DNA of 64,000 nt, taken from Gemmatimonadota bacterium (GTDB lineage Bacteria; JAAXHH01). The notes under the pieces were generated by a model, which saw nothing but the letters and a program-made list of their open reading frames with translations, was not told the origin of the DNA and did not search any database. How positions within the stretch are numbered: the stretch's first letter is position 1; each line of letters opens with the position of its first letter. The stretch is from assembly GCA_009841265.1 (NCBI GenBank), contig VXMB01000009.1, positions 93,951 to 157,950 on the forward strand, written 5' to 3'. This document shows positions 1-64,000 of the stretch, piece after piece. The translations under genes and the position numbers were made by a program.

Positions 1-2279
1 AACTCTCCGAGCAGACCTTCGTAGTCGATGATGAATCCGTGCTCCTTCTCGATGCCGTCCTCCTCGAAGAGCCGGTTCACGCGCATGATCGCCTGCAGAA
101 GGTTGTGCTCTCGGATCGAGCGGCAGAGGTACAGCACCGTGTTCCGAGGTGCGTCGAAGCCGGTCAGGAGCTTTGAGACGACAATGAGGATCTCCGGATG
201 CTCCGAGTGCTTGAACGCGTCGATGATCTGACGGTTGTATTCGCCCTCCGTCCCGTACCGGTCCATCATGCGCTCCCAGAACGCGCCGACCACGCTCTTG
301 GAGTCGTGATCCACGTCCTCGTTGCCCTCGTGGTCGTCGGGAGGCGAGATGACGATCTCGCTAGTCACATGGCCGATCTCGTCGAGGATCTCCTTGTACC
401 GGCACGCAGCTGCCTTTGATGGTGCGACGAGTTGCGCCTTGAACCCACTGCCCTGCCAGTGTTGCCGGTAATGTTCGGAGATGTCGAACGCCCTGGCGTG
501 TATCGCCTGTTCGGTGCGTGCCAGCGCGTTCAAGCGGGAGTACTTCTGCTTCAGATCCGCCCGCTGTTGCTCGCTCAGGCCTTCGCTCAGTTTGTCGAAC
601 CAGGAGTCGATGGTTTCTGGGTTGATTTGCTGTTCGACGATCCTTCCTTCGTAAAGCAGGGAGACGACCGCCTCGTCCCGGACCGCTTGGTCGATCGCGT
701 ATCTGTGTATCAGTCCTCCGAAGGTGGTCAGGGTGTTCTTCTCCCTCTGCAGAAGAGGCGTTCCCGTGAAACCAAGGTAACAGGCCTTTCCAAGAATACG
801 TCGCATCTTGCCGGCCAACTGTCCGAACCCACCGTGCGATCCCGTCTGCGTACGGTGGCTTTCGTCTACCAGTACGAATACGTTGGGATCCTCATCGATC
901 ACCTGGCCGACGCGCGAAGCCGTGTCGAACTTGTTGATGATTGTCGTAACCAGCGGCGTCTTGTTCTGAATCAGGGAGATCAGGTGTGTGCCGGTCGTGG
1001 CCCGAACGGGTTCCATTTCGCACGACTTGAAGGTGTCCTTGATCTGCCGGTCTAGATCGTCACGGTCCGTAACAATGACAATGCGCGGGTTGGAGATCGT
1101 CTCTTCCAGGGCCAGCGCTTTGCCCAACATGACCATGGTAAGCGACTTACCGGTCCCGGGCGTGTGCCATATCACACCGCCCCTGCGGACATCCTGCAAA
1201 TCGAACTGCCTGACCCGTTCCACGGCTCTGCGCACGGCAAAGTACTGCTGGTGCCTGGCTATCTTACGTTCACCGCCATCGAACACGGTGAAACGCCGCA
1301 CAAGGTCCAGCAGGCGCTCGCGTCGGCACAGGGCGTAAAGCGCTTCGTCCTGCTCGGTGACCTGCCGTCCTTCTCCGGCGATAGCAGCCTCGTAGTGCGA
1401 CCGCGCAGAGGCGAGATTGCCCGAGTAGACCGCTTCGGCTTCGGCCACAGCCAGGGGTCGATCGACGAGATCTCGAAGGGGATCCCGGGGCGGATACTCC
1501 GCCTGTTCGTCCGGATCGAACACTACATCCGGTGGCAGTATTTCAGTATCCTCCAATTCGTTCTGCAGGGTAGCATGCGATCCCTCAACGGTAGTCTCCT
1601 CCTCCCGCCAGGTCTGCCAGAACCTACTCTGCGTGCCCACCGTCGCATAACGGGCCTCCCGTCGGTTCATGGACAACAGAAGCTGCGCGAAGTGGAACAG
1701 GTGTGGAATCTCGTCTTCTCTCTGGTATCCGATCAACTGGCTGTCGGCCTTCTTCAGACGCTCCGTCGGCCGCTTGTTCTCGATTACGATGAAGGGGATC
1801 CCGTTGACGAAGGCGACGATATCGCATCGGCGGGTCCTGGTACTGCTGGTCCGCTCCACCGTCATTTCAGCCGTCACGTGATAGGTGTTGTTGTCCGGAT
1901 TCTCCCAGTCGACGTAGCGGAAGGAATAGGATTTCGAATCGCCGTCGATGGTCTTGGTGATCGTCGTGCCGAGTACCAGCGTATCGTATACGTCCTGATT
2001 GGTTCCGCGCAGCCCCTTGAGCCGGTCCGGCGTCGGTTTCAGTCGTCGCATCGCCTCGTGGGCATCTTCGAGATTGAAGGGATACTCCTTGCCCCGGTGG
2101 GTAAAGCGGTTGAGCTTCAGAAGTTGATCAGCCAGTACGTCATCGAGCGTGACGTTGCGCAACCTGTCTCCGCGTAACCGCAACGCTTCTTCTGGAGAAA
2201 GTGGCGTAAAACCCATCGCAACCAGAAGATGCAGGGCCGGTATCTGGGACTGGTGTTTTTCAGTGGCGTCAAAGATCAT
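1..2279 (-). CDS. hsdR: Type I restriction enzyme R subunit HsdR, N-terminal ~760 aa; the C-terminus runs off the window start
   Basis: Reverse-strand translation from the ATG at 2279-2277 reads MIFDATEKHQSQIPALHLLVAMGFTPLSPEEA... Helicase motif I 'VIWHTPGTGKSLTMV' lies at ~1130-1180 and the DEAH box 'LVDESHRTQ' at ~840-900. The gene is absent from the ORF track because its stop codon is off-window. Confidence 0.9.
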   Translation of the reverse strand, partial: MIFDATEKHQSQIPALHLLVAMGFTPLSPEEALRLRGDRLRNVTLDDVLADQLLKLNRFTHRGKEYPFNLEDAHEAMRRLKPTPDRLKGLRGTNQDVYDTLVLGTTITKTIDGDSKSYSFRYVDWENPDNNTYHVTAEMTVERTSSTRTRRCDIVAFVNGIPFIVIENKRPTERLKKADSQLIGYQREDEIPHLFHFAQLLLSMNRREARYATVGTQSRFWQTWREEETTVEGSHATLQNELEDTEILPPDVVFDPDEQAEYPPRDPLRDLVDRPLAVAEAEAVYSGNLASARSHYEAAIAGEGRQVTEQDEALYALCRRERLLDLVRRFTVFDGGERKIARHQQYFAVRRAVERVRQFDLQDVRRGGVIWHTPGTGKSLTMVMLGKALALEETISNPRIVIVTDRDDLDRQIKDTFKSCEMEPVRATTGTHLISLIQNKTPLVTTIINKFDTASRVGQVIDEDPNVFVLVDESHRTQTGSHGGFGQLAGKMRRILGKACYLGFTGTPLLQREKNTLTTFGGLIHRYAIDQAVRDEAVVSLLYEGRIVEQQINPETIDSWFDKLSEGLSEQQRADLKQKYSRLNALARTEQAIHARAFDISEHYRQHWQGSGFKAQLVAPSKAAACRYKEILDEIGHVTSEIVISPPDDHEGNEDVDHDSKSVVGAFWERMMDRYGTEGEYNRQIIDAFKHSEHPEILIVVSKLLTGFDAPRNTVLYLCRSIREHNLLQAIMRVNRLFEEDGIEKEHGFIIDYEGLLGE

Positions 2280-2436
2280 GGGGGAGTCAACAGTTGGGGT
2301 GTCGTACGACCTACTAGCAGTTTGAAAACCGAGACAATCGGTTCTAAGTTCTTATGCTAGCATCGAGCTACTTGATATACAGAATATCGTGTGTAACCAT
2401 GGAAGGAATCCTGTCGTAGCAGCGACTATGAAAGAT

Positions 2437-2636
2437 CTACCGTCGCATGTGATCAGTCTTATAATCGTATCCTTCGTCCCATTCGAGTTTGCCGAACAGA
2501 TCAAGAATCCGTTTTTGCTCTCGACGTGTAATGAATTCCCGCAAGGCCTTTTCGAGAGTCGTGTCTTCGTCTGCCCACCACTGACGCGCATCGCCTGTTC
2601 GAGAAGATCGGGGTCTACTAATAGATATATCAACAT
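2437..2636 (-). pseudogene. Frameshifted remnant of a VapB-family (PF09957 / DUF2191-like) type II antitoxin, with no cognate vapC
   Basis: Reading frame A from the ATG at 2636 gives MLIYLLVDPDLLEQAMRVSGGQTKT. The +1 frame continues TTLEKALREFITRREQKRILDLFGKLEWDEGYDYKTDHMRR and stops at 2439-2437. Joined, the two pieces match the consensus of this antitoxin family (..DIDDELL.EAMRLTG.KTK.EAV.LALRELV.RR.Q..LLDL.GK..W.GDLD..R). A 1-nt deletion inside an Arg codon near ~2561 explains the frame change. Downstream there is only a 10-codon stub (MVTHDILYIK*) before hsdR. Confidence 0.6.
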
Positions 2637-2640
2637 ACCA

Positions 2641-5600
2641 CTATTCCTTGAAGAGATCGTTACTAGAACTGTCCGTACGCTCGCAGTTATAAAGGCCTGC
2701 TGGCGGTGTTTTCCATTTTCCTTTGGGTGGTTTGTCGCGAAAGTCTTGGCTTGGACGTTTTATCAGTTTTAGAGGATCGATTTCGGCAAATGCTATCGAA
2801 GCCTGCGGTTGTCCGTGCAGGTGGAATACTTCTCGCTCATAAGGTTTCTTGAACGGCATAAAGAAACTACTTCCGCCAAACTGACCGTTGTTTACCAGGA
2901 TAAATCCTTGGAACATGTGGTAATGAATCGCTTCAGCCATTCGGTCGAACGTGCCAACATCTTTGTTTAGCGCACAGATGATATAAAGGTCGCTTCTCGT
3001 ACGGAGATCCGCGGCAAGCGCTAGGTCGGTCGCATCGTAGCAGATTGAGGCTGTCAGACGAAGTGGTTGTTCTTCTTCGGCCTCTTTCTGCCAATGGTAG
3101 TTGATCAGCCATTGCGCAGGCCTAAATCCCACTGGTTTAGGATTTAGGTTACGTTCAGCCTCCGTAATATGTGCTTTTCCCTGTTCGATTCGTTTGATTT
3201 GGAGTCCATCTGATCTGCTCTTGTCAGGAATTAACCAGAGAGCACTGTTTATTATCGGAGAACCTGGATGTTGTTCTCTGTGGTGATAAACTTGACCTAA
3301 TAACACAATACACCGGTACTGCTGCACAAATGGCCGTAGATACGTATCTATATCTTGAGGATGAATGGAAAGTTCGGGGAACACAAGAAGGTTGATGCCC
3401 CTTTCATTAGGGCTGCTTATATGTGACTCGCGTACACGTAACTGTTGGTAGACACCTGCCATTATCGCAGATAGATGTTTCCGGCACTCGGACCGTATCT
3501 CATGCGCACAGAGTTCCGGTTTATCGCTGTGCAGGTTGTAATGTTCGAAACTGGGAACCACAGACTGAACGATCCCTATGCGGAGGGCGCGATCGCGTCT
3601 AATTTCATGGGGACGGTGTGGCAATGGTGCTGACTGTTCCAGAATCGTTGTGGATGTATACTGGCCCCTTTTTTTCCTGATGTGTTCCAGTTGGGATGAC
3701 ACTGTACTAAGTAGTTCGTGGACCGGGACGATATCGTGTCCCACCCCCGCCCCTGGCCAGCGCAACAGATCGAAGAGCAGATTCTCTGTGAACTGCGAGA
3801 TTGGTAGCCAATCTGGACCAAACGCATCTCGTCCTTGATAGCCGGCATATCTTTGCTGTTCCCAGTGCGAGACTGGCTTGGTATATCTCGGATAGCTTCT
3901 GCTGCGAGTTTTAGATATATTGAAAAGAAATTCGTTCGAACCTCGAAGAGCGTAACGAAGAAGGAGTCCTGTATTGAATCGTTGGCGATCTTCTGTGTTT
4001 ACACACCAATCGGGTGAATTGAAGAACGGAGTCATATATTCAATGATCGACTTATGTTCAATCGAATCATCTTCAATCTTACCGAATTCATAGCCTTTAG
4101 GTTTTGGATGCTTCAGAGAGAACCAAATACCGGCAGGAACTAACGGCTCAGCGAATATAGTCGAATCTTGACCGAGTAGGTATTCCGCCAGTAACAGGAG
4201 ATTCTCCTCCTCATGAAAAGGGTTTTCAGCATCGGGGGAGAGATCGGATAATGTCTGCTTCTTCGGAGATTCTCCATCAAGTGGGATTATAGACTGACCG
4301 TTGTTTTCAGACGGTTCGAGCCCAAGGTGAATGGCAAGTCGTCTAACATCTTTCCCTGATCCATGGCTGGCTGTTGTCCAGAGCTTCTTCGCGACCGAGG
4401 GTGAAATCGAATTCACTTTCAACAGATAATCTCGAGAAACCCGACTGGTAGACACAAGTTTATCAGGTTCTTGGATTCCAAATGCCGTGATAGTCTCTAC
4501 CAGGAATATCGAACGCTGCTCTAGGTCGTAGGAAACACTGCTGCGAATGAACTTGAGAAGTCTCCAATAGTCGCTTAGTAAGACTCCCCCTTTTCGGGTA
4601 TCTGTTGTGGGCACGGTCTCTGGAATTTGATTTCTTGTAGCGAGATAGAGAAATACCTGCTGCATTAAATACCAAGGAAATCGTGTACCGGACCTAGATT
4701 TCGTAATGAATGCAGAGACTATAGACTTTGCTTCTCTGACAAGCCTTTCATGGTATTTCTCAATGGAAACCTCGCTTGGCAGAGAATCAACTTCTACATC
4801 TGGGACCATACCGGTTTCCGTCGCTCCTACTCGAAAGAGTTCCGCAAGGCAATAAAGCATGATCTCCCGTCTCGACCCTCGAGTTTCTGGCGATTTCCAG
4901 CCTTGTCGGAGCAATTGTAGTACTTTATCCAAGAACTGGTGACTTGGATAGAAATCAAGAGCAATACGAAGTAAGCGTACATGCCCTGGATTCCTTATCC
5001 ACTCACCAATGAGTAGAGATGAAAAGGCTTTCCCCCTTTCATCCAATTGAGATTTCGTAAGTGCAAAGTTCGGGACAGATTCCGTGGTATCCTGGTCTTC
5101 ATCCATGGATTCAGGAATTTCCTCATCCGGTAAAAGCGGCCGCAGGGAGCGAAACGTGCGTCTCATCCTCCCGGCGGCGAAGCGCGCTACCGTTTCATCC
5201 GGCATGTCGGGAACCCCGTCCAGAGTTTCATCGAGTTTACCTATTTCCGAAGTAGCGTAGTGCTGCTGTCTGTAGAAGAAGCTTTCTATGGCACCGATTA
5301 ATTCGGTTCCGAGGGTTGCGTCAAATACACCGGAAGCCCGTTTCTGAATCCGCGCAGCTTCTTGCGATTGTTTAACGAGCAGACGATTTTCTCTGGTCTC
5401 GATTGTTGCGGTAGTCTTTTCATCGTCCGGAATTTCAAGACCGTGTGCCTCCGAAGAAAGAAGATCATTCATCGTCCTGATTACGTGTTGTCGTACATCT
5501 TCTTCGTTAATTGACAAACTCGTAGGAAAACTCATGACCAGTCGAAAATCGTCCACGTAGTAACAGATATCTTCCAGATACAATTGTTCCAATTCAGTTA

Positions 5601-6573
5601 CATCACCTAGTTTCTGTTGAACGAGTTTCTTTTTAAGTATTTGATCCAAATCGATAAGTGCGATGTTCGCGAAGAACCCACTGGCCACGAGTCCCTGCGG
5701 AAGAACCACCTCCATAAATCCATCATCGATGTCATTCGCTTCGGCATACCTTAGTGCTCTGTCTCGATCCGAGAAATGCCAGCGCCAATTCAAAACACGT
5801 TCAGCAAGATCGAAGAAAGAACTTTCATCCGATGATTCTTGAAACTCTCGTAGTTTTGGGTGCAACATTGAGGGACGCACCCGATCATAGAATTTCGATA
5901 AATCGGATTGAACTACCGCGACATCCAAGTCCTTGTTTTCACGCGACTTCAATTCGTTCTTTACGTGCCTTGGTCGCTCCAGAAACTTCCTATAGTCTTG
6001 GAAATAGCCGCGGTACAGTTTAGAACTTCCCCAGCGGTTCCTCAGGTTGGATTCCCCGACTTTATCGCAAAGTAGCCTGTGGCCGTACGCGAGGATCTTT
6101 TTTCGATTATTGCCCCTTGTCACGTCCAGACGGGGGTCACCAAGCCTAGTCTCAACTCGGTCCGCAAGGCAGAGCAAAATAGCAGTCGCCACAACCTGAT
6201 CTCCCAGATCAACGTGCGCAAGTGGACGGATGTAGTCCTTTTTCCTCTGATCCTTCTGACTCATAGGATTTGATTTTGACCTTATCTTCTTTACCCTTTC
6301 CGGTCTCCATCTTTCGTTCTCGTCGATCTCCCATCGTTGGTTCTTTGGAGCGGGTACGAACCTCAAGGGTCGAGGTTCCCACTGATCTGGCTTCTGCAGA
6401 CGAGCCTGTACTTCACCTAGGAACGAGGATACGCGCAATGATTGCATATCGATCCCAAGAGTATCGGCGTACCAGCTATGAGACCGCAGATAGGAAGATG
6501 TTTTCTTCCAAGCCTGCATCAGGACACATTCCATTCCGAGGTCCCTGAGGGTTGGTCTTAAAGTCTGTTGCAT
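2641..6573 (-). CDS. Defense-associated reverse transcriptase fused to a C-terminal nitrilase (C-N hydrolase) domain, 1310 aa; DRT type 1-like (UG1 class of UG/Abi RTs; UG5/UG6 cannot be excluded without alignment)
   Basis: The N-terminal ~420 aa carry ordered RT motifs: 'RPLRFVPAPK' (motif 1), 'IRPLAHVDLGDQVVATAILLCLADRVE' (motif 2), 'VVQSDLSKFYDRV' (motif A), 'VLPQGLVASGFFANIAL' (motif B') and 'CYYVDDFRLV' (catalytic YxDD). The middle ~550 aa are helical-repeat-like, with no catalytic motif. The C-terminal ~290 aa have the nitrilase Glu-Lys-Cys triad in context: 'LLVFPELSI', 'QGKAHITEAE', 'LTASICYDATD'. GC content (~45%) is clearly lower than the flanks. Confidence 0.85.
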   Translation of the reverse strand: MQQTLRPTLRDLGMECVLMQAWKKTSSYLRSHSWYADTLGIDMQSLRVSSFLGEVQARLQKPDQWEPRPLRFVPAPKNQRWEIDENERWRPERVKKIRSKSNPMSQKDQRKKDYIRPLAHVDLGDQVVATAILLCLADRVETRLGDPRLDVTRGNNRKKILAYGHRLLCDKVGESNLRNRWGSSKLYRGYFQDYRKFLERPRHVKNELKSRENKDLDVAVVQSDLSKFYDRVRPSMLHPKLREFQESSDESSFFDLAERVLNWRWHFSDRDRALRYAEANDIDDGFMEVVLPQGLVASGFFANIALIDLDQILKKKLVQQKLGDVTELEQLYLEDICYYVDDFRLVMSFPTSLSINEEDVRQHVIRTMNDLLSSEAHGLEIPDDEKTTATIETRENRLLVKQSQEAARIQKRASGVFDATLGTELIGAIESFFYRQQHYATSEIGKLDETLDGVPDMPDETVARFAAGRMRRTFRSLRPLLPDEEIPESMDEDQDTTESVPNFALTKSQLDERGKAFSSLLIGEWIRNPGHVRLLRIALDFYPSHQFLDKVLQLLRQGWKSPETRGSRREIMLYCLAELFRVGATETGMVPDVEVDSLPSEVSIEKYHERLVREAKSIVSAFITKSRSGTRFPWYLMQQVFLYLATRNQIPETVPTTDTRKGGVLLSDYWRLLKFIRSSVSYDLEQRSIFLVETITAFGIQEPDKLVSTSRVSRDYLLKVNSISPSVAKKLWTTASHGSGKDVRRLAIHLGLEPSENNGQSIIPLDGESPKKQTLSDLSPDAENPFHEEENLLLLAEYLLGQDSTIFAEPLVPAGIWFSLKHPKPKGYEFGKIEDDSIEHKSIIEYMTPFFNSPDWCVNTEDRQRFNTGLLLRYALRGSNEFLFNISKTRSRSYPRYTKPVSHWEQQRYAGYQGRDAFGPDWLPISQFTENLLFDLLRWPGAGVGHDIVPVHELLSTVSSQLEHIRKKRGQYTSTTILEQSAPLPHRPHEIRRDRALRIGIVQSVVPSFEHYNLHSDKPELCAHEIRSECRKHLSAIMAGVYQQLRVRESHISSPNERGINLLVFPELSIHPQDIDTYLRPFVQQYRCIVLLGQVYHHREQHPGSPIINSALWLIPDKSRSDGLQIKRIEQGKAHITEAERNLNPKPVGFRPAQWLINYHWQKEAEEEQPLRLTASICYDATDLALAADLRTRSDLYIICALNKDVGTFDRMAEAIHYHMFQGFILVNNGQFGGSSFFMPFKKPYEREVFHLHGQPQASIAFAEIDPLKLIKRPSQDFRDKPPKGKWKTPPAGLYNCERTDSSSNDLFKE

Positions 6574-6956
6574 GCCACTTGCCCTTAAAGGTGCGCTAGC
6601 GACTAGAATGGTTTAGCACTCTCAATTGGCTTATTGTGTTTTATCCCTTAGGACCGAATTGAGATCAGCTTGCCTATGTCACAATAACCGCTGAATACGG
6701 CTTTCTAAATTCCGATCGATTGCGCTGAGAAAGACGGTAGTGTTTTGCCGTGGTTTCTAAGCAACCAGTCTGTCGGCTTTCCACGGTCAAATCGCTATAT
6801 TGCCTCCTTAAGGTAATAACTTCGTAACAGCGGATATTTGATGTAATATCGAACTATTACTTTCCAATCTGCTGGTACGATAGGACATTCGTTGACATAG
6901 ATCGACTGGTACCGCACCCGTTTAAAAACGAATCAAGAATTGAGATTGCGTTCGCA
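6574..6956 (-). promoter_or_regulatory. 383-bp AT-rich non-coding leader upstream of the RT-nitrilase; a candidate promoter and/or structured ncRNA
   Basis: No ORF of 60 aa or more on either strand. It contains a perfect Shine-Dalgarno 'TAAGGAGG' (minus strand, ~6800) that is not followed by an ATG (only a TTG 12 nt downstream, opening a 44-codon frame). It also has 'ggtaccag' direct repeats and several short inverted repeats. Several other DRT types place a template ncRNA 5' of the RT. Confidence 0.3.
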
Positions 6957-7298
6957 CTACCACCTAAGTCGCTTACTATATGTATATCGCGATGGCTCAA
7001 ATTTACCATAATGCGCGAACTCGATCATTCTGACACATCCAAATACGATTTCGTGCAAGAATTCCACACTTACCAAGGGCATCTTAAAACTTCGTTGTTC
7101 TTCGATTAGGAAGTATCTCCAGTCGAACGAACCAATGTAATCATCACCTATCTTGTTTGGGTCGCCATCCAGATTTGTAAGGAAGTCCTGCAAAGTCTTA
7201 AACGGAAACGTCTTCCCCACAAATGCCTTGTAATCGGAATAGTACTCACGCAACGTTTCTTTGTCTTCCGATTCGAACAAATCGAACAGGATAGTCAA
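6957..7298 (-). CDS. Hypothetical protein, 113 aa with a TTG start; probably the C-terminal part of a ~204-aa protein whose frame is split from the upstream ORF
   Basis: Low-GC ORF reading MTILFDLFESEDKETLREYYSDYKAF... Its frame stays open upstream (WQKKVPRKHS) through the A8 tract. The TTG start at 7298-7296 overlaps the stop of the upstream ORF by 2 nt. No recognizable motif. Confidence 0.5.
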   Translation of the reverse strand: MTILFDLFESEDKETLREYYSDYKAFVGKTFPFKTLQDFLTNLDGDPNKIGDDYIGSFDWRYFLIEEQRSFKMPLVSVEFLHEIVFGCVRMIEFAHYGKFEPSRYTYSKRLRW

Positions 7299-7570
7299 CG
7301 AGTGTTTACGTGGTACTTTTTTTTGCCACGTACATACAAAAGTGCCTTGAACGACTCTTCAACGAGGAAATAACCAGCGACAACGTAACCCCAAGCCTGC
7401 GCCACCTCATGACTAGGTAGTAAATCAGGAGTCACAGGGCATTTCTTGTACTTTTCTTGCTCTTTCTCCAAAGCTGTATCTAACCCAGTCATCATCCAGA
7501 TCGGATCTTTGAAGCCTACAATCTGTTTTGTTGCCACGATAGAACTCCCTTTATCGTTCGTACCCATCAT
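7295..7570 (-). CDS. Hypothetical protein, 91 aa; probably the N-terminal part of the same ~204-aa protein
   Basis: Starts 6 nt after the hsdS stop (7577), so it is probably co-transcribed with hsdM-hsdS. Ends ...ALLYVRGKKKYHVNTR*, passing in frame through the A8 run. No recognizable motif. Confidence 0.5.
   Translation of the reverse strand: MMGTNDKGSSIVATKQIVGFKDPIWMMTGLDTALEKEQEKYKKCPVTPDLLPSHEVAQAWGYVVAGYFLVEESFKALLYVRGKKKYHVNTR
7316..7322 (-). other. A_AAA_AAG heptamer (dnaX-type -1 frameshift slippery motif) inside an A8 homopolymer, at the junction of the two small ORFs
   Basis: Minus strand reads ggc-aaa-aaa-aag-tac in the zero frame of the 91-aa ORF. A -1 slip (or one extra A) continues directly into the 113-aa ORF frame: ...VRGKKK|VPRKHSLTILFDLFE... 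Confidence 0.5.
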
Positions 7571-7576
7571 CCATCA

Positions 7577-8767
7577 TTACCTGCTATTGTTCCCATTTAG
7601 CAATATCTGAATTAGTCCGCGTTTTTGATTCTTCAGAGCACGTACCTCTTTATCCACACACTTAATTTCATCCTTAAAAGCGTCGAGTAAGTCAGCCTGC
7701 TTTTCCTGAAGTTTAATAGGTGGCAAGAAGATTCTGATTTTCGAAAATGCGGGGAATTTCAAATTCCATGTATCACTCGTTAGGCCCTGTGAATACCGTT
7801 GGAAATCGAATACCATTCGACGGGCTTTAAACAGATGGGAAGCATAGCGTGCTATAATCTTACTCTGATCGGGTGTGACGACAGTATAAGCAGGGCTGAC
7901 GATTCCACGAAGTGCTGAAAGACCTGATACTCCCTGCCACATTCGCATAGTGTTATATCCGAGATCACCCCGCAAAATCAGTTTGTACCGTGACTTATCT
8001 TTGGTAGAAGTGTCTTTCCGGTCGACCTCGTTACGGTCAATAACTCCTTCAGACATAGTGATGCTTAATAACGTATCCCAACTATTACCTGTTTGAATGC
8101 GCTCACGGAACAGATCACCCAACTCTACCTCAAGCCAAGTTCTAGGGTGCCCCGGAGAGGAAGGATGGCAGGGATCAAAAAAACCTTGGCTGACTAATCT
8201 GTATTGTACTGTCTTGGCCTGCCTCAATGCCTCCAACTTCTCAGTCGCCTCATCCCACGTTCGCAGTATTTCCCCAATCTTACGTTGCTCGGAAACTGGC
8301 GGTAGAAACACCGAGACCCTGGCGAGCTCCGCCTCGTGGATGTGAACAACAGAGTGCCCCTTGCCCAACCTCGACTTCTGCCTGACCGCGTCATCCGCAT
8401 TCAGCGCATGGGCCAGGAAGGTCGGATCTTGTCCATGTCCGCGTAGGATAATCGTATCTCCTCCTGCAACCGCGGTACCATTCCCCAACCATGCGACGGA
8501 CTTGCCGATTTCCCCGGCGGTTTCTCCCGAAGACGCGAAGATGATGTCGCCGTGGTGCAACTGCGTCGCTCTTCTTGCCGTATCCTCGGATACGAACGAG
8601 GTAAGTTCGTCGGTCACGTCGCCGTAGGTCGTGTAGAGATCGCCGTACCTCAGACAGGGAATTCCAGATTGAACCAGATCAGCTCTGGTTATGCCGCGTC
8701 CCTTGATGAACTTGCCCAGGTCTGACAGGCAAATCCTACCTTCTCGATGTATTGGAACCTTTTCCAT
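7577..8767 (-). CDS. hsdS: Type I R-M specificity subunit HsdS, 396 aa, two target-recognition domains
   Basis: MEKVPIHREGRICLSDLGKFIKG... (target-recognition domain 1); central conserved 'VFLPPVSEQRKIGEIL...LEALRQ'; C-terminal 'IFLPPIKLQEKQADLL...LKNQKRGLIQILL'. The 3' half is low-GC. Confidence 0.85.
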   Translation of the reverse strand: MEKVPIHREGRICLSDLGKFIKGRGITRADLVQSGIPCLRYGDLYTTYGDVTDELTSFVSEDTARRATQLHHGDIIFASSGETAGEIGKSVAWLGNGTAVAGGDTIILRGHGQDPTFLAHALNADDAVRQKSRLGKGHSVVHIHEAELARVSVFLPPVSEQRKIGEILRTWDEATEKLEALRQAKTVQYRLVSQGFFDPCHPSSPGHPRTWLEVELGDLFRERIQTGNSWDTLLSITMSEGVIDRNEVDRKDTSTKDKSRYKLILRGDLGYNTMRMWQGVSGLSALRGIVSPAYTVVTPDQSKIIARYASHLFKARRMVFDFQRYSQGLTSDTWNLKFPAFSKIRIFLPPIKLQEKQADLLDAFKDEIKCVDKEVRALKNQKRGLIQILLNGNNSR

Positions 8768-8878
8768 ATTCGACCTTAAGTTTCCCTTCGATTTGCGCTG
8801 TCAGGTAATCCTTTACATCTGCCTCGATCCGAACTTGTAAGCATCTCCGACCGAGTTGCTCATTCGGTTACTTCGCCC

Positions 8879-10396
8879 TCAGACCTCAACACCAAGCTCC
8901 TTGAGATATTGCTTCATCCGCTTGCGCACTTCGACCAGTTCGGCTTCGATCTGGTCGATCTCCTTCTGGACAGCGGCTACGTCGATCTCTTCCTCCGGCT
9001 CGAAGGTATCGACGTAGCGGGGGATATTGAGATTAAAATCGTTTTCGACAATTTCCTCCGGACTGGCCACGTGGGCATATTTCTCGGTTTCGGTCCGCGT
9101 CCGGAACGTCTCCAAGACCCTTTCGAGATGTCCTTCATCCATGACGTTCTGCGTCTTGCCCGGGATGAATTCCTTGCTGGCGTCTATGAACAGCACGTCC
9201 TTCCGGTCTTTGTTTTTTCCGCCCTCCTCACGCGACCGGTCGAAGACCAGGATGGCCACGGGAATGCCCGTCGTGGTGAAGAGGTTCGCGGGCAGGCTGA
9301 CCACGGCGTCGAGCAGGTTTCCTTCGATCAGCGCCCGGCGGATCCGGCCTTCGGCGCCGCCCCGGAACAGCACGCCGTGCGGAACGATCACTGTGACACG
9401 GCCGCTGCCCCGCTTGGCGATCTCGATCATGTGCGTGATGAAGCCGAAGTCAGCCTTCGACTTGGGCGGCACGCCGCGCCAGTACCGGGCGAAGGGATCG
9501 TTCGGCGCATTCTCCGCACCCCATTTGTCCAGCGAGAAGGGGGGATTGGCCACCACTACGTCGAACTTCATCAGGTGATCTCCCTCGACGAGGGCCGGGC
9601 TGTTGAGCGTGTCGCACCATTCGATGCGCGCGGCGTCCTTCTCGTGCAGGAACATGTTCATCCGTGCCAGGGCCCAGGTCGCCCCGTTGACTTCCTGACC
9701 GAAGAGGGCGTAGTTGCCCGAATCGACTTCGTTGGCTGCGCGGATCAGCAGCGAACCAGAACCGCAGGCCGGGTCGCATATCGTGTTGCCGGGTTTCGGG
9801 GCAGCAAGACCGGCGAGCAGCCGGGATATAGCGGCCGGCGTGTAGAATTCGCCGGCCTTCTTGCCGGCGTCTGAAGCGAAGCGCGATATGAGGTAGAGGT
9901 AACACTCCCCTATTACGTCTTCGGACACCTTCGACGGGCGCAGATCGAGAGCCGGATTGGCGAAATCCTCGAGGAGGTTGACGAGGCGCCGATTACGGTC
10001 CTTCACCTGACCGAGGTTGGCTTCCGAGTTGAAGTCGATGTTGCGGAAAACGCCTTCGAGCTTCGAACGATTCGCGTCCTCGATCTTCTCCAGGGCGATG
10101 TTAATCAACTCGCCGATATTCGCTTCTCCGCGCCGTTCATACAAATCGTAGAAACTTGCGCCGTCGGGCAGGACGAAACGCTCGCGTTCCAGTCTGCGAC
10201 GGATCCTAACCTCGTCGTCCCCGTATCGCTGGCGGTAGCTTTCCACATGGTCGTTCCACAGGTCCGAGATGTACTTGAGGAACAGCGTCACGAGGATGTA
10301 GTCCTTGTATTGACCGGCATCGACGACGCCCCGAAAGGTGTCACAGGCGGCCCAGGCGGTCTGGTTGACCCGCTGCTGCATGGTCTGGTTTGTCAT
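8879..10396 (-). CDS. hsdM: Type I R-M N6-adenine DNA methyltransferase subunit HsdM, 505 aa
   Basis: N6_Mtase motifs: 'ICDPACGSGSLLIRA' (AdoMet binding, motif I) and 'VVANPPFSLDKW' (motif IV, NPPF). HsdM-like N-terminus 'ILVTLFLKYISD'. Confidence 0.9.
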   Translation of the reverse strand: MTNQTMQQRVNQTAWAACDTFRGVVDAGQYKDYILVTLFLKYISDLWNDHVESYRQRYGDDEVRIRRRLERERFVLPDGASFYDLYERRGEANIGELINIALEKIEDANRSKLEGVFRNIDFNSEANLGQVKDRNRRLVNLLEDFANPALDLRPSKVSEDVIGECYLYLISRFASDAGKKAGEFYTPAAISRLLAGLAAPKPGNTICDPACGSGSLLIRAANEVDSGNYALFGQEVNGATWALARMNMFLHEKDAARIEWCDTLNSPALVEGDHLMKFDVVVANPPFSLDKWGAENAPNDPFARYWRGVPPKSKADFGFITHMIEIAKRGSGRVTVIVPHGVLFRGGAEGRIRRALIEGNLLDAVVSLPANLFTTTGIPVAILVFDRSREEGGKNKDRKDVLFIDASKEFIPGKTQNVMDEGHLERVLETFRTRTETEKYAHVASPEEIVENDFNLNIPRYVDTFEPEEEIDVAAVQKEIDQIEAELVEVRKRMKQYLKELGVEV

Positions 10397-10401
10397 TTTT
10401 T

Positions 10402-11088
10402 CTACCTTTCCTCAATCAAGCCTGATTCGTTATCTGCTATCTGATCTCCAATACATCCTTTGAGAAGCAATCGGTTTAAGTCTCTTCGCCTGTCCGCAGC
10501 GAGTACGGTCAACGCGTGTTCGCGTTCTGCCAGACCGTCCAGGGTCGTAATCTTGCGTTGCAATTCAAGCGAAGGGATTTTGATTTCCAGACTCTCGACG
10601 CTGGACCGCGACACCATGCGTATGGTCGTCTTCAAAGCGACACGATCGAAGTATCGCTGGGATGGGGTTAGGTTGATGATCCATGCAAGGTATTCGGGTT
10701 GGATGAGGTCTGTTATAGGGCGCAAGACGTAAAGCGGTAACACGGCCACGGCCCTTTCGGTGAATCGTCCATCGAGCGCTACAGCTATATTCCTATCACC
10801 CCTGGATCGAAACAGCACGTCGCCTTGACCGACTAAGAATCTGTCCGTTTGACCTTTGAATTCGACACGGGTCAATCTTGCGGGCGCTATCTTGCCGTTT
10901 TGCGGAAAGTCGCCCAGTTGTATTGCCAGCGAACCGCTATGTGTTGCAGGTTGAAGGCGGCCACGGGCTGTGTACCCGCTATGGACGGAACAAATATCGC
11001 CAACGCGCTTATGTAATAAATGATATTTCATGAATACAGAATGTATATACCGGAGTTGATTTGTCAATAAAAAATCGTAGTTGGTCAA
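10402..11088 (-). CDS. Half-size HsdS-like specificity protein (one target-recognition domain plus one conserved coiled region), 228 aa. The true start is probably the internal ATG at 11030 (MKYHLLHKRVGDI...).
   Basis: 'VGDICSVHSGYT' is an N-terminal motif typical of target-recognition domains. The conserved 'IKIPSLELQRKITTLDGL...' parallels the 'LPPxxEQxKI' repeats of the full hsdS. It ends 5 nt before the hsdM start. Confidence 0.65.
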   Translation of the reverse strand: MTNYDFLLTNQLRYIHSVFMKYHLLHKRVGDICSVHSGYTARGRLQPATHSGSLAIQLGDFPQNGKIAPARLTRVEFKGQTDRFLVGQGDVLFRSRGDRNIAVALDGRFTERAVAVLPLYVLRPITDLIQPEYLAWIINLTPSQRYFDRVALKTTIRMVSRSSVESLEIKIPSLELQRKITTLDGLAEREHALTVLAADRRRDLNRLLLKGCIGDQIADNESGLIEER

Positions 11089-11352
11089 TTATAGAGATTA
11101 ATATACTGTGTTTCTTGTCTGAGGCAAGGAGAAAAGGAGATTGGAGATCGTTTAAGAGGTCGGAAGGGAACTCGAAGGTAATGAATCGTGCTTACGTAGA
11201 GGTAATTTGGGTATCTACGGCCTCATATCAGAAAAACCGCAATTAGTTTCTGGAACGTGCTGTGTTTATCTAAAATGTACATGAACCTGTATTGTGAATA
11301 TCGGGATGATAACCGATAACACGTCGGTTCCTTGACGGTCGTTGGTGCGTCT
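11089..11352 (-). promoter_or_regulatory. AT-rich boundary and likely promoter region of the R-M/defense operon; a minus-strand TATAAT lies at 11149-11154
   Basis: A sharp GC drop between the PhyH-family gene's stop (11353) and the hsdS-half start. Minus strand reads '...ctctataattgaccaactacgattttttattgacaaatc...'. Confidence 0.3.
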
Positions 11353-12474
11353 CTAGTAGCTGTCAACGCCACGCACCTCATCGGACCAGTCCCGCCAGAT
11401 GTCAATATTCGTGGGGTCCGTCATGAGCGGATCCGGGAGGGATTCCGGCGTTTTGAGGAAGCCGTAGATGGTCGCCTGGCGGATGAGGTCGGCCGACGTA
11501 TTCTGCCCGGCGATGTGCAGGATCTTGGTGTGCCACAGGACCGCCGTGCCGGCTGGACCGTGACAATCGACGGGCCGGGTATCCCGCTTGATGCGCTGGA
11601 TGACGGGATCGTTGTAGCCGGGTTTGCGTCCCGCCAGGTGTTCGTCCATATGCTTTGCGCCTTCGAGAAAGGCCTGCCACTGCGCGCGCCAGATCCGGCT
11701 GTGGCTTCCCGGCCAAACCGTGAAGCCGCCGGAGTCGGGCGGCAGGTCGTCGACATAGGCGGTCACCTGAAACCGGACGCGTCCGTAGCAGGCGCCGTCC
11801 GTATGGGCGCCGCGGTAGTCCGGACCAGGAGACGGGCTGCCCGGCAGGGTGCAGTACAGGCCACGCGTCCCTTGCCCGGTGGACCACACCGGACCCGTCC
11901 TGGGCAGAAGCAGCGCTTCTTCCGTGGTGAAGGATCCCTTCTCGGGCCATCGCCCGGTCTCTTCGATCCCGTGGGTGGCCAGCCCGCCCACCATGTCGTC
12001 GGACATGAAGCACGGCCCCGTCGTCATGCCGGAGTCATCCACTCCGGCGGGCCAGACCACTGTGCCCTTTCCCAGCAATTGCTCGGCCACCTGCCAAAGA
12101 GCCCGGGGGGCCAGGTCGAGCATGAAGGGCTCAGCGCCGTTGCGGACATAGAAGCGGTGGCCTTCGGTGAAGAAATAGGGGTCGCCGCCGATCTCGGGCC
12201 GCTTCGCATTAAGTTGACCGCTTACTTCGTCGTTGAAAGGCGCCCAGGTGGTGGGATCGCCGCGTTTCATAGCGGGGTGGTGTGTCTCCACTGCGTCCCA
12301 CAGTGCTTCCCTGGCCTGGCGGCATAGTTCAAGGTCGAGCACGGCGGGCAGCACGAGGAAACCGTCGCGCTTGAAGCGGGCGATCTGGCTCGTGGTCAGG
12401 AGCGGGACTTGATTTAAGCCCGGTTCGGCTGGCGTTGGTCGCATTGGTTTTTTACCTCCATCTACTTCCGTCAT
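11353..12474 (-). CDS. Phytanoyl-CoA dioxygenase (PhyH) family Fe(II)/2-oxoglutarate oxygenase, 373 aa
   Basis: N-terminal 'TSQIARFKRDGFLVLPAVL'; metal-binding 'GAHTDG' and a distal His in 'VLWHTKILHIAG'. Confidence 0.7.
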   Translation of the reverse strand: MTEVDGGKKPMRPTPAEPGLNQVPLLTTSQIARFKRDGFLVLPAVLDLELCRQAREALWDAVETHHPAMKRGDPTTWAPFNDEVSGQLNAKRPEIGGDPYFFTEGHRFYVRNGAEPFMLDLAPRALWQVAEQLLGKGTVVWPAGVDDSGMTTGPCFMSDDMVGGLATHGIEETGRWPEKGSFTTEEALLLPRTGPVWSTGQGTRGLYCTLPGSPSPGPDYRGAHTDGACYGRVRFQVTAYVDDLPPDSGGFTVWPGSHSRIWRAQWQAFLEGAKHMDEHLAGRKPGYNDPVIQRIKRDTRPVDCHGPAGTAVLWHTKILHIAGQNTSADLIRQATIYGFLKTPESLPDPLMTDPTNIDIWRDWSDEVRGVDSY

Positions 12475-13232
12475 CCTCCGGAACCATGCTCACCGCCCAC
12501 ACTGCTCTCACCGTCTTCACCGCCTCCCTCGTGTTCACCGCCTCCCTCGCCTCCCGATCCGTGCTCACTACCGGCCTCGCCGCCGTTGCCACCTGATCCG
12601 TGCTCTCCACCCTCGCCGCTTTCACCACCGCTCCCGTGCTCGCCTTCTCCTACTTCGGCGTGAGGCGTCCATCCGGTGAACGATTCTTCCGTAGCGGCCA
12701 GTGAGACATCAGTGGTTTCGCCTGGTGCGAGATCGACCGGCGTCGTAGGACCGAGTTCGGTGCCGTTCGAGAGATGTACTTCGACCCTGACCCTGTTCAG
12801 CACGCTTTCCGTGGTATTCTGCACGGTTCCCACGAACGCATTGCTTTCGGCGTCGTAACGCAGGATGAGCCGGGCGCCTTTACGGATGACATCATAGGTG
12901 TCGTCCAGGGCCAAGGAAACCCCCGACTCTTCCCCGTCGTCCGACTCGATCTCCAAGTTTTCGGTCCCGCCGTGCTCTGTACCCGATTCTTCGGACACGC
13001 TGTGATCTTCGCCGTCGCTCCGGTCGTTTGCGCATCCGCTCAGTGCACCCAGGCCTATCACCGCGGCGAACCCTATCGCCGAGGTCCAGGCGATCAGCGT
13101 AACTGAGAATGAACGCATACTGGGTGCCAGGCGCTCATATACCTCCGTTCGCTCCGTACGCTCCATGTTCGCCATACTCTCCATGCTCATCTTGTTCGAC
13201 ATGCTCGACTTGCGTGCGCTATCCCTTGTCAT
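12471..13232 (-). CDS. Lipoprotein with a Glu/His/Gly-rich repetitive C-terminus; the true start is probably M at ~13115
   Basis: Signal peptide plus lipobox 'GLGALSGC'. The C-terminal ~55 aa are imperfect 'EHGSGGE' repeats. Confidence 0.6.
   Translation of the reverse strand: MTRDSARKSSMSNKMSMESMANMERTERTEVYERLAPSMRSFSVTLIAWTSAIGFAAVIGLGALSGCANDRSDGEDHSVSEESGTEHGGTENLEIESDDGEESGVSLALDDTYDVIRKGARLILRYDAESNAFVGTVQNTTESVLNRVRVEVHLSNGTELGPTTPVDLAPGETTDVSLAATEESFTGWTPHAEVGEGEHGSGGESGEGGEHGSGGNGGEAGSEHGSGGEGGGEHEGGGEDGESSVGGEHGSGG
12474..12640. repeat. Imperfect short tandem repeats encoding the EHGSGGE low-complexity tail of the lipoprotein
   Basis: Repeating 'caccgcctccctcg' / 'gtgctc' units read from the sequence. 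Confidence 0.5.
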
Positions 13233-13989
13233 TTGCCCTCTCCTCGATTGTATGATCCCGCAGCATGGACATGGCGCCGTCCGGCCGGAACGTGCGGGGC
13301 TCCAGGTCGATGTCCTCTCCCGCGATCATTTTCCGGAGCAGGTCGGCTACGCCGTCCACCGCCACGGGCGCCAGAGCCTCGCCCTTCTCCTTGGTCCCGT
13401 ATTTCGCGGAACTCTCCATTTCCATGTCGTCTTCATGCACACGGTGGGGGAACAGGGCCATGGCCATAGAGGTCTCGTATTCGTCGGCATGGCCCGGCAG
13501 CCGATCCTGTTCCATATACCGGTAGACGACTTCGGCCGGGTAGGTGTCCCAGTATGAATTGAAACGCACGTTGACACCGAGCCGTTCCCTGAACGCGTCG
13601 ATCCGGTTCATCATGGGGACTACATTGCCGCCGTGTCCGTTCAGGATGAGGATATTGGTGATGCCGCCCCGCTTGAGGGCGTCGCACACGTCGTAGACGT
13701 ATTCGGTGAATATCTCCGCGCGCACGGTCAATGTGCCCCTGTGCTCCATCCAGTGCTCCGATACCCCTATGGCGATGGGCGAAGCGACCACGACGTGAGG
13801 ATAAAGCTTCAACGCCGCGTTCTCGGCCATGTAGGCGACGCTGGCCGTGTCGTGGATCATCTCCAGGTGTTCGAGGTGCTGCTCCGTCGCCGCCGTGGGC
13901 ACGATGGCCGCCTGGATGATGCCGCCATCAATCCCTTCCCTGAACTCCTTGCGCGTCAGGTCTCCGATAAAAACACGCTTTCTCGACAT
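13219..13989 (-). CDS. Creatininase-family amidohydrolase, 256 aa
   Basis: 'PTAATEQH' and 'ILILNGHGGN' match creatinine amidohydrolase family motifs. Confidence 0.7.
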   Translation of the reverse strand: MSRKRVFIGDLTRKEFREGIDGGIIQAAIVPTAATEQHLEHLEMIHDTASVAYMAENAALKLYPHVVVASPIAIGVSEHWMEHRGTLTVRAEIFTEYVYDVCDALKRGGITNILILNGHGGNVVPMMNRIDAFRERLGVNVRFNSYWDTYPAEVVYRYMEQDRLPGHADEYETSMAMALFPHRVHEDDMEMESSAKYGTKEKGEALAPVAVDGVADLLRKMIAGEDIDLEPRTFRPDGAMSMLRDHTIEERANDKG

Positions 13990-14046
13990 GATGCGGCTCC
14001 TGTGCTCTGTGCTGGATGCGGTGTACGAATGACCGGGTATCGGAAT

Positions 14047-15105
14047 CTAACTCTCCAGTGCCTGCTCGAGATCCCGGATGATGTCATCGGTATCTTCAAG
14101 GCCGACGGACATCCGGACGCGCTGGCCCTCGCGGTCTCCGGTGACCAGCGAGCCCACGTCCCCCAGGCTCACCCAGGGCCGGCACAGGCGTACTCGATCG
14201 AGGAACCGATCGACGGTTCCCTCGGAAATCTCGAAGCTTACCATCCCTCCGTAGCCTGTCCATTGCGACCGCGCGACCTCGTGCCCGGGCGTGGAGGGAA
14301 GTCCGGGATACCAGGTCCGTCTTATCCGAGGATGGGATTCCAGGAAGGCCGCCACGGCCCCGGCGTTCTCGACGTGCCGGTCCATGCGGATGGACAGCGT
14401 CTTGATCCCCCTGAGCAGGAGGAAGGCGTTTAGCGGGCTGAGGATGCCGCCGTAGGTGTTCCGCGTGCGCACGATCTCTTCGCCGAGATCGGGGTCACGG
14501 GTCGTGATGATCCCGGCCAGGGCGTCCCCGTGACCGCAGAGATATTTTGTGGCGCTGTGCAGCACGACGTCGGCTCCGTGGTCCATCGGCCGGAACAGAT
14601 GGGGAGAAAGGAACGTGTTGTCGATCACGACCTTCGCGCCGGCCGCGTGGGCCTTGCGGATTACGGTGGGCGTGTCGATGATGTCCAGGGTGGGATTGGC
14701 AAGCGGCTCGAAGTAGACGACATCGGCGGGTTTCTCGAGAGCTGCGTCGAGCTGACTCGGAACGCGCATGTCGATGATCTCGACATCGAACCCGAGTCGT
14801 GGCAACTCTTCGGACATGAAGCGCCGGGTCCAGGCATAGGTCGTCTGGTGGCTGACGATCCTGGAACCCGCTCTGATGAGCGTCATCACGGACTGAGTGA
14901 CCGACGCCATGCCGCAGGCGGTCGCGATACTGCGGCCACCGCCTTCGAGCGCGCACATCTTCTCCTCGAAAGCCGTGAACGTGGGATTGCTTCCCCGTAG
15001 GTAGGCACCGTCCACTGTGGCCGCCTGATAGATCGGCGTCGCCGACGTGTTCTCCGCCTCGCCCGCGTGGATGGAGCGTGTGATGAATCCCTGCTCTTCG
15101 TTCAT
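14047..15105 (-). CDS. Cys/Met-metabolism PLP-dependent enzyme (cystathionine gamma-synthase / beta-lyase / methionine gamma-lyase family). Start placed at MNEEQGF; the ORF track extends it to 15171.
   Basis: 'ITRSIHAGE' N-terminus; PLP-lysine context 'HSATKYLCGHGD'. Confidence 0.75.
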   Translation of the reverse strand: MNEEQGFITRSIHAGEAENTSATPIYQAATVDGAYLRGSNPTFTAFEEKMCALEGGGRSIATACGMASVTQSVMTLIRAGSRIVSHQTTYAWTRRFMSEELPRLGFDVEIIDMRVPSQLDAALEKPADVVYFEPLANPTLDIIDTPTVIRKAHAAGAKVVIDNTFLSPHLFRPMDHGADVVLHSATKYLCGHGDALAGIITTRDPDLGEEIVRTRNTYGGILSPLNAFLLLRGIKTLSIRMDRHVENAGAVAAFLESHPRIRRTWYPGLPSTPGHEVARSQWTGYGGMVSFEISEGTVDRFLDRVRLCRPWVSLGDVGSLVTGDREGQRVRMSVGLEDTDDIIRDLEQALES

Positions 15106-15186
15106 TGCTCTGTCCTCTCCTACCCGGACCGATCCCAGCCGCCTACAGCCGTCGTCGATGGCCCGGACCATGCGTACCGCAAGTTT

Positions 15187-16374
15187 CTACAGCCGCCGCT
15201 CGATGGCTCGGACCATGCGGTCGATTTCCTCCCGGCTGTTGTAGAAGTGGGTGGAAATCCGGAACACGGGCACGTCGTTGATGTGAAAGGCCACGGTCTC
15301 GATCTGCTCGTCGTCCCACAGTTCCTGCCGGATCTTCTGGAGGTCGGCCCCCTCGATGGTGAAGGTCGTGATGAACCCGGACATCTCGGGGTCCCGCGGC
15401 GTCAGGAAGCGCACACCGCGGATGCGGCCGAGGCGTTCCCGCATGTAGTCGACCAGGCCGCGGCAGTAGGTCCGGATATGATCCCAGCCGATCTCCTGCT
15501 GGAAGTCGAGGGCCGTGCCCAATCCGATGAAGGGCGTCTGGTCCCGGGTGCCCATCATGTCGAACCGGCTGGCATTGGGGTTTGGGTGGGCGCTGGATCC
15601 CAGGATGAGCGGCTCGACCCGGTCGTGGGCGTCGTCCGATACGAAGAGCATGCCCGTGCCCTTGGGGGAAAGCGTCCACTTGTGGAGGCTGGACGCGTAG
15701 AAATGGGGATTCCATTCGTCCAGGTGCAGGGGTACCATGCTCACGGCGTGGGCGCCGTCCACGACCACCCAGACGCCGCGGTCCCGCCCGATTTCGGTCA
15801 GTTCCTTCACGGGGGTGACCAGTCCCGTTGACCAGTACACGTGGCCGAAGACCATGGCGGCGGTTTTTTCGTTCAGACCGCTCTTGAACACGTCGATGAT
15901 CTGCTGCGTATCGGTGATCTCCATGGGTAGATGCACCCTGCGAACGGTCATGCCGTGCCGTTCGGCCACGTAATCGAAGCAGGCGTTGACCGCCCCGTAT
16001 TCCTGGTCCGTCATCAGGATTTCGCCGCCCACCTTCCAGGTCACGCCCTGGGCGAAGACGCTGAGCGCCATGGTGGTGTTCTGGACCAGCGCAATACGCT
16101 CCGGCCTTGTCCCCACGAAACGGGCCAGTTTCTCTCTCGACTCCTCGACGATCGGCCAGTATTTCGGTTGGTGCTTCAACGGATCGCTGTCGAAGGCCCG
16201 GATGGCCTCGGTCACCCGGTCTACGACCGGTTTGGGCGACGGTCCGACGGATCCGCCCTGTAGAAAGGCGACCTCGGAGTCCAGGTAGAACTGGTCGCGA
16301 CGAATCGCCTTCCAGAATGCGTCGTCCGGAGGCGGCAGCGTATCGGTCCGGTCTGGACATGTAACTTCGCTCAT
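15187..16374 (-). CDS. Class V aminotransferase / isopenicillin-N-epimerase-like PLP enzyme, 395 aa
   Basis: Fold-type I PLP enzyme; 'SSLHKWTLSPKGTGMLFV' is the lysine region typical of class V aminotransferases. Confidence 0.7.
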   Translation of the reverse strand: MSEVTCPDRTDTLPPPDDAFWKAIRRDQFYLDSEVAFLQGGSVGPSPKPVVDRVTEAIRAFDSDPLKHQPKYWPIVEESREKLARFVGTRPERIALVQNTTMALSVFAQGVTWKVGGEILMTDQEYGAVNACFDYVAERHGMTVRRVHLPMEITDTQQIIDVFKSGLNEKTAAMVFGHVYWSTGLVTPVKELTEIGRDRGVWVVVDGAHAVSMVPLHLDEWNPHFYASSLHKWTLSPKGTGMLFVSDDAHDRVEPLILGSSAHPNPNASRFDMMGTRDQTPFIGLGTALDFQQEIGWDHIRTYCRGLVDYMRERLGRIRGVRFLTPRDPEMSGFITTFTIEGADLQKIRQELWDDEQIETVAFHINDVPVFRISTHFYNSREEIDRMVRAIERRL

Positions 16375-16412
16375 GCGGGTTCTCCCGTGACTGTTACTGG
16401 TAAGAGGCTGAG

Positions 16413-17678
16413 CTAAAGAACGGCCCGCGCGACCTTCCGGAACGCCCGGATCACGTCGTCCACGTCTTCATCGGTCAACTGGGCGGGCAGCGGCAGGATG
16501 CGCGCCTGGTCGAGCAGATCGTCGCTGCGCGGCAGCATGCCCGCGCGGTATTCCATCGGGCTTTCGGCGTTGAATGGGCAGGTCCAGGGGCATCCAGCGG
16601 TCGTCACCGGCGCCTTGTTCAGAAGGTTGGACATGTACCGGTACTGGTGAATGCCGCCGTGGGGCTCGCCGGCCGGGATGCCTTCCGCCCGTATCGCCGC
16701 GGTGAACCGGGCCGCCGCTTCCGCCGAGTCGTGGATCCAGGAGAAATAGGCGCCGCTGTCGCCCTCGGGGTCCACGATGCGACGAAGCTGGATGCCCGGC
16801 GTCTTTCCGAGGGTCTCCCGCAGCCTGACCTGGTGGCGTTGCATGCCCTCAATGATGGAAGGCAGTTTCTCCAACTGTACCAGGCCGACCGCACCGCGGA
16901 GTTCGTCCATGCGGACGCCCATGCCGAAGGTCTCGAACGCTGAGTCCTCCCCGGTCGACACCCCTTCGAGATCCCGCTCGAATCCCGTGTCGTGGAAGCA
17001 AACCGCCCGGCGGAAGACCTCGTCGTCGTCCGTCGTGATCATCCCGCCTTCGCCGGTGGTGAAGTTCTTGTTGTACTGGAGGCTGGTCGCACCCGCCGTG
17101 CCCATGGATCCCACGGGCCGCCCTCCGATGCGCGCGCCCGCGGCCTGGGAGCAGTCCTCGAGTACCGGGATCCCATGCCGGTCCGCCACCTCCAGGATGG
17201 CGGGCATATCGGCGGCCGTTCCGGCCATGTGTACGGCGATGATGACCCGCGTGCGGGGCGTGATGCGACGTTCGATGTCGCCGGGGTCCAGGTTCAGCGT
17301 TTCGTCGATGTCGGCGAGGACCGGCACGGCACGCAGATGCACGACCGCGTTGACGTCGGCGATCCACATGAAGGCCGGCATGATGACTTCCGTGCCCGGA
17401 CCCGCGTCGAGGGCGGCCAAGGCTACGGAAAGCGCCGTGCTCCCGCTGTGGGTGGCGAGGGCGAAACGCGTGCCGACGTACCGGGCATAGGCCGCTTCGA
17501 ACCGGTCGACCTTGCCGAGGGGCTCGATGCCGTAGTATCGGAAGGGCGAACGGGCTTCGATGACCTCGATGGCGGCCTGTTTTTCCTCTTCCCCGTATAC
17601 CGCACCACCGGGTATCAGCGGAGGCCAGTTTTCCGTGCGGACAGGAGTTCCGCCGTCGATTGCCAGGGATTCCGCCAT
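16413..17678 (-). CDS. DegT/DnrJ/EryC1/StrS-family PLP-dependent aminotransferase, 421 aa
   Basis: 'GIPVLEDCSQAAGA' and 'GSTALSVAL' motifs of sugar-aminotransferase-like enzymes. Confidence 0.75.
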   Translation of the reverse strand: MAESLAIDGGTPVRTENWPPLIPGGAVYGEEEKQAAIEVIEARSPFRYYGIEPLGKVDRFEAAYARYVGTRFALATHSGSTALSVALAALDAGPGTEVIMPAFMWIADVNAVVHLRAVPVLADIDETLNLDPGDIERRITPRTRVIIAVHMAGTAADMPAILEVADRHGIPVLEDCSQAAGARIGGRPVGSMGTAGATSLQYNKNFTTGEGGMITTDDDEVFRRAVCFHDTGFERDLEGVSTGEDSAFETFGMGVRMDELRGAVGLVQLEKLPSIIEGMQRHQVRLRETLGKTPGIQLRRIVDPEGDSGAYFSWIHDSAEAAARFTAAIRAEGIPAGEPHGGIHQYRYMSNLLNKAPVTTAGCPWTCPFNAESPMEYRAGMLPRSDDLLDQARILPLPAQLTDEDVDDVIRAFRKVARAVL

Positions 17679-17852
17679 GGTCGTCCTGATTCAACGATCG
17701 AGCTTACATCGTAGTATGCGGAATGGTTGGAATGAGATGCAGGACTATAACACGCCACGCCGCCCTGTTCAAGTATAATTTACCGCCGTTCGAGGCAGAC
17801 TCCGAGGGCGGATAATGGTTAAATCTTGCGGCCGGCCAGCCATCCCTGCTCG

Positions 17853-19328
17853 TCAACCGTCCCTACTGATCAACCGGTCCGCCACGTCCAGCAGCCGATC
17901 CTTCCAGGCGACCCGGTCGAGCCAGTCGTCGGGGATGCCGCCAAGACCGTACAGCGCTCCGGCGAGCTGTCCCGTCACCGCGGCAACCGTGTCGGCGTCG
18001 TCGGCCAGGTTGGCTGCGAGCAGCACGGCGCCCCGGAAATCAGAGGTGCGTGCCACCGACCACAGGGCGGCTTCCATCGTGCTGGCGACGTAACCGCTCG
18101 AGCTGATCTCTTCCCGGGGTTTTCCCCGCCAGCTTCCGGCCAGGATTCGTGAGATCTCCGGTGACCCGTCGAAAGGCCTCGGCGCGAGAAGGTCCGCCCT
18201 CGCCCTTCCCGATATGGCATCCGCCAGCAGTGCCGCGAAGCCCCGGCAGGCATCTACCGCGGTTTCGGCCCCGTGCGTCGTCCGGGACTGTTCCGCCGCC
18301 GTAGCGTCGAGCAGTGCGCGGTCGTCCCAGTAGCGCAGCGCGACGGGAGAGAGCCGCATCAGCGAGCCGTTTCCCGCGGAGTGCGGGTCGGTGGAACCGG
18401 AAAGCGGATCGCCGGTACGCTCATATCGGGTGAGGGCCGCGCGGGTGGTATTCCCAATGTCGAAGCAATGGCCGGTACAGGAGTATTCGCCCTTTCTCAT
18501 CCAACGGACGAACCGGTCCATCAGGTCCCGGCAGTCGAGTGCCCCGCAGTCGGCGAGGCTTTCGGCCAGGGCCAGCGCCATCGTGGTGTCGTCGGTCCAT
18601 TCGCCCGCGGCCAGACTGAAGGGACCGCCGCCCACCATGTCTTCCACACGCTGCGCGTCGCGGGATTTGAACTCGAGCGTCGTGCCGACCGCGTCCCCTA
18701 CTGCGAGACCCAGGAAGGCGCCGATCGCGCGGTCCCGGATGCTCTCCGCGGTCGTGGAGGGCAGTGCCGGGTCCATCGCCTCGCACTGGTGCACGTGGCG
18801 CTCCTGTTCACGTGTTTCCAGGGCGTTTATGGAACGGGCCTCTCGAACGCGCCGTATTGCTACGTCGGGTCGTTCGCCGAACTCCACGAGCAACCGCGCG
18901 GCGACGGTCCCAGCGCGGCCCAGGCCGCCTTTGCAGTGGACGAGCACGTCGAAACCGAGCCGCAGCCGGTCCCTGATGGATGCTCCCGCATGTACCCAGG
19001 CCTTTTCGAATTCCGGTCCGGGCGGCTGCCCGTCCGGTATAGGCAGGTGCCACCACTCCATGTGCCGGTCCGCGACCACCCTGGAGAGGTCCTGAACCTC
19101 CAGGTCCCGGACTTCTTCCCTGGTAATCAGGCTGACGACTGCTGTCGCGCCCCACCTGCTGATCCGGTCAAGGTCCAGGTCCAGGTCGCGGTCCCAGTTC
19201 CCCGCGAGGCCCCAGGGGTACTTCTTGCCGGGGCACAGGGTGACGCCGATGCGGCCGTAGCCGTCCTTCGGACGTATAGGGTCGACGCGGATCGGGTGGG
19301 TCCGGCTTGTTTTTATTACATTGGACAT
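17853..19328 (-). CDS. Fusion of a dual-specificity / tyrosine-phosphatase-like domain with an ADP-ribosylglycohydrolase (ARH/DraG) domain, 491 aa
   Basis: N-terminal CX5R phosphatase P-loop 'VLVHCKGGLGRAGTVAA'. C-terminal ARH motifs 'LGLAVGDAVGTTLEF', 'EWTDDTTMALALAESL', 'SAGNGSLMRLSPVAL'. Confidence 0.7.
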   Translation of the reverse strand: MSNVIKTSRTHPIRVDPIRPKDGYGRIGVTLCPGKKYPWGLAGNWDRDLDLDLDRISRWGATAVVSLITREEVRDLEVQDLSRVVADRHMEWWHLPIPDGQPPGPEFEKAWVHAGASIRDRLRLGFDVLVHCKGGLGRAGTVAARLLVEFGERPDVAIRRVREARSINALETREQERHVHQCEAMDPALPSTTAESIRDRAIGAFLGLAVGDAVGTTLEFKSRDAQRVEDMVGGGPFSLAAGEWTDDTTMALALAESLADCGALDCRDLMDRFVRWMRKGEYSCTGHCFDIGNTTRAALTRYERTGDPLSGSTDPHSAGNGSLMRLSPVALRYWDDRALLDATAAEQSRTTHGAETAVDACRGFAALLADAISGRARADLLAPRPFDGSPEISRILAGSWRGKPREEISSSGYVASTMEAALWSVARTSDFRGAVLLAANLADDADTVAAVTGQLAGALYGLGGIPDDWLDRVAWKDRLLDVADRLISRDG

Positions 19329-19483
19329 GCACCGCTTTCCTTTCGGTAATCATCGTGAAGGCACCGTATTACCATCGTCCCGACGATAACCCGGCGTACT
19401 TTCGACCGCAAGAAGTATCAGTGTTTCTTGTGCTGTTTGCAAACGTATCCATCCACGGCACTGGCGCCCGCGCAACGTTTCCC

Positions 19484-19512
19484 TTGACAGTCGCATTCAG
19501 CGTTCCTATTTT
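19484..19512 (+). promoter_or_regulatory. Sigma70-type promoter for tRNA-Ala
   Basis: TTGACA (19484-19489), 17-bp spacer, TATTTT (19507-19512), 12 nt upstream of the tRNA 5' end. Confidence 0.5.
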
Positions 19513-19523
19513 GTGCGGCGTCA

Positions 19524-19596
19524 GGGGCTGTAGCTCAGCTGGGAGAGCGCATGAATGGCATTCATGAGGTCAGCGGTTCGATCCCGCTCAGCTCCA
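19524..19596 (+). tRNA. tRNA-Ala (anticodon GGC), 73 nt, no encoded CCA
   Basis: Hand-folded cloverleaf. Acceptor stem GGGGCTG/CAGCTCC with the G3:U70 Ala identity pair; D-arm GCTC-AGCTGGGA-GAGC; anticodon arm CATGA-ATGGCAT-TCATG; T-arm AGCGG-TTCGATC-CCGCT; discriminator A. Confidence 0.9.
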
Positions 19597-19748
19597 CTGC
19601 CTGCTGGTGGCGACCTCATCCTTAAGTGGCGGTCCCTGGTGGATTGATCGAGGTCCCGGCCAGCTTGGCCAGTTTGGTCAGCTTGGCCAGCGCATCGATT
19701 TGAAGTGATTCATCAAACACAGTCGGTTATTCGTATACAGCGCGCACT

Positions 19749-21608
19749 ATGCTCAGCACCATCTGCACAGTTAATCGCAGTATACCGACCAGCAGTTTAT
19801 ACACCCTGGGCCGGCTGACGATCTGCCTGTTTTTACTGCTCGCGTCTCCCGTATTGCTCCATGCGGCCCCCATTGACGCCGAGGATACTCCGACCGACGC
19901 TGCTTCGATTTCAGCGTCGGTTTTAATTTATGCGCCGTTCCAGTTCCCGGATACGAGCGCGACCACGGCCACTGCCACGGCGAATGCCCCGGCCAACACC
20001 AACACCCCGGCCATTGAAGGCGATCTGGGGATCACCATTGATTCGGCGGAGGAGGATAAGGGCCTCGCATCCGGTTCCGCCGTCCCGGACGCGGTTTCTG
20101 TAGCGGACACCGACCTCGAAGAACAGTCCGGCACCGCCGGTTTTTCTCTGCTCGTCCCCTACCTGGATGAATTCGACCGCGTCGAGGCCCCCGAACCTCC
20201 GTGGCCGGATTTCGGCCGTTTCGACGTTCCAATCAGCTACAACGACCGGGTGAAAAAGGCGATCCACGTCCTGCGGGGCGAAGCTTCCGGCGTTTTTGCC
20301 GGATGGCTGGGCCGGACCAACCGCTACCGGGCCATGATCCAGTCGATACTCTCCAGGTCCGGACTGCCCGGCGACCTGGTCTACGTCGCCATGGTCGAAA
20401 GCGGTTTCGATCCCCGGGCTCGCTCCCGGGATGGCGGCGCGGGCCTGTGGCAACTTTCTCCGGCGGACGCGGAACGTTACGGACTGACCCGGAACGATGA
20501 GATCGACGAGCGTTACGATCCGGAGAAGTCCACACGCGCGGCGGCGGCGAGGTTCAAGGACCTCTACCTGCGGTTGGGCAGTTGGGACCTCGTTCTGGCG
20601 GCCCATCATGCCGGGTCAGAACCCGTGCAGCGGGCGGGGAACCTGAGTCTCTGGAACATGAGACTGCCCGGCCGATCGATCCCCTTCGTCGCCTTCGTCA
20701 TGGCATCGGCCATTATCTCCAAGTCGCCTGAAGTATACGGATTCGAACCCCTGGGCGGCCTGCCGGTGATCCACGAGTCCGTCCCGGTGCAGCGCGCCAT
20801 GGTACTGGAAGAAGTGGCCGAGGGCATGAAAGTCCAGGTCGAGAAGCTGCGTGAACTGAATCCGGAATTGCGGCGCTGGAAGGCCGTGCCGGGGTTCGAT
20901 CTCAACGTGCCGCTGGGTACCAAGCGTGCCTACGCCGCGTGGGCCGGTATCGAACCGCCCGGACCCGATCCTTCCGAAATGACGTTTTACCGGGTCCGGC
21001 GAGGAGACACGCTGGGGCGAATTTCCCGCCGGTTCGGCGTGCGCACAGGGGATATCATCACCGAGAACAACATACGCCGACCGAACCGGTTGAGGATCGG
21101 CCAGGTGCTCGCCATACCGCTTTTCGGGTCATCGATCCGTTCGTCGAATCAATCCATTGCCAACCGAAGGCCCCGGGACGTGCCGCCGCCCGATCTCGCG
21201 ACCCATCAGGTCATCTCCTACCGGATCAGGCGCGGCGATACGCTGGCGCGCATCAGCAGGAGATACGGCGTCTCCATGGCCAACCTGCAGGACTGGAACA
21301 AGCTGAACAACCCGGGAGATATCATCGCGGGCCGCAGCCTGACCATCTACGTTCCGCGTCCGAGCAGCACCGCGAGCGACGGTTCGACGCCGACCGGAAC
21401 GCCCGGGACGGGAGGATCGAACCGCGGTGAGGGCGGAGCGGTGGCATCCGGTGCCATCATCTACACCGTAAAACCGGGCGACACCCTCTGGGATATCGCA
21501 CGGGCCCACAATGTGACGGTGAGCGCCCTGCGCAGGACGAACGGATTGGGCACCCGCGCCGCTATACATCCCGGAGACCGGCTCCGCATCAACCCTTCCG
21601 ACTCTTAA
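19749..21608 (+). CDS. mltD: MltD-like membrane-bound lytic murein transglycosylase with three LysM domains, 619 aa
   Basis: Signal peptide; soluble lytic transglycosylase (SLT) catalytic region 'VAMVESGFDPRARSRDGGAGLWQL'; three LysM-like repeats ('YRVRRGDTLGRISRRFGV', 'YRIRRGDTLARISRRYGV', 'YTVKPGDTLWDIARAHNV'). Confidence 0.8.
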   Translation: MLSTICTVNRSIPTSSLYTLGRLTICLFLLLASPVLLHAAPIDAEDTPTDAASISASVLIYAPFQFPDTSATTATATANAPANTNTPAIEGDLGITIDSAEEDKGLASGSAVPDAVSVADTDLEEQSGTAGFSLLVPYLDEFDRVEAPEPPWPDFGRFDVPISYNDRVKKAIHVLRGEASGVFAGWLGRTNRYRAMIQSILSRSGLPGDLVYVAMVESGFDPRARSRDGGAGLWQLSPADAERYGLTRNDEIDERYDPEKSTRAAAARFKDLYLRLGSWDLVLAAHHAGSEPVQRAGNLSLWNMRLPGRSIPFVAFVMASAIISKSPEVYGFEPLGGLPVIHESVPVQRAMVLEEVAEGMKVQVEKLRELNPELRRWKAVPGFDLNVPLGTKRAYAAWAGIEPPGPDPSEMTFYRVRRGDTLGRISRRFGVRTGDIITENNIRRPNRLRIGQVLAIPLFGSSIRSSNQSIANRRPRDVPPPDLATHQVISYRIRRGDTLARISRRYGVSMANLQDWNKLNNPGDIIAGRSLTIYVPRPSSTASDGSTPTGTPGTGGSNRGEGGAVASGAIIYTVKPGDTLWDIARAHNVTVSALRRTNGLGTRAAIHPGDRLRINPSDS

Positions 21609-21614
21609 AAGTCA

Positions 21615-21643
21615 TTGACATTCTTAAACTAACGTGATATTTT
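21615..21643 (+). promoter_or_regulatory. Sigma70-type promoter upstream of sppA
   Basis: TTGACA (21615-21620), 17-bp spacer, TATTTT (21638-21643). Confidence 0.4.
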
Positions 21644-21722
21644 GGTCACGGATATTCAGGTCCGGAGACGGTCCGGTATTGAACCCGAATTCAAACGTGA
21701 CGCGGGATAGCGGAGCGTTGCC

Positions 21723-22601
21723 ATGGCGCGAAAATCTGACTGGATTATCGGTGGCCTGCTCGGTGGCGGGGTACTGGTTATCGCTATCGTCATGCTGCTG
21801 CTTATTGCCGGTCCCATGCTGAGCAGCGACAGTTCTCTTTCCGGCATGGGCGGCGGCCGGGTCGCGCTGGTCGAAGTCCGGGGTGCGATCACCCGGGGCG
21901 ATGACACGGTCAGGCAGATCGTCAAGCACCGCGAGGACGATTCCGTACGGGCTATCGTGGTGCGTATCGACAGTCCCGGCGGCGCCGTAGCCCCGACGCA
22001 GGAGATCTTCGACGAGTTGCGCAAGACCCGGGAAGCGGGCAAGATCATCGTGGCTTCCATGGGCAGCGTGGCGGCATCGGGCGGGTACTACATCGCCTGC
22101 GCGGCCGATTCCATCGTGGCCAACCCCGGCACCATCACGGGTAGCATCGGCGTGATCACCGTCGCACCGAGTGCGGAGGATCTGCTCGAAAAGATCGGTA
22201 TCGACTGGCAGGTCGTCAAAAGCGGCCGGCACAAGGACATAGGTTCACCGAGCCGCAGCATGACCGACGAGGAAATGGGGATCGTCCAGTCCGTCGTCGA
22301 CGACGTATACTACCAGTTTGTCGGCGCGGTAGCCAGCTACCGGCCGCTTTCCCTCGAAGAGGTGGTCGAGCGGGCGGACGGACGGATCTACACCGGAAAC
22401 CAGGCGCTGCCCCTGGGTCTCGTGGACCGCCTGGGGACCTACCAGGACGCGATCGCCCTGGCCGGCAGGATGGCCGGCCTTTCGGAAAAGCCCAACGTAG
22501 TCCGTCAGCGGCCGAAGACGTTTTTCGAGATGCTGATGGATAACATGGAGATGATGACCGGTCTGTATTCACCGGGCGTCGTCGAATACCGGTATCGATA
22601 A
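21723..22601 (+). CDS. sppA: Signal peptide peptidase SppA (36K type, S49 family), 292 aa
   Basis: N-terminal transmembrane segment; 'VVRIDSPGG' and 'SMGSVAASGGYYIACAAD' catalytic Ser region. Confidence 0.8.
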   Translation: MARKSDWIIGGLLGGGVLVIAIVMLLLIAGPMLSSDSSLSGMGGGRVALVEVRGAITRGDDTVRQIVKHREDDSVRAIVVRIDSPGGAVAPTQEIFDELRKTREAGKIIVASMGSVAASGGYYIACAADSIVANPGTITGSIGVITVAPSAEDLLEKIGIDWQVVKSGRHKDIGSPSRSMTDEEMGIVQSVVDDVYYQFVGAVASYRPLSLEEVVERADGRIYTGNQALPLGLVDRLGTYQDAIALAGRMAGLSEKPNVVRQRPKTFFEMLMDNMEMMTGLYSPGVVEYRYR

Positions 22602-22632
22602 TGCGGCAACATCTACGATCAAGGAGATTGGT

Positions 22633-22914
22633 ATGACTAAGGCCGATATCGTGGCTCGCATCGCACAATCCACCGGGATGACCAAGGTGGACACCGCGGA
22701 AGTGCTGAACGCGTTGCTGGATTCGATCTCATCCGCGCTGGGAAGGGGCGAGAAGATCGAACTGCGTGGATTCGGCATTTTCAAGGTGAAGGAAAGAAAG
22801 GCGCGCGTCGCCCGCAATCCGAAAACCGGTACGGGGATCCGGATTCCACCGTGCGTGGTGCCGGTTTTCAAACCGTCAGACCATCTGAAAAACCGAGTAC
22901 AGAAGGAAAACTAA
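22633..22914 (+). CDS. HU/IHF-family nucleoid-associated DNA-binding protein, 93 aa
   Basis: 'MTKADIVARIAQSTGMTKVD...' and the beta-arm 'GFGIFKVKERKARVARNPKTG'. Confidence 0.85.
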   Translation: MTKADIVARIAQSTGMTKVDTAEVLNALLDSISSALGRGEKIELRGFGIFKVKERKARVARNPKTGTGIRIPPCVVPVFKPSDHLKNRVQKEN

Positions 22915-22920
22915 CCCAAG

Positions 22921-23010
22921 GGAGACAGACGTGCCGAGTGGTAAGAAACGCAAGCGGTCGAAGATCGCTACCCATAAGCGCAAGAAGCGCTTGCGGGCCG
23001 ACAGGCATAA
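22921..23010 (+). CDS. 29-aa highly basic peptide (GTG start), possibly a bTHX-like ribosomal protein
   Basis: Strong Shine-Dalgarno 'AAGGGAG' 7 nt upstream of the GTG. Sequence VPSGKKRKRSKIATHKRKKRLRADRHKKK. Below the ORF-track size cutoff. Confidence 0.45.
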
Positions 23011-23126
23011 GAAGAAGTAAGATCGGCGGTCAACCGGCGGCCAGACGGTTGCCTTCGAGCCTTTGAAAGCAGCGGGTGTCCTCCTCGGGACGCTCCGCCG
23101 GTCCTGCGCCGTCCTGCCCCGAAGTC

Positions 23127-24887
23127 CTACCTCGCACCGGAAAAATCCTCGCCGATGTAGAGATCCGTGAAGATCACGGTCTTGCCGCCGAATCGGTTGG
23201 TTTTGAGTCCCCTGAGCCACGGCTTGAAGAGGTGGTTCGCCATGGGATGGAAGACGAAGGCGGCCCCCGCCTCCTCGACCAGAGTGCGTTCGGCCCGGCG
23301 GATGATTTCCGTCCGCCGTTCAGGATCCAGTTCCTGGTCCGCCGCGTCCAGCAACGCCTCGAATTCCGTGTGTTCGAAATCGTGGCGGCTGCGCCCGCGT
23401 GTTCCGGGGCGCCAGATCATGTCCAGCATGTTCTTGGGATCCCGGTAGTCCCCGAAGAAAGGTACCATCCCCAGGTCGATGTTCCAGTTGAACATGTAGT
23501 TGGTGAATACCGGGTAATCGGCGCTGCGGAACGTGATGCCGATGCCCAGGTGTTCCCGCAGCATGCCCTGGATCACCTCGGCGACCATCCGGATATCGGG
23601 TCTCGGCTGTCTCAGCCACATTCCCATCACCGGGAACCCGCGGCCACCGGGATAACCGGCCTCTGCCAGCAACTTCCGCGCCTTTTCCGGATCGAAATCC
23701 TGGTAGGTTTTGTAGTCGTCGTGGGCGTCGAAGGTGACCGGCAGCATGGAATAGGCGGGAACGGCGGCGCCGTGCAGGACTACGCGGCAGATCGTTTCCC
23801 GGTCGATGGCCCGGGCGATGGCACGCCGGACCCGGGCATCGTCAAAGGGCGGTTTCCGTGTATTGAAGAAGATGTACCATGTGCCGTCGGTCGGGTTGGA
23901 AACGAGTTCCGAGCTCAGATCGGGATCGCGCTGCACACGGATCAACTCGTTGGCCTGTACCTCGGCGAATCCCACCTCGTCGTTTTCGTAGGGGAGCAGG
24001 TTGGCCGTGGACGGATGGCGGAAGACGCGGTGGATCTTCTCCACATAACCCTTGATGGGGCCATCGTAATAAGGATCGAGCTCGAAATTCATGTGGCTGC
24101 CGTGCTTCCATTCCGTCAGCCTGTAGCTCGAATTGGTCACGCAGTTCCCTTCTTCGGTCCACCGGGGTCCGTGCTTCTCCACCTGCCACCTGGGCACCGG
24201 CATGGATGTGGGGACGGAGAGAATGAGTCCCAGGTACGGCGCCGGATGGGTGGTTTCGAAGGTCAGCGTATGGTCGTCGACGGCCCGGACGCCCAGCATT
24301 TCCGGGTCGGCGTTCGCGGTCTGGCTGTAGGCCGTCGCACCCACGATGTCGCTGTAGAACGCGGCGTATGGATTGGCCGTCTCGTAGGAAAGGGACCTGC
24401 GGAACGTATAGACGAAGTCGTGGGCGGTGACGGGTCTGCCGTCGCTCCACCTCCCCGTTTCGCGCAGATAGAAGGTCCAGGTCTTGCCGTCGGGAGAGAC
24501 CTCCCAGCGATCGGCCGCCGCCGGGATGAGATCGCCGTTCTCGTCCTTGGCGACCAGGGTCTCGAAGAGGAACTCGTTCCACTGCCCCACGTAGAGGTTG
24601 ACGCTGACGTCCAGGCTGCGCGGCTCGTCCCGCATGAACCGGTAGGTCTGGAACTCCAGCGGCGCCGCATCGGGCGGCATCTGCTTGCCGATGGTGTTGA
24701 AGACGGGGTCGGTGTCCTGCGGGGTAAGCGGGATGGCTTCGGCCAGAAGCATGCCTGCGCATGCCAGCAGGGAGGCTGCCAGGATGGCCGGGTAACGCCG
24801 GCCCGCCGATCTTCCCGTCGATCTTTCGGCCGATCCTCTGGTCGATCCACCCGCCAGTCCTCGGGTCGGCCGCAGTTTCGATTTCAT
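23127..24887 (-). CDS. ABC transporter substrate-binding protein, family 5 (peptide/oligosaccharide-binding, OppA/DppA-like); start placed at MKSKLRP
   Basis: Signal peptide 'ILAASLLACAGMLLA'; length and composition typical of family-5 substrate-binding proteins. The 4-nt overlap with the upstream gene supports the shorter start. Confidence 0.7.
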   Translation of the reverse strand: MKSKLRPTRGLAGGSTRGSAERSTGRSAGRRYPAILAASLLACAGMLLAEAIPLTPQDTDPVFNTIGKQMPPDAAPLEFQTYRFMRDEPRSLDVSVNLYVGQWNEFLFETLVAKDENGDLIPAAADRWEVSPDGKTWTFYLRETGRWSDGRPVTAHDFVYTFRRSLSYETANPYAAFYSDIVGATAYSQTANADPEMLGVRAVDDHTLTFETTHPAPYLGLILSVPTSMPVPRWQVEKHGPRWTEEGNCVTNSSYRLTEWKHGSHMNFELDPYYDGPIKGYVEKIHRVFRHPSTANLLPYENDEVGFAEVQANELIRVQRDPDLSSELVSNPTDGTWYIFFNTRKPPFDDARVRRAIARAIDRETICRVVLHGAAVPAYSMLPVTFDAHDDYKTYQDFDPEKARKLLAEAGYPGGRGFPVMGMWLRQPRPDIRMVAEVIQGMLREHLGIGITFRSADYPVFTNYMFNWNIDLGMVPFFGDYRDPKNMLDMIWRPGTRGRSRHDFEHTEFEALLDAADQELDPERRTEIIRRAERTLVEEAGAAFVFHPMANHLFKPWLRGLKTNRFGGKTVIFTDLYIGEDFSGAR

Positions 24888-27535
24888 GACGTGGCCTGTG
24901 CTCCTTTTCCATCTCCAATGGACCACTGTTCGCCGACAAGCGACACAGCCATCCGAAGCGCCTCGCCCAGGTTACCCGCGTCGGCAATGCCCTTGCCCGC
25001 GATATCGAAGGCCGTGCCGTGATCCACGGAGGTTCGGATGATCGGCAGGCCGAGGGTTACGTTCACGGTGCGGTCGAAGGCGATGGCCTTGACCGGGATG
25101 TGTCCCTGGTCGTGGTACATGCCGATGATCCCGTCGAAGTCGCCCTTCCGGGCCCGCATGAATACGGTGTCCGGCGGCAGGGGACCCGTGATCCGCCAAC
25201 CCCGGGCACCGGCTTTCTCACGCGCTTTTTCGATGGCGGGCGCGATGATGCGGATCTCCTCGTTCCCGAAGAGTCCGCCCTCGCCCGCATGGGGATTCAG
25301 TCCGCATACGGCGATCCGCGGCGCCGCCACGCCCATGCCGGCCAGCGCGTTGCCGACCAGGTCCAGGGTGATGAGTATTTCATCTTCGGACAGGCGGTCG
25401 ATGGCGTCTCGCAGGGAGACGTGAGTCGTCGCGTGGGAGACCAGGATCCCGTCGAAGGCCAGTGCGAGCCTGAATCGCTTCGTTCCGGTGATTTCGGCCA
25501 GCAACTCGGTGTGGCCGGCGTAGGCGTATCCGGCAAGGCTCATGGCTTCCTTGTTGATCGGCGCGGTGACCATGGCGGCGATGTAGCCGTCCATCGCCAT
25601 GCGGGCGGCCCGCTTCACGGATTCCACGGCAAGGCGACCGGCTTCGGACTGCACACGGCCCGGAACCAGGCTATCGATTTCTAATTCCGCTTCCTGCGCG
25701 TTCATGACGTCAATCGTGCCGTGGCGGAACAGGCCCGCCTCGGGATGTTCGATCGGATGGATGTCGAGACATGATCCGGTTCGGGCCAGCGGCAGCGCCC
25801 GGCGGATGACTTCATCATGCCCGATCACCAACGGCCGGCACAATTCGAAGACCCATTCCTGCGAAAGGATCTTTACAATGACCTCCGGTCCCACGCCGTT
25901 CGGATCGCCCAGCGTGATCCCGATGACCGGGCGTTCATCTGAACCGTTTCCTTTGCGATCGCCCGATGCCTGCTTACCATAGGGTCCGGTGATGCCATCC
26001 GGGGTGTCGCCGGCCGAGGTGTCGCCGCCCGTGATGGTGCCGGCCTCGGTGTTACCGGCCTCGGTGCTGCCGGCCTTGGTATCACCCGCCCGTGGGGTGG
26101 CACCAGCCAGGGTGTCAACGCCACGTGGAGAGAGGCGTTCCATGGCTTTCGCCAGCGTGTGCTCGTCGCCGAAGGATCCGGGTTTGATGACCAGACCCAT
26201 GCCGTCATGGGGACCGCCCGCGACGGCAGACTGGCCTATACCTGCGTCGATTTCATCGCGTATCCAGGCGCCATCGGCACGCAATTCCTGAAAGACGCGG
26301 CCGGCGGTTTCCCCGCCCGTGAGCACGAGACCACCCGGGTTCGCCTTCGTGAACAGCCTGCGGGCAACTTCACCCAGGTTTTCGATGACCACCAACGCGG
26401 GATCGCGGCCGGCGGCTTTCTCGGCCAGATGACCGATCCACGCCCGCCGATCCGTACGGTCCGTACGGTCCGGACGCACTGGGGTTACAACCGCGTTCCG
26501 CCCATTTGCCATGGCCTCCGCGATGCTAGTGGTCAGTCGATCCACCTCGCCCATACGCTTCCGCTCATCCACAATCGACAGGGGATCAAAGGGGCAGATG
26601 GTTGCCGAATTCCGGCCGTTGACCTGCTCGACCTGCCGGGAGGTCGTGTCGTGCAGACTGCAGGCGAATACGAGTACGGGACCGTCCTTCAGTGGCGACG
26701 CGGGTGCGGCAACTCGCGGCTTGCTGGATGATGACCGAGGTGAACGGGATGAGGAGGCACGCGGCTTCCACCTAAGCGCCAACCGTTCCGCGAGAGCGCC
26801 GGCCATGCCGCCGGAACCGCAGAGCAGCGTAGTAGCCGCCGCAGGCGCTGAAGAACGTCTGTCCTCAAAAGCTCCACGATCCTCGAAAACCGCGTCCAGC
26901 AACCCATCCCATCTCATAGGATCCGCCATATCCACCACCACCGTGGTCCCCGTTGCGGCCTTGATTTCGTCAAGCGCCCCTCTGATAGCTGCCGTACCGC
27001 CATGAACGGTTTTCAAATCGATGTGGACCCTCCCTCTGCCGGTACCATTGTCCAGGAGATCCGGGACGAAGGCGTGTTGCGGCGGGATGTCGGGACCCGC
27101 CATGTCCGCGCCGCTGATGGGCAGGCCGCCAAGCAAATGATATCCCCCCACCGTGATACGTCCCATTTCAGGAAAAGCCGGAGCGCATACCACCAGTCCG
27201 AAGTCCATCAGGTCGCTGACAAGGTCGATTTCGAAGCCTACATTTCCCCTGAGCGTCGAGTCGATCTTCTTGTAAATCAACGCACCCGACCGGGCCCGTA
27301 TCGCCTCGCAGGCCGCCCCCACGCGATCGGCGGCTTCCGCCTCGCTGCAGGAACGGGTGTCCGTGTTCAGCACGACCAGGTCTGCCGAATCGAATCGATC
27401 CAGCCGGTCCGGACCGGTCGGCACGGCCACGGCGAAGCCTCGTTTCGCGAAGGGGACCGCCACGTCGTGAGCGCCGGCGAGGTCGTCGGCGAGGATATAA
27501 ATGGGCGTAGTCATGGTGGTACTTTCAGGCCGCAC
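24884..27535 (-). CDS. Fusion of a four-carbon acid sugar kinase (OtnK/DUF1537) with 4-hydroxythreonine-4-phosphate dehydrogenase-like PdxA2, 883 aa
   Basis: N-terminus 'IYILADDLAGAHD' (DUF1537 kinase). C-terminus has the PdxA motifs 'RIAVCGLNPHAGEGG' and 'MYHDQGHIPVK'. Confidence 0.75.
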   Translation of the reverse strand: MRPESTTMTTPIYILADDLAGAHDVAVPFAKRGFAVAVPTGPDRLDRFDSADLVVLNTDTRSCSEAEAADRVGAACEAIRARSGALIYKKIDSTLRGNVGFEIDLVSDLMDFGLVVCAPAFPEMGRITVGGYHLLGGLPISGADMAGPDIPPQHAFVPDLLDNGTGRGRVHIDLKTVHGGTAAIRGALDEIKAATGTTVVVDMADPMRWDGLLDAVFEDRGAFEDRRSSAPAAATTLLCGSGGMAGALAERLALRWKPRASSSRSPRSSSSKPRVAAPASPLKDGPVLVFACSLHDTTSRQVEQVNGRNSATICPFDPLSIVDERKRMGEVDRLTTSIAEAMANGRNAVVTPVRPDRTDRTDRRAWIGHLAEKAAGRDPALVVIENLGEVARRLFTKANPGGLVLTGGETAGRVFQELRADGAWIRDEIDAGIGQSAVAGGPHDGMGLVIKPGSFGDEHTLAKAMERLSPRGVDTLAGATPRAGDTKAGSTEAGNTEAGTITGGDTSAGDTPDGITGPYGKQASGDRKGNGSDERPVIGITLGDPNGVGPEVIVKILSQEWVFELCRPLVIGHDEVIRRALPLARTGSCLDIHPIEHPEAGLFRHGTIDVMNAQEAELEIDSLVPGRVQSEAGRLAVESVKRAARMAMDGYIAAMVTAPINKEAMSLAGYAYAGHTELLAEITGTKRFRLALAFDGILVSHATTHVSLRDAIDRLSEDEILITLDLVGNALAGMGVAAPRIAVCGLNPHAGEGGLFGNEEIRIIAPAIEKAREKAGARGWRITGPLPPDTVFMRARKGDFDGIIGMYHDQGHIPVKAIAFDRTVNVTLGLPIIRTSVDHGTAFDIAGKGIADAGNLGEALRMAVSLVGEQWSIGDGKGAQATS

Positions 27536-28868
27536 CGCCGGCGAGGCCGGCCCGCGCTACGATCTCTTCCCAGGTGGGCTCGACCGGCGCGTCGCGGTCT
27601 GCCAGCTCAGCCATGACCTCCGGCCACTTTGCGCCCGATCCGGTGACCAGGCATACGACGGTCTCATCAGCGGCGAGCCGTCCCGCCCGGGCGGACTTGA
27701 TCGCCCCGGCAACGGACGCCGCCGATGACGGTTCGACCAGGTAACCGCTCCTCGCGAGCAGGCGCACCGCCTCGATGATCTCTTCCTCGGTCACGTCGGT
27801 GGCGTCACCGCCGGAATCGTAGATGGCCCCCAGTGCAAGGGGTCCTCCGGTGTCGTCCCTGATGGAGAGGGCGATGGAACTCGGATCGGGGTGGACGATC
27901 ACGTCACCGCGTCCCTGTTGGAACGACTGCACGTAAGGATTGCATCCCGCCGGCTGCACACCATGCATGACTGGATTCCGATCGACGAGGTCCAGCGCGC
28001 GCAGCTCGTTGAATCCCTTCCACGGACCGAACAGCGCGTCGCCCGCGGCGATGGGGCAGAACATCCGATCAGGGATCCGGCCGCCGAGTTGCACGAAGAT
28101 CTCGAAGGCGATGGTCTTGTAGCCCTCGATACCGAAGGGCGTGCCCGTGGGCATGGGCGTCATGGTCGTCGAGGGATAGAAGCCATGGTCCCGGATCAAC
28201 GTGTCCAGGTACTGAAAGCGGTCTTCCAGCACGAAGGCGTGGCCGCCGTACAGGGCGATCATGTCCCGCTGCAGCATGGAGGATTCGGGATGGCAGAGGA
28301 TGATGCAGGAGTCCATCTCCGCGGCGGCGCAATAGGCCGCGGCCGAGGCGCCGTGATTGCCCGTGGTACTGGCCGTGACCCGGCTGTAGCCCAGGGATCG
28401 CGCCATGGAGACCGAGGACGCGTGGAACCGGTCCTTGAAGGCCCAGGTGGGATTGGTCGTCTCGTTCTTGATGTACAGGTTCGATAAACCGGTCGCCTCA
28501 CACACCGCCCGGGGCCGCACGAGGGCCGTGTTCCCTTCGCCCAGTGAGATCTGCGCCGCCGGGTCCCGCAACGGCAGCAGGGCGTCGAATCGCCATATAC
28601 CGTGACCGGCCCGGCCCCAGTCCTCCACGTTCAGGTCGGTCGCGATCGCCGGGTAGTCGTAGGTCACGGTCAGCGCAGCCGCGCCGCCCCCTGCCTCGGC
28701 CGCGCCGCCCCCTGCCTCGGCCGTGCAGGAGGGACAGCCGAAGAACATCGGCGCCAGAGGATATTGAGCATTGCACCGGGTACAGGTGAGGCCGAGAATG
28801 GACATGGTTTTCTTTCGGGAGTTGAGCCGGAATATACCGACTTTTGCGTCTATGGAAGGGGATGGCAA
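27525..28868 (-). CDS. Threonine-synthase-like PLP enzyme with an N-terminal zinc ribbon; start probably MSILGL at ~28805
   Basis: 'CTRC...CPSC' zinc ribbon; PLP-lysine in 'TNPTWAFKDRFHA'. Contains a 21-bp tandem duplication encoding AEAGGGA x2. Confidence 0.7.
   Translation of the reverse strand: MPSPSIDAKVGIFRLNSRKKTMSILGLTCTRCNAQYPLAPMFFGCPSCTAEAGGGAAEAGGGAAALTVTYDYPAIATDLNVEDWGRAGHGIWRFDALLPLRDPAAQISLGEGNTALVRPRAVCEATGLSNLYIKNETTNPTWAFKDRFHASSVSMARSLGYSRVTASTTGNHGASAAAYCAAAEMDSCIILCHPESSMLQRDMIALYGGHAFVLEDRFQYLDTLIRDHGFYPSTTMTPMPTGTPFGIEGYKTIAFEIFVQLGGRIPDRMFCPIAAGDALFGPWKGFNELRALDLVDRNPVMHGVQPAGCNPYVQSFQQGRGDVIVHPDPSSIALSIRDDTGGPLALGAIYDSGGDATDVTEEEIIEAVRLLARSGYLVEPSSAASVAGAIKSARAGRLAADETVVCLVTGSGAKWPEVMAELADRDAPVEPTWEEIVARAGLAGGAA
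28683..28724. repeat. Perfect 21-bp tandem duplication (gccgccccctgcctcggccg x2) inside the thrC-like gene
   Basis: Read directly from the sequence; it encodes the duplicated heptapeptide AEAGGGA in the linker after the zinc ribbon. Confidence 0.8.
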
Positions 28869-29005
28869 TGCGTGTGTGGTTACCAGGATCGCTACCCGAA
28901 AATATACCTTCGGGGTCGGGGAGTGTAAAGGACTACAGGGTGCTTCGCATCAAACGTCACGGTGGTCGTCTCCCACGCCCGGTGCCCGACGTGACCCGGT
29001 TATTC

Positions 29006-29035
29006 TTGACACGGAAGACGGCACAACGATATGAT
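29006..29035 (+). promoter_or_regulatory. Candidate sigma70 promoter for the DapA-family gene
   Basis: TTGACA (29006-29011), 18-bp spacer, TATGAT (29030-29035). Confidence 0.35.
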
Positions 29036-29097
29036 CCGTAAGCCGAACGCATGACGCGGAAATCCTGGACAGACTCAAACCCACCGGAAGCGACACC

Positions 29098-30036
29098 ATG
29101 TCAACCCGATCACTGCCCCACGGACTCTGGCCGGTGATGCTCAACGCATTTCACGAGGACGGGACTATCGACTGGCACGGCGTGGACGCCCTGACCGACT
29201 GGTATATCGAGAGAGGATCGGCGGGCCTCTTTGCCTGTTGTGGATCCAGCGAGATGTTTCACCTGGATGACGTGGAGCGCCTGGCCGTAGCGCAACGCGT
29301 CGTAAGCCGGGCCGCCGGCCAGGTACCCGTAGTCGCCACAGGGACCTTCGGCGGTCCCATAGAGCATCAGGCCCGGTTTGTCAAGCATTTGGCTGATATG
29401 GGTGTGGACGCGGTGGTCGTCATCGTTTGCCTGATGGCCGAAAGGAGCGAGGACGAGGAAGTGCTTAAGCGGAACATGGAGCGACTGCTCGCCTTGACGG
29501 ATCCCGTTCCCCTGGGTCTCTACGAATGCCCTACGCCCTATCACCGGAAACTGTCGCCCGAACTCTTCGGGCATCTCGGCGCTTCCGGCAGATTCCATTA
29601 CCACAAGGATACGGTCTGTGATATCGATCTGCTCCGGCTGAAGATCGACGCCGTGCGCGACACGCCGCTAGGGGTCTTCAATGCCCACTTCGAAACCGGA
29701 CTCGATGGTCTTCGCTACGGGGCCGCCGGGATTTCTCCCGTTGCCGGAAACGTATTCCCCGAACTGTTTGCCTGGTTGTGTTCCGAGTATGACGAACACC
29801 CGGAAACGGCGGAGGAGGTGCAGCGGATGATGACGTCCCTGGCGCCGGTCGTCAACAACAAGTACCTTGTCACCTGCAAACGGTACCTCCAGCGTATCGG
29901 ACTGCCCATCACGACGCGCTGCCGTTCAACGGACGCCAGGTTGACTGCCTTCGACGAGGGGCTGATCGATGGATTGCAGACGTCGGTCGAACGTTTCGCA
30001 GAAACCCTGGGAATCACCCGGACCGTACCGGCCTGA
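29098..30036 (+). CDS. Dihydrodipicolinate synthase / N-acetylneuraminate lyase family (DapA-like) aldolase, 312 aa
   Basis: Class I aldolase fold; Schiff-base lysine context 'FHYHKDT'; 'GSSEMFHL' region. Confidence 0.7.
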   Translation: MSTRSLPHGLWPVMLNAFHEDGTIDWHGVDALTDWYIERGSAGLFACCGSSEMFHLDDVERLAVAQRVVSRAAGQVPVVATGTFGGPIEHQARFVKHLADMGVDAVVVIVCLMAERSEDEEVLKRNMERLLALTDPVPLGLYECPTPYHRKLSPELFGHLGASGRFHYHKDTVCDIDLLRLKIDAVRDTPLGVFNAHFETGLDGLRYGAAGISPVAGNVFPELFAWLCSEYDEHPETAEEVQRMMTSLAPVVNNKYLVTCKRYLQRIGLPITTRCRSTDARLTAFDEGLIDGLQTSVERFAETLGITRTVPA

Positions 30037-30039
30037 TCT

Positions 30040-31809
30040 TCATTCCGCCTCGTCCAGCCGCTCGACGTCCACGTAGTACGCCCCCTGGATTTCCCCTGCC
30101 TCATCGATGAAAGAAGCATGCAGGAGCGTCGTTCCCGTTCCTGCGATCGCGAGGGTGAACTCGGCGGTTTTGTCGCCGGTCTCCAGGGGTTCGCTCCGTT
30201 CCTCGTCGAAAAGCGACAGGCGCGCTTCGACCGGCCGGATCGCCACGGAACGGGCATCCTCCGGGGCGTAGATGAGGGTCCTTGCCTCCTCGGTCGGTAT
30301 CGTTCCGTCGATGGCCAGGTCGCGTTCGGCGGGCCACCGGCGCAGGGAGAACCGGTAGCGTCCCGGCCGCGCAATCTCGACGGCCCAGGTGCCGGTACTT
30401 TCCTTGGCCCGGGTGATGTGAGTCTGGTGCCAGGCCACGTCCCCCAGCACGTCCATGGCGCAGAGGCGCGCGGGATTCTCGGCCGGATCTCCGAGCGTGA
30501 TGGGACAGTAGGTTTCGAGTCCGGGCGAGATCTCGTCCCACCAGGCGTCATGGGCGCGACGCAGCCGGTCGACTTCGCCCGGATGGTCGTCGGCCACGTC
30601 CTCGCGCTGACCCGGATCGGCCTTGATGTCGTATAGCTCTTCGCCCCGTACCAGCCGCCAGCGGCGCGTCATCACGGCATTGGTCCATTTCTCCGGCGGC
30701 ACGGTATCCTGCCGGTACTGCAGGAAGTGAACCCGGTCGCCGGGCAGGCTTGCCTGGCCGCCATGCAGCTGCGGTGCTATGCTCCGGCCGTCGAAGTCCA
30801 CGTCCGGCGCATCGAGACCGCAAATATCGATGAAAGTCGGCAGCACGTCGATATGAAGGCTCATTTCGTCGACGTCCCGTCCGCCCACGAGTCCGCCGCC
30901 GGGCCACCGTATCAGAAAGGGCACGCGGTGACCGCCGTCATAGTAGGACCCCTTCTTTCCCCGCATCCCCGCGTTGAATCCCCGCACCACGTGTTGGTTC
31001 TCATCGAGTTCGCTGCCTCCCGAACTCCCGTTGTCGGTCATGAAGATCAGGATGGTGTTTTCTTCCAGGTCCAGTTCGGCGAGCCTTCGACGAAGTCGCC
31101 CGAAGTTCTCGTCGATATTTGCGATCATGCCGCAGAATTCGGGTTCCGGCACGTCCGGGTTGCCGTGGTAGGGCCGGGCGTATTCCTCAGACACGAGATA
31201 GGGGGTGTGCGGGGCATTGGTGGAGAGATAGACGAAGAACGGCGCGTCTGATCCGGCCTCACCGGTCGCGGACTGACCACCCGCGCACCCCTCGATGAAG
31301 CGGATCGCCTCGTCGAACCAGACGTCCGTGCAGTATCCCGCGTGCTCCACGGGCGCGCCGTTGTGGAAATAGGTGTCGTCGAAGTAGTTGTTTCCCCAGA
31401 AATCGGGCGTCTGTCCCACGCCGCCGCCCTTGTGGGCCACCACGTGCTGGAATCCGCGGTCCTGGGGCCGGTAGGGGTAGTTGTCGCCCAGGTGCCACTT
31501 GCCGAACATGGCGGTGCGGTAGCCGGCCGCGCCGAAGACGTCCGCCATGGTCGTCTCCGACTTGCGCAGGATGGACCGGCCCCAGCAGGTCGCCCAGGCA
31601 CCGTTGCGCACGGGCCGCCGGCCGGTCATCAGGGCGCCGCGCGTCGGCGTGCACAGGGGCGACACGTGGAAGTCGGTCAGGCGGACCGCGTCATCGTGAA
31701 AGGCGTCGATACGGGGTGTCTTCAACCACGGATGCCCGGTGCATCCCAGGTCGCCGTAACCCTGGTCGTCCGTGATGACCAGGATGACATTGGGTCTTTT
31801 GTCGCTCAT
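30040..31809 (-). CDS. Arylsulfatase-family sulfatase, cytoplasmic (no signal peptide), 589 aa
   Basis: Formylglycine motif 'CTPTRGALMTGR'; 'NVILVITDDQGYGDLG' N-terminus. Confidence 0.85.
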   Translation of the reverse strand: MSDKRPNVILVITDDQGYGDLGCTGHPWLKTPRIDAFHDDAVRLTDFHVSPLCTPTRGALMTGRRPVRNGAWATCWGRSILRKSETTMADVFGAAGYRTAMFGKWHLGDNYPYRPQDRGFQHVVAHKGGGVGQTPDFWGNNYFDDTYFHNGAPVEHAGYCTDVWFDEAIRFIEGCAGGQSATGEAGSDAPFFVYLSTNAPHTPYLVSEEYARPYHGNPDVPEPEFCGMIANIDENFGRLRRRLAELDLEENTILIFMTDNGSSGGSELDENQHVVRGFNAGMRGKKGSYYDGGHRVPFLIRWPGGGLVGGRDVDEMSLHIDVLPTFIDICGLDAPDVDFDGRSIAPQLHGGQASLPGDRVHFLQYRQDTVPPEKWTNAVMTRRWRLVRGEELYDIKADPGQREDVADDHPGEVDRLRRAHDAWWDEISPGLETYCPITLGDPAENPARLCAMDVLGDVAWHQTHITRAKESTGTWAVEIARPGRYRFSLRRWPAERDLAIDGTIPTEEARTLIYAPEDARSVAIRPVEARLSLFDEERSEPLETGDKTAEFTLAIAGTGTTLLHASFIDEAGEIQGAYYVDVERLDEAE

Positions 31810-31933
31810 CCTGACTTCTACTCCTTAGCGTTACGAAAGCGTTGTGATACAACCGATCTGATCACTAATATAACAGGGCTTTCTGATCACTGTTATTTAA
31901 CTATACCTGCGTCATTAGGCTAAGGAATAACAC

Positions 31934-32671
31934 GTGGTTGCCAATGTCGCCCATCGTGGCGCGTCGGGAAACTACCCCGAGAACACGTTACGCGCGTTTC
32001 AGATGGCGCTTGATATCGGCGTGGATGAGATCGAGCTCGATCTCCGTTCTACGCGGGACGGGCATCTCGTCGTCATGCACGACGCCACCGTAGACCGAAC
32101 AACCGACGGTACGGGCGCCATTGGCGAGCTCACGCTTGCCGAGATCAGGGCGCTCGACGCCGGAATGGTGTTTGGCGAAAGGTTTCGGGGCGAACGTGTG
32201 CCGACCTGGGAGGAAGCGCTGGATCTCGTTCGGGGTAAAGTGAGGCTCAATGTACACCTCAAAGAGGGTGGAAACCCGGATGGCGAATTTGAACGCAAGG
32301 TAGCGAAAGCGCTGCGCGCATTCCGAATGATGGGTGATTCCATACTGGCCTGCAACGATGAGAGCGTGGGGATCTTCGCCGAGGTCGACCCGCGAACAGT
32401 TTGCCGGATCTTTCCGAACAACCGCTCCCCCGAGGAGTACACTCGGTCATCTGCGGAATTGGGGCTTCGGACAACGCAGCCTGGACGGGACATGACCACG
32501 CCGGAATTTGTTCAGAAGGCGCACGAATCAGGACTGGGTGTTCACGTATTCTACGCAGATACCCCCGAAGACATGCGGAAATTCATCGGGATGGGCGTGG
32601 ATGGAATCCTGACAAACTATCCGGAACGGATGAAAGCGGTGATCGCGGAAACGTGTAGCGGAAACGTGTAG
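31934..32671 (+). CDS. Glycerophosphodiester phosphodiesterase (GDPD family), 245 aa
   Basis: 'VAHRGASGNYPENTLRAF', 'EIELDLRSTRDGHLVVMHD'. Confidence 0.8.
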   Translation: MVANVAHRGASGNYPENTLRAFQMALDIGVDEIELDLRSTRDGHLVVMHDATVDRTTDGTGAIGELTLAEIRALDAGMVFGERFRGERVPTWEEALDLVRGKVRLNVHLKEGGNPDGEFERKVAKALRAFRMMGDSILACNDESVGIFAEVDPRTVCRIFPNNRSPEEYTRSSAELGLRTTQPGRDMTTPEFVQKAHESGLGVHVFYADTPEDMRKFIGMGVDGILTNYPERMKAVIAETCSGNV

Positions 32672-32692
32672 CGGGAACGATCGGCGTCCGTG

Positions 32693-33859
32693 CTAATGCA
32701 GAAACAGCCGCAGGCCCGTGTGGGCCATGACCATGCCGTATTCGTCGGCCGCTTCCGTCACTCCTTTATCCGCAGCAGAACCGCCCGTCTGGGCCACGTA
32801 CCGCACGTTGCTTCGCCCCGCCCGGTCGATGTTGTCGCGGAAGGGAATGAAGGCGTCCGAAGATAGGCAGATCCCCTCGAAACGGGAAACACAATCCCGC
32901 CGTTCATCCGGCGAGATCAGCACGGGACGTTCTTCGAGGTCAACCAGCATGCGGGCCTCTTCCGTGTCGGAAAGCTGATCCCACAGGAGGTACTGGTCGA
33001 CGATGTTCGTCTTCTCGGTGCGTTTTAGCCCTTCGCGGAACGTGAGATCCAGTGTCCGGGGATGCTGTTGCAGGAACCACTTGTCGGCCTTGTCGCAGGC
33101 CAGCCGGGTGCAGTGGATGCGGGACTGCTGACCCGCGCCCATGCCGATCACCTGGCCGTCATAGGCCACGCAGACGGAGTTGGACTGGGTGTACTTGAGG
33201 GCGATCGTCGCCACGACGAGGGTGTCGAGCGCGGAATCCGGAACGTACTTGTTGTTCGTGACGATGTTGGAGAAGGTCTGCCGCGTGATGGCCGCGTCGT
33301 TGCGGGGCTGTTCCAACCGGAGGCCGAACAGCGTTCTTTGCTCGACATCGGGCGGTTCGAAGTCCGGGTCCATCTCCAGAACGAGGTATCCGCCCCCTTT
33401 CTTCGCACGGAGGACTTCCAGCGCGTCCGGTTCGTATCCCGGCGCGATGATCAGGTCCGACACCTCCCGTCTGAGCACGTTGGCCAGGGACCGGTCCACC
33501 ACCTCGCTCACGGCCGCCGCGTCCCCGAAGGAGCACATGCGGTCGCCTCCGCGGGCCCTTACGTAAGCCGCGGCCACAGGTGAAAGCTCCTTCCCGGCCA
33601 GGAACTGCGAGGCCAGGTACGTTTCACCGAGCTCAGCGGCGATGGCCGCCCCGGCAGGACTGGCGTGCTTGAAGGACGCCGCTCCGGCCACTCCGGTTGC
33701 CTGTTTCAGTTCCCGCGCCAGTTGCCATGCGCCCATGGCGTCGATGATATTGACGTAACCCGGCGTTCCGTTGAGCACGCGCAACGGTGATTCCGGCGGC
33801 AAGGTCACCCTGGAGGGATGTTGATGGGGATTGAGTCCGTATTTAAGTGAAAGATCCAT
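32693..33859 (-). CDS. Stand-alone AICAR-formyltransferase-domain protein (PurH-like AICARFT domain only), 388 aa
   Basis: 'LKYGLNPHQ', 'FKHASPAGA', 'SSDAFIPFRD' match the AICARFT domain of PurH. No MGS/IMP cyclohydrolase domain. Confidence 0.65.
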   Translation of the reverse strand: MDLSLKYGLNPHQHPSRVTLPPESPLRVLNGTPGYVNIIDAMGAWQLARELKQATGVAGAASFKHASPAGAAIAAELGETYLASQFLAGKELSPVAAAYVRARGGDRMCSFGDAAAVSEVVDRSLANVLRREVSDLIIAPGYEPDALEVLRAKKGGGYLVLEMDPDFEPPDVEQRTLFGLRLEQPRNDAAITRQTFSNIVTNNKYVPDSALDTLVVATIALKYTQSNSVCVAYDGQVIGMGAGQQSRIHCTRLACDKADKWFLQQHPRTLDLTFREGLKRTEKTNIVDQYLLWDQLSDTEEARMLVDLEERPVLISPDERRDCVSRFEGICLSSDAFIPFRDNIDRAGRSNVRYVAQTGGSAADKGVTEAADEYGMVMAHTGLRLFLH

Positions 33860-34074
33860 GGTTCAATGTCTTGTGGTTGAAATGGTCCTGTGTCCTGGAT
33901 TCAGTCAGGGCAAACTCCGGGCAGGTACTGATGCACATTCCCTGCATGTTCCCGCAGAAATTGGCCGAAAAGAATAGTGTTTCAACTTGCGCGGACAATA
34001 TAATCCCCTTTGTGCTGCCGGGCAAACTATCAGGGTGTAATCGCTGATCATTCTTCCAAATCAAGGATCTATCC

Positions 34075-35448
34075 ATGTCTTCGGCGTCTTCCCGCGGCGG
34101 TCTGCTGCGCGTGCTCGGCCTGATCACGGGACTGGCCATCACCTTCGGAGGAATCGTCAGTCTCGGCATCCTGCGTGCGCCGGGTGAAGTGGCAGCCCAG
34201 TTGCCCGATCCCTGGTGGTACATGGCCACCTGGATCGGAGCGGGCGTGTTCGTGCTGTTCAGCACGGCTTCCGCCGCCGAACTGGCTACCGCATTGCCGC
34301 GGGCCGGGGCCTACTACGTCTACGCACACCGGTCACTTGGCCCCTTCGTCGGGTTCGTCAGTGGATGGACCGACTGGCTGAACTGGTGCGGCGCAACGGC
34401 GATGACCATCGTCGTCATCAACGAATACCTCCATCTCCTGACGCCCGCAATTCCGAGATACAGCCTTTCGCTGTGCCTGACCATCGCAGTCTCCTTCGCC
34501 CTGATCCAGTGGCGGGGCGTGAAATGGGGAACCGGCCTTCACAACGCGGCGAGCATGATCAAGGCGGTTGTTTTCGCGGTGCTTATCATCGCGTGTTTCG
34601 TACTGGCGGGTGGTGGAGGTGAGGAGAGCGAGGCGGCCGCCCTGCCGTCGATGCCCGCGGGATGGGCCCTGGCCATGGCCTTTATCGTGGCGTTGAGAGG
34701 GGTGCTTTATGCTTACGACGGCTGGGTGTTTACTGCTTACTTTTCTGAAGAAATGGCCGATCCGGGGCGTACGATTCCCCGGTCGATGTTCGTGGGCGTC
34801 GGGATCGTCATCGCGGTCTACCTGCTCATCAACATTGCCTTGCTGCGCATGCTGCCCATGTCGGAGATCGTCGGGGCGGAACTGGCCGTGGGCCGGGCCG
34901 TCGAGACTTTGTTGGGATCGCTGGCGGAGACGGTCATCACGGCGTTCCTGACCGGATTCCTTATCGTGGGGATCAACCTGGGGTACATGTTCGCCGCCCG
35001 CGTGATCTACGCCATGAGCACCGACGGCCTGTTCTTCCGGCAGTGTCGGCGGGTAAACCGGGGCGGCACCCCCACGGCGGCGCTCGTCGCCAGCCTGGCG
35101 GCCACGATCGTCTTCCTGCTGTTCAGCGGAAGCTTCGTACGCCTGGTCGAGGCCCTGGCGTTCTTCACCGTGGTCAACTACGCCATCCTGTTCCTTTCCG
35201 TCTTTCTCCTTAGAAGAAAGGAACCCGATCTTCCCCGCCCGTACCGGGCCTGGGGATACCCGTGGACGACTGCGCTCACCCTCGCAGGCGCCGTGGCTTT
35301 CCTTGCCGGCAACATCGTGGGCGGTACGGCCATCAGCCTGACGGCCCTTGGCGTGGTCGTATTGAGTTACCCGTTGTACCTGCTGTTTCGCCGGATCAAT
35401 AAGCACTCTTCCGGGTCGTCAGTGGGCACCAGCGAGCGGCGAGCATAG
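34075..35448 (+). CDS. APC-superfamily amino acid permease, 457 aa, ~12 TM
   Basis: Multiple hydrophobic segments; 'amino acid permease'-like composition throughout. Confidence 0.7.
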   Translation: MSSASSRGGLLRVLGLITGLAITFGGIVSLGILRAPGEVAAQLPDPWWYMATWIGAGVFVLFSTASAAELATALPRAGAYYVYAHRSLGPFVGFVSGWTDWLNWCGATAMTIVVINEYLHLLTPAIPRYSLSLCLTIAVSFALIQWRGVKWGTGLHNAASMIKAVVFAVLIIACFVLAGGGGEESEAAALPSMPAGWALAMAFIVALRGVLYAYDGWVFTAYFSEEMADPGRTIPRSMFVGVGIVIAVYLLINIALLRMLPMSEIVGAELAVGRAVETLLGSLAETVITAFLTGFLIVGINLGYMFAARVIYAMSTDGLFFRQCRRVNRGGTPTAALVASLAATIVFLLFSGSFVRLVEALAFFTVVNYAILFLSVFLLRRKEPDLPRPYRAWGYPWTTALTLAGAVAFLAGNIVGGTAISLTALGVVVLSYPLYLLFRRINKHSSGSSVGTSERRA

Positions 35449-36844
35449 CGTCCAGAAAGCCTTCCCGGTCCGTGCCGGCGGTCATGCGAGCCGCGGCCGC
35501 CAGGGCGTAGTAGCGGACGTAGCGCCCCTCGTCTTCCGCCGAGCGTGAGACCAGGTCATCGACCAGGTCCGCGTCCTGAATCGGGTGTCTGGCCAGGGTG
35601 AAAGCGATGTTTCGCCGGACGCGCTCGTCCTCATCCCCGAGCGCGTGTCGAAGCGCAGGGGCGTCTTCGTCACTGAAATCCCCCTGGACCGCCAACGCTT
35701 CGGACGCGTTTCGGCGTACCCAGGCGTCCTCATCGCCAACAGCACGCAACAGAGCGGGGCGGGCGTCAGACGCTGGACGGCCGATGTCGCCGAGTACGTC
35801 CGCGGCGGAGGCGCGTACCCACCAGGCATCGTCTTCGAGCAGGGCTTCCAGGTGCTTGACCGCTGGACGTCCCACGGCCGACAACGCATAGGCGACGGGC
35901 AGTTCCGACGGATTGCCGCCCGCGGGATTCGCCGGGTTCCTGGGCACGCTCGCCAGGGCTTCATCCTCACGCGTCGCGCACAGTCGCTCCACCAGCGGCT
36001 CCACCGCTTCTTCGCCCTTCCTGCCGAAGGTATACGCGGCCTGCAGCCGTACTCGTTCGTCATCATCGTCCAGGGCGTCCATGCATCGATCGATGGAAAC
36101 CCCCTTCGCTTCAGCCTCGCCGCATGCCCCTCCCGCCAACCAGTTCCATACCGCCTCGGATACGGCGGGAAGCGCGTCGCCCGGCTGAGGCTTCCAGCCG
36201 CCGTTCCCGCTCTCCCATACGGGTCCGGCCGGTTCGCGCGACCGGGTGAACTGGAACTTGAGCATGTATCTGTTCTTTCCACTGACGTTCTGCGTGGCCC
36301 GGTGCCAGGAGTCGAAGTTGACGATGGAAACCGTCCCGGCGGCGCCGCACAGTCCCAGTGCGGACTCTGTGGTTTTGGACGCGTCACAGTCGGAGATCCT
36401 GTTGAGGTGCTGCTTGCCGGGCAGGATGCCCGTGGGCCCCATGTCCGCGCTAACGTCCTGGGGATAGTAGAAGGCCATCACCCACCGGAAACGCGCGTGT
36501 CTCACGTTGTGGTCGAAGATGTAATCGTCCTTGTGCCACTGCTGGCCGGAACTGCCCGGTTTGTTCAGGTGGCAGTACCGATGGGGATGCATGAGGTATC
36601 CGGGACCGAGAAGACTGGTCAGCGCTCCCCGCACGGAGGGCTGGTCGAAGACCTTATGGATTTCGGGAATCCGGGGCAGGATGTTGTTGCCGGGATTGCC
36701 TTCCTCCTCGAGCACGGTCTCGATCTTCCTGTACAGGTCCTGGTGAAACTCCGCGGGCAGGCCGTCGTTGACTTGCACGTAGCCATCCGTGATGAACCGG
36801 CGGATATGGTCGTCCCGCAGAAGATGGGGATTCCGGGTTGGCAT
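35396..36844 (-). CDS. PhyH-family dioxygenase fused to C-terminal PBS-lyase/HEAT repeats, 482 aa
   Basis: N-terminal 'HLLRDDHIRRFITDGYVQV' and 'QQWHKDDY' (PhyH-like). Four or more C-terminal HEAT-like repeats 'DxDxxVRxxAxxAL'. Confidence 0.65.
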   Translation of the reverse strand: MPTRNPHLLRDDHIRRFITDGYVQVNDGLPAEFHQDLYRKIETVLEEEGNPGNNILPRIPEIHKVFDQPSVRGALTSLLGPGYLMHPHRYCHLNKPGSSGQQWHKDDYIFDHNVRHARFRWVMAFYYPQDVSADMGPTGILPGKQHLNRISDCDASKTTESALGLCGAAGTVSIVNFDSWHRATQNVSGKNRYMLKFQFTRSREPAGPVWESGNGGWKPQPGDALPAVSEAVWNWLAGGACGEAEAKGVSIDRCMDALDDDDERVRLQAAYTFGRKGEEAVEPLVERLCATREDEALASVPRNPANPAGGNPSELPVAYALSAVGRPAVKHLEALLEDDAWWVRASAADVLGDIGRPASDARPALLRAVGDEDAWVRRNASEALAVQGDFSDEDAPALRHALGDEDERVRRNIAFTLARHPIQDADLVDDLVSRSAEDEGRYVRYYALAAAARMTAGTDREGFLDAMLAARWCPLTTRKSAY

Positions 36845-37064
36845 GGCGGTCCTCTCTGATGGATTTGGACTGGAACTCTATTGCACATTACCCGAGGACA
36901 TGTCGTCATGAAGACAGGCCGTCACCCAATGTAAAGTCGTAACTTGATTTCTACAATCAAGATAGATAAATTACGGGGGCAAATCACGAGAGGAAAGGAA
37001 ACCGGCGGCCTCAGGTCAGCAAGGGGCCGGGGACAACGTTCGAGAAAAGAAAACCGGGGAAGCA

Positions 37065-39506
37065 ATGAACGGCGACAGATACGATCACGGGGCGGTCGAG
37101 GCGCGGTGGATCGAGCGCTGGACATCGGAAGGGACCTACGAGGTCGACCTCGAGGTGGCGCGGAATCCCTACTACAACCTCATGATGTTCCCCTATCCCT
37201 CCGCCGAGGGCATGCACGTGGGCAACGTGTTCGCCTATACGGGCGCGGATATCCACGGAAGGTACATGCGTGCTAAGGGATACGACGTGTTCGAGCCCAT
37301 GGGCTTCGACGCTTTCGGGATCCATTCCGAGAACTTCGCCCTCAAGATCAACACCCATCCCGGACGGCTGATCCCCGAGAACATCGAAAATTTCACCCGG
37401 CAGTTTAAGCGCCTTGGCGCCATGTTCGACTGGCGTCACGAAGTACAGTCCACCGATCCGGACTACTACCGGTGGACGCAATGGATCTTCATTCAGCTCT
37501 ACAAGGCCGGGCTGGCCTATCAGAAAGAAGCACCGGTCACCTGGTGTCCCTCCTGCAACACCGTGCTCGCGGCGGAACAGGCCGAGGGCGGGGTGTGCGA
37601 GCGATGCGACGCACAGGTGGAGCAGCGGAACATGCGCCAGTGGTTCTTCCGGATCACGGCCTACGCCAGGCAACTGCTGGAGAACCTGGAGACCATCGAC
37701 TGGTCCGAGACGACCAAGACCGCGCAGCGCAGGTGGATCGGCCGCAGCGAAGGGGCTGAAGTAGACTTCCCGCTGGCGGATCACGAAGAGAAGCTCAGCG
37801 TGTTCACCACGCGGCCGGATACGCTCTGGGGCGCCACCTACATGGTCCTGGCGCCGGAGCACCCCTTTGTCGACGTAGTGACCACGGAAGCCCACCGCAT
37901 GGCTGTCGATGAATACGTAAAAGAAAGCGGCCGGAAGACGGCCATCGAACGCGAGGACGTTACCCGCGAGAAGACCGGCGTGTTCACGGGCGGCTACGCC
38001 GTCAATCCGGTCAACGACACCCGGATTCCGATCTGGATATCCGATTACGTACTGATGACCTACGGGACAGGCGCCATCATGGCGGTGCCGGCCCATGACG
38101 GGCGGGACTTCGAGTTCGCCCGGACCTTCGATCTGCCCATCGTGCAGGTGATCAGCAGCTCGGAGGACACGACGAACGGTTACGACGGCGCGGCCGTCCT
38201 CGAGGAAGCCTATATCGGCGAGGGGACCATGATCAACAGCGGACCCTTCGACGGGACCCACAGCACCGTCGGCGTGGGCGCGGTCACGGACTGGCTGGAA
38301 GACCGCGGCGTCGGGAAACGGCAGGTCAACTACCGGCTGCGGGACTGGTGCATCAGCCGCCAGCGTTACTGGGGGCCGCCCATCCCGATGATCCACTGCG
38401 GAGCATGCGGCGTGGTGCCCGTCCCCGAGGATCAGTTGCCTGTGATCCTGCCCCACGTGGAGGACTTCAGGCCGGACGGAACGGGACGGAGCCCGCTGGC
38501 GCGCGACCCTTCCTTCCTGAACACCACCTGTCCCGCGTGCGGCGGTCCCGCCACCCGTGAGACCGACGTCAACGACAACTTCCTGGACTCGGCGTGGTAC
38601 TTTTTCCGGTATCCCAGCTCGGATCGCGCGGACGTGGTCTTCGAACCGGAAATGACGGAGCGATGGCTGCCCGTGGACATGTACGTGGGGGGCAACGAGC
38701 ACGCGGTGCTGCACCTCATGTATACCCGTTTCATCACGATGGCGCTGCACGACATCGGTTTGGTCTCCTTCTCCGAACCCTTCAAGAAGTTCCGCGCGCA
38801 CGGCACCATCATCCGTTCCGGCGCGAAGATGAGCAAATCCAAAGGGAACGTGGTCAACCCCGACGAATACCTGGACCGTTTCGGCGCGGACGCCTTCCGC
38901 ACCTATCTCATGTTCCTGGGTCCCTACCAGGTGGGCGGTGATTTCCAGGACGCGGGCATCAACGGCGTGCGGCGGTTCTACGACCGGCTCTGGCGCTACG
39001 CCACCGGGACCGATTTCAGTGAAGCGCCGGTCGAGGACCCCGAATTGCTCGCCCTGCTGCACGGCAAGACGCGGGACGTTACCGGAGACATGGCGTCGTT
39101 CCAATACAACACGGCTATCGCGCGCCTGATGGAACTGCTCAACGGCCTGCAGAACGCGTCCTCACACCATCGCGAAGCCATCGACCGATTGCTGCAGCTG
39201 GCCGCCCCTTTCGCGCCCTTCATCTCCCAGGAACTGTGGACCCACCTGGGACACAAGGGCATGGTCTGCGACGTACCCTGGCCGGAGTACGATCCGGCGC
39301 TGATTATTTCCGCCACGATTGAATACGTCATCCAGATCAACGGCCGGGTTCGGGACAGGCTTGAACTGCCGCCCGGTACGCCCCGCGAAGAAATCGAGCA
39401 GGCCGCCCTCGCCAGCGAACGCGTACGGCAGTGGACCGATGGCAAGGAATCGGTCCGCAACATCTTCGTGCCGGACAAGCTGCTCAACATCGTGGTCAAG
39501 GGCTAG
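37065..39506 (+). CDS. leuS: Leucine--tRNA ligase, 813 aa
   Basis: 'PYPSAEGMHVGN' (HIGH-type), 'KMSKSKGN', editing-domain (CP1) region, zinc-binding cysteines. Confidence 0.95.
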   Translation: MNGDRYDHGAVEARWIERWTSEGTYEVDLEVARNPYYNLMMFPYPSAEGMHVGNVFAYTGADIHGRYMRAKGYDVFEPMGFDAFGIHSENFALKINTHPGRLIPENIENFTRQFKRLGAMFDWRHEVQSTDPDYYRWTQWIFIQLYKAGLAYQKEAPVTWCPSCNTVLAAEQAEGGVCERCDAQVEQRNMRQWFFRITAYARQLLENLETIDWSETTKTAQRRWIGRSEGAEVDFPLADHEEKLSVFTTRPDTLWGATYMVLAPEHPFVDVVTTEAHRMAVDEYVKESGRKTAIEREDVTREKTGVFTGGYAVNPVNDTRIPIWISDYVLMTYGTGAIMAVPAHDGRDFEFARTFDLPIVQVISSSEDTTNGYDGAAVLEEAYIGEGTMINSGPFDGTHSTVGVGAVTDWLEDRGVGKRQVNYRLRDWCISRQRYWGPPIPMIHCGACGVVPVPEDQLPVILPHVEDFRPDGTGRSPLARDPSFLNTTCPACGGPATRETDVNDNFLDSAWYFFRYPSSDRADVVFEPEMTERWLPVDMYVGGNEHAVLHLMYTRFITMALHDIGLVSFSEPFKKFRAHGTIIRSGAKMSKSKGNVVNPDEYLDRFGADAFRTYLMFLGPYQVGGDFQDAGINGVRRFYDRLWRYATGTDFSEAPVEDPELLALLHGKTRDVTGDMASFQYNTAIARLMELLNGLQNASSHHREAIDRLLQLAAPFAPFISQELWTHLGHKGMVCDVPWPEYDPALIISATIEYVIQINGRVRDRLELPPGTPREEIEQAALASERVRQWTDGKESVRNIFVPDKLLNIVVKG

Positions 39507-39572
39507 GCCGCCCGCTCCGGTTCGGCCCAGGCTGCCCGGCCCAACTCGGCCCGACTCGGTCCGGTCCGCGAC

Positions 39573-40619
39573 GTGTCAACCAACACTGTTACGTCCATGT
39601 CCACGCCGCGCATATCCGTCCTGATGCCGGTCTACAACGCCGCCGGCACGCTTCCCGAAACCCTGCAGAGCATCGCCGCGCAGACGCTGGGCGACTTCGA
39701 GGTCATCGCCGTCGATGACGGGTCGGACGACGACAGCGGGATGATCCTGGAGGCATGGGGCCGCGGGGACCGGAGAATCCAGCCGGTCCGAGCCGGCCGC
39801 GTCGGCCTGGTCGAGGCGCTGAACCTCGGACTATCACGGTGCCGGGGCGAGTGGGTCGCCCGCATGGACGCCGACGACCGGATGCGCCCGGACCGTCTCG
39901 CCCGGCAGTCGGCACTGCTGGACGCCCGGTCGGATATCAGCGTAGCCGGGTCGCTCGTGGAAATCTTCGCCGAAGGCGCAGTGGGTGAGGGCATGAAGGT
40001 TTACGAGGCCTGGCTCAACAGCCTCGTCGAGCCCGAAGACATCGCCCGGGAGATCTATATAGAAAGTCCGATCGCCCATCCGTCGGCCATGGTGCGACGG
40101 GACGAACTCGTGGAGCTCGGCGGATACCGCGACGCCGGATGGCCGGAAGATTACGACCTCTGGCTTCGCTTTCACGCCGCGGGACGGCGATTCGCCAAGG
40201 TTCCGGAAGTCCTGCTGTACTGGCGGGAACACGGGTCCCGGCTGACGCGAACGGACGCCCGGTACTCGGTAGAGAACTTCCTGCGCGTCAAGGCGCACTT
40301 CCTGGTCAACGGCCCGCTGCAGGACCGGGACGGGTTGATCGTCTGGGGCGCGGGCCAGACCGGCCGCCGGTTGACCAGGCACATCGTCCGCATGGGCCGT
40401 CCGGTGGATGCCTTCGTGGACATTTCTCCCCGGAAGATCGGCAGTCGCATGCGCGAAGCCCCGGTGATCGGTCCCGATGAACTGCCTTCGACCTGGAACC
40501 GCTACCGCCGTCCGGTGCTCATCGTCGCCGTGTCCTCTCGGGGCGCACGTAAGCTGATACGCCAGGCACTCACGGACGCGGGCCTTTCCGAAGTGGAAGA
40601 CTATCTGTGCGCGGCCTGA
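39573..40619 (+). CDS. Family 2 glycosyltransferase, 348 aa
   Basis: 'ISVLMPVYNAAGTLPETLQSIAAQT' and 'VIAVDDGSDDDS' (DxD). Confidence 0.8.
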   Translation: MSTNTVTSMSTPRISVLMPVYNAAGTLPETLQSIAAQTLGDFEVIAVDDGSDDDSGMILEAWGRGDRRIQPVRAGRVGLVEALNLGLSRCRGEWVARMDADDRMRPDRLARQSALLDARSDISVAGSLVEIFAEGAVGEGMKVYEAWLNSLVEPEDIAREIYIESPIAHPSAMVRRDELVELGGYRDAGWPEDYDLWLRFHAAGRRFAKVPEVLLYWREHGSRLTRTDARYSVENFLRVKAHFLVNGPLQDRDGLIVWGAGQTGRRLTRHIVRMGRPVDAFVDISPRKIGSRMREAPVIGPDELPSTWNRYRRPVLIVAVSSRGARKLIRQALTDAGLSEVEDYLCAA

Positions 40620-40909
40620 ATGCGGAACGGGTGGACGCTATCGACTGGACCGGACCGATCGCCCCGCCCGCCCGGACCGGCCCATTGACACGATTCTGAA
40701 TACCGAGTGCCCCGAAGTTGTATAACTTTCACAATACCTTTGTCATTTCATGCGTTGCGCATTACATTGACCGCTCAGCGGATTCCGATTTCAAGCATCG
40801 TGACTGACGCGGCCGCGCCTTAACATGGCGTCACGCACGCAATTTAACAGGCGGAAAACAAAGGCCTGCAGAGCAATTCTTTGCAGAACCTTCCTTCAAG
40901 GAGTTCATC

Positions 40910-42124
40910 ATGGTAGACAGGGCGGACAGGATAGACGAAGCGCCTTCCGGTTTTTCGAGGCGAGGCTTTCTAAGAGGCATGATGGTGGGCGCAGGCGCAT
41001 TATCGCTGGGCAGTTACGAGGCCGTGGCACAGATGATCTCCGGACCCAACGCGCGACCCGTGCGCGGGTGGGGCGTTCCCGAAGGTCTCGTGCGCCTGAG
41101 CGGAAACGAAATGCCCATCGGTCCATCGCCGCGGGCGGTTGAGGCTGTCCTGGAGAACGTGTACTCCTTTAACCGCTACAACCGGAACAGGGACATCTAT
41201 ACCAAGATCGCCGAGCGGCACGGGTTGCCCGTGGTGGAGTGGCCTCCCAATACCTTCTCGCCGCCTGACGCCTGGGTTACCCTGGGCTGCGGTTCCTCGG
41301 AGGTGCTTTTCGCCGTGGCGTCCGCCTATCTCAGGGACGGAGCTGAAGTGGTCGAGGCCTCGCCCGGTTACGCCGGCGTGTTCCGCACGGCCGAAGCATA
41401 CGGTGCCTCGGCGAAGTGGGTCCCGTTGACCAGCGATTTCCAGCAGGACCTCGATGCCATGAAAGCTGCTATCAGTGAAAATACGCGCGTGGTGGTCGTG
41501 ACCAATCCCGGTAACCCGACCGGCGTGCTCGTCCCGCCGGACGCCCTGAGGAAGTTCGTCCAGGAGGTCCCGTCTGACGTGATCGTCTTCGTGGACGAGG
41601 CCTACATCGAGTTTTCGAAGAACCCCGAAGACCGGGTCGGCGCGGCACCGCTGATCCTGGATCACGCGAATGTGATCGTAGCTCGCACGTTCTCCAAGAT
41701 CATGGGCATGGCGGGACTCGGCGTCGGCTACGGCCTGGCGCGCCCCGAAGTCATCGAGAAGCTGAATCAGAACAAGGGCGGTCGGCCGAGCATGCTTTCG
41801 ACCAACGCCGCGGTGGCGGGGATCGAGGATCATGACTACCAGGACCGGGCGCGGAAGGTGACCTGGGAAGGCCAGGAGTACTTCGCCAGCAATTTCGACG
41901 AAATGGGCATCGAGTACGTACCCAGCCAGTCCAGTTTCATGCTGATCAACGTGCACAAGGATGCGGATGAAGTCGTCCGCAAGTTGAGGGAAGAATACAA
42001 CGTGATGGTCGGCAACGGAAAGCGCCGTTGGGAAATGGATACCTGGCTGCGGGTCACTTCCGGACTGCAGGAAGAGAACGAGGCCTTCATGGCAGCGCTC
42101 AAGAAGGTGCTGGTAAGTAGCTGA
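40910..42124 (+). CDS. TAT-signal-bearing class I/II PLP aminotransferase (histidinol-phosphate aminotransferase-like), paralog 1, 404 aa
   Basis: Twin-arginine motif 'SRRGFLRGMMVGAGALSL'; 'NPGNPTG' and PLP-lysine 'FSKIMGMAGLGVGY'. Confidence 0.75.
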   Translation: MVDRADRIDEAPSGFSRRGFLRGMMVGAGALSLGSYEAVAQMISGPNARPVRGWGVPEGLVRLSGNEMPIGPSPRAVEAVLENVYSFNRYNRNRDIYTKIAERHGLPVVEWPPNTFSPPDAWVTLGCGSSEVLFAVASAYLRDGAEVVEASPGYAGVFRTAEAYGASAKWVPLTSDFQQDLDAMKAAISENTRVVVVTNPGNPTGVLVPPDALRKFVQEVPSDVIVFVDEAYIEFSKNPEDRVGAAPLILDHANVIVARTFSKIMGMAGLGVGYGLARPEVIEKLNQNKGGRPSMLSTNAAVAGIEDHDYQDRARKVTWEGQEYFASNFDEMGIEYVPSQSSFMLINVHKDADEVVRKLREEYNVMVGNGKRRWEMDTWLRVTSGLQEENEAFMAALKKVLVSS

Positions 42125-42168
42125 TCGTTCGTTCGATCGTTTCGAGTATCTGATCAAAGGACGGGGTT

Positions 42169-43383
42169 ATGTCGAACATGTTAAAGGCGATGAACCTGGC
42201 GGCTCCCGGGTTCACAAGGCGCAAGTTCCTCAAGGGGCTCGCGGTAGGCGCCGGGGTGGCTTCCCTGGGCAGCTACGAAGCCGCGGCGCAGATGGTGGCG
42301 GGACCCCGCGTCCGGCCCGTGCGGGGATGGGGGGTACCCGAGGGATTCATCCGCCTGAGCAGCAACGAGAACCCGATTGGTCCTTCGCCCCGCGCCGTCG
42401 AGGCGATCATGCAGTACGTCTACAAGTTCAACCGGTACTACCGGGGCCGCGGGCTCTACGGCCAGATCGCCGAGCGCCACGGACTGCCGGTCGTCATACC
42501 TTCGAACAACAACGAAGACCGGACCGAGCCCTGGGTGACCCTCGGGTGCGGGTCATCGGAAGTGCTCTTCGCCATCGCCTCGGCCTACCTGCGTGACGGC
42601 GGACAGATGATCGAGGCCGCGCCCGGTTACGGCGGCGTGGTCCGTACGGCCCGGAGTTACGGCGCCCGGGCGCGACTGGTCCGCACGACGCCGGACTTCC
42701 ACCAGGATCTCGACGCCATGAAGGCGGCCATAACCGAGGACACGCGCGTCGTCGTCATCACTTCCCCGGGTAACCCGACGGGCATCATCGCACCCTTCGA
42801 CGACCTCAAGAAGTTCGTCAGCGAGATCCCCACCGACGTCATGGTCTTCGTCGACGAGGCCTATATCGAGTTCGCCCGCAACCCACAGGACCGCATCGGC
42901 GCCGCGCCGCTCATCCTGGACCATGAGAACGTCATCGTAACCCGCACCTTCTCGAAGATCATGGGCATGGCGGGCCTGCGTATCGGTTACGGCCTTGCCC
43001 GGCCCCATGTCATCGAGAAGCTCGAAGACAACAAGGGCGGGCGGGTCAGCTCGCTCTCCGTGGTCGCCGCGGAGGCCTGCATAGAGGATCAGGACTACCA
43101 GGACCGGGCGAGAGCGGCGGCCTGGGCCGGGCATGACTATCTCACCGGCCAGTTCGAGGAGATGGGACTCGAGTACGTGCCCAGCCAGTCCAGCTTCATG
43201 CTGGTGAACGTGCGCACGGACGCCGACGAGGTCACCCGAAAGCTGTTCGAAGAGTACAACGTGCTCGTGGGCAACGGCAAGCGCCGCTGGCGGATGAACA
43301 ACTGGCTGCGCGTCACCGCCGGCCTGCAGGCAGAGAACGAGGCCTTCATTGCCGCGTTGAAGAAGGTCCTGGTCAGCAGCTGA
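42169..43383 (+). CDS. TAT-signal-bearing HisC-like PLP aminotransferase, paralog 2 (about 75% identical to paralog 1), 404 aa
   Basis: 'TRRKFLKGLAVGAGVASL' TAT motif; 'NPGNPTG'; 'FSKIMGMAGLRIGY'. Confidence 0.75.
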   Translation: MSNMLKAMNLAAPGFTRRKFLKGLAVGAGVASLGSYEAAAQMVAGPRVRPVRGWGVPEGFIRLSSNENPIGPSPRAVEAIMQYVYKFNRYYRGRGLYGQIAERHGLPVVIPSNNNEDRTEPWVTLGCGSSEVLFAIASAYLRDGGQMIEAAPGYGGVVRTARSYGARARLVRTTPDFHQDLDAMKAAITEDTRVVVITSPGNPTGIIAPFDDLKKFVSEIPTDVMVFVDEAYIEFARNPQDRIGAAPLILDHENVIVTRTFSKIMGMAGLRIGYGLARPHVIEKLEDNKGGRVSSLSVVAAEACIEDQDYQDRARAAAWAGHDYLTGQFEEMGLEYVPSQSSFMLVNVRTDADEVTRKLFEEYNVLVGNGKRRWRMNNWLRVTAGLQAENEAFIAALKKVLVSS

Positions 43384-43555
43384 CGGCGCCGACCACCCTA
43401 CGCCACATATCCATCCTGTGAAGTGACGGTTTTCGAGGCCGGGCGATCACACCCGGGGTAACCCCGGGCCCGGTCCGGAGACCGCTTATCCCCGATCCCT
43501 GGTGATCTGTCCGGCCCGGCGTGACGAATGCCGAACGTATCGGCGCCTTGTCTGG

Positions 43556-44665
43556 CTAATGACGGCCGCGGGGGCCGTTCAGCACCCTACCGACAAAAGT
43601 GTACCTTACCCCGAAACGATAGGTTGCCAGCAGGATGCTGGTAACCGCGACGCAGATCAGCGCGAACTTGAGATGCACGCTGACGGGCCAGGACACGGCC
43701 AGCGCCTGTGCGCCGAGCACGAGCGGTAAATGGACCAGGTACAGCCAGTAAGACGCGTCCGAGACGTATCGGATCCAGTATCTTTGCTTCGACGCGATCC
43801 ACCGAAACAGCCCCAACAAACCGAAACAGGCCAGCCAGGTATAGACTGCGCCGATTACCGCGGCGGTCCACCTGACGGCATTCGACGGCGCCAACCCCAA
43901 TGATTCGGGATCCAGCAGGAGGTACCCCGCGGGCATCGCCACCAGAATGGCCGGCGCCAGGCCCGCGGACCACCACTTTTGCACTTCGATAGACTTCTGG
44001 TAGACGAACGCGCCGAACAGATAGAAGACCAGGTAGTAGCCGAACACGTGGGGGATCGGGATCAAGTCCGCCGATCCGTCCGCACCGATCATGCCTTCCC
44101 TCATCAGGTACTGTGGAAGGATGCTGGCCGGTAGGAGCAGCCACCAGGCCGGATGGCGGAACCGCAGGCCGAGCCTCGCGCAGGCGATGAAGACCGCCGT
44201 CATAAGGACCAGGTACCACAGGAACCAGAGGTGGGCGAGGCTGGACAGCCAGGAGTACATCCACGTCAGGGGCGTCACGGGAATGAAGAACGCGTTCGTC
44301 GCCGGGATGATCGTCAACATTCCCGCCAGCAGGGGGAGTCCGATGCGGTGCAGGCGGTGGCGCGCCAGGCCGTCCAGGCCCCGGGACTGCCAGAGCATGG
44401 CGGCAAAGAAACCGCTGATCAGGTAGAAGATCGGCATGCGAAAACCGTGAATGACGCCGAAGATAAAGGCGTACGGGTTGTTTTCCAAATCGTGGGAGTC
44501 CGCCCACCTGTCCTGGATCGGCCAGTCGTCGACGGGCATGAGGAAGAGGCAGGCATGCAGCACGATGCCGAGCAACATGGCGAATGCGCGCAGCGCGTCC
44601 AGGCCGTGGAACCTGCCCGGCGCGGGCAAACTGCGGCCATTCATTTGCATCTTCCCTGGTTGCAT
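43556..44665 (-). CDS. Acyltransferase family 3 integral membrane protein, 369 aa
   Basis: 'HGLDALRAFAMLLGIVLH' N-terminus; about 10 TM segments. Confidence 0.75.
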   Translation of the reverse strand: MQPGKMQMNGRSLPAPGRFHGLDALRAFAMLLGIVLHACLFLMPVDDWPIQDRWADSHDLENNPYAFIFGVIHGFRMPIFYLISGFFAAMLWQSRGLDGLARHRLHRIGLPLLAGMLTIIPATNAFFIPVTPLTWMYSWLSSLAHLWFLWYLVLMTAVFIACARLGLRFRHPAWWLLLPASILPQYLMREGMIGADGSADLIPIPHVFGYYLVFYLFGAFVYQKSIEVQKWWSAGLAPAILVAMPAGYLLLDPESLGLAPSNAVRWTAAVIGAVYTWLACFGLLGLFRWIASKQRYWIRYVSDASYWLYLVHLPLVLGAQALAVSWPVSVHLKFALICVAVTSILLATYRFGVRYTFVGRVLNGPRGRH

Positions 44666-44704
44666 CTCTGATGGCTGTCCGGCCTTGATGGGCCTTAGCG
44701 GGCT

Positions 44705-47700
44705 TTAACGGTTGCGGACCGGGCGCGATGCCGCGCCTTGCAGGAGGGTTTCAAGCATTTCGGCGGCTTTCTTCTTCACCCTGAGCACCGAGCGGTGCTT
44801 GACCTGCTCGTACCCGCGGATCTCGTCCGGCAGTCGCAACAGTTCCGATACCTCGGGGTAGTTTTCCGGGGTGAGTACGGCGAGGGCCTGGTCCAGCAGG
44901 GATTCGTACCAGGTCACGAGCGCACGTTCCTCCCGACGGGCCGCGGTGTATCCGAAGGGGTCGAAGGGGGTTCCGCGAAGGAATCTGCATCGGGCCATGA
45001 TACGCAGAATGGGCCTGAACCAGGGTCCCAGCCGCAGCTTGCGATCGAGTCCCCACGCCCGAAGCAGCGGCGGATGCAGATGGTAGGACAACCTGACCGG
45101 ACCATCGAACCGTTCCGCGACGCCAAGTTCGGACGGGTCGGTCAGCAGTCGGGCCACCTCGTACTCGTCCTTGTAGGCCATGAGCTTGTGCAACATGAAA
45201 GCCGCGTGCGTGGTGAGCAGGTATCCGCGGTCCGGTCCGCCGGTTCGCTCATCCCCATCGTAAACCTGTGCGATCCGGTCGGCGAACCGCTCTGCGAGCC
45301 TGGCGTCCTGGAAGGCGATCAGTTCTCCCACACGCATGACCCAGCTCCTCCGGAACGATTCCTGGTGGACGGGGATCCTTCCAATCAACGCCTCGAAGGC
45401 TTGCGCCCGCTTACGGCCGAGTAACCGCGCATAGCGGCGGACCAGTTCATCCGAATCGGGTTCGGGTTCCTCCAGAGCCCCGTCCAGCCGGGCCCGGTCG
45501 TGCACGGCCATGCGGCCCCATCGGAAGGCCTGGATGTTCAGGTCTACGGCCTGTCCGTTCAACCGGATGGCGCGCTCGATACTCTCGGCCTGCAGGGGGA
45601 TGTGCCCGGCCTGGTTGGCGACGCCGAGGAGAAACACGTTGGCCACGATGTGATTCCCGAAGAGCTTCATCGCGTAGTCCTGCGCATCGATGAAGATATT
45701 GTCCTCCGATCGGGTGTGTGCTTCGATAAGCGCCTCCATGGCCGGGACGTCGGCGCCGGGCACCTGGGGATCGTATACCATTTGCGCGGTCGGGACGCCG
45801 GACCGGCTCACCACGGCCACCGTCCGGTGCGCGGCGGCGGCCTGAAGGTTCAGGGGATTTACCGCGCCGGCGATATCCGCCGCCAGGTAGAGATCGCACC
45901 GCCCGGCGGGTATATAGCTGGAAGGGGGGACCTCGCCGTCTCCCAGGACGATGGGCGATTCCACGGGACCACCCTTCTGCGCCAGCCCCGTGCGGTTCAT
46001 CTCGCTCACCTTCTTCCCGTCGAAAAGCGCCGCGACGGCCAGCAAGTGGGCGACGGTCACGACGCCCGTGCCGCCGATCCCGATGAGATGAATCGAGTAT
46101 TCTCCATCAATCGTCGCCCTTGCGGCGGGTGCTGCGAGCTCCGATTCGTCCAGTAACGGGTGTTCCGGTTTCAAAGGCTTGCAGTCTCCGACCGGTTCGA
46201 CGGAGAGGAAGGAAGGGCAGTCGCCCTTCAGGCAGGACAGGTCCTGGTTGCAGGCCGACTGGAGTATGGCGGTCTTGGGGCCGAACTCCGTTTCCGTTGG
46301 TTCGAGCGCGAGACACATGGACTGCTGTCCGCAGTCGCCGCATCCTTCGCACACCCGTTCGTGAATGAAGACGTACCGTTCGGGGGCGAGATGTTGACGC
46401 TTGCGGCGCCGACGGTGTTCCGTGGCGCATTCCTGGTCGTAGATCAGCACCTTTACGCCGGGCTTTCGCGAAAGGCTCTCCTGGGCGGATTCGAGCCGAT
46501 CCCGCGGTTCGAGCAGCAAGTGCTGGCCCGATTTCAACGCGGCCCGGGCGCGTTTGAGCGATACCCGCTGCGGAAACTTGCTGACGACCGTTACATCCTG
46601 CACGCCCATGCCCAGCAGGATCAGCGCGAAGTCGTCCAGCGTGGGCTGCCCGGTGATGTCCTGGCCGCCGGTCATGGCCACCACGTGGTTCCAGAGGACT
46701 TTATATGTGATGTTGGCGCCGTGGGAAATGGAGCTGAATATGGTGATCAGGCCGCTGTGGAGCACCGTGCCGTCGCCGATGTTCTGGAACAGGTGCCGGT
46801 TCTCATTGAACGGGAACATGCCATTGTAGATGGCGCCGCCAAGGCCCATGGTGGGTATCCAACGCACACCCCGGCCGTCCGCCTCGATGTAGGCGTCCAG
46901 CGAAGAGCAGCCGATTTCTCCGCCCGCGACCTCCCCTTCCGGCGCACGGGCCGATACGCTGTGGGGACATCCGGGACAGTAATGGGCGGTGCGCCGGGCG
47001 AAGGAGCCCGGGTCTCGTTCCGCGATTGCGTTCAGTTCCTCCAAGCGGTCGTAAATGGGCGCCGACGGGAAGATCTCCTGCAGCATCGGCCCGAGCAGAA
47101 TTGTGAGCAGGTCGGGATTCAACTCTCCGTATGCGGGAATGAGCGGGCGGTCGTCCGGACCTTGCTTTCCGTAGACATGTTCTACGCCGGTGCCGAGGAG
47201 CGCATGGGCTACCGCTTCTTCCACGAAGGGCCCCTTTTCCTCCACGACCACCACGGTCTTCAGGTGTACTGCGAACTCCCGGATCGTACGCGGATTGACC
47301 GGATAGATCACCCCCAGCTTCAGGATCGGAACCTGGTCCTCCAGGTTCAGCATTCGAAGCGCCTGGACGATGTCTGTGTAGCTCTTTCCCGTCGCGACGA
47401 TACCGAGGGGACTGTCCGATCCCAGGCTATCGACCGTGTCGATCCCGTTCACCCGGGCGTACTCGGCGGCGATTCCCAGGCGCACCGTGGTCAGCTCTTC
47501 TTCGAAGGGGATGGACTGGGTGGAGATGACCACCTGGTGGAAGCGCTTTTCGTAGGGCCGTCCAGCCGGTCCCGGCGGCAGCGTTACGCTGGGAAGTTCT
47601 GGGTTTGCGTCCACCGTTTCGGCGCCGTCGCAGATGGGCGTAACGAGTTTCATCCCGCAGAGGACCCCGGCGTACCTGCTGAGCGCCAGCGCGTGGTGCC

Positions 47701-48265
47701 CATAGGTGATGACCTCGGAGACCGTCGAAGGGTAGAAGACGGGAATACGCGCGTCGCGCAGGGCCTGTTCGCTGCTGGCGGGGTATCCGGAACTCTTCGC
47801 CATGTGGTCGTCCCCGCAGAACAGGACGACGCCGCTGTCTTTTCCCGTCCCCGCGATGTTGGCGAGGCTGAATTCGTCCAGGGCCCATTTCACGCCATGG
47901 GCCTTGCCGTACCAGAACCCGTCCACGTTTCCTTCGTACTGGCTGCCGTGCACCGCCGCCGCCGCCGTCTTCTCGTTGACCGCCGCCTGGTGTACGAACG
48001 GCGCCGCTTCACTGAGCAGAGCGGCCTGTTGCCGGAGTTCGAGGTCGAGGCCGCCGAGGGGCGAGCCTTCGTAACCGGCCATGAAGCTGCGCCGCACCGT
48101 ACCGCCGGAAAGGGCGTCACGCCGCTGCTTGTCCAGCAGGAAGCGGACGATGGCATGTATGCCGGTAAGAAAGACCGGACCGCGGTTTTTGAGGTATCGG
48201 TCCTGCAGCGAGGGCGCTGGAATGGCGTCGGTGGTCAAGGCCGGACCTGCCTGGTCGCGAGGCAT
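44705..48265 (-). CDS. Indolepyruvate:ferredoxin oxidoreductase family protein (fused alpha/beta 2-oxoacid:ferredoxin oxidoreductase), 1186 aa
   Basis: N-terminus 'LKNRGPVFLTGIHAIVRFLLDKQ', TPP-binding region, and the [4Fe-4S] cysteine cluster 'CEGCGDCGQQSMC'. Confidence 0.8.
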   Translation of the reverse strand: MPRDQAGPALTTDAIPAPSLQDRYLKNRGPVFLTGIHAIVRFLLDKQRRDALSGGTVRRSFMAGYEGSPLGGLDLELRQQAALLSEAAPFVHQAAVNEKTAAAAVHGSQYEGNVDGFWYGKAHGVKWALDEFSLANIAGTGKDSGVVLFCGDDHMAKSSGYPASSEQALRDARIPVFYPSTVSEVITYGHHALALSRYAGVLCGMKLVTPICDGAETVDANPELPSVTLPPGPAGRPYEKRFHQVVISTQSIPFEEELTTVRLGIAAEYARVNGIDTVDSLGSDSPLGIVATGKSYTDIVQALRMLNLEDQVPILKLGVIYPVNPRTIREFAVHLKTVVVVEEKGPFVEEAVAHALLGTGVEHVYGKQGPDDRPLIPAYGELNPDLLTILLGPMLQEIFPSAPIYDRLEELNAIAERDPGSFARRTAHYCPGCPHSVSARAPEGEVAGGEIGCSSLDAYIEADGRGVRWIPTMGLGGAIYNGMFPFNENRHLFQNIGDGTVLHSGLITIFSSISHGANITYKVLWNHVVAMTGGQDITGQPTLDDFALILLGMGVQDVTVVSKFPQRVSLKRARAALKSGQHLLLEPRDRLESAQESLSRKPGVKVLIYDQECATEHRRRRKRQHLAPERYVFIHERVCEGCGDCGQQSMCLALEPTETEFGPKTAILQSACNQDLSCLKGDCPSFLSVEPVGDCKPLKPEHPLLDESELAAPAARATIDGEYSIHLIGIGGTGVVTVAHLLAVAALFDGKKVSEMNRTGLAQKGGPVESPIVLGDGEVPPSSYIPAGRCDLYLAADIAGAVNPLNLQAAAAHRTVAVVSRSGVPTAQMVYDPQVPGADVPAMEALIEAHTRSEDNIFIDAQDYAMKLFGNHIVANVFLLGVANQAGHIPLQAESIERAIRLNGQAVDLNIQAFRWGRMAVHDRARLDGALEEPEPDSDELVRRYARLLGRKRAQAFEALIGRIPVHQESFRRSWVMRVGELIAFQDARLAERFADRIAQVYDGDERTGGPDRGYLLTTHAAFMLHKLMAYKDEYEVARLLTDPSELGVAERFDGPVRLSYHLHPPLLRAWGLDRKLRLGPWFRPILRIMARCRFLRGTPFDPFGYTAARREERALVTWYESLLDQALAVLTPENYPEVSELLRLPDEIRGYEQVKHRSVLRVKKKAAEMLETLLQGAASRPVRNR

Positions 48266-48376
48266 CTGAAAACGGGTGTAGTGCGCTTCAGGATCATGGC
48301 ATCAGTATACTCGGTGGGGTGGTTCGTGTCAACCGACGCGGGTGGCCGCCGCGACCACGGAACGTGGTGAAACGGA

Positions 48377-49051
48377 TTGCCTTGCGGCGGGCGTTTCTAT
48401 AAGTTTCAGGGAACGATCGAGGGACAAAAAGAACCCCCGGAAGGACACGTGCCTGACATGTCTAATGCCGCTGCAGATATACCGTTTATCCCGGCCCTCT
48501 ATGCATCTAGCCGTGAAGACGCGCCGATCGATATGCTGGTGCTTCACTTTACTGACGGTCCTTCGCTGGAAGACTGCATCGCGATCTTTCAGGACCCGGA
48601 GCGGCGTGTCAGCTGCCATTACATCGTGGGACTCGACGGCGCCGTACTGCAGATGGTCCGCGACGAAGACTGCGCCTGGCACTGCGGGACCAGCGCATGG
48701 CGGGGGCGGGAAGGCTGCAACCGCTGGTCGCTGGGCATCGAGATCGTGAACTGGGGGCGGCTGGAGAAAAAAGACGGGAGTTACTACTGCTGGCCTGAGG
48801 ACTACGGGACGCCTTACTGCGGTCCATCGCCCGTTTCGGCCGGGGGCGACTGGTGGGCGTCGTATCCGTCCGGCCAGGTCGAGCAGGTCGAATCGCTGTC
48901 CGGTCGGCTCGTCGAACGCTACCGGATCCCCCTGGACCACATAGTGCGCCACAGCGACATCGCGCCGGATCGCAAGATCGATCCAGGACCCGCGTTCCCC
49001 TGGAGTGCATTCAAGGCGCGGATGTCGCAAGTGATCGCCGGCCGATGGTAG
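48377..49051 (+). CDS. ampD: N-acetylmuramoyl-L-alanine amidase, AmpD-like (Amidase_2); start may be MSNAAAD at 48458
   Basis: 'CHYIVGLDGAVLQMVRDEDCAWHCG' and 'HSDIAPDRKIDPGPAFPW'. Confidence 0.7.
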   Translation: MPCGGRFYKFQGTIEGQKEPPEGHVPDMSNAAADIPFIPALYASSREDAPIDMLVLHFTDGPSLEDCIAIFQDPERRVSCHYIVGLDGAVLQMVRDEDCAWHCGTSAWRGREGCNRWSLGIEIVNWGRLEKKDGSYYCWPEDYGTPYCGPSPVSAGGDWWASYPSGQVEQVESLSGRLVERYRIPLDHIVRHSDIAPDRKIDPGPAFPWSAFKARMSQVIAGRW

Positions 49052-49133
49052 CCAGGAATGTTGACACCCGAAGCCCGGCTTCCATCGGCGGCATGGACCA
49101 TAACTGAGCGGACCACCTTAATCTAATCATCAT

Positions 49134-50402
49134 ATGCCAGCCCAGGTTAATACATCCGCAGCAGGCCTTCCGGCCGGCGCGTTGACACCCGCCGTAAACG
49201 GCACGGGCGTGATCCTCCACACCGGTCTGGGACGGGCCGTGCTGTCCGATGCGGCGCGGCGGGCCGTGGCCGACGCGATCGAGGGATACTGCACGCTGGA
49301 GATCAATGCCGAGACGGGCAAGCGAGGTTCGCGCCACGACCTGGTTTCCGGGCTGCTGTGCGCCTTGACCGGAGCGGAATCGGCCATCGTGGTGAACAAC
49401 AACGCCGCCGCGGTCATGCTGATCCTGCACGCCCTGGCGCGGGACCGCGAAGTCATCATCTCCCGGGGACAACTGGTGGAAATCGGAGGGTCCTTCCGCA
49501 TGCCGGACGTCATGGCCGCGGGCGGAGCCCGACTCGTAGGGGTGGGAGCGGCCAATCACACCGAACCGGACGACTACCGTGCGGCCATCTCGGATCGGAC
49601 GGCCCTCATCATGGCCGTCCACCGGAGCAACTTCGACCTCGCCGGCATGGACGTCTCGGTGCCTCTCGACGAACTGGCGTCGCTGGGCCGCGATCGGGAC
49701 ATACCGGTCGTGTACGACCAGGGAAGCGGCGCCCTGATCGATCTGGCAGCGTACGGTCAGCACGGCCTGGACAGCGGATACACGGTGCGGGAAGCGCTCG
49801 ACCAGGACGTCGACGTGGTCTGCTTCAGCGGTGATAAGCTGCTGGGCGGGCCGCAGGCCGGAATCATCGCGGGCCGGAGGGATCTCCTCGACCGGATGAA
49901 GAAGGATCCGCTGATGCGGGCCTTCCGCGCGGACAAGATGGTCTACGCCGCCCTGCAGGCCACCCTGCAGTTGTTTACCGATCCGGACAGGCTTGCCGAT
50001 GGCCATGCGGTTACGGGTATGATCGCCGCTTCGGCCGGGGAACTCGAATCCAGGGCGCATCGACTCGCTGAAGGTCTCGCGGGCCGTTTTGCGCATCGCG
50101 TCGACGTGACCGTGGAGGAATCCTCCGCGGAGATCGGCGGCGGCGCCCTTCCGGTCCAGCAACTCCCGTCCCGCGTCGTGGCGCTTCGGCCCGAAGGTTG
50201 GACGAACCGGCAACTCGCCGCCGCGTTCAGACGGCAGTCGCCGCCCGTATTCGGCCGGCTGTCGGGAGATCGTTTCCTGCTCGACCTGCGTACGCTGGAG
50301 GAACGGGCATTCCCGGTGGTCGAATCCGCGGCCGGCGAAATCTCGGATCTGATGGATGAAGACGCGTCACCGAGCGAGGACGCGTCACGGAGCGAGGATT
50401 GA
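49134..50402 (+). CDS. selA: L-seryl-tRNA(Sec) selenium transferase SelA, 422 aa; lacks the ~60-aa N-terminal tRNA-binding domain found in E. coli SelA
   Basis: 'VNGTGVILHTGLGRA', 'VVNNNAAAVMLIL', 'SRGQLVEIGGSFRMPDVM', 'FSGDKLLGGPQAGII', 'RADKM' all align with E. coli SelA. An in-frame stop 15 nt upstream of the ATG rules out an N-terminal extension. Confidence 0.85.
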   Translation: MPAQVNTSAAGLPAGALTPAVNGTGVILHTGLGRAVLSDAARRAVADAIEGYCTLEINAETGKRGSRHDLVSGLLCALTGAESAIVVNNNAAAVMLILHALARDREVIISRGQLVEIGGSFRMPDVMAAGGARLVGVGAANHTEPDDYRAAISDRTALIMAVHRSNFDLAGMDVSVPLDELASLGRDRDIPVVYDQGSGALIDLAAYGQHGLDSGYTVREALDQDVDVVCFSGDKLLGGPQAGIIAGRRDLLDRMKKDPLMRAFRADKMVYAALQATLQLFTDPDRLADGHAVTGMIAASAGELESRAHRLAEGLAGRFAHRVDVTVEESSAEIGGGALPVQQLPSRVVALRPEGWTNRQLAAAFRRQSPPVFGRLSGDRFLLDLRTLEERAFPVVESAAGEISDLMDEDASPSEDASRSED

Positions 50403-50409
50403 AGCGATT

Positions 50410-51189
50410 ATGAGCGAACGATTGAAAGGCAAAGTCGTGGTCGTCACCGGAGGCGGCACCGGCATCGGTCTCGGTATCGCCAGATGCTGTCTCGAAGCAG
50501 GAGCCGCCGTGATGATCGCCCAGCGCCGGATCGAAATCGCCGAGCGCGAGGCCGCACGCTTCCGGGACGAGGGCTTCGCCGTTCAGGCGCAACGGTGCGA
50601 CGTGCGCCGAAGAGAGGACGTCGCCGCCCTGCTGGACCAGGCGGAATCGTTGCTCGGGCCCGTGGACGTGATGGTCAACAATGCCGCGCTGACGGGAAAG
50701 TCCCTGGAGCTGCGGCCCTTCATGGAGGAGACGGACGAACACTGGCGCAGCGTCCTCGACATCAACCTGACCGGCGCGTTCATCGGAACGCAGGAGGCGG
50801 CCCGCCGGATGATCGACAGCGGAGCGGGCGGTTCCATCATTAACATTTCGTCCGTCGCCCAGTTCGCCGCGCAGGAAGGCGCCTCCGCATACTGTGCCAG
50901 CAAGGCGGGAATGGACGGCCTCACCAAGTCCGCGGCCATCGAACTGGCGGTCCACGGCATCCGCGTAAACAGCATCGCGCCGGGCGATATACACACGGAG
51001 CAAAGCGATCGGCCGAGGGAAGACGCGGTAGGGCGGGGCGCTACAGGAAGGTTCTTCCGGGATACACCGCTGGACCGCCGGGGAACGCCGGAGGAAATCG
51101 GCCGCGTGGCCGTGTTCCTGGCCAGCGACGAGGCGAGTTTCGTTACCGGGGCTACGTGGCTGGTGGACGGGGGATTCCTGGGCTACTAG
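50410..51189 (+). CDS. Short-chain dehydrogenase/reductase (SDR) family oxidoreductase
   Basis: 'KGKVVVVTGGGTGIGLGIA' (TGxxxGxG), catalytic 'YCASKAG'. Confidence 0.85.
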   Translation: MSERLKGKVVVVTGGGTGIGLGIARCCLEAGAAVMIAQRRIEIAEREAARFRDEGFAVQAQRCDVRRREDVAALLDQAESLLGPVDVMVNNAALTGKSLELRPFMEETDEHWRSVLDINLTGAFIGTQEAARRMIDSGAGGSIINISSVAQFAAQEGASAYCASKAGMDGLTKSAAIELAVHGIRVNSIAPGDIHTEQSDRPREDAVGRGATGRFFRDTPLDRRGTPEEIGRVAVFLASDEASFVTGATWLVDGGFLGY

Positions 51190-51243
51190 CCGGCCGCAGC
51201 GGCCAGATTCCAGCCGGGCGAGACGATCGGCTACTATACGGTT

Positions 51244-52059
51244 TCACCACCTTATTCCCTTCTGCACCGGCCCGGTGTGCTGATCGCTGCGCTGCTCGAT
51301 CGGCCACTTCTCGATATCGTCGACCAGTTCGATCAGGCCTTCCACGGACGCGTCGAAGATGATCTTGCCCTTCTCGGCCGTCGCCGGCGTCGGGTCGCCG
51401 TGGACCCCCAGGCCCGTCCATCTACCCCAGAAATCATTGAATCGCACGGTTCCGGTGCTGTCGGAGGAGAAGTACTTCCCCACTCGGTCCATGTCCGGCG
51501 CGGCCTTGTCCATCTTTACGCGATCGCCGGCCAGATGAAGGTACAGGGACGTCTCCAGTTCGTCCGCATGGGCCAATACCTCCGATTCCTTCACCTCGTT
51601 GAATGCGTCGATCAGGAAAGTGAAGTAGTTGGCGGCAAAACACAACGACTCCGTGGCAAGTACCGTCTTCCTGGCAATCAGGTCGATCATCGGTGCGTTC
51701 GAGCCATGGCCGTTTACGATCAGGATCTTCTCGAAGCCGTGGTAGGCCACGCTCTTGGTGATGTTCAGGCAGAAAGCGATGAAAACCTCGGGCTCGATAT
51801 GGATCGTGCCCGGGAAATCGATATGGTGCAGGTTCAGTCCGTAGGAAACCGTGGGCAGGACGAGGACGCGGTCGGGGATGCGCCGACCCAGTTCATGGCA
51901 GACCGATTCGACGAGAAAGGCGTCCGTGTCCAGCGGAAGGTGCTTGCCGTGCTGCTCAGTGGAACCCGTGGGCAGGACCACCACCTTCTGCATGCCGATC
52001 GCCTCGTTCATGTCCTCCCAGGTCAACCGGTTGTAACGGTATTCTTCCCGCACGTTCAT
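51244..52059 (-). CDS. Creatininase-family amidohydrolase, second copy; start at MNVREEY
   Basis: 'VVLPTGSTEQHGKHLPLDTD' and 'ILIVNGHGSN'. Confidence 0.8.
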   Translation of the reverse strand: MNVREEYRYNRLTWEDMNEAIGMQKVVVLPTGSTEQHGKHLPLDTDAFLVESVCHELGRRIPDRVLVLPTVSYGLNLHHIDFPGTIHIEPEVFIAFCLNITKSVAYHGFEKILIVNGHGSNAPMIDLIARKTVLATESLCFAANYFTFLIDAFNEVKESEVLAHADELETSLYLHLAGDRVKMDKAAPDMDRVGKYFSSDSTGTVRFNDFWGRWTGLGVHGDPTPATAEKGKIIFDASVEGLIELVDDIEKWPIEQRSDQHTGPVQKGIRW

Positions 52060-52094
52060 TTCTTTTCTCCTGTGATTAGGCGCTGCGGCATTAC

Positions 52095-52826
52095 TCACGC
52101 TTCAGGAATTTCTAAAGGTGTCCGTTTGCCGACGCTGGGCGGGCGCAGCAGGTCGCGCTGCAGGTCGTTGGCGGCCATTTCGCGCGCTTCGTCCAGCCGT
52201 TCGACGGTCGCCCAGGAAGAATAACCGGGAGAGTACTTGTACAGCAAGGCGCGCCGCCGCTGGTCGGAAGTCCACGTGGTGGTGCCGTGGACCAGTGCTT
52301 CGGTGAAGATGAGCATGTCCCCCGCCATGAAGGACGGGTTCGCGACGAGGTGGGAATCCACGGGCGGGCGGTAACGGAAGTTGGCCTTGTGACTGCCCGG
52401 GACGCAGATGAGTCCTCCGTCGCCGGGATGGACGTCCTCCAAAGCGTACATGACCACGATCAGGCCGTTGTACATCTGCCCGTCGAACCACTGGTACTGG
52501 TGCTCACCGTGGTCATGTCTGAGGCCGCCGTGAAGGTTCGGCCGCACGTGACCCCGCTCCACGGACTGCCGGTCCATCTGAAGCCCGTAAGCGTGGTCCA
52601 GCCGCAGCCATTGTCCGATCATCGTGCGGATGATACGCAGCGTAGGGGGATGAGCCATGAGTTCCATGAAAACCGGATCGAGCAGGAGAAAATCGAAACC
52701 GTGGGTCTCTTCAGGGAGGTGACTGTCCAGGATCCCGTTCATGTGGTCGACCTGGTCCCTGGTCAGCATGTCCTTATAGACAATGTATCCGTTGAGGTCG
52801 AATTCGAAGATCTCGGCTTCAGTCAT
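52095..52826 (-). CDS. PhyH-like Fe(II)/2OG dioxygenase, tandem paralog a (start at MTEAEIFEF)
   Basis: 'EIFEFDLNGYIVYKDMLTRDQVDHMN', 'GGLICVPGSHK'. About 65% identical to the next gene. Confidence 0.55.
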   Translation of the reverse strand: MTEAEIFEFDLNGYIVYKDMLTRDQVDHMNGILDSHLPEETHGFDFLLLDPVFMELMAHPPTLRIIRTMIGQWLRLDHAYGLQMDRQSVERGHVRPNLHGGLRHDHGEHQYQWFDGQMYNGLIVVMYALEDVHPGDGGLICVPGSHKANFRYRPPVDSHLVANPSFMAGDMLIFTEALVHGTTTWTSDQRRRALLYKYSPGYSSWATVERLDEAREMAANDLQRDLLRPPSVGKRTPLEIPEA

Positions 52827-52836
52827 GGATTTCTCC

Positions 52837-53568
52837 TCACGCATCCGGGATTTCCACCGGCGTCCGGCCCTCGATGCTGGGCGCTCTGAGCAGGTCGCGC
52901 TGCAGGTCATTGGCGGCGAGCGCCTGCAGTTTCTCCCAGTTCTCCGGTATGGCCCACGTGGAATGTCCTGGAGAGTACTTGTACAGCAGTGAACGCCGCT
53001 TGTCAGGCGAGGTCCACGTGTCGGTCCCGTGGACCAGTGCTTCCGTGAAGATCAGCATATCGCCGGCCTTGAAGGTTGGATTAACGACGATGTGCGAGTC
53101 CACCGCCGGCTTGAAGTCCATGTTGGTCTTGTGGCTCCCCGGCACGCAGATGAAGCCGCCGTCGCCGGGGTTGACGTCTTTGAGCGCATACATGACGACA
53201 GTCAGCCCGTTGTACATCTTTCCGTTGAACCACTGGTAGTGGTGTTCGCCGTTGTCTTCCAGCGGTCCGCCGTGGAGGTTTGGCCTTACATCGTCCCGCT
53301 CTTCGGAGCGCGTATCCATCTGGAGCCCGTAAGCGTGGTCCAGGCGCATCCATCCACCGATCATCGTTTTAAGGATGTTCAGCGTCCGGGGCAGGGCCAT
53401 GACCTCCATGAACATGGGGTCGAGTTCAAGGAAACGGAAATTGTAGGATTCATCGGTGAGGTGCTGATCGAGCACCCCGTTCATATGGTCGACCTGGTCC
53501 GGGGTCAGTACATTCCGGTACATGATGTAACCGTTGAGGTCGAATTCGAAGATCTCGGCTTCGTTCAT
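52837..53568 (-). CDS. PhyH-like Fe(II)/2OG dioxygenase, tandem paralog b
   Basis: 'EIFEFDLNGYIMYRNVLTPDQVDHMN', 'GGFICVPGSHK'. Confidence 0.55.
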   Translation of the reverse strand: MNEAEIFEFDLNGYIMYRNVLTPDQVDHMNGVLDQHLTDESYNFRFLELDPMFMEVMALPRTLNILKTMIGGWMRLDHAYGLQMDTRSEERDDVRPNLHGGPLEDNGEHHYQWFNGKMYNGLTVVMYALKDVNPGDGGFICVPGSHKTNMDFKPAVDSHIVVNPTFKAGDMLIFTEALVHGTDTWTSPDKRRSLLYKYSPGHSTWAIPENWEKLQALAANDLQRDLLRAPSIEGRTPVEIPDA

Positions 53569-53600
53569 GGATACCTCCTGAACCCTCGTCTAACGCATGC

Positions 53601-54632
53601 TTACTCCAGGGCCCCTGGTTGATCACCCTCCGCCACAACCGGCGATCCCACCGCGCCGAAGGGCAGCCTGTTCCTTCTCTTCCATCGCCTCCATTCCCTG
53701 GCTCTCTTTTTCTTCATCTGTCCTTCCGCCCATGCTTCCAGGGGCACATCACCGGGTTCGGGGCGCCAGTACCTGGAAGCTGGATGGGCCGGGTCGCCGT
53801 CCTGGTAGACTACGCCATCCTCCGTGGTATTGGAGCCCAGCAGCTGCCGCTGAACCGGCGTGCACCGGGCCAGCAGTCCGGCGTCCTGGCGGTCGTAATC
53901 TCCGGGTCGCGCCCAGCGGTAATTGTAACCGTAGTAGAGGCACTTCCGGGAGTGGTCGGACAGGTTGGGCGTCAGGCAATGCCACAGGGCCGTGCGCCAG
54001 ACCATGGCGGTCCCCGGACGGACGTTCACCTCGACGATGTCCGCCGGGTCGATGTGGTAATCCGGATCGTGAATCAGATTAGGCGAACGGTGGTGGCTGC
54101 CGCGCACGACGCAGATGGCGCCGCTGTTGTGCTCGGTGAGATCGGTGAGGTAGTACCCGACCTTGACCTCTAAGAAAGGGACGATGCCGTTCGTGACCGG
54201 GTAGCCGTAGTTGGGTGCGTCGGAGTGCCAGGGGAAGAATCCGCCCGCCGCCCCCAGCTCACCCTCCACGTGGTCTTTCATGGGCGGCCGGACGTCCACG
54301 TGAGAAGTCCGGATCTGGATGTTGACGCCCATGACGTCCACGACCATCGGCAGGATCTTCGGATATTCGATCAACGCGAAGAGCTCATCGTGGTGGGCCA
54401 GGGCATTGCGGATCTGGTACGCGGCGTCCGGAGCGGTCCCATGCGACTTGCGGTGTTTTTCGTTAAGCTCTTCGACGACGCCGATCAACCGGTCGACATG
54501 GTCCGGCGAGAGGGCGTCCTCGATCAGGATGAAGCCGTCTTCGTCGAATTGTTGCCGCTGCGATTCGGTGAGCGCCAGGTAAGGTTCAGGTTCAAAGGGG
54601 TCTGGCGCGGCCTGGACAGCGGGAATAGTCAT
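53601..54632 (-). CDS. PhyH-family dioxygenase, 343 aa
   Basis: 'LTESQRQQFDEDGFILIEDAL', 'FPWHSDAPNY', 'GAICVVRGSHH'. Confidence 0.65.
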   Translation of the reverse strand: MTIPAVQAAPDPFEPEPYLALTESQRQQFDEDGFILIEDALSPDHVDRLIGVVEELNEKHRKSHGTAPDAAYQIRNALAHHDELFALIEYPKILPMVVDVMGVNIQIRTSHVDVRPPMKDHVEGELGAAGGFFPWHSDAPNYGYPVTNGIVPFLEVKVGYYLTDLTEHNSGAICVVRGSHHRSPNLIHDPDYHIDPADIVEVNVRPGTAMVWRTALWHCLTPNLSDHSRKCLYYGYNYRWARPGDYDRQDAGLLARCTPVQRQLLGSNTTEDGVVYQDGDPAHPASRYWRPEPGDVPLEAWAEGQMKKKRAREWRRWKRRNRLPFGAVGSPVVAEGDQPGALE

Positions 54633-54659
54633 CGTTTACTCCTTCCGTCCATCGGACGA

Positions 54660-55919
54660 TCAACTCCACAGGCGGTCGTGAGACCGTAACGCGTTCCACT
54701 CGTCGGTGGGTTCGAAGTAACCGGGATCCTTCTCACTGACGTGCTCGCGTATGGCCTCTTCGTTCAGCTCGATCCCCAGGCCCGGCGCGTCCGGCACCGT
54801 CATGTATCCGTCCCTGACCGACGGTTTCGGCAGACCGGTCACCAGGTCGTCCCACCAGGGCACGTCCACGTGGTGGTGCTCCAGGGCGATGAAGTTCTCC
54901 GTGGCCGCGGCGCAGTGCACGCTGGCCATCTGGGCGACGGGCATGGCGGACATGTGCAGCGCCATGGAAATACCGTATTCCTGGGCCGTATCGCCGATCT
55001 TCTTGGTTTCCAGTATTCCGCCCGAAGTGGCCAGGTCGGGATGGCACACGGATATGGCCCGTTTTTCGAAGAGTTCCATGAACCCTTCCCTGAGATAGAT
55101 ATCCTCGCCCGTGCAGATCGGCGTGTCGCAGGCGTCGCGCAGGCGGACGTACTGCTCGGTGAGCTGCCACGGGACCATATCCTCGTACCAGGCCAGGTTG
55201 TACCGGTCCAGCGCCTTGCCCAGTCGGATGCAGTCCTCCACGCCGATGTGCCCGAAGTGGTCGACGGCCAGCGGGATCTCGTACCCGACGATGTCGCGTA
55301 CCCCGGCCACATAGTCCGACAGCAGGCCGATGCCCTTATCCGTCAGCCTGATGCCCGTGAAGGGATGCATGACGTGCAGGGTGTCCAGCATCCCGGCGGG
55401 GGCCGACAGGGTACCGGGAATGTTCTTCAAAAGGCCGATGCCCACGTCCATTTTCAGGAAGGTGAACCCCCAGTCCATGCGTTCCTTCAGGCGGCGCCCC
55501 ATCTCTTCGGCATCCGGGGTCGACGTGGTATCGCAGTAGATTCGAACGCGGTCTCGGAATTTGCCGCCCGCGAGTTGATAGGCCGGCACGCCGTAGGCCT
55601 TGCCTGCGAGGTCCATGAGAGCCATCTCGATGGCGCAGACGCCGCCGGCCTGCCGGGCGTGGTGGCCGAACTGGCGGATCTTCCTGAAGATCCTGTCGAC
55701 GTCGCAGGGGTTTTCGCCCAGGACGCGCGACTTGAGGGCCAGGGCGTAGGTCTTGCTGGCGCCGTCCCGCACCTCTCCGAGGCCGTGGATGTCCTGGTTG
55801 GTATCGAGCCTGATGATCGTTGATGCGCCGATCGTCACGGTGCGCAGGTCGGTGATGCGCAGTGCGCCAGGACGGGAAGCGGTGTGGACGTTGATCGCTG
55901 TTTCCGGTGTTTCTGGCAC
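54660..55919 (-). CDS. Enolase-superfamily protein (mandelate racemase / muconate lactonizing enzyme family; acid-sugar dehydratase-like), 419 aa
   Basis: Capping domain plus barrel; metal ligands in 'LAVDHFGH', 'WYEDMVP' and 'ICTGEDI'. Confidence 0.75.
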   Translation of the reverse strand: MPETPETAINVHTASRPGALRITDLRTVTIGASTIIRLDTNQDIHGLGEVRDGASKTYALALKSRVLGENPCDVDRIFRKIRQFGHHARQAGGVCAIEMALMDLAGKAYGVPAYQLAGGKFRDRVRIYCDTTSTPDAEEMGRRLKERMDWGFTFLKMDVGIGLLKNIPGTLSAPAGMLDTLHVMHPFTGIRLTDKGIGLLSDYVAGVRDIVGYEIPLAVDHFGHIGVEDCIRLGKALDRYNLAWYEDMVPWQLTEQYVRLRDACDTPICTGEDIYLREGFMELFEKRAISVCHPDLATSGGILETKKIGDTAQEYGISMALHMSAMPVAQMASVHCAAATENFIALEHHHVDVPWWDDLVTGLPKPSVRDGYMTVPDAPGLGIELNEEAIREHVSEKDPGYFEPTDEWNALRSHDRLWS

Positions 55920-55941
55920 AGGTTCAATCCGTTTCTCGGCG

Positions 55942-56799
55942 TTACCCGTCTCTCGATGTTCCCTCGGACCGGTGCGCCGGCGGCTCGACCGGGCCGTGAT
56001 CCCACACGGTAGGGAAGTAACGGCCGGTCAGCAACTCACCGGGTTCGACGTCGACCCGGCGTTCCATGATATGAGTCCGTGTGGGCTGGTACCTCGTCCA
56101 TCCGGGCATGTAATGCACCGCGATGGCGGGCCGGCCGTTGTCGGACGGATTGGGTGGGCTGCCGTGCCAGGTCAGGCAGTGGTGGAACATGCATTCGCCC
56201 TTTTTTACCTCGCAGGGGACGATCTCGATCTTTTCGTCGTCCGGGATGAGGGACCGGTCGGGTTCCGGCGTAAAGCCGTCTTCGTTCGTCCCGATCGTGC
56301 CGCCCTTGTGGGGCCCCCAGTGGTGGCTGCGCGGCACCATGCGCATGCATCCGTTCTCGACGGTGGCGTCGTCCAGGGCCACCCAGGCGCTCACCAGGTC
56401 CGCAGGCTGGATAATCGGCCAGTAGGGATGGTCCTGGTGCCAGTCCGTGGCCCCGCCGCGCCGGGGCGGCTTGTACTGGATCTGGTCGTGCCACACCCGC
56501 AGCACGTCGGTACCGATGAGTTCGCAGGCCATGCGGCAGATCTCCGGTTGGTAGAGGTGGTCGCGGAATCCGTCGTCCGCCTGCCAGGTGTTGACCACCT
56601 GGATCACCACGTCCCGTTCCGCCTCCAGATCCTCGCCGGCTATGTTTCGAACCGCCTCGGCCTTGCCGCGGGATGTGCCCGCGATGACCGTCATGAGGCG
56701 ATCCCTCAACGTATCGGCTTCTTCATCACTGTAAACGCGGCCGACGTTGAGAAATCCTGCCGCTCTGAACTCTTCGATCTGTGCCTGGGTCAGGGACAC
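55942..56799 (-). CDS. PhyH-family dioxygenase, 285 aa
   Basis: 'LTQAQIEEFRAAGFLNVGRV', 'TDWHQDHPYW', 'GCMRMVPRSHH'. Confidence 0.7.
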   Translation of the reverse strand: MSLTQAQIEEFRAAGFLNVGRVYSDEEADTLRDRLMTVIAGTSRGKAEAVRNIAGEDLEAERDVVIQVVNTWQADDGFRDHLYQPEICRMACELIGTDVLRVWHDQIQYKPPRRGGATDWHQDHPYWPIIQPADLVSAWVALDDATVENGCMRMVPRSHHWGPHKGGTIGTNEDGFTPEPDRSLIPDDEKIEIVPCEVKKGECMFHHCLTWHGSPPNPSDNGRPAIAVHYMPGWTRYQPTRTHIMERRVDVEPGELLTGRYFPTVWDHGPVEPPAHRSEGTSRDG

Positions 56800-56974
56800 G
56801 CTTCGGCTCCCGGTTTGTGGAAAGATTGGAGCGAACGTAGCGGAAACCGCATCTTATGTCAAGCCTGTTGTCAAGCCTGATGTCCACCCGATTTCGCTTG
56901 ACGATACCTCGACCGTTGATTACTTCCCGGAAACACCGGCACGATACGATTCCACATGACTAAAGGAACCCCAA

Positions 56975-57970
56975 ATGGCGATACGCATGGCACAGTACGG
57001 CACCGGTCACGGGCATGCCGCCGGCAAGCTTCAATCCATGTCGACCCATCCCGATGTCGAGTGCGTCGGGGTCTATGAGCCGGATGCGGGGCGAAGGTCC
57101 GTTCTGGAGCATGCCGACGGGCCCTATGCCGACGTTCGATGGTTCGACCACGTGGAGGACATGCTGGGTGATCCGGCTGTCGTTGCCGTGGCTTCGGAAG
57201 GCCGCAACGACGAGAGCCTGGCCCAGACCGAGGAGATCGTCCGCGCCGGCAAGCATGCCTGGTACGACAAGCCCGCCGGCGACGACTGGCCAGGCTGGCA
57301 GCGAGTGGTCGGCCTTGCCGAAAAGGCGGACCTGCAGGTGCAGATGGGGTACATGTTCCGGTATCACGACGGGTTCCGCAAGATCGCCGACTGGGCCCGG
57401 TCGGGCATGCTGGGCAGCGTGTTTTCGATCCGGGCACACATGTCGACCAACGTCCCCGTTTCGTCCCGCGAAGTGATCAGCGCCCACCGGGGAGGCATTT
57501 TCTACGACCTGGCCGGCCACATGCTCGACCAGGTGGTCTGGACCCTGGGCCGGCCGTCCAGGGTGACCGCGTTTCTGCGCAACGAAACAGGGGAAGTCCC
57601 CGCATTCGCGGATAACGGCCTGGGGGTGTTTGAATACGAGCACGCCATGGCCACCGTGGATATCGCCGCCATGGAACCGTCTCCGCCCGCCCGCCGCTAC
57701 GAAGTATACGGTACGGAGGGCAGCGCCATTCTCCTCGAGCCCTTCGAACCGGGCACGGAAGTCCGGCTGGTCCTGGCAGAAGCCCGGGAAGGGTACCCCG
57801 CGGGCGAGTCCCGTGTGCCCGTGGAAGGCCGCGGCCGCCAGGCGCTGTACGACCTCGAACTGGCGTCCTTCCTGAAGACCATCACCGGGAAGCAGCCGCC
57901 GGACCGTCCCCTGTCCCACGAACTGCTCGTGCAGGAAACCCTGCTCCGTGCGACACGGGGCCTGTCGTGA
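56975..57970 (+). CDS. Gfo/Idh/MocA-family NAD(P)-dependent oxidoreductase, 331 aa
   Basis: 'IRMAQYGTGHGHA' Rossmann N-terminus; 'EKP' region 'WYDKPAG'. Confidence 0.75.
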   Translation: MAIRMAQYGTGHGHAAGKLQSMSTHPDVECVGVYEPDAGRRSVLEHADGPYADVRWFDHVEDMLGDPAVVAVASEGRNDESLAQTEEIVRAGKHAWYDKPAGDDWPGWQRVVGLAEKADLQVQMGYMFRYHDGFRKIADWARSGMLGSVFSIRAHMSTNVPVSSREVISAHRGGIFYDLAGHMLDQVVWTLGRPSRVTAFLRNETGEVPAFADNGLGVFEYEHAMATVDIAAMEPSPPARRYEVYGTEGSAILLEPFEPGTEVRLVLAEAREGYPAGESRVPVEGRGRQALYDLELASFLKTITGKQPPDRPLSHELLVQETLLRATRGLS

Positions 57971-59139
57971 ATCGGCCGGTGAAACATTACGACGTGATCG
58001 TGGTCGGCGGAGGGATCGTGGGCGTCTCGACGGCCTACGTGCTGGCCCGCCGCGGGCTGAGCGTCCTCCTCCTCGAACGGTACGCACCCGTCCACGAACA
58101 CGGCAGTTCGCACGGCGACAGCCGGATGATCCGTTTCGACTACGAAGAGAACGTGTACGTCGAAATGGCGGCGCGCGCCTTCCGGGCCTGGGAGGATCTC
58201 GCGGAACGCCTGGGAAGGCCGGTGTTCAGGCGGGCCGGCATCTGCAACCTGGCGCCTGCCGGCGCGGAGGTGCTGGAGACGCTGGAGACCCGGCTGCGGG
58301 ACTGCGAACTCCCCTACGAACGACTGGCCGGTCCTTCCTTTGCGCGCCGTTTCCCCCAGCTAAGCCTGCCACAGCACAGTGAAGCCATCTACCAACCCGA
58401 CAGCGCCGTGCTTTTCGCCGACGAGGTGTTACGAAGCCTGTGGGACTGCGTCCGGGAAGACGGCGTGGACGCCCTGACGGAGACGGAAGTCGCTTCGATC
58501 GTCCCGTCCGAAAAGCACGTCGAGGTCACATCGGCGGACGGACGGTCCTGGTCAGGCACCCGCCTCGTGCTGGCAACCGGCAGCTGGACGGATGGATGGC
58601 TGAACGCGCTGGGGATCGATGTCGACCTGGTGGTGACGCGGGAGTTGCTGGCCTACTTTCCGCAGGCCGGGTCGGTCCCTCATGAGGCGGGTGCCATGCC
58701 CAACGTGATCGATTACCACACCCCCGATCCCTTCTACTGCGTGCCCCAGGTACGGGTACAGGGCGTCAAGGCCGGTTGCCACCGGACCGGCCGGGTCGTC
58801 GAGGCGGACGACCCCGAAGTCGTGGACGGCGCGAATCTTGCCACGGTGCGGGAATTCATCGGACGCAGATGTCCCCACCTGTCCCGGGATCCCGTCGCGG
58901 TGAAACATTGCCTGTACACCAACTCGGCGGACTTCCACTTCATCCTGGACCGCCATCCCGATCATGCGAACGTGGTCCTGGCGGCGGGTTTTTCAGGCCA
59001 CGGCTTCAAGTTCGGCCCGGTGCTGGGAGAGATCCTGGCCGCCCGGCTGTTCGATGAAACGCCGCCCGTCGACACGAGTCTGTTCGGTCTCGAACGGTTC
59101 AGTAGTCAAAGTGTGCTGAAACCTCGTACGCTCGCGTAG
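57967..59139 (+). CDS. Monomeric sarcosine oxidase / N-methyltryptophan oxidase-like FAD-dependent oxidase, 390 aa
   Basis: 'HYDVIVVGGGIVGVSTAY' FAD fold; 'HGSSHGDSRMIR'; C-terminal 'AAGFSGHGFKFGPVLGEILA'. Confidence 0.75.
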   Translation: MNRPVKHYDVIVVGGGIVGVSTAYVLARRGLSVLLLERYAPVHEHGSSHGDSRMIRFDYEENVYVEMAARAFRAWEDLAERLGRPVFRRAGICNLAPAGAEVLETLETRLRDCELPYERLAGPSFARRFPQLSLPQHSEAIYQPDSAVLFADEVLRSLWDCVREDGVDALTETEVASIVPSEKHVEVTSADGRSWSGTRLVLATGSWTDGWLNALGIDVDLVVTRELLAYFPQAGSVPHEAGAMPNVIDYHTPDPFYCVPQVRVQGVKAGCHRTGRVVEADDPEVVDGANLATVREFIGRRCPHLSRDPVAVKHCLYTNSADFHFILDRHPDHANVVLAAGFSGHGFKFGPVLGEILAARLFDETPPVDTSLFGLERFSSQSVLKPRTLA

Positions 59140-59171
59140 CATCCCAACGCCGGCCATGCGCGTCTTTCGGT

Positions 59172-60359
59172 TCACACGAACCGGCGGCCGTCCTTGAACA
59201 CGCCGACGATCCGGCGCATGGCGCCGATGTCCTGCAGTGGATCTCCATCGACGGCGAGGACATCCGCGAATCGGCCGGGTTCCAGGGATCCGACCTGATC
59301 TGCCATCCCCAGCATCTCGGCGGCCCGGCTCGTGGAAGCGATGATGGCGCCCATGGGCGAGAAGCCGCAGCACTTGACGGCGATGACGAGGCTCCCGGCG
59401 AAGTCCTCGAAGCGCGTGTCCGGGACGCCCGCATCGCTGGATATGACCATGCGGACGCCTGCCTCCAGCGTCCGGCGCAGCAAGTCGAATCGCTCGCCGT
59501 ACTCGCTGTTCATCAACGCTTCCACTTCCTCGGACGAACCGGTCCTCGGCCCCGTGATCGTGTGGCTGACGTAAAGGCCCTTCTGCCGGATCAGGTCGAC
59601 GGCATCCCCGTCGTAACGGTGGCCATCTTCCTCACCCATCCACGAACAGTGCTCGATGCTGTCGGTGCCCGCAATGGCACAGTTCATGATGCCTTCGGTG
59701 CCGTGGGCGTGGGCGGCGACTTTCCTGCCCAGACGATGGGCGTCCTGGACGAGGGCCGTCAGGGTCTCCGCCGAATACTGGGCGCGGCGCACGTTGCTGT
59801 CCGGCGTCAGTCCGCCTCCGGTGGCACAGACCTTGACCCAGTCCACGCCCATGGAGACCACCGTGCGCACGGCCTTCAGCACCTCCTCCGTGCTGTCCGC
59901 GCTGATCCCCATGTAGTTAAGGTGCCCCGCCGTCGTGGTAATGGGCAGGCCGCAGGCGAGTATGCGCGGGCCGTCCAGGTGACCCCCGTCGATGGCCCGC
60001 TTCAGGGTCAGCGTCACGCCGAACACGTCGGCGCAGTCCCGAACGGTCGTCACCCCGCCCCGCAAGGTCCGTCGGGCGTTCCCGGCGGCCTCGACCACGG
60101 ACTCCACGGCGCTTTTGTGCGCCAGGGAGGTGACGCAGTCCTCCCGCGCGTTCATGACGAGATGTACGTGGGTATCGATAAGGCCTGGAAGCAGCGTGGC
60201 CGTGCCGAGGTCGACGACCTCTGCGTCGCCGGGAATGGAAAGGCTGTCGCGGGAACCGACGGCCTGGATCCGGTTGCCGTCCACGAGGATCAGCCCGCCG
60301 GGAATGGGCGCCGCGCCCTTCCCGTTGATGATCGAGCCGCCTGTGATGGCCTTTAGCAA
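59172..60359 (-). CDS. Amidohydrolase-family metal-dependent hydrolase; probable TTG start at 60359 (the ORF track extends it spuriously to 60674)
   Basis: 'LLPGLIDTHVHL' HxH motif and 'VAAHAHG'. The N-terminal extension in the track is Arg/Gly-rich shadow sequence overlapping accA. Confidence 0.7.
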   Translation of the reverse strand: MLKAITGGSIINGKGAAPIPGGLILVDGNRIQAVGSRDSLSIPGDAEVVDLGTATLLPGLIDTHVHLVMNAREDCVTSLAHKSAVESVVEAAGNARRTLRGGVTTVRDCADVFGVTLTLKRAIDGGHLDGPRILACGLPITTTAGHLNYMGISADSTEEVLKAVRTVVSMGVDWVKVCATGGGLTPDSNVRRAQYSAETLTALVQDAHRLGRKVAAHAHGTEGIMNCAIAGTDSIEHCSWMGEEDGHRYDGDAVDLIRQKGLYVSHTITGPRTGSSEEVEALMNSEYGERFDLLRRTLEAGVRMVISSDAGVPDTRFEDFAGSLVIAVKCCGFSPMGAIIASTSRAAEMLGMADQVGSLEPGRFADVLAVDGDPLQDIGAMRRIVGVFKDGRRFV

Positions 60360-60382
60360 GGATCCCGCTCCCGGGTTCCGGC

Positions 60383-61384
60383 TTACGACGGGTCGTCCGC
60401 GGCAGGTGCTACATCGAAGGCACCCATGCTGCTGTACTTCTCCAGCCGGGCTTCCAGGCGTTCCTCGACGGACTGTGTGCCCGCCTCGTGCAACGCCTTG
60501 AGGATGGATTTTCTGACGTTCGAAATGGCCGTTTCGTGGTCGCGGTGCGCGCCCCCGAAGGGTTCGGGCACGATTTCGTCGATGACGCCGAACTGGAGCA
60601 GGTCGGTAGCCGAAAGCCGCAGGGCCTCCGCACAATCGGCCTTTCTGGCGGCCGCCTTTTCCTGGTCCTTCCACAGGATGGTGGAACAGGGTTCGGGGCT
60701 GATGACCGAATACCAGGCGTTCTCCATCATGATGACGCGGTCGCCCACACCGATCCCCAGGGCGCCTCCGCTGGCGCCTTCGCCGATCACCATGACGATG
60801 ATCGGCACGCGCAGCCGTCCCATCTCGTAGATGTTCCGGGCGATCGCCTCCGCCTGGCCCCGCTCCTCGGCGCCCGCGCCGGGATAGGCTCCGGGGGTAT
60901 CGACCAGGGACAGGACCGGCATGTCGAACTTCTCGGCCAGCTTCATGATGCGCAGGGCCTTGCGGTATCCCTCGGGACCCGCCATGCCGAAGTTACGCAT
61001 CACGTTTTCCTTGGTGTTCTTCCCCTTCTGGTGTCCCACCACGGCGATCGGCCGACCATCCATTTTCGCCAGCCCCGTGACCATGGCCTTGTCATCCCCG
61101 AAGGACCGGTCGCCATGCAGTTCGACGAAATCCTCCATCATCCCGTTGATGTAGTCGAGCGTGTGGGGGCGGTTCGGATGGCGGGCGATGAGCACGCGCT
61201 GCCAACGGGTCAAGTTGGAATAGGTCTTCCGCCGCTGGCGGGCCACTTCCTCCTCCAGGCGCTGGATCTCGTCGGCCAGGGCATCGAGGTTCTCGGTCAC
61301 CGCATAGTTTCTCATTTCCTCTATGCGCTTCTCGAGCTCGTAGATCGGTTTTTCGAATTCGAGGATCGGTCCGTTCTCATCCAT
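60383..61384 (-). CDS. accA: Acetyl-CoA carboxylase carboxyltransferase alpha subunit; start at [14 protein letters not shown]
   Basis: '[18 protein letters not shown]', 'VVGHQKG', '[11 protein letters not shown]', '[10 protein letters not shown]'. Confidence 0.9.
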
Positions 61385-61740
61385 GACATGCTCCAGGCGC
61401 TGCAAACCGGCCTTCATAAACGGTAATCGCGGCGGACCCATGACGTTCGAGCAGTCCCGCCGCGTTCTCCCAAATAAAGATCAACCGGTACGACCTGTCA
61501 AGGGCGGGGACCGGGCGGGGACTGGGCGGGGACCGATCGAATAGACGCAGCCTGTTCTCCGGTAAACGTCAAATGCATTCAAAACGTTCCCGGTTACAGT
61601 TCACTGGATCGACCTCCCCCTCCCCCGGCAACGGGCCAAACCCCTTGACATCCAGGTTGCGGCCTGTTAGTTGACCGGTGCCCGGAACGGGTTGGAACGT
61701 CCCGGTGGGTATGCCTTGCCGGGCGAAAGGAACTACTGCC

Positions 61741-62580
61741 ATGACAGAGTGTGATCGCACCGATGGAAACGGACTCGCGACACCGTACCCGCTGTCCGCC
61801 GAACACGTGCGGCAGTACCGTGAGAACGGTCACGTGCATCTTCGGTCCGTTTGTACGAAGAATGAAGTCGCCGAGTACCGTGAGGTGGTGAAGTCGATCA
61901 CGTCCGAACGCTTCGCCGGGACGAGCAGGATGAGCGACCGGCCGGAGGACGATTTCTCCCGCGTTTTCATGCAGACGTTCAATCTGCGGGAGGCGGACGC
62001 ACGCGCTGCCCGGTTCATCCAGTCGCCCCGTTTCGGAGAGATCGCGGCCGATCTGATGGGCGTGGACGCGGTCCGCATCTACTACGACAAGGCCATGTTC
62101 AAGGAACCCGGAAGCTGGATCACGCCGTGGCACCAGGACGGTCCCCACTGGCCCCTTCATTCGGACCACGTACTGACCATGTGGATACCCCTCGTGGACG
62201 CCACCATCGACATGGGACCGCCCCGTTTCGCCAGCGGTACCCACAGGTCAAGAGTGTTGGGCCCCAGGGGGATACACCGCGAATCGGAATCCTTTTTCGA
62301 AGACTACATCCACGCGAACCAGGTTCCGGTCGTGGAAGAAGAGATTCCGGCGGGGGACGTGACGCTGCACAGTCACTGGGTGGTCCATGGTGCCCGGGCA
62401 AACACGTCGGGCCGTGTCCGCGAAGCACTGGGTATCACGTTTTATGAAGACGGTGTTTTCATCGACGATTCCGCGTGCAGCGTGGAGAACCGGCCGGTCA
62501 TCGACGCCAACCTCGGGAACAGGCAACCGGGCCAGCGGGCCGATCATCCGCGCAACCAGATCGTGTTCGACCGGTCGTGA
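61741..62580 (+). CDS. PhyH-family dioxygenase; start at MTECDRT
   Basis: 'LSAEHVRQYRENGHVHL', 'TPWHQDGPHW', 'FASGTHRS', distal His in 'HSHWVVHGA'. Confidence 0.7.
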   Translation: MTECDRTDGNGLATPYPLSAEHVRQYRENGHVHLRSVCTKNEVAEYREVVKSITSERFAGTSRMSDRPEDDFSRVFMQTFNLREADARAARFIQSPRFGEIAADLMGVDAVRIYYDKAMFKEPGSWITPWHQDGPHWPLHSDHVLTMWIPLVDATIDMGPPRFASGTHRSRVLGPRGIHRESESFFEDYIHANQVPVVEEEIPAGDVTLHSHWVVHGARANTSGRVREALGITFYEDGVFIDDSACSVENRPVIDANLGNRQPGQRADHPRNQIVFDRS

Positions 62581-62765
62581 GTCTGGTGACTTCGAATAGA
62601 CGCCTCGCGCGATACAAGGCCGAGAGTGCATGACGGCAGGTCCGGTGTTACTCGCGCGTTACCGGACCGGGCGGCCGGGCGGCCATGCCAGTCGAGTAAG
62701 CTGGCTTGATTCGGGGGAAACTGGTCTGGATTGACGCCCGGTGGCGAGGCGCGGATAAATCGAGA

Positions 62766-64000
62766 TTAACCACCGCCGCGCGGGTCGCGTCTCACCGTTA
62801 TCGTGACCGATGTTTCCAAACTACCCGAGCGCGCTGTGATCACGGGCACAGGCATGCTCACGGCATAACCGTTCCAGACGACGGTGACCATACCATTGGC
62901 ATCCACGGTGGCCACGTCCGTATGCTCACTCGACCAGGTTACAGGCGCATCGTCAATAGGCGCGTTGTTCTGATCGAACACCGTGGCAGTTAGCTGAACC
63001 GTCCCACCCGGAAGGTCTATCGTCGGAACGGAAGGTGTAATCGTGATTCGGACCGCCGTCTGTGCAACGGTGACCGCGGCGGACGTGGCGGCGTCACCGG
63101 CCCTGGCCGTGATCCGCGCTCTGCCGTTCTTGACGGCGGTGACCAGCCCGCGGCGGTCCACGTCGGCCACGGCCGGGTTTCCGCTCGACCAGGTTACCGC
63201 CGCCCCGGAAACGGGGTATCCATTTCCGTCAAGAGTCCTGGTGGTGAACTGTGCGGTCTCGCCGAGAGATGTCAGGGTGGCCGCCGCCGGTTCGATCACG
63301 ATCCGGCTGACCGACTGTGACACCGTGACCGCCGCGGTGTCCGCCTCGCCCCCCGAGCGCACCGTAATCACGGCCTCACCATTCTTGACGGCGGTGACCA
63401 TCCCGCGACGGTCCACGGTGGCCACGGCCGGGTTTCCGCTCGACCAGGTTACTGCTGCATCGAAAACAGTGTATCCATTTCCGTCAAGAACCCTGGCAGT
63501 CAGCCGGGCGGTATCGCCGATGGACGTGAGGGTCAGTACAGACGGATCGATCACGACGCGATCCACCGACTGCGACACGTTGACCGCCGTGGTCGTGGAC
63601 GTATCGCCGGAACGTGCCGTGACGAAGGCGTCGCCGGGATCTACGGCCCTTACACGTCCTCTGTCGTTGACGGTCGCCACCCGCCTATCGCTGCTCGACC
63701 AGGTCACCAAGGCCTCCGCGACCGGGTGCCCGTTCCCGTCAAGAACCCTGGCGGTGAGCCTCGCAGTGTCGCCGATGGACGTTAGCGTCAGCGCCGACGG
63801 CTCGACCACGATGCTTTCCGCCACCTGGATCACCGTTATCGTCGTTGTCGTTTTCAAACTGTCCGAGCGCGCCACGATTACGGCCTCGCCATTCCGGACG
63901 GCAGTGGCCACCCCGTGGACATCCACGGTAGCCACGTCCTTGTTTTCACTCGACCAGGCTACTGCCGCATCGGGCACGGCGTGTCCATTTTCGTCGAATA
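62766..64000 (-). CDS. Secreted/surface protein of tandem Big_2 (bacterial Ig-like group 2) domains; the N-terminus lies beyond the window end
   Basis: At least five ~85-aa repeats: 'VTWSSxNxxVATVDxxGxVTAVxNGEAVITARSG...TxxVTVxQ'. The ORF stays open to the window edge. Confidence 0.75.
   Translation of the reverse strand, partial: FDENGHAVPDAAVAWSSENKDVATVDVHGVATAVRNGEAVIVARSDSLKTTTTITVIQVAESIVVEPSALTLTSIGDTARLTARVLDGNGHPVAEALVTWSSSDRRVATVNDRGRVRAVDPGDAFVTARSGDTSTTTAVNVSQSVDRVVIDPSVLTLTSIGDTARLTARVLDGNGYTVFDAAVTWSSGNPAVATVDRRGMVTAVKNGEAVITVRSGGEADTAAVTVSQSVSRIVIEPAAATLTSLGETAQFTTRTLDGNGYPVSGAAVTWSSGNPAVADVDRRGLVTAVKNGRARITARAGDAATSAAVTVAQTAVRITITPSVPTIDLPGGTVQLTATVFDQNNAPIDDAPVTWSSEHTDVATVDANGMVTVVWNGYAVSMPVPVITARSGSLETSVTITVRRDPRGGG
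62800..64000. repeat. ~255-bp DNA-level tandem repeats encoding the Big_2 domains
   Basis: Near-identical stretches recur at the repeat period, e.g. 'ccgggtttccgctcgaccaggttac' at ~63170 and ~63430. Confidence 0.6.

Follow-up and report, generated by a model that had tools for sequence, protein, structure and literature searches.

The locus raises the question of what a defence-associated reverse transcriptase (RT) gene is doing in the middle of a Type I restriction-modification (R-M) operon: it could be a partner of the restriction enzyme, a decaying passenger, a single recent arrival or a second, independent defence. The operon lies at the left end of the window, i.e., the whole stretch of 64,000 nucleotides that was analysed. 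Its genes are all co-oriented on the minus strand, in the order single-TRD S-like gene, hsdM, hsdS, broken putative HEPN-fold gene, Drt1a, frameshifted vapB and hsdR. All the genes named by an initial annotation were found on this strand, with coordinates exact or a few bases off, and the short intergenic gaps that it had described are also there: hsdM begins 5 nt after the S-like gene, and 6 nt separate hsdS from the ORF that follows it. Its central proposal of a DRT1-type RT-nitrilase within a Type I R-M operon is borne out by a full-length Drt1a match and by hsd genes scoring above cut-offs. From its sequence, Drt1a looks complete, and the surrounding R-M operon is apparently intact. The preferred reading, to which a probability of about 0.6 can be given, is that of two co-inherited, probably co-transcribed, mechanistically independent defence layers in one operon.

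The first layer would be an apparently complete Type I R-M system, composed of the S-like gene, hsdM, hsdS, hsdR and a YgjP-like gene; the integrity of these genes is observed and their activities would be those known for the families. In such systems, HsdM2S methylates the host's own sites, and HsdR2M2S translocates on and cuts unmodified incoming DNA. The restriction subunit gene hsdR (1-2279, ATG at 2277-2279) has its first 759 codons in the window and the others beyond its left end; on the source contig (L001), it is a full-length open gene of 1110 aa, with the YgjP-like gene next downstream. The Pfam domains HSDR_N, SWI2_SNF2, T1R_D3-like and ResIII are found in the window part, and T1RH-like_C in the remainder on the source contig, as expected for a Type I HsdR with its PD-(D/E)xK N-terminal nuclease, SF2 translocase and C-terminal domains. 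The scores are 420 bits against TIGR00348 (cut-off 285) and 541 bits against PADLOC REase_I. The N6-adenine methyltransferase subunit gene hsdM (8879-10396, 505 aa) matches Pfam HsdM_N and N6_Mtase (1.7e-97), as well as TIGR00497 (281 bits, cut-off 243). It occurs in the same operon as a full-length two-TRD specificity subunit gene, hsdS (7577-8767, 396 aa), as Type I membership also leads one to expect. PADLOC Specificity_I covers residues 14-392 of HsdS (4.7e-59), and Pfam Methylase_S is matched in two stretches. This hsdS is 80% identical to that of the closest relative of the locus (L004), and GC goes down to 0.44 in its TRD2 half. The S-like gene (10402-11031, 209 aa from ATG; 228 aa from a TTG start at 11088) matches PADLOC Specificity_I models with values as low as 1.5e-14, Pfam Methylase_S remaining below cut-off. 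It had been described as half of an S gene, but it is not a truncated copy: its identity to TRD1 of the hsdS in the same operon is only 26%, and nearly every relative in this hsd family has a conserved single-TRD gene at this place upstream of hsdM, with 25-69% identity.

The second layer would be Drt1a, located in the slot between hsdS and hsdR, and its domain architecture and catalytic residues are observed. The drt1a gene (2641-6573) encodes an RT-nitrilase fusion of 1310 aa assigned to DRT type 1 / UG1, a single polypeptide in which the RT domain precedes a C-N hydrolase (nitrilase) domain. Residues 4-1294 align with positions 5-1176 of the 1176 positions of the PADLOC Drt1a profile PDLC03745 (1066 bits). 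PDB entry 9yfd (Defense-associated reverse transcriptase 1) is matched with E=5.9e-102 (2.2e-160 when a profile is used), and Pfam RVT_1 reaches 30.3 bits (cut-off 29.6). The RT motif YVDD (residues 339-342) aligns with 'RYVDDIRLV' of 9yfd, and the nitrilase triad, in 'FPELSIHP' (E1067), 'QGKAHIT' (K1133) and 'SICYDATD' (C1178), aligns to the reference as well; both are invariant in 19 homologues. In the reference DRT1, the RT aspartates D324/D325 and the nitrilase C1116 are needed for defence, for which the single gene suffices (PMC13275509). There, template-free, protein-primed DNA adducts start on a serine located in a disordered loop that follows the RT domain; they keep the protein as dormant tetramers/filaments, and infection frees the nitrilase domain, leading to abortion (PMC13275509). 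By homology, Drt1a would also form serine-primed, template-free DNA adducts and thereby stay dormant as tetramers or filaments, and phage infection would release its nitrilase domain and abort the infection. The priming-serine loop of the reference (about residues 377-472, S402) does not align with the Drt1a clade, whose equivalent loop holds the invariant S403 and S414; spacing would designate S414 as the better candidate for the priming serine.

Comparison with DRT type 1 (9yfd; Gao et al. 2020; Neville et al., NSMB 2026, PMC13275509) combines similarities and differences. The two-enzyme architecture is shared over the full length, and the YVDD motif, the nitrilase Glu-Lys-Cys residues and the C-terminal WK.PPAG tail are conserved. 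The RT and nitrilase domains align, whereas the central region of 9yfd aligns weakly and its priming loop not at all. The window locus is without drt1b, like most DRT1 loci: no match to Drt1b or to any other PADLOC model was found among the neighbouring ORFs, and the small ORFs have another explanation (see below). This is compatible with DRT1 membership, since the accessory membrane protein Drt1b is found in only about 18% of DRT1 loci and is not defining (PMC13275509). Finally, the characterised protein is encoded by a stand-alone gene, in contrast with the window lineage, which is almost always directly 5' of hsdR.

Among the Drt1a relatives at least 50% identical, hsdR lies directly downstream in 20 of 26 informative loci, which are phylogenetically non-independent and include some near-duplicates, compared to 1/34 among relatives below 50% identity. 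These hsdR-adjacent loci span two hsd families, the HsdR proteins of which are only 26-31% identical to each other. The distance from Drt1a to hsdR, measured from tblastn match ends, is only about 9-75 nt in most of these hsdR-adjacent loci, which belong to the more distant relatives. Within this clade, Drt1a is as a rule found immediately 5' of hsdR, in a near-obligate association, while the slot is promiscuous from the R-M side. Passive linkage is not obviously a predictor of such a proportion across two hsd families, and there is room for functional coupling. The DRT1 lineage would then be wired to the restriction enzyme as a PrrC-like guardian, triggering abortive infection when restriction fails; its latency could be kept by HsdR/HsdMS, or it could sense phage anti-restriction inhibition or the DNA products of the complex. 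PrrC, in the EcoprrI Type IC R-M locus, is likewise an abortive-infection effector gene inside a Type I operon next to hsdR, and both families are embedded far more often than free. For PrrC, however, which is an ABC-ATPase/HEPN-like tRNA nuclease, physical as well as regulatory links with EcoprrI and the T4 Stp peptide have been demonstrated, whereas Drt1a is likened to it by genomic position alone. In addition, six members of the clade, including the 61%-identical L056, are located elsewhere without hsdR, and the characterised DRT1 functions without an R-M system (PMC13275509). Sequence features specific to this clade were not found; stand-alone DRT1 proteins also have the C-terminal WK.PPAG motif. 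In the window subclade, vapB and a variable spacer lie between Drt1a and hsdR, and tight translational coupling is therefore not required. Functional coupling of this kind is thus considered rather unlikely. The more specific proposal of a DRT1 lineage acting as a dedicated Type I partner, an RT analogue of PrrC with a dormant, DNA-adducted filament that would be under the control of HsdR or HsdMS or would monitor one of them, is equally doubtful.

Several elements around Drt1a are damaged, and the island could be decaying as a whole. Its cargo would then be an inert passenger about to be lost, and one or both of Drt1a and the R-M system would be non-functional despite their ORFs. The vapB pseudogene (2440-2636) carries a 1-nt deletion near 2564. 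Its repaired translation matches PF09957 VapB_antitoxin (E=1.1e-7), and the DNA alignment of six loci has one gap only, which falls in the window copy, the gene being intact (51-84 aa) in the five related loci; these two observations confirm the remnant first noticed from the window alone. No vapC was found in the window or in the five relatives with an intact vapB; the antitoxin gene is an orphan, and its window copy has become a pseudogene. The variable spacer between vapB and hsdR (2280-2439, GC 0.45) has no homology to the spacer of the five relatives (the blastn match breaks off at 2459 and starts again at 2283), and it may hold a decayed vapC start. The two small ORFs previously listed as unknown (6957-7298 and 7295-7570) are real, but they belong to one gene (6957-7570), a putative HEPN-fold gene; members of the HEPN superfamily are expected to have a four-helix fold with an R-x(4-6)-H motif. 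This gene is frameshifted in a T8 run (7317-7324, plus strand) within the conserved R...H motif, and it is truncated, without the C-terminal domain of about 85 aa present in most homologues. The 383-nt gap upstream of drt1a (6574-6956) had been taken for a 380-bp leader; it is in part what decay has left of an ATPase gene's 3' end, and not a dedicated leader. The 140-nt remnant at 6690-6830 corresponds to the last 47 codons or so of an AriA/OLD-like AAA_15 ATPase gene, with two in-frame stops. It matches the ATPases of L055 (E=7e-9) and L053 (E=6e-7) by tblastn, and the 3' end of the L055 gene by blastn (72% over 145 nt); in relatives, such a gene precedes Drt1a. With both vapB and the HEPN-fold gene frameshifted, the island is therefore partly decaying, or the metagenome assembly contains indel errors, and the Drt1a of one related locus (L015) is frameshifted too. 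Against a general decay, the window Drt1a is an uninterrupted 3.9-kb ORF that retains every column invariant among the 19 homologues. Its dN/dS is about 0.17-0.23 versus relatives (dN 0.064-0.105, dS 0.32-0.61), and hsdR, hsdM and hsdS are full length, with scores over curated cut-offs. An inert island appears quite improbable in this light.

The history of the cassette is also informative. Its cargo had been described as low in GC, and its composition is indeed foreign: GC is 0.43-0.48 across 2280-8170, compared to 0.59-0.60 in hsdR/hsdM and 0.63 in the rest of the window, and the GC3 of Drt1a is 0.47, compared to 0.75-0.78 for hsdR, hsdM and PhyH. The same contrast is seen when the window and five related loci are taken together (0.47-0.49 for Drt1a versus 0.74-0.88 for the hsd genes). 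At least five other loci (L015, L053, L054, L055 and L057) carry the X-Drt1a-VapB-hsdR-YgjP block, and L055 has both chromosomal flanks in common with the window. The dS of Drt1a between the window and these five loci is as large as the value obtained for the chromosomal backbone when the window is compared with L055 (0.42-0.50); with values of 0.3-0.6, the five loci cannot be assemblies of the same population. For hsdR, hsdM and ygjP, dS is 1.08-2.1 (window versus L054, L055 and L057). The initial annotation had associated an ancient arrangement with the same gene order at native GC in relatives: the order is found there, but the GC is not native. The closest relative, L004, has an hsdR 94.5% identical, no Drt1a and another cargo in the slot, with breakpoints at window positions 7605 and 2282, one exactly at the 3' end of hsdS and the other 3 nt ahead of the hsdR start codon. 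No signature of a mobile element was detected in terms of flanking repeats, insertion scars or Rfam matches. The initial annotation had spoken of an insertion. A single, recent arrival of foreign DNA of low GC, possibly uncoupling hsdR from its promoter by a polar effect, would fit the GC contrast and the lack of this cargo in L004, but it is highly improbable and already largely refuted by the Drt1a-vapB-hsdR junction in five other loci (one with both flanks shared), by the Drt1a dS, by an hsdR that is still a full-length open gene and by the absence of scars or repeats. The simplest history would be that the Drt1a block is ancestral at the locus and was later replaced in L004. The Drt1a-vapB block would thus be an old resident of foreign composition, also present in at least five related loci. 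Repeated swaps would have affected the gene that precedes Drt1a, the ATPase being replaced in the window by the HEPN-fold gene, since broken, and the whole cargo would have been exchanged in L004.

Transcription would most likely start upstream of the S-like gene and read through Drt1a into hsdR; this read-through is deduced from the co-orientation, the tiny gaps and the lack of a gene-strand terminator, no terminator-like site being predicted on this strand between drt1a and hsdR. Sigma-70-like matches on the gene strand of the 2000-11500 region are found only at 11020-11127, upstream of the S-like gene, in a number below shuffle expectation, and they would represent a weak candidate for the operon promoter. 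Both scans applied an E. coli-type consensus to the genome of an uncultured, probably non-proteobacterial organism.

The hsdS-hsdR gap was proposed from the start as a swap site for defence genes, and relatives of the same hsd family agree with this view. Their slot contains Shedu, a Gabija-like pair, a KwaB-like (Kiwa-like) gene, kinase, STAND or Schlafen genes, or nothing, and the L004 breakpoints fall at gene boundaries; the slot is a genuine swap site and a recombination hot spot. Defence genes inside Type I R-M operons have already been described (bioRxiv 10.1101/2024.01.29.577857, PMC11411939, PMC12707154). An independent module nested between hsdS/M and hsdR is found in the 'guilt by embedding' study of defence genes within Type I R-M, BREX and Hma operons (Payne et al. 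2024, bioRxiv 10.1101/2024.01.29.577857), and TgvAB of V. cholerae VPI-2 lies between hsdS/M and hsdR of an active-looking Type I system (PMC11411939). Slot contents differ between relatives in these reports as well. The modules in their accessible portions are GmrSD-like, ATPase, HEPN and others, with one DRT type III, whereas the window cargo consists of DRT1 and relics of two earlier occupants. That DRT type III instance is the only embedded DRT found in the accessible main text and supplements of the preprint (bioRxiv 10.1101/2024.01.29.577857). Earlier work on UG-group RTs similarly took an RT operonised with Type I R-M as a defence signature. There it served as a criterion applied manually to UG groups with poor sampling and was not described as a clade-wide habit of UG1/DRT1. 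No mention of a DRT1 position directly 5' of hsdR was found in the accessible text of the DRT1 paper (PMC13275509) or of the UG/Abi survey.

A DRT1 in the R-M slot is thus largely an expected layered-immunity island, except for the lineage-wide habit of sitting there. If a dedicated partnership proved true, it would explain why the place 5' of hsdR is kept across two unrelated hsd families, and DRT1 would gain what was not found in published work, a defined cellular sensor input.

The left end of the window carries a Type I restriction-modification (R-M) operon, with all genes on the minus strand. In transcription order, it starts with a single-TRD S-like gene (10402–11031 from its ATG, in an ORF reaching a TTG at 11088; a TRD is a unit of the specificity subunit), followed by hsdM (8879–10396; HsdM_N and N6_Mtase domains, TIGR00497 above cut-off) and hsdS (7577–8767), in which the Specificity_I match spans both TRDs. 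Next come two small ORFs (7295–7570 and 6957–7298), a gap of 383 nt, the 1310-aa ORF of drt1a (2641–6573), a vapB-like stretch of about 200 nt and hsdR, which runs from 2279 to the window edge (HSDR_N, SWI2_SNF2 and T1R_D3 domains; TIGR00348, 420 bits for a cut-off of 285). On L001, the 310-kb metagenome scaffold containing the window, hsdR is complete (1110 aa) and precedes a YgjP-like gene. The Pfam, NCBIfam and PADLOC assignments of HsdR, HsdM and HsdS are unambiguous, and a methylation-associated defence system (MADS) is discarded, as the mad2, mad3 and mad5 matches lie far below the Type I models. The co-oriented operon with an embedded reverse transcriptase (RT) described in the initial annotation is thus found, including its intergenic gaps of 5 and 6 nt. 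Its low-GC cargo is equally borne out, with a GC content of 0.43–0.48 from 2280 to about 8170, against 0.59–0.60 in hsdR and hsdM and 0.63 in the remaining window, and a GC3 of 0.47 for the RT gene against 0.75–0.78 for hsdR, hsdM and PhyH. A transposon-like or integrase-mediated insertion was rejected, the flanking direct and inverted repeats being of chance size and the cargo carrying neither integrase nor transposase.

The RT gene product, an RT–nitrilase fusion, aligns over its full length with the PADLOC Drt1a profile (1066 bits). The solved DRT1 structure 9yfd (‘Defense-associated reverse transcriptase 1’) is matched as well, at E=6e-102 with the single protein and at 2e-160 when a profile of 19 sequences is used. 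The YVDD motif (339–342) and the nitrilase residues Glu1067, Lys1133 and Cys1178 align to the reference residues and are invariant in 19 homologues. With this full-length match and its catalytic residues present, the gene initially called DRT1-like is a bona fide DRT1, apparently intact. The reference priming loop (Ser402) gives no alignment with the window's Drt1a clade by phmmer or hmmsearch against the PDB, and the equivalent loop holds two invariant serines, S403 and S414; the priming residue is therefore a putative one. DRT1 has been described as a single gene that alone gives abortive infection: DNA adducts, synthesized without template and protein-primed from Ser402, drive a dormant filament, and the effector is the nitrilase (PMC13275509). 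The drt1b gene occurs in just about 18% of DRT1 loci, and no RNA template is involved (PMC13275509). The window is similar in this respect, since neither PADLOC models nor the neighbouring ORFs gave a candidate for Drt1b or another small partner beside Drt1a, and no Rfam match was obtained.

The surroundings of drt1a were compared through a scan of species-representative genomes with HsdR as query, which gave 49 loci (all loci compared here bear L numbers), onto which the window proteins were then mapped. The order found across the family is S-like gene, hsdM, a slot, hsdS, a second slot, hsdR and ygjP, a slot being a variable cargo position. The hsdS–hsdR slot is empty (gap of 30–375 nt) in L009, L014, L018, L020, L022, L023 and L025, and elsewhere contains Shedu SduA (L005, L017), an FRG-domain protein (L007), Ser/Thr kinases (L008, L012), a KwaB-like protein (L013), a DUF4917/AbiH-like protein (L017), DUF6119 (L026) or a Gabija-like pair of OLD-TOPRIM ATPase and UvrD helicase (L028). 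The closest relative, L004 (HsdR 94.5% and PhyH 92% identical, hsdR dS 0.27), is devoid of Drt1a and has a Schlafen-STAND protein, a 264-aa ORF and an IS630 transposase in this slot. Its nucleotide homology with the window ends at 7605, inside the last 30 nt of hsdS, and restarts at 2282, 3 nt ahead of the hsdR ATG. Since slot contents vary among relatives and the L004 homology breaks at gene edges, the proposal that the hsdS–hsdR gap is a site of defence-gene swapping is confirmed.

Other variable points were observed around the operon. The hsdM–hsdS gap, empty in the window (111 nt), is about 1 kb in many relatives (L005, L007, L009, L011–L013) and holds a RhuM-family gene in L053 (5695–6720) and a RhuM-like fragment in L057 (3087–3827). 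A third point lies at the 5' edge of the operon, where L004 has an AbiEi/AbiEii pair (1293–2788) between PhyH and the S-like gene; AbiEii genes are also found upstream in L053. Just downstream of hsdR–ygjP, beyond the left end of the window and on the opposite strand, L001 encodes two large AAA_16/TPR STAND-like genes (19009–23584), which are kept in L055, L015 and L053. The island of defence genes probably continues past the operon.

The S-like gene had been read as half an hsdS. A truncated hsdS duplicate is ruled out by its 26% identity (over 114 aa) to TRD1 of the hsdS in the same operon and by its family-wide conservation (25–69% identity, against 21–80% for the true hsdS), so that it is rather a conserved component of this hsd family. 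Such a single-TRD gene of about 200 aa is also found directly upstream of hsdM in L004–L030 and L053–L057, where the full-length hsdS is hypervariable. As a homodimer, its product may recognize a second target of palindromic sequence, or it may have a role other than specificity.

The Drt1a homologues that are at least 81% identical to that of the window and have a readable context occupy the same place in five out of five loci: L053 (87%), L054 (84%), L057 (83%), L015 (83%, frameshifted, annotated as Latescibacterota) and L055 (81%). The order there is hsdS, a variable gene, Drt1a, an intact VapB (51–84 aa) without VapC, hsdR and a YgjP-like gene. Both chromosomal flanks are common to the window and L055, and the downstream flank is also shared by L053, L015 and L004. 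The homologous block extends from the Drt1a ATG (or, for L053, from an ATPase relic further upstream) to the end of vapB at 2459. The vapB remnant of the initial annotation is upheld by a PF09957 match (E=1e-7) once repaired; in a six-locus alignment, one nucleotide is missing from the window copy, near 2564 and outside any long homopolymer; no vapC was found in the window or in any relative compared. The following spacer before hsdR (175 nt in the window) is not conserved among relatives. A repeated element of about 60 nt, in one or two copies, was seen in the spacers of L053 (14090–14447), L055 (14081–14352) and L015 (9708–10001) and is absent from that of the window; it translates as ‘KQKGP*KLRTPDVDREKPNP’ and is possibly REP- or MITE-like.

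The gene preceding Drt1a differs between these loci: an AAA_15 ATPase directly upstream in L053 and L055, a STAND-HEAT protein of 1512–1515 aa in L054, L057 and L015, and in the window a broken gene of putative HEPN fold beside an ATPase relic. This relic (6690–6830) encodes the last 47 residues or so of the 638-aa AriA/OLD-like AAA_15 ATPase of L053 and L055, with two in-frame stops (E=7e-9 in tblastn, and 72% identity over 145 nt in blastn). The 383-nt gap, initially taken as a 380-bp leader, is thus in part a gene relic and no dedicated leader. An ncRNA in this gap, by analogy with class 2 DRTs, was rejected because of this pseudogene remnant, the lack of any Rfam match at E≤1, and DNA synthesis without RNA template by the characterised DRT1 (PMC13275509).

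What had been described as two unknown small ORFs proved to be a single frameshifted gene, of putative HEPN fold. Adding one A to an A8 run (T8 on the plus strand, 7317–7324) fuses them into a 204-aa protein with 394 database homologues, at 60–77% identity over about 95% of its length. Most homologues have about 287 aa, including a C-terminal beta-rich domain of about 85 aa that is lacking in the window copy; P0001, the closest homologue, stops at exactly the same residue and lacks this domain too. The R...H motif has seven intervening residues, compared with the canonical R-x(4-6)-H, and the frameshift falls inside it. No significant Pfam, NCBIfam, PADLOC or PHROG model was found for the family (Pfam HEPN, E=0.029). 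It is large and highly conserved in Bryobacterales, Gemmatimonadota and other MAGs (members include L002:10001–10582 and L003:10001–10840), and is found in defence islands: P0001 adjoins a CBASS CD-NTase/Cap15 pair (L002), and P0034 has a different Type I system in its vicinity. The homopolymer frameshift may reflect phase variation, decay to a pseudogene or an error of the assembly.

The synonymous divergence of Drt1a between the window and L053, L054, L057 and L055 is 0.32, 0.37, 0.46 and 0.61, close to that of backbone genes (Cys/Met enzyme, creatininase and PhyH) in L055 (0.42–0.50); the Drt1a block would therefore date back about as far as the split between these genomes. For hsdR, hsdM and ygjP, dS reaches 1.08–2.1 with L054, L055 and L057, and 0.34–0.55 with L053. 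Judged by these values, the hsd alleles around the block are older than the backbone, as one would expect where R-M alleles are maintained as a polymorphism and swapped through recombination. A dN/dS of about 0.17–0.23 indicates purifying selection on Drt1a. Its GC3 is 0.47–0.49 in six lineages (window, L015, L053–L057), against 0.74–0.88 in hsd and backbone genes. No sign of amelioration is seen, although dS between lineages reaches 0.6, and the AAA_16-TPR gene that follows the operon (L001:19009–22302) likewise has a low GC3 (0.51). The simplest history would have Drt1a–vapB ancestral at this locus, replaced in L004, with its upstream neighbour swapped at least two times. Of the arrangement that the initial annotation would have taken as ancient, relatives thus share the gene order, but not the native GC. 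The composite island first proposed holds for its hot spot and foreign cargo and has to be amended for its small ORFs, leader, half-S and one-off insertion, the Drt1a–vapB–hsdR block being old and common to five other loci.

The association with hsdR extends further. At least 1775 Drt1a homologues were counted at E≤1e-20. With the window's Drt1a alone as query, a metagenome scan gave no loci, and one with a Drt1a profile gave 80 further Drt1a loci (34–57% identity), in which hsdR was then sought by tblastn, using HsdR sequences of two families. Among loci at least 50% identical to the window, hsdR lies downstream on the same strand in 20, is not found in 6, and one is uninformative; below 50%, the corresponding numbers are 1, 33 and 26 (Fisher p about 1e-9, uncorrected for kinship, with near-duplicates such as L065/L128 and L069/L070). 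In 13 of these 20 linked loci, Drt1a and hsdR are just 9–73 nt apart, without vapB; hsdM was detected in most linked loci with enough contig, and ygjP follows in several. The linked loci form one clade with few losses in a neighbour-joining tree. HsdR of the more distant ones is just 26–31% identical to that of the window, and the position of Drt1a has therefore been kept across two Type I families. One DRT1 branch is thus almost always directly in front of hsdR. When R-M loci are the starting point, Drt1a is rare: of the 49 found with the HsdR query, L015 alone carries it. A general role of VapB as DRT1 accessory is discarded, since none of the 80 more distant Drt1a loci has it; in the distant linked loci inspected, hsdR starts about 10–75 nt from the Drt1a stop and leaves no room for it.

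On the gene strand between 2000 and 11500, sigma-70-like matches are confined to 11020–11127, upstream of the S-like gene, and no terminator-like site was found between drt1a and hsdR. This is weak evidence, since the scan relied on a consensus and the genome is uncultured; together with the short Drt1a–hsdR distances in relatives, it fits one long operon transcript.

Defence genes inside Type I R-M operons are already well documented, such as PrrC in the EcoprrI operon (PMC12707154) and TgvAB of V. cholerae (PMC11411939). A systematic survey of embedded defence genes, termed ‘guilt by embedding’, found PrrC nearly always embedded, and one embedded DRT type III (bioRxiv 10.1101/2024.01.29.577857). 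No statement that a DRT1 lineage habitually sits 5' of hsdR was found in the literature library searched, itself incomplete. The most likely mechanism, with a probability of roughly 60%, is that two independent defence layers, R-M and Drt1a, would be linked in one operon. A functional link between HsdR and this DRT1 clade, of the kind known for PrrC, is conceivable and rather unlikely; most clade members adjoin hsdR, and no clade-specific C-terminal feature tracking this adjacency was found.

The operon is a dated example of defence hot-spot turnover, in which the relics and the dS and GC3 contrasts show that three modules at one chromosomal site, the hsd genes, the Drt1a–vapB block and the gene preceding it, have separate histories. 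The putative HEPN-fold family is a candidate defence gene without a profile in the libraries searched (Pfam, NCBIfam, PADLOC and PHROGs). The hsdR-adjacent DRT1 branch, finally, lets one ask whether its defence or toxicity depends on the neighbouring restriction enzyme, or answers its inhibition.

Follow-up and report, generated by a model that had tools for sequence, protein, structure and literature searches.

The drt1 gene encodes what is, by its sequence, an intact member of DRT1, a known anti-phage family in which a reverse transcriptase (RT) is fused to a nitrilase. Very probably its product is a functional defence protein of the DRT1 type (UG1, class 3 UG/Abi) which acts without a Drt1b partner, and the gene is carried as cargo in a type I restriction-modification (R-M) operon. 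Family membership, conservation of the residues tested in the characterised DRT1, purifying selection and genomic context are directly supported for drt1. Its less ordinary feature, common to many relatives, is the position inside a type I R-M operon. The features of the locus are collected in the table, with coordinates in the window, that is, the whole stretch of 64,000 nucleotides analysed.

Table. Features of drt1 and its neighbourhood (window coordinates)
Feature	Position	Strand	Details
Half-size hsdS	10402-11088	-	operon member upstream of hsdM
hsdM, type I methyltransferase subunit	8879..10396	-	Pfam N6_Mtase 1.7e-97, HsdM_N 3e-28; TIGR00497 281 bits, above cut-off
hsdS, type I specificity subunit, two target-recognition domains	7577..8767	-	Pfam Methylase_S; PADLOC Specificity_I 4.7e-59
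orf91 (7295-7570) + orf113 (6957-7298)	6957..7570	-	one frameshift-split gene, uncharacterised family
OLD/AriA-like ATPase-Toprim gene remnant, 3' end	6690..6806	-	tblastn 46% identity over 39 aa, E=1.6e-5
drt1 CDS	2641..6573	-	1310 aa + stop; RT, priming linker, alpha-helical repeat domain, nitrilase, C-terminal lid
RT domain, residues ~1-400	5374..6573	-	motifs 1, 2, A (Asp224), B', C
YVDD (motif C), residues 339-342	5548-5559	-	includes Asp341 and Asp342
Ser414 codon, predicted protein-priming residue	5332..5334	-	context IQKRASGVFDA; corresponds to Ser402 of solved DRT1
Middle domain, residues ~501-990, presumed alpha-helical repeat	3604..5073	-	within single Drt1a profile match
C-N hydrolase (nitrilase) domain	2719..3603	-	tetrad Glu1067, Lys1133, Glu1140, Cys1178; Cys codon 3040-3042
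C-terminal lid KWKTPPAG, residues 1286-1293	2695..2718	-	aligned to 9YFD lid
17-aa tail after lid	2644-2694	-	drt1 C-terminus
vapB-like antitoxin gene, frameshifted	2437..2636	-	starts 4 nt past drt1 stop
hsdR, first 759 codons	1..2279	-	Pfam HSDR_N, SWI2_SNF2, ResIII, T1R_D3-like

An earlier note on this DNA had read positions 2641-6573 as one frame of 1310 aa, and this was borne out: drt1 opens with ATG on the minus strand and its 3933-nt frame is uninterrupted. One database copy of the protein (P0001) is annotated from Met14 and has 1297 aa; we favour the longer start, giving the full 1310 aa, because the first 13 residues are common to homologues. The DRT type 1/UG1 assignment made in the same note also proved correct. 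In the profile search that it had proposed, run here with PADLOC, the best match was Drt1a (PDLC03745; E=0, 1066 bits), which aligns end to end (protein 4-1294 against 5-1176 of the 1176 profile positions), and other RT families scored far lower. A second Drt1a model, PDLC02171, also matches (2e-114), as does the solved DRT1 structure, PDB 9YFD_A (E=5.9e-102).

For comparison with the structure, 9YFD residues 12-1224 were rebuilt from HMMER alignments, which reproduced all residue numbers quoted in PMC13275509, and residue conservation was scored in a family alignment of 122 sequences including the drt1 protein. Identity to 9YFD is 28.7% overall (RT 33%, nitrilase 39%, helical domain 20%, linker 17%), and at this level quaternary details could differ from those of the characterised DRT1. 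The RT domain aligns with 9YFD residues 12-347, and Pfam RVT_1 covers residues 210-391 with a score barely over the gathering score (E=4.2e-7). RT motifs 1 (PAPK, residues 74-77), 2 (RPLAHVDLGDQV, residues 116-127), A (VVQSDLSKFYDRV, containing Asp224), B' (LPQGLVASGFFAN, residues 291-303) and YVDD stand in the right order, as the earlier note had seen, with coordinates rechecked here. Asp224 is found in 121/122 sequences and Asp341 and Asp342, the counterparts of D324 and D325 of 9YFD, in 122/122. The column of Ser402 of 9YFD is likewise Ser in all 122, the drt1 protein included. Pairwise phmmer gave no alignment between the two proteins across the poorly conserved priming linker (residues ~401-500), so the predicted assignment of Ser414 depends on the multiple alignment, bridged by a Photobacterium homologue.

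The segment between RT and nitrilase, described previously as a spacer of ~550 aa, is consistent with a stretch of ~600 aa composed of this linker and the presumed helical region, for which only a weak direct alignment to 9YFD was obtained (507-648 against 474-601). The nitrilase domain matches 9YFD 981-1224 with E=4e-47 and the PADLOC profile RTasNitrilase with 7.1e-64. Its Glu, Lys and Cys, picked out in the earlier note as FPE, KAHI and ICYD, are confirmed and, on alignment, match the catalytic residues of 9YFD. They lie in the contexts VFPELS (Glu1067), EQGKAHI (Lys1133) and ASICYDAT (Cys1178, corresponding to C1116 of 9YFD), Glu1140 is the fourth residue of the tetrad, and all four are invariant among the 122 aligned sequences. 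Thus the loss of catalytic residues, RT or nitrilase, that would have told against a DRT1 was not seen on alignment with 9YFD. In the lid, Lys1288, Pro1291 and Ala1292 align with Lys1219, Pro1222 and Ala1223 of 9YFD, and the Lys1288 and Ala1292 columns are invariant or nearly so in the 122 sequences. Ahead of the lid, the pairwise alignment with 9YFD shows an insertion of 6 aa, which is longer when the whole family is aligned, and there is no clear conservation of the residues reported to stabilise the C-terminal 'pseudoknot' (R1210, I1212, Y1215). With a dN/dS of about 0.2 (0.17-0.20 against relatives 81-87% identical), drt1 is under purifying selection.

The mechanism of DRT1, still uncharacterised according to the earlier note, has since been largely worked out (Neville et al., Nat Struct Mol Biol 2026, June 2026; PMC13275509). 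In the characterised DRT1, Ser402 is the priming residue, defence is abolished by mutation of D324/D325, S402, C1116 or lid residues, including K1219A and A1223F, and the protein is able to work without Drt1b (PMC13275509). All biochemical steps for the drt1 protein are proposed by homology to it. In untemplated synthesis, the RT domain would join dNTPs to the hydroxyl group of Ser414 in the same protein and so produce short A-rich ssDNA attached covalently to it. Driven by these DNA adducts, tetramers would assemble through the nitrilase and stack into filaments, in which one protomer would cover the nitrilase active site of another with its C-terminal tail (KWKTPPAG), so that the effector would be assembled yet dormant. 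Phage infection would release the nitrilase, a step which in the T4 model requires the phage single-stranded-DNA helicase Dda, and the freed nitrilase would attack an essential substrate and thereby abort the infection. Placed between hsdS and hsdR, drt1 is probably a single-protein system forming a second, independent defence layer.

That drt1 lies inside an R-M operon, as stated in the earlier note, is confirmed by the gene order half-size hsdS, hsdM, hsdS, drt1, hsdR, all on the minus strand, and drt1 is probably co-transcribed with this operon. The hsdR gene extends past the window start to 1110 aa on the source contig and is followed by a ygjP-like gene; hsdM, the full-length hsdS and hsdR are intact. 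GC content is lower in drt1 (47.4%) than in hsdR (58.7%), hsdM (59.8%) and the rest of the window (63.2%), in line with the earlier note, although the deficit is 11-16 points and not the ~20 given there. In hsdS the 3' half (7577-8170) has 44.4% GC against 54.9% in the 5' half and shows no homology to close relatives. Homology to one relative (L005) ends at ~8222 in hsdS and resumes only at 6574. In another (L004), the stretch from hsdM to position 6794 has no match apart from a patch of 79 bp (8212-8290), and from 6794 nucleotide homology extends down across drt1.

Three of the neighbouring genes are damaged. The vapB-like gene, which is intact in L005 (65 aa) and L004 (51 aa), lacks one nucleotide between 2562 and 2561, and its joined frames match Pfam VapB_antitoxin (1.1e-7). 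An OLD/AriA-like ATPase, intact (638-639 aa) at the same position in the closest relatives and identified by PADLOC as AriA (1.3e-26) and Old (6.5e-16), is reduced here to ~115 nt, whose translation RFDRGKPTDWLLRN..LPSFS matches the C-terminus of the L004 ATPase. The joined translation of orf91 and orf113 has 388 protein matches, ~193 or ~287 aa long, with 60-74% identity across ~95% of its length; searches of Pfam, PADLOC and NCBIfam gave no match. Drt1b profiles, which score 6.6e-65 on the Photobacterium positive control, found nothing at the drt1 locus, and no Drt1b membrane partner was found in the clade of the drt1 protein.

In the family tree this is a divergent environmental clade, separated from 9YFD by a long branch. 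Of the 24 reference-genome loci whose flanks are long enough on either side, 15 have DRT1 directly after hsdS (20/38 overall), with hsdM and hsdS upstream and hsdR and ygjP downstream on the same strand; we found no mention of such nesting in the DRT1 literature cited here. It is conceivable, but in our judgement unlikely, that DRT1 of this clade is functionally coupled to its R-M complex rather than being just cargo, for example held latent by HsdMS/HsdR or monitoring them, or set off by phage inhibition of restriction, as with PrrC under EcoprrI. The recurrence of nesting favours such coupling, as do the spacing of the DRT1 start to the hsdS stop in five sub-branches (-4 to +34 nt), the absence of nesting from the gammaproteobacterial Drt1b-type loci examined, the AriA/OLD-like ATPase adjoining DRT1 in the closest relatives, and the precedent of PrrC and PARIS, established R-M guardians (PMC12707154). 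Nested members also span four HsdR families, ~25% identical to one another, each with its own DRT1 sub-clade and with correlated distance matrices (Mantel p=0.0005), but such a correlation is also expected under simple co-transfer. Moreover, the hsdS-hsdR gap is a hotspot of a general kind: in the same loci it is also occupied by RhuM, AbiEi/AbiEii, GmrSD, Fic and YhcG genes. Embedded genes are frequent in type I R-M systems generally, so position alone does not establish coupling. About 40% of clade members do not show the nesting, and in E. coli the characterised DRT1 acts by itself, its known phage determinant being a helicase and not an anti-restriction protein (PMC13275509).

We consider it quite improbable that drt1 is a decaying or inactive relic, no longer defensive, in an eroding island. 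The deletion in the vapB-like gene, the split orf91/orf113 gene and the ATPase remnant fit such a view, and the frameshifts could mean that the defence island is being lost, but faulty assembly of a metagenome scaffold could also have produced them. Against decay stand the open drt1 frame with all catalytic, priming and lid residues in place, its low dN/dS and the intact hsd genes. Most improbable of all is membership of another RT-nitrilase lineage (UG5-large/DRT11, UG29) or of the RTs of mobile retroelements (group II introns, retrons, DGRs). The UG1 nitrilases reportedly sit within a broader UG5 nitrilase radiation (PMC13436386), and RT_UG5-nitrilase is the next RT family in PADLOC (4e-31), but it reaches 106 bits over residues 1056-1293, the nitrilase end only. 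UG29 gives 14.5 bits and class 1 UG/Abi profiles at most ~38 bits. A group II intron RT model matches weakly, at 20.6 bits against a cut-off of 300; a best match to an intron, retron or DGR RT, which the earlier note held would overturn its assignment, was thus not obtained. An Rfam scan near drt1 found no RNA family, including no intron, retron or DGR RNA, as is expected for a template-free enzyme, and the DRT1-specific priming Ser and lid motif are present.

Like the DRT1 of 9YFD, the drt1 protein joins four parts, RT, priming linker, helical domain and nitrilase, in a single chain. It shares with that DRT1 the Asp residues of the RT, the priming Ser, the Glu-Lys-Glu-Cys tetrad, the Lys and Ala of the lid, and a single-gene organisation without Drt1b. 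It differs in its low identity and long branch, in the pre-lid insertion and unclear pseudoknot residues, in a tail of 17 aa past the lid versus 5 aa, and in coming from an uncultured environmental bacterium with the gene inside a type I R-M operon. The Klebsiella pneumoniae DRT type 1 (Gao et al. 2020), the reference suggested in the earlier note, for which the membrane protein Drt1b was reported as required (summarised in PMC9226505, PMC8632793), and the gammaproteobacterial Drt1a+Drt1b loci (here Photobacterium toruni, Vibrio tubiashii and Pseudoalteromonas plasmids) belong to the same family with the same domain order. Unlike drt1, however, the gammaproteobacterial loci have a small downstream gene, which matches the Drt1b profile in Photobacterium and overlaps the DRT1 stop in Vibrio and Pseudoalteromonas, and they lie in generic defence islands beside CRISPR, Qat or viperin genes.

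UG5-large/DRT11 of Sinorhizobium meliloti resembles drt1 in having an RT with a C-terminal nitrilase and needing no membrane protein; both of its catalytic domains are required and its phenotype is abortive-infection-like (PMC13436386), but it is a different RT family, whose profile covers only the nitrilase part of the drt1 protein. AbiK, Abi-P2 and DRT4 (class 1 UG/Abi) share with DRT1 untemplated, protein-primed DNA synthesis and a helical repeat domain behind the RT (PMC13275509), whereas they lack a nitrilase effector and have another priming residue and oligomeric state. In genomic position, drt1 resembles the anticodon nuclease gene PrrC in the EcoprrI type I R-M locus and TgvAB in the corresponding type of system of Vibrio cholerae, where a second defence gene also lies between specificity and restriction genes. 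These proteins are unrelated to the drt1 product, and PrrC is controlled by the R-M complex whereas TgvAB acts independently (PMC12707154, PMC11411939).

The length of the RT-nitrilase protein encoded by drt1, 1310 aa, agrees with the DRT1 range of 1200-1300 aa, and the protein was matched in one stretch by the PADLOC Drt1a profile PDLC03745 (E = 0, 1066 bits; residues 4-1294 against profile positions 5-1176 of 1176). A second PADLOC Drt1a model gave 381 bits, and the sole match in a PDB search was chain A of 9YFD, 'Defense-associated reverse transcriptase 1' (E = 5.9e-102). Pfam recognized RVT_1 alone, barely over threshold. The middle 490 aa, presumed to be an alpha-helical repeat, lie within the single Drt1a profile alignment and share only 20% identity with 9YFD. 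These matches bear out the DRT1/UG1 call of the earlier note, which had been made without database searches, and all the sequence features quoted there were found in place. Its description of the mechanism as uncharacterised is outdated, since the mechanism of DRT1 has been reported by Neville et al. (PMC13275509). Sequence similarity to a protein of solved structure is enough to settle the family, and drt1 clearly belongs to one that is known and has recently been characterised.

Depending on the lineage considered, other RT identities find only partial matches or none. RT_UG5-nitrilase, the next RT family in PADLOC, covers just the nitrilase end (residues 1056-1293, 106 bits), and a UG5-large/DRT11 RT-nitrilase identity was rejected for want of a full-length match. 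The best match is not to a group II intron, retron or DGR RT, an outcome that the earlier note had asked to be checked: the group II intron RT model NCBIfam TIGR04416 scored 20.6 bits against a cut-off of 300, and none of the three types has a family-level profile match or an associated structured RNA at Rfam gathering thresholds. The same Rfam search for an ncRNA or template near drt1 gave only a distant tRNA-Ala, 13 kb off. The chance that drt1 belongs to an RT lineage other than UG1 is practically negligible. That the gene has decayed is also very improbable: the ORF is uninterrupted from its ATG start through 1310 codons, and dN/dS is 0.20 and 0.17 against relatives of 87% and 81% identity, respectively, which indicates purifying selection. 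A 310-kb metagenome scaffold (ENGE20-1_SAMN12347671 scaffold_16) carries the gene for an identical protein, and the nearest relative in reference genomes, at 83% identity, is in a Candidatus Latescibacterota MAG. Gene callers differ in the start, giving 1310 aa on the ENA scaffold and 1297 aa from Met14 in the database copy P0001; conservation of the first 13 residues among homologues favours the longer form.

The characterised DRT1, the 9YFD protein, forms covalent, A-rich DNA adducts of about 17-30 nt (Neville et al., Nat Struct Mol Biol, June 2026; PMC13275509), and these adducts lead to nitrilase-mediated tetramers and then stacked filaments (PMC13275509). In the dormant state, its final 19 residues domain-swap and shut the nitrilase active site, and defence is abolished by each of D324N/D325N, S402A, C1116A, K1219A, and A1223F (PMC13275509). 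T4 escape mutants point to the Dda helicase, which is necessary, albeit not sufficient (PMC13275509). For comparison with these residues, 9YFD 12-1224 was rebuilt from HMMER alignments to two proteins, the window protein and a plasmid-borne homologue from Photobacterium toruni, which is 52% identical to 9YFD in its N-terminal region. A search of the plasmid collection did not turn up the exact sequence from which 9YFD derives; in the rebuilt version, the overlapping pieces concur, the lengths fit, and all residue numbers cited in PMC13275509 are reproduced. The window protein, 9YFD, two plasmid homologues, and 118 database homologues were then aligned with MAFFT (n = 122). The RT and nitrilase catalytic residues, another check proposed in the earlier note, are all present and are shared by every sequence except for Asp224, which one lacks (see the table below). 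The equivalence of Ser414 to S402 rests on the multiple alignment, as the priming linker could not be aligned to 9YFD pairwise, whereas the nitrilase domain aligns directly to 9YFD 981-1224 (E = 4e-47).

The window protein is only 28.7% identical to 9YFD overall (RT 33%, nitrilase 39%, helical domain 20%, priming linker 17%). Ahead of the lid motif, its tail has 6 extra residues in the pairwise alignment, a gap that is longer in the family alignment, and 17 residues follow the lid as compared to 5 in 9YFD. Conservation of the 9YFD 'pseudoknot' contacts R1210, I1212, and Y1215 is not clear in the window protein. Taken together, drt1 is very probably an active single-gene DRT1 which would work as published, every biochemical step being assigned by homology, and which a type I R-M operon carries as cargo in its hsdS-hsdR slot. 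By itself, it is one more DRT1 in a family whose structure is solved and whose mechanism already has a working model, and it settles no open question. What it offers is comparison: the residues essential to a gammaproteobacterial DRT1 are invariant or nearly so in a clade that is only about 29% identical to 9YFD and that spans ten or more bacterial phyla, mostly uncultured. Such conservation in a distant, multi-phylum clade supports the view that the protein-primed DNA-adduct and nitrilase mechanism holds generally across DRT1.

Features of the window and of related loci, with residues of the drt1 protein aligned to the DRT1 structure 9YFD (residue counts are out of 122 aligned sequences)
Feature	Position	Strand	Detail	Conservation
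Half-size hsdS	10402-11088	-		
hsdM	8879-10396	-		
hsdS	7577-8767	-		
hsdS 3' half	7577-8222	-	second target-recognition domain	
orf91	7295-7570	-		
orf113	6957-7298	-		
Spacer orf113-drt1	6574-6956		383 nt	
ATPase-Toprim remnant	6690-6806	-	3' end, ~115 nt	
drt1	2641-6573	-		
Alternative drt1 starts	6535-6573			
vapB-like gene	2437-2636	-		
hsdR	2279 to beyond position 1	-		
Low-GC tract	~2280 to ~8170			
tRNA-Ala (GGC)	19524-19597	+		
RT motif 1	residues 74-77		PAPK	
RT motif 2	residues 116-127		RPLAHVDLGDQV	
RT motif A	Asp224		D212 of 9YFD	121/122
RT motif B'	residues 291-303		LPQGLVASGFFAN	
RT motif C	residues 339-342		YVDD; Asp341, Asp342 = D324, D325 of 9YFD	122/122
Predicted priming site	Ser414		linker after RT; S402 of 9YFD	122/122 Ser
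Nitrilase tetrad	Glu1067, Lys1133, Glu1140, Cys1178		E1017, K1077, E1084, C1116 of 9YFD; VFPELS (Glu1067), EQGKAHI (Lys1133), ASICYDAT (Cys1178)	122/122 each
C-terminal lid	Lys1288, Pro1291, Ala1292		KWKTPPAG; K1219, P1222, A1223 of 9YFD	122/122, 121/122, 119/122
Intact ATPase-Toprim gene	L004 5952-7868; L005 5943-7862		638-639 aa	
GmrSD-type gene	L021 12321-14435; L037 5796-7898		equivalents in L025, L027, L028	
HsdR-N-like short ORFs	L009 11828-12382; L018 11825-12149; L025 11878-12222; L028 11813-12127			

The full hsdR on the source contig encodes 1110 aa, with a ygjP-like gene after it. Directly upstream of hsdM lies a half-size HsdS-like ORF with one target-recognition domain (its length is 228 aa counted from the first TTG and 209 aa in the source-contig gene call; Pfam Methylase_S 8e-4, PADLOC Specificity_I 1.5e-14), and the two closest metagenomic relative loci, L004 and L005, have a comparable ORF of ~200 aa in the same place. 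A sigma-70 promoter/terminator scan was uninformative, its counts being below the shuffled expectation, with the sole minus-strand promoter-like sites upstream of the half-hsdS and hsdM genes; signals of the E. coli type are probably not in use in the host. The tRNA-Ala gene, the only Rfam/ARAGORN match in the 64-kb window, is not an obvious integration site for the R-M/DRT1 cluster because it lies ~8 kb past it. No small ORF in the window matches the profiles of Drt1b, the membrane partner of gammaproteobacterial DRT1s, whereas the ORF downstream of a Photobacterium drt1, used as a control, matches at 6.6e-65, and no hydrophobic ORF was found downstream of drt1 in 25 loci of the clade. Drt1b adjoins about 18% of drt1 genes, and the studied DRT1 works without it (PMC13275509). 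Considering that most DRT1 operons lack Drt1b and that the characterised protein functions in its absence, Drt1b is not a defining feature of DRT1.

L004 and L005 share the chromosomal neighbours and the operon of the window, and homology to L004 covers drt1, 220 nt upstream, and vapB (window 6794-2458). Between hsdS and drt1, both relatives carry an intact OLD/AriA-like ATPase-Toprim gene (PADLOC AriA 1.3e-26, Old 6.5e-16), of which the window retains a 3'-end remnant. As the earlier note had stated, drt1 is lower in GC than its surroundings, but the deficit is 11-16 points rather than about 20. The low-GC tract takes in the 3' half of hsdS, which has 44% GC as compared to 55% in the 5' half and shows no nucleotide homology to L004 or L005; these two features suggest that specificity-domain swapping went along with cargo exchange. 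The window lineage has replaced the ATPase gene along with the second target-recognition domain of hsdS.

Neither the ATPase gene, nor vapB, nor orf91/orf113 turned out to be a conserved DRT1 partner, as judged from the comparison with L004 and L005 and from the contexts of the orf91/orf113 family. The OLD/AriA-like ATPase was rejected as an obligatory partner because only a remnant is present in the window and the gene is absent from other sub-clades. The vapB-like gene, an orphan without a vapC toxin gene, starts 4 nt past the drt1 stop and is intact in L004, L005, and the reference-genome locus L007; the window copy has a 1-nt deletion at about 2562 and may be a real pseudogene or reflect an assembly error. 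orf91 and orf113 (6957-7570, minus strand) are halves of one gene frameshifted at about 7295. Its uncharacterised family has 388 database matches, in forms of ~193 and ~287 aa, and is not recognized by Pfam, PADLOC, or NCBIfam. In other settings this family adjoins a CBASS CD-NTase and Cap15, transposases, or an MTase-HNH gene, which makes it a candidate defence or mobile-element gene. As a DRT1 accessory it was rejected: the segment is not common to the closest relatives, the frameshifted gene is unrelated, and the family occurs without DRT1.

A scan of one genome per GTDB species with a 27-sequence alignment yielded 39 DRT1 loci, all in MAGs, from Latescibacterota, Gemmatimonadota, Gamma- and Alphaproteobacteria, Syntrophia, Syntrophomonas, Planctomycetota, Verrucomicrobiota, Acidobacteriota, Nitrospirales, Binatia, and Chlorobi. 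As scored by tblastn with the window Hsd proteins and by ORF maps, hsdM upstream and hsdR/ygjP downstream on the DRT1 strand were found at 15 of the 24 loci with enough flank on both sides (20/38 overall). Unlabelled ORFs of ~400 aa immediately upstream of the clade DRT1s proved to be HsdS by Pfam, and in five sub-branches DRT1 begins at -4, +4, +17, +22, or +34 nt relative to the hsdS stop. The HsdR proteins of the nested loci fall into four families, ~25% identical between families and 72-90% within a family, in the two larger families across different phyla. Each HsdR family has its own DRT1 sub-clade, the sub-clades being 50-57% identical to each other, and DRT1 and HsdR divergence are correlated (Mantel p = 0.0005). 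Over the whole cassette, loci of different phyla are 73-88% identical within one HsdR family, implying that the cassette moved horizontally as a unit. In several nested loci, a short ORF right after drt1 reads by eye like an HsdR N-terminus, e.g. MPTPGDHKTVQARILEYAEAIGW, and is followed by further cargo and then the full hsdR; this order suggests recombination at the hsdR 5' end as the route by which cargo came in.

Recurrent R-M nesting of the clade is the one lead from drt1 worth pursuing. That DRT1s of this clade repeatedly follow hsdS directly, in several type I R-M families unrelated to one another, offers a concrete, testable lead on how DRT1 is naturally regulated or triggered. Conceivably, the Drt1b-less clade is an integral, co-transcribed R-M module, its DNA-adduct/nitrilase switch being wired to the R-M complex, e.g. 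to sense phage anti-restriction, or the ssDNA and helicase activity of failed restriction. The conserved nesting after hsdS would allow such coupling. However, the hsdS-hsdR gap also carries RhuM, AbiEi/AbiEii, GmrSD, Fic, and YhcG genes and is a general cargo hotspot, so position alone does not demonstrate coupling, and we regard a coupled module as rather unlikely next to an autonomous DRT1 carried as R-M cargo. If true, the clade would represent a reverse transcriptase turned into a back-up system of the PrrC type.

Defence genes embedded in type I R-M loci are known in the cases of PrrC (PMC12707154) and TgvAB (PMC11411939), and the phenomenon has been documented generally (Payne et al. 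2024, bioRxiv 10.1101/2024.01.29.577857). A statement on nesting of DRT1/UG1 in R-M was found neither in these three sources nor in Mestre et al. 2022, nor by full-text literature search. Unlike the clade, Drt1b-type DRT1s on Photobacterium, Vibrio, and Pseudoalteromonas plasmids are not nested and lie beside CRISPR, Qat, or viperin genes. In one sub-clade, a GmrSD-type (DUF262/DUF1524) type IV restriction gene of ~705 aa joins DRT1 in the hsdS-hsdR gap, resembling the TgvAB arrangement of Vibrio cholerae. As the PrrC-type guardians are, drt1 itself is embedded in a type I R-M operon; it sits between hsdS and hsdR, all three sharing one strand.

Follow-up and report, generated by a model that had tools for sequence, protein, structure and literature searches.

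A probable recent indel in an eight-adenine tract disrupts a HEPN-like gene beside Type I restriction-modification genes in a Gemmatimonadota bacterium

Two small open reading frames (ORFs) that adjoin one another in a 64,000-nt stretch of DNA from a Gemmatimonadota bacterium (hereafter, the window) make up, as judged from their homologs, the 5' and 3' parts of one gene (X), which is broken at a run of eight adenines (A8). The explanation that we favour, at a probability of roughly 0.7, is that a recent and genuine homopolymer indel inactivated, or nearly inactivated, this HEPN-like gene, which is associated with restriction-modification (R-M) genes. In this scenario, loop codons for R-G-K-K-V-P-x-K-H would have become an 8-A tract in this Gemmatimonadetes lineage, probably by a change from A6 to A8 or from A9 to A8, which would have left the tract out of frame by +2/-1. 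Standard decoding would then yield an 80-aa N-terminal fragment, and because this fragment ends before an invariant histidine of the family, X was most likely inactivated recently. A trace of full-length protein by bypass is possible; it would at most be adventitious and would arise from -1 slippage on an A_AAA_AAG heptamer or from RNA polymerase adding one A.

The arrangement described in the sequence-only reading, namely a 91-aa and a 113-aa ORF that meet at an A8 run with a zero-frame A_AAA_AAG heptamer and an open -1 frame, was confirmed, and all of its elements lie on the minus strand. ORF1 (7570..7295, minus strand, 91 aa) begins with an ATG that follows the hsdS stop codon (7577) after 6 nt, as had also been noted, and ORF2 (7298..6957, minus strand, 113 aa) begins with a TTG. 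At the A8 tract (7317..7324, minus strand; T8 on the plus strand), which would be in frame as A6 or A9, the zero-frame codons are cgt ggc aaa aaa aag tac cac gta aac act cgt TGA, with the stop codon 20 nt past the run, and the heptamer, as read from the sequence (7316..7322, minus strand), stands in the phase of a canonical -1 slippery site. Through the run, the -1 frame remains open (...YVRGKKK/VPRKHSLTILFDLFE...) and gives a fusion of 204 aa when read from the ATG.

The true start of X is likely GTG 7537 and not ATG 7570, because a Shine-Dalgarno-like AGGGAG (7545..7550, minus strand, read from the sequence) is placed 7 nt upstream of this GTG, because the resulting N-terminus (MATKQIVGFKDP) agrees with those of the homologs (MATNQTIDFKDP), and because NCBI annotates the 80-aa form (MYD25235.1, locus tag F4X08_05435, 'Gemmatimonadetes bacterium'). 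This 80-aa ORF was absent as a called gene from the contig index, though it was present in the protein collection. Read from the GTG, the 5' segment of X in the zero frame (7295..7537, minus strand) extends to the TGA at 7297-7295 and encodes 80 aa, or 91 aa if ATG 7570 is used instead; it codes for HEPN-like helices 1-2 up to R70-G-K-K-K, followed by a six-residue out-of-frame tail (YHVNTR). The 3' segment in the -1 frame (6957..7316, minus strand; 119 codons, VPRKHSL...SKRLRW, plus TAG) holds the invariant His79 and the remainder of the HEPN-like domain.

Searches with the fused product recovered uninterrupted homologs across the junction, of the kind that the sequence-only reading had suggested looking for, with matches to 394 protein clusters at 60-77% identity that covered about 94% of the fusion; the family itself comprises about 300 clusters. 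The homologs are mostly about 287 aa long with a few short forms, of which P0001 (193 aa) and P0059 (177 aa) share their final residue with the window copy. Among species-representative genomes, a scan yielded 53 X loci, 47 of which are read in a single frame, and no intact homolog needs a frameshift. Thus, relative to its intact homologs, the frame of the window copy is disrupted, as in a pseudogene. The homolog sequence at the junction is R-G-K-[Q/K]-V-P-x-K-H, in a loop 7 or 8 residues long, which is usually one residue shorter than, and sometimes equal to, the loop of the -1 fusion. Alignment of the window (CGT GGC AAA AAA +AA GTA CCA CGT AAA CAC TCG TTG) with its nearest DNA, locus L012 (CGC GAA AAG GAA GTA CCA CGT AAA CAC TCG TTG), marks A6 as the usual length, A9 as a tolerated extra lysine and A8 as out of frame. 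Among 23 homologs compared at the DNA level, the codons at this site are AAGCAA, AAGACA, AAGAAG, AAACAG and similar, and none of the 23 sites carries an A-run longer than five or a slippery heptamer.

These comparisons also bear on the reading that the two ORFs are separate small genes, coupled by termination-reinitiation at an overlapping TTGA and possibly assembling as a split protein. Such coupling would fit the overlap between the TGA of ORF1 (7297-7295) and the TTG of ORF2 (7298-7296), but the homologs are single polypeptides rather than pairs of separately conserved genes, and no two-gene arrangement was seen among the 53 loci. One of the two outcomes that would have refuted the sequence-only reading is thereby ruled out. 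In addition, neither product would have His79 in its native context, as the frame is lost before it in ORF1 and the start of ORF2 lies past it, and no Shine-Dalgarno-like motif was seen by eye before the TTG. We therefore consider two independent genes extremely unlikely.

Neither half had seemed to carry a recognizable domain, a statement that was borne out only in part: the fused protein has a Pfam HEPN match (PF05168) spanning the junction, but this match is weak (E 0.029) and, at 15 bits, stays below the cut-off of 22. Weak PF05168 matches in the same region were found in four of ten other members scanned, with P0128 reaching 22.6 bits against the gathering score of 22. AlphaFold modelled the fused window protein with a pLDDT of 76.5, which supplies the structure prediction that had been suggested for the fusion, and the long form with a pLDDT of 90.9; the long-form model has an additional beta-rich C-terminal domain that is absent from the window copy. 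The X family has the four-helix up-and-down HEPN fold. HEPN proteins have been defined by an Rx4-6H catalytic motif and an Ex3[KR] acidic motif (PMC3710099). The latter is present in the X family (VEESFK), with E60 invariant and K64 in at least 90% of the sequences. Arg70 is near-invariant and His78/79 invariant, at a spacing of 7, sometimes 8, residues, which falls outside the Rx4-6H range (PMC3710099). It is in this Arg...His loop that the frame breaks, and the zero-frame product is without the invariant histidine. PADLOC, NCBIfam and PDB sequence searches returned no match for X, and a profile search of 1.84 billion representatives retrieved only 298 proteins, many of them fragments. X is a short-form member of an uncharacterised HEPN-like defence-island family of about 190-290 aa.

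The same A8 allele was found wherever the locus could be read through in other assemblies. The exact hsdS protein together with the 113-aa ORF occurs on contigs of ENA SAMN12347671 (a 310-kb scaffold) and ENA SAMN12347686, as well as on Logan contigs of SRR9841447, SRR9841446 and SRR9841430. GGC-A8-GTACC was present in six of six independent metagenome assemblies, plus the NCBI Gemmatimonadetes MAG, and this broken gene is also matched by NCBI proteins 80 and 67 aa long. Over as much as 7.2 kb, L060, L061/L065, L066 and L068 were identical to the window (0 mismatches), and L067, for which the comparison was limited to the tract, carries A8 too. The break is real in the population DNA and fixed at the consensus level.

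Identity of the allele across six assemblies and the NCBI MAG makes an assembly artefact unlikely; a simple assembly error, together with a lack of homologs, had been named as one way in which the proposed frameshift could fail. Under such an artefact, the true genome would have A9 or A6 and X would be intact, which would fit a break exactly at the longest homopolymer of the window in an otherwise perfect X. Against this, different assemblers gave the same A8 from at least five runs or samples, and the intact version is absent from the protein collection. Moreover, contig names in SPAdes or short-read style suggest that the assemblies were built from short reads, which rarely miscount eight A's. 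Overall, we judge a sequencing or assembly artefact to be very improbable.

The second proposal of the sequence-only reading, an A-tract phase switch, is likewise unsupported. In such a switch, slipped-strand mispairing would turn X ON (A9 or A6) or OFF (A8) within the population, an idea to which a homopolymer in the coding region of a defence gene at an R-M locus lends itself, as does the fact that X is otherwise intact and that A8 is the longest homopolymer in the 64-kb window (just three runs reach at least 7) of a genome with 63% GC. However, the six assemblies, which come from different runs, all have A8, long contigs run unbroken through the tract, and no products of A6, A7, A9 or A10 alleles, and hence none in an ON state, were present in a collection of 15 billion proteins. 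Tract-length polymorphism, as expected at a phase-variable locus, was thus not seen at the consensus level. In addition, the homologs are without a tract at this site, and eight A's are short for efficient phase switching. The resemblance to phasevarions accordingly extends to a simple-sequence tract in a coding region of an R-M locus, whereas the tract of X is short, invariant in length in six assemblies, and situated in an accessory gene and not in mod, hsdS or hsdM. A phase-variable switch is therefore quite unlikely.

Three contigs (L062-L064) end before the run, two from another sample at 7338/7337, which is 13 nt away, and one at a distance of about 75 nt. Since none of these ends falls at the run itself, they do not indicate tract-length heterogeneity. 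A repeat common to the paralog of X (see below) was considered as their cause and rejected, as the copies share at most 13 identical bases.

With the A8 allele established, we asked what its heptamer and the adjacent sequence say about translation across the break. A_AAA_AAG occurs five times in the window, where 2.5 copies are expected, and at least five copies were found in 14 of 100 shuffles; its count is no higher than chance. A second in-phase copy lies at 6103-6097 within the intact neighbouring gene Drt1a, where the frame is unbroken. Moreover, any change in the length of the A-run within GGC AAA AAA GTA places A_AAA_AAG in the slippery phase automatically, so the phase of the heptamer is a by-product of an indel in lysine codons and no independent evidence for recoding.

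Directly 3' of the run, an imperfect RNA hairpin of 77 nt (7241..7317, minus strand) starts at the last A. It has a predicted stability of -27.8 kcal/mol (z -4.73; matched by 0 of 200 shuffles), which exceeds that of the equivalent region in 22 of 23 homologs (mean -15.8 kcal/mol), and the intact L012 has the same outer stem. Such a hairpin could stimulate slippage. Stimulators of -1 frameshifting usually lie about 5-9 nt downstream of the slippery site, whereas this hairpin begins inside the heptamer, with a spacer of 0 or less. No Shine-Dalgarno-like motif was seen by eye in the approximately 25 nt upstream of the heptamer, Rfam gave no match in positions 1-12000, and a scan for promoter and terminator consensus sequences revealed nothing relevant. 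On the plus strand, the complement of the hairpin followed by T8 resembles an intrinsic terminator.

The conserved frameshift signal of E. coli dnaX consists of a heptamer flanked by an upstream Shine-Dalgarno-like element and, about 6 nt downstream, a stem-loop. X shares with it the identical heptamer in the same phase, the open -1 frame and an RNA hairpin 3' of the site. In contrast to dnaX, the X site is without the upstream element by eye, its hairpin starts inside the heptamer, its arrangement is absent from all homologs examined, and its zero-frame product is a truncated fragment of a fold and not a second functional protein. In other words, a slippery heptamer in zero-frame phase and a meaningful -1 continuation, in which family homology goes on through 51 of 51 conserved residues, are both present, but conservation of the arrangement among homologs, a further hallmark of programmed -1 frameshifting, is not. 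A dnaX-type programmed frameshift, the other proposal of the sequence-only reading, is thus unsupported, as the homologs are without the slippery motif and none of them needs a shift.

A weaker form of this idea is functional low-level recoding, in which A8 would act as a 'savior indel' that throttles a potentially toxic HEPN effector and leaves a low dose, because a few percent of ribosomes slip by -1, helped by the 3' hairpin, or because the polymerase adds an A. The perfect in-phase heptamer with its open -1 frame, the significant hairpin, which is more stable than in homologs, the perfectly conserved downstream half and the fixation of A8 in all samples speak for it. A_AAA_AAG also belongs to the most shift-prone class of heptamers in E. 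coli, which counts against plain inactivation. Compensatory frameshifting and transcriptional slippage on poly(A) have been documented elsewhere (PMC5009743). On the other hand, recoding is without comparative support, since only one clonal population shows the arrangement; the indel by itself sets the phase of the heptamer, the hairpin starts inside the heptamer rather than at the usual spacing, its outer stem also occurs in an intact homolog, and an upstream Shine-Dalgarno-like element was not seen. In an E. coli reporter, slippage at unstimulated heptamers was only 2-10 times the background of about 0.055% (PMC4066793), well under 1%, and productive transcriptional slippage has been documented on runs of at least nine A or T (PMC5009743). 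The poly(A) genes of insect endosymbionts are a close parallel, as they too involve a poly(A) indel in a conserved gene of a bacterium that, in our case, is probably host-associated, and rescue by one extra A; those runs, however, are long, with slippage on nine A/T (PMC5009743), while X has eight A's in a genome of 63% GC. Taken together, functional recoding appears unlikely, and a recent inactivating indel is the better explanation of the break.

The coding sequence around the break shows few other changes. Using alignment columns that are at least 90% conserved without the window copy (n=80), the window X keeps 28 of 29 conserved columns before the break and all 51 of 51 after it, and dN/dS against its closest relatives is about 0.1 in both halves. 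Further lesions or relaxed constraint, which would be expected of an older pseudogene, were thus not observed, with 0 of 51 downstream conserved positions changed. This conservation, together with the low dN/dS, implies either that the lesion is very recent or that the downstream frame is still in use or leakily bypassed. A decaying pseudogene is expected to gain more lesions, and none were seen, which counts against inactivation; this point is answered by the complete absence of population variation, so that there has been no time for decay. The same MAG contains an intact short-form paralog (P0059, locus tag F4X08_06105) with 71% identity, and loss of the window copy may therefore cost little.

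The short form itself arises from a stop codon. The TAG of the window copy (6957..6959, minus strand) corresponds to an AAG (Lys) codon in the long-form homologs, as seen in a DNA alignment. The AAG-to-TAG change is common to the window copy, L001 and L002 and removes the C-terminal beta-rich domain of about 95 aa. Because dN/dS among these three is about 0.1, the HEPN-only short form appears to be functional.

Other members of the family are broken as well, in different ways. L054 and L056-L059 have frameshifts at other, non-homopolymer positions, and an insertion interrupts the X gene of L042. In the representative library, many N-terminal fragments end near profile positions 53-78, and several of them lose homology within the R...H loop in which the window copy is broken. 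Such fragments might have marked a conserved recoding site, an idea that was dropped, as the three that were read at the DNA level differ in their lesions. A 1-nt deletion within GGAAAG(G)AAG breaks L069, which has no slippery heptamer there; in L070, on a contig of 2x coverage with further shifts, 1 nt is inserted and the frame moves the opposite way; and L071 is truncated, with unrelated sequence after RGKPV. As these are different lesions within the same loop and without the slippery motif, an indel or rearrangement hotspot in the purine-rich R...H loop fits better than a shared programmed event, and breaks appear to be enriched in this loop.

With regard to its genomic context, X lies immediately downstream of hsdS, the Type I specificity subunit (7577..8767, minus strand; Pfam Methylase_S, PADLOC Specificity_I 198 bits), which is preceded by hsdM, the Type I methyltransferase (8879..10396, minus strand; Pfam N6_Mtase 327 bits, and HsdM_N). 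No hsdR was found in the island of the window. Downstream of X, after a 383-nt spacer, follows Drt1a (2641..6573, minus strand; PADLOC Drt1a 1066 bits), a reverse transcriptase-nitrilase of DRT type 1. Linkage to R-M-type genes is frequent in the family, as X stands directly 3' of such genes in 16 of the 53 genome-scan loci, plus the window and L001-L002. It follows hsdS in the window, L025, L029 and L030, hsdM in L024, a Type ISP gene in L005, and MmeI-type enzymes in L011, L015, L017, L022 and L039 and, by Pfam, in two more. It takes this position in SNF2/DUF1156 DISARM-like loci in L001, L002 and L057 as well, and L012 has a similar DISARM-like locus in which X is farther from the SNF2 gene. 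Because members so often lie directly 3' of R-M genes, X is plausibly an accessory of R-M-type systems. The sequence-only reading had proposed an accessory component of an R-M/DRT island, and the R-M half of this proposal holds up, but the DRT half does not: a general role of X as a DRT1 partner was rejected, as a Drt1a-like gene follows X in only 2 of about 55 loci (the window and L006), and the PADLOC models give no match for X as a DRT1 component.

At least 16 HEPN clades have been linked to R-M systems, and R-M-linked HEPN proteins such as PrrC are proposed to form a second line of defence that is released once R-M is disabled (PMC3710099). X resembles PrrC of EcoprrI (hsdMSR) in its HEPN-type fold and in the position of its gene beside hsdM/hsdS, and differs in being small (190-290 aa) and without an ABC-ATPase domain. 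Compared to R-M-linked HEPN RNases in general, X has an Arg-His spacing of 7-8 instead of Rx4-6H, a beta-rich C-terminal domain of its own in the long form and no hsdR in the window island; it is known from sequence and predicted structure, and Pfam, NCBIfam and PADLOC hold no family model for it. By analogy, intact X would most likely be an RNase-type effector that is restrained by, or backs up, the adjacent R-M system.

The frameshift itself carries little weight, as it is a typical lesion of defence islands, whose dnaX-like motif follows from the position of the indel. For annotation, the two 'hypothetical' ORFs, here and in public assemblies with the same allele, are better given as a single disrupted gene. 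What interest remains is in the hairpin and in the unannotated HEPN-like family, which supplies a further candidate for the known class of R-M-linked HEPN effectors; a concrete protein to test would be P0059, the intact paralog, or P0002, a long form. A broader proposal, which we consider unlikely, joins two separate parts. First, A8 and the hairpin could form a lineage-specific throttle on expression, in which a 'savior' indel would all but silence a toxic R-M-linked HEPN-like effector, with a trace of active protein arising by -1 ribosomal or transcriptional slippage. Second, X may be an undescribed HEPN-like accessory of Type I, MmeI-type, Type ISP and DISARM-like systems, with an R-x7-H loop and a beta-rich C-terminal domain.

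The family may have spread horizontally among MAGs of many phyla. Copies of X outside the R-M-type loci adjoin AbiJ_NTD4, SocA_Panacea, patatin and Mrr_cat genes, which belong to defence or mobile elements, or unrelated genes, and the cargo that follows the short forms differs from locus to locus, with DRT1 in the window, CBASS in L001 and a ThsB-like TIR protein in L002.

The short forms of gene X, the HEPN-like gene whose frame is broken in the window at an A8 run (7317-7324, minus strand), all end at one and the same codon, where AAG has mutated to the nonsense codon TAG (window 6957-6959; about 10580 in homolog locus L001 and about 10532 in L002). In L002, the DNA past this stop remains similar to long-form coding sequence over about 40 nt. 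The defence cargo beyond the stop varies, comprising DRT1 in the window, CBASS with CD-NTase and Cap15 in L001, and a ThsB-like TIR protein in L002. Other members of family X (L007-L059; 45-77% amino-acid identity) occur in MAGs of many phyla, among them Acidobacteria, Dehalococcoidia, Alpha- and Gammaproteobacteria, Latescibacterota, Spirochaetia, Nitrospirales, Gemmatimonadetes and Binatia. Such identity across so many phyla suggests horizontal spread of the family inside one habitat type, probably marine sponge microbiomes.

Comparing N-terminal fragments of family X with the profile revealed that homology was lost most often at positions 53-78, an apparent break hotspot. Seven fragments lost it at positions 72-78, the same loop in which the frame of the window copy breaks, and the lesion differed in each of the three fragments examined (L069, L070 and L071). 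The zero-frame tail of ORF1 (RGKKKYH; window 7295-7324, minus strand) has R-x5-H spacing; this is a chance look-alike of the HEPN motif, with the expected following helix absent. Contigs L062/L063, from another sample, stop at the position equivalent to window 7338, 13 nt before the A-run, as does NCBI record VXVJ01000029.1; the Logan contig L064 stops about 75 nt before it. A repeat shared with a paralog was rejected as the cause of the L062, L063 and L064 ends, with at most 13 nt in common; strain-level divergence inside X is a possible explanation.

On the plus strand, the complement of the stable hairpin in X is directly followed by T8 (window 7241-7324). The hairpin alone gave a z of -4.73, and the arrangement resembles an intrinsic terminator that would stop antisense transcription through gene X.

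Gene X lies in a low-GC island (window 2300-11100; 49% GC versus 63% in the host) containing hsdM, hsdS and an additional half-size hsdS (10402-11088), and no hsdR was found within it. The 383-nt spacer between X and the reverse transcriptase-nitrilase gene drt1a (6574-6956), termed the RT leader in the sequence-only reading, matched no Rfam family. Neither Pfam nor PADLOC gave matches for the island ORFs left of Drt1a. One of these, a 94-aa ORF (2352-2636, minus strand) starting 4 nt past Drt1a, was not recognized as Drt1b; because its N-terminus (LVDPDLLEQAMRVSGGQTKT) resembles VapB-type antitoxins by eye, it may be a remnant. Besides the window, X adjoins Drt1a in a second case, a Candidatus Azotimanducaceae MAG (L006, 10001-12968), where long-form X is followed at once, with a 40-nt overlap, by a 722-aa ORF whose match to Drt1a is confined to the C-terminal two-thirds (profile positions 463-1088; PADLOC 540 bits).
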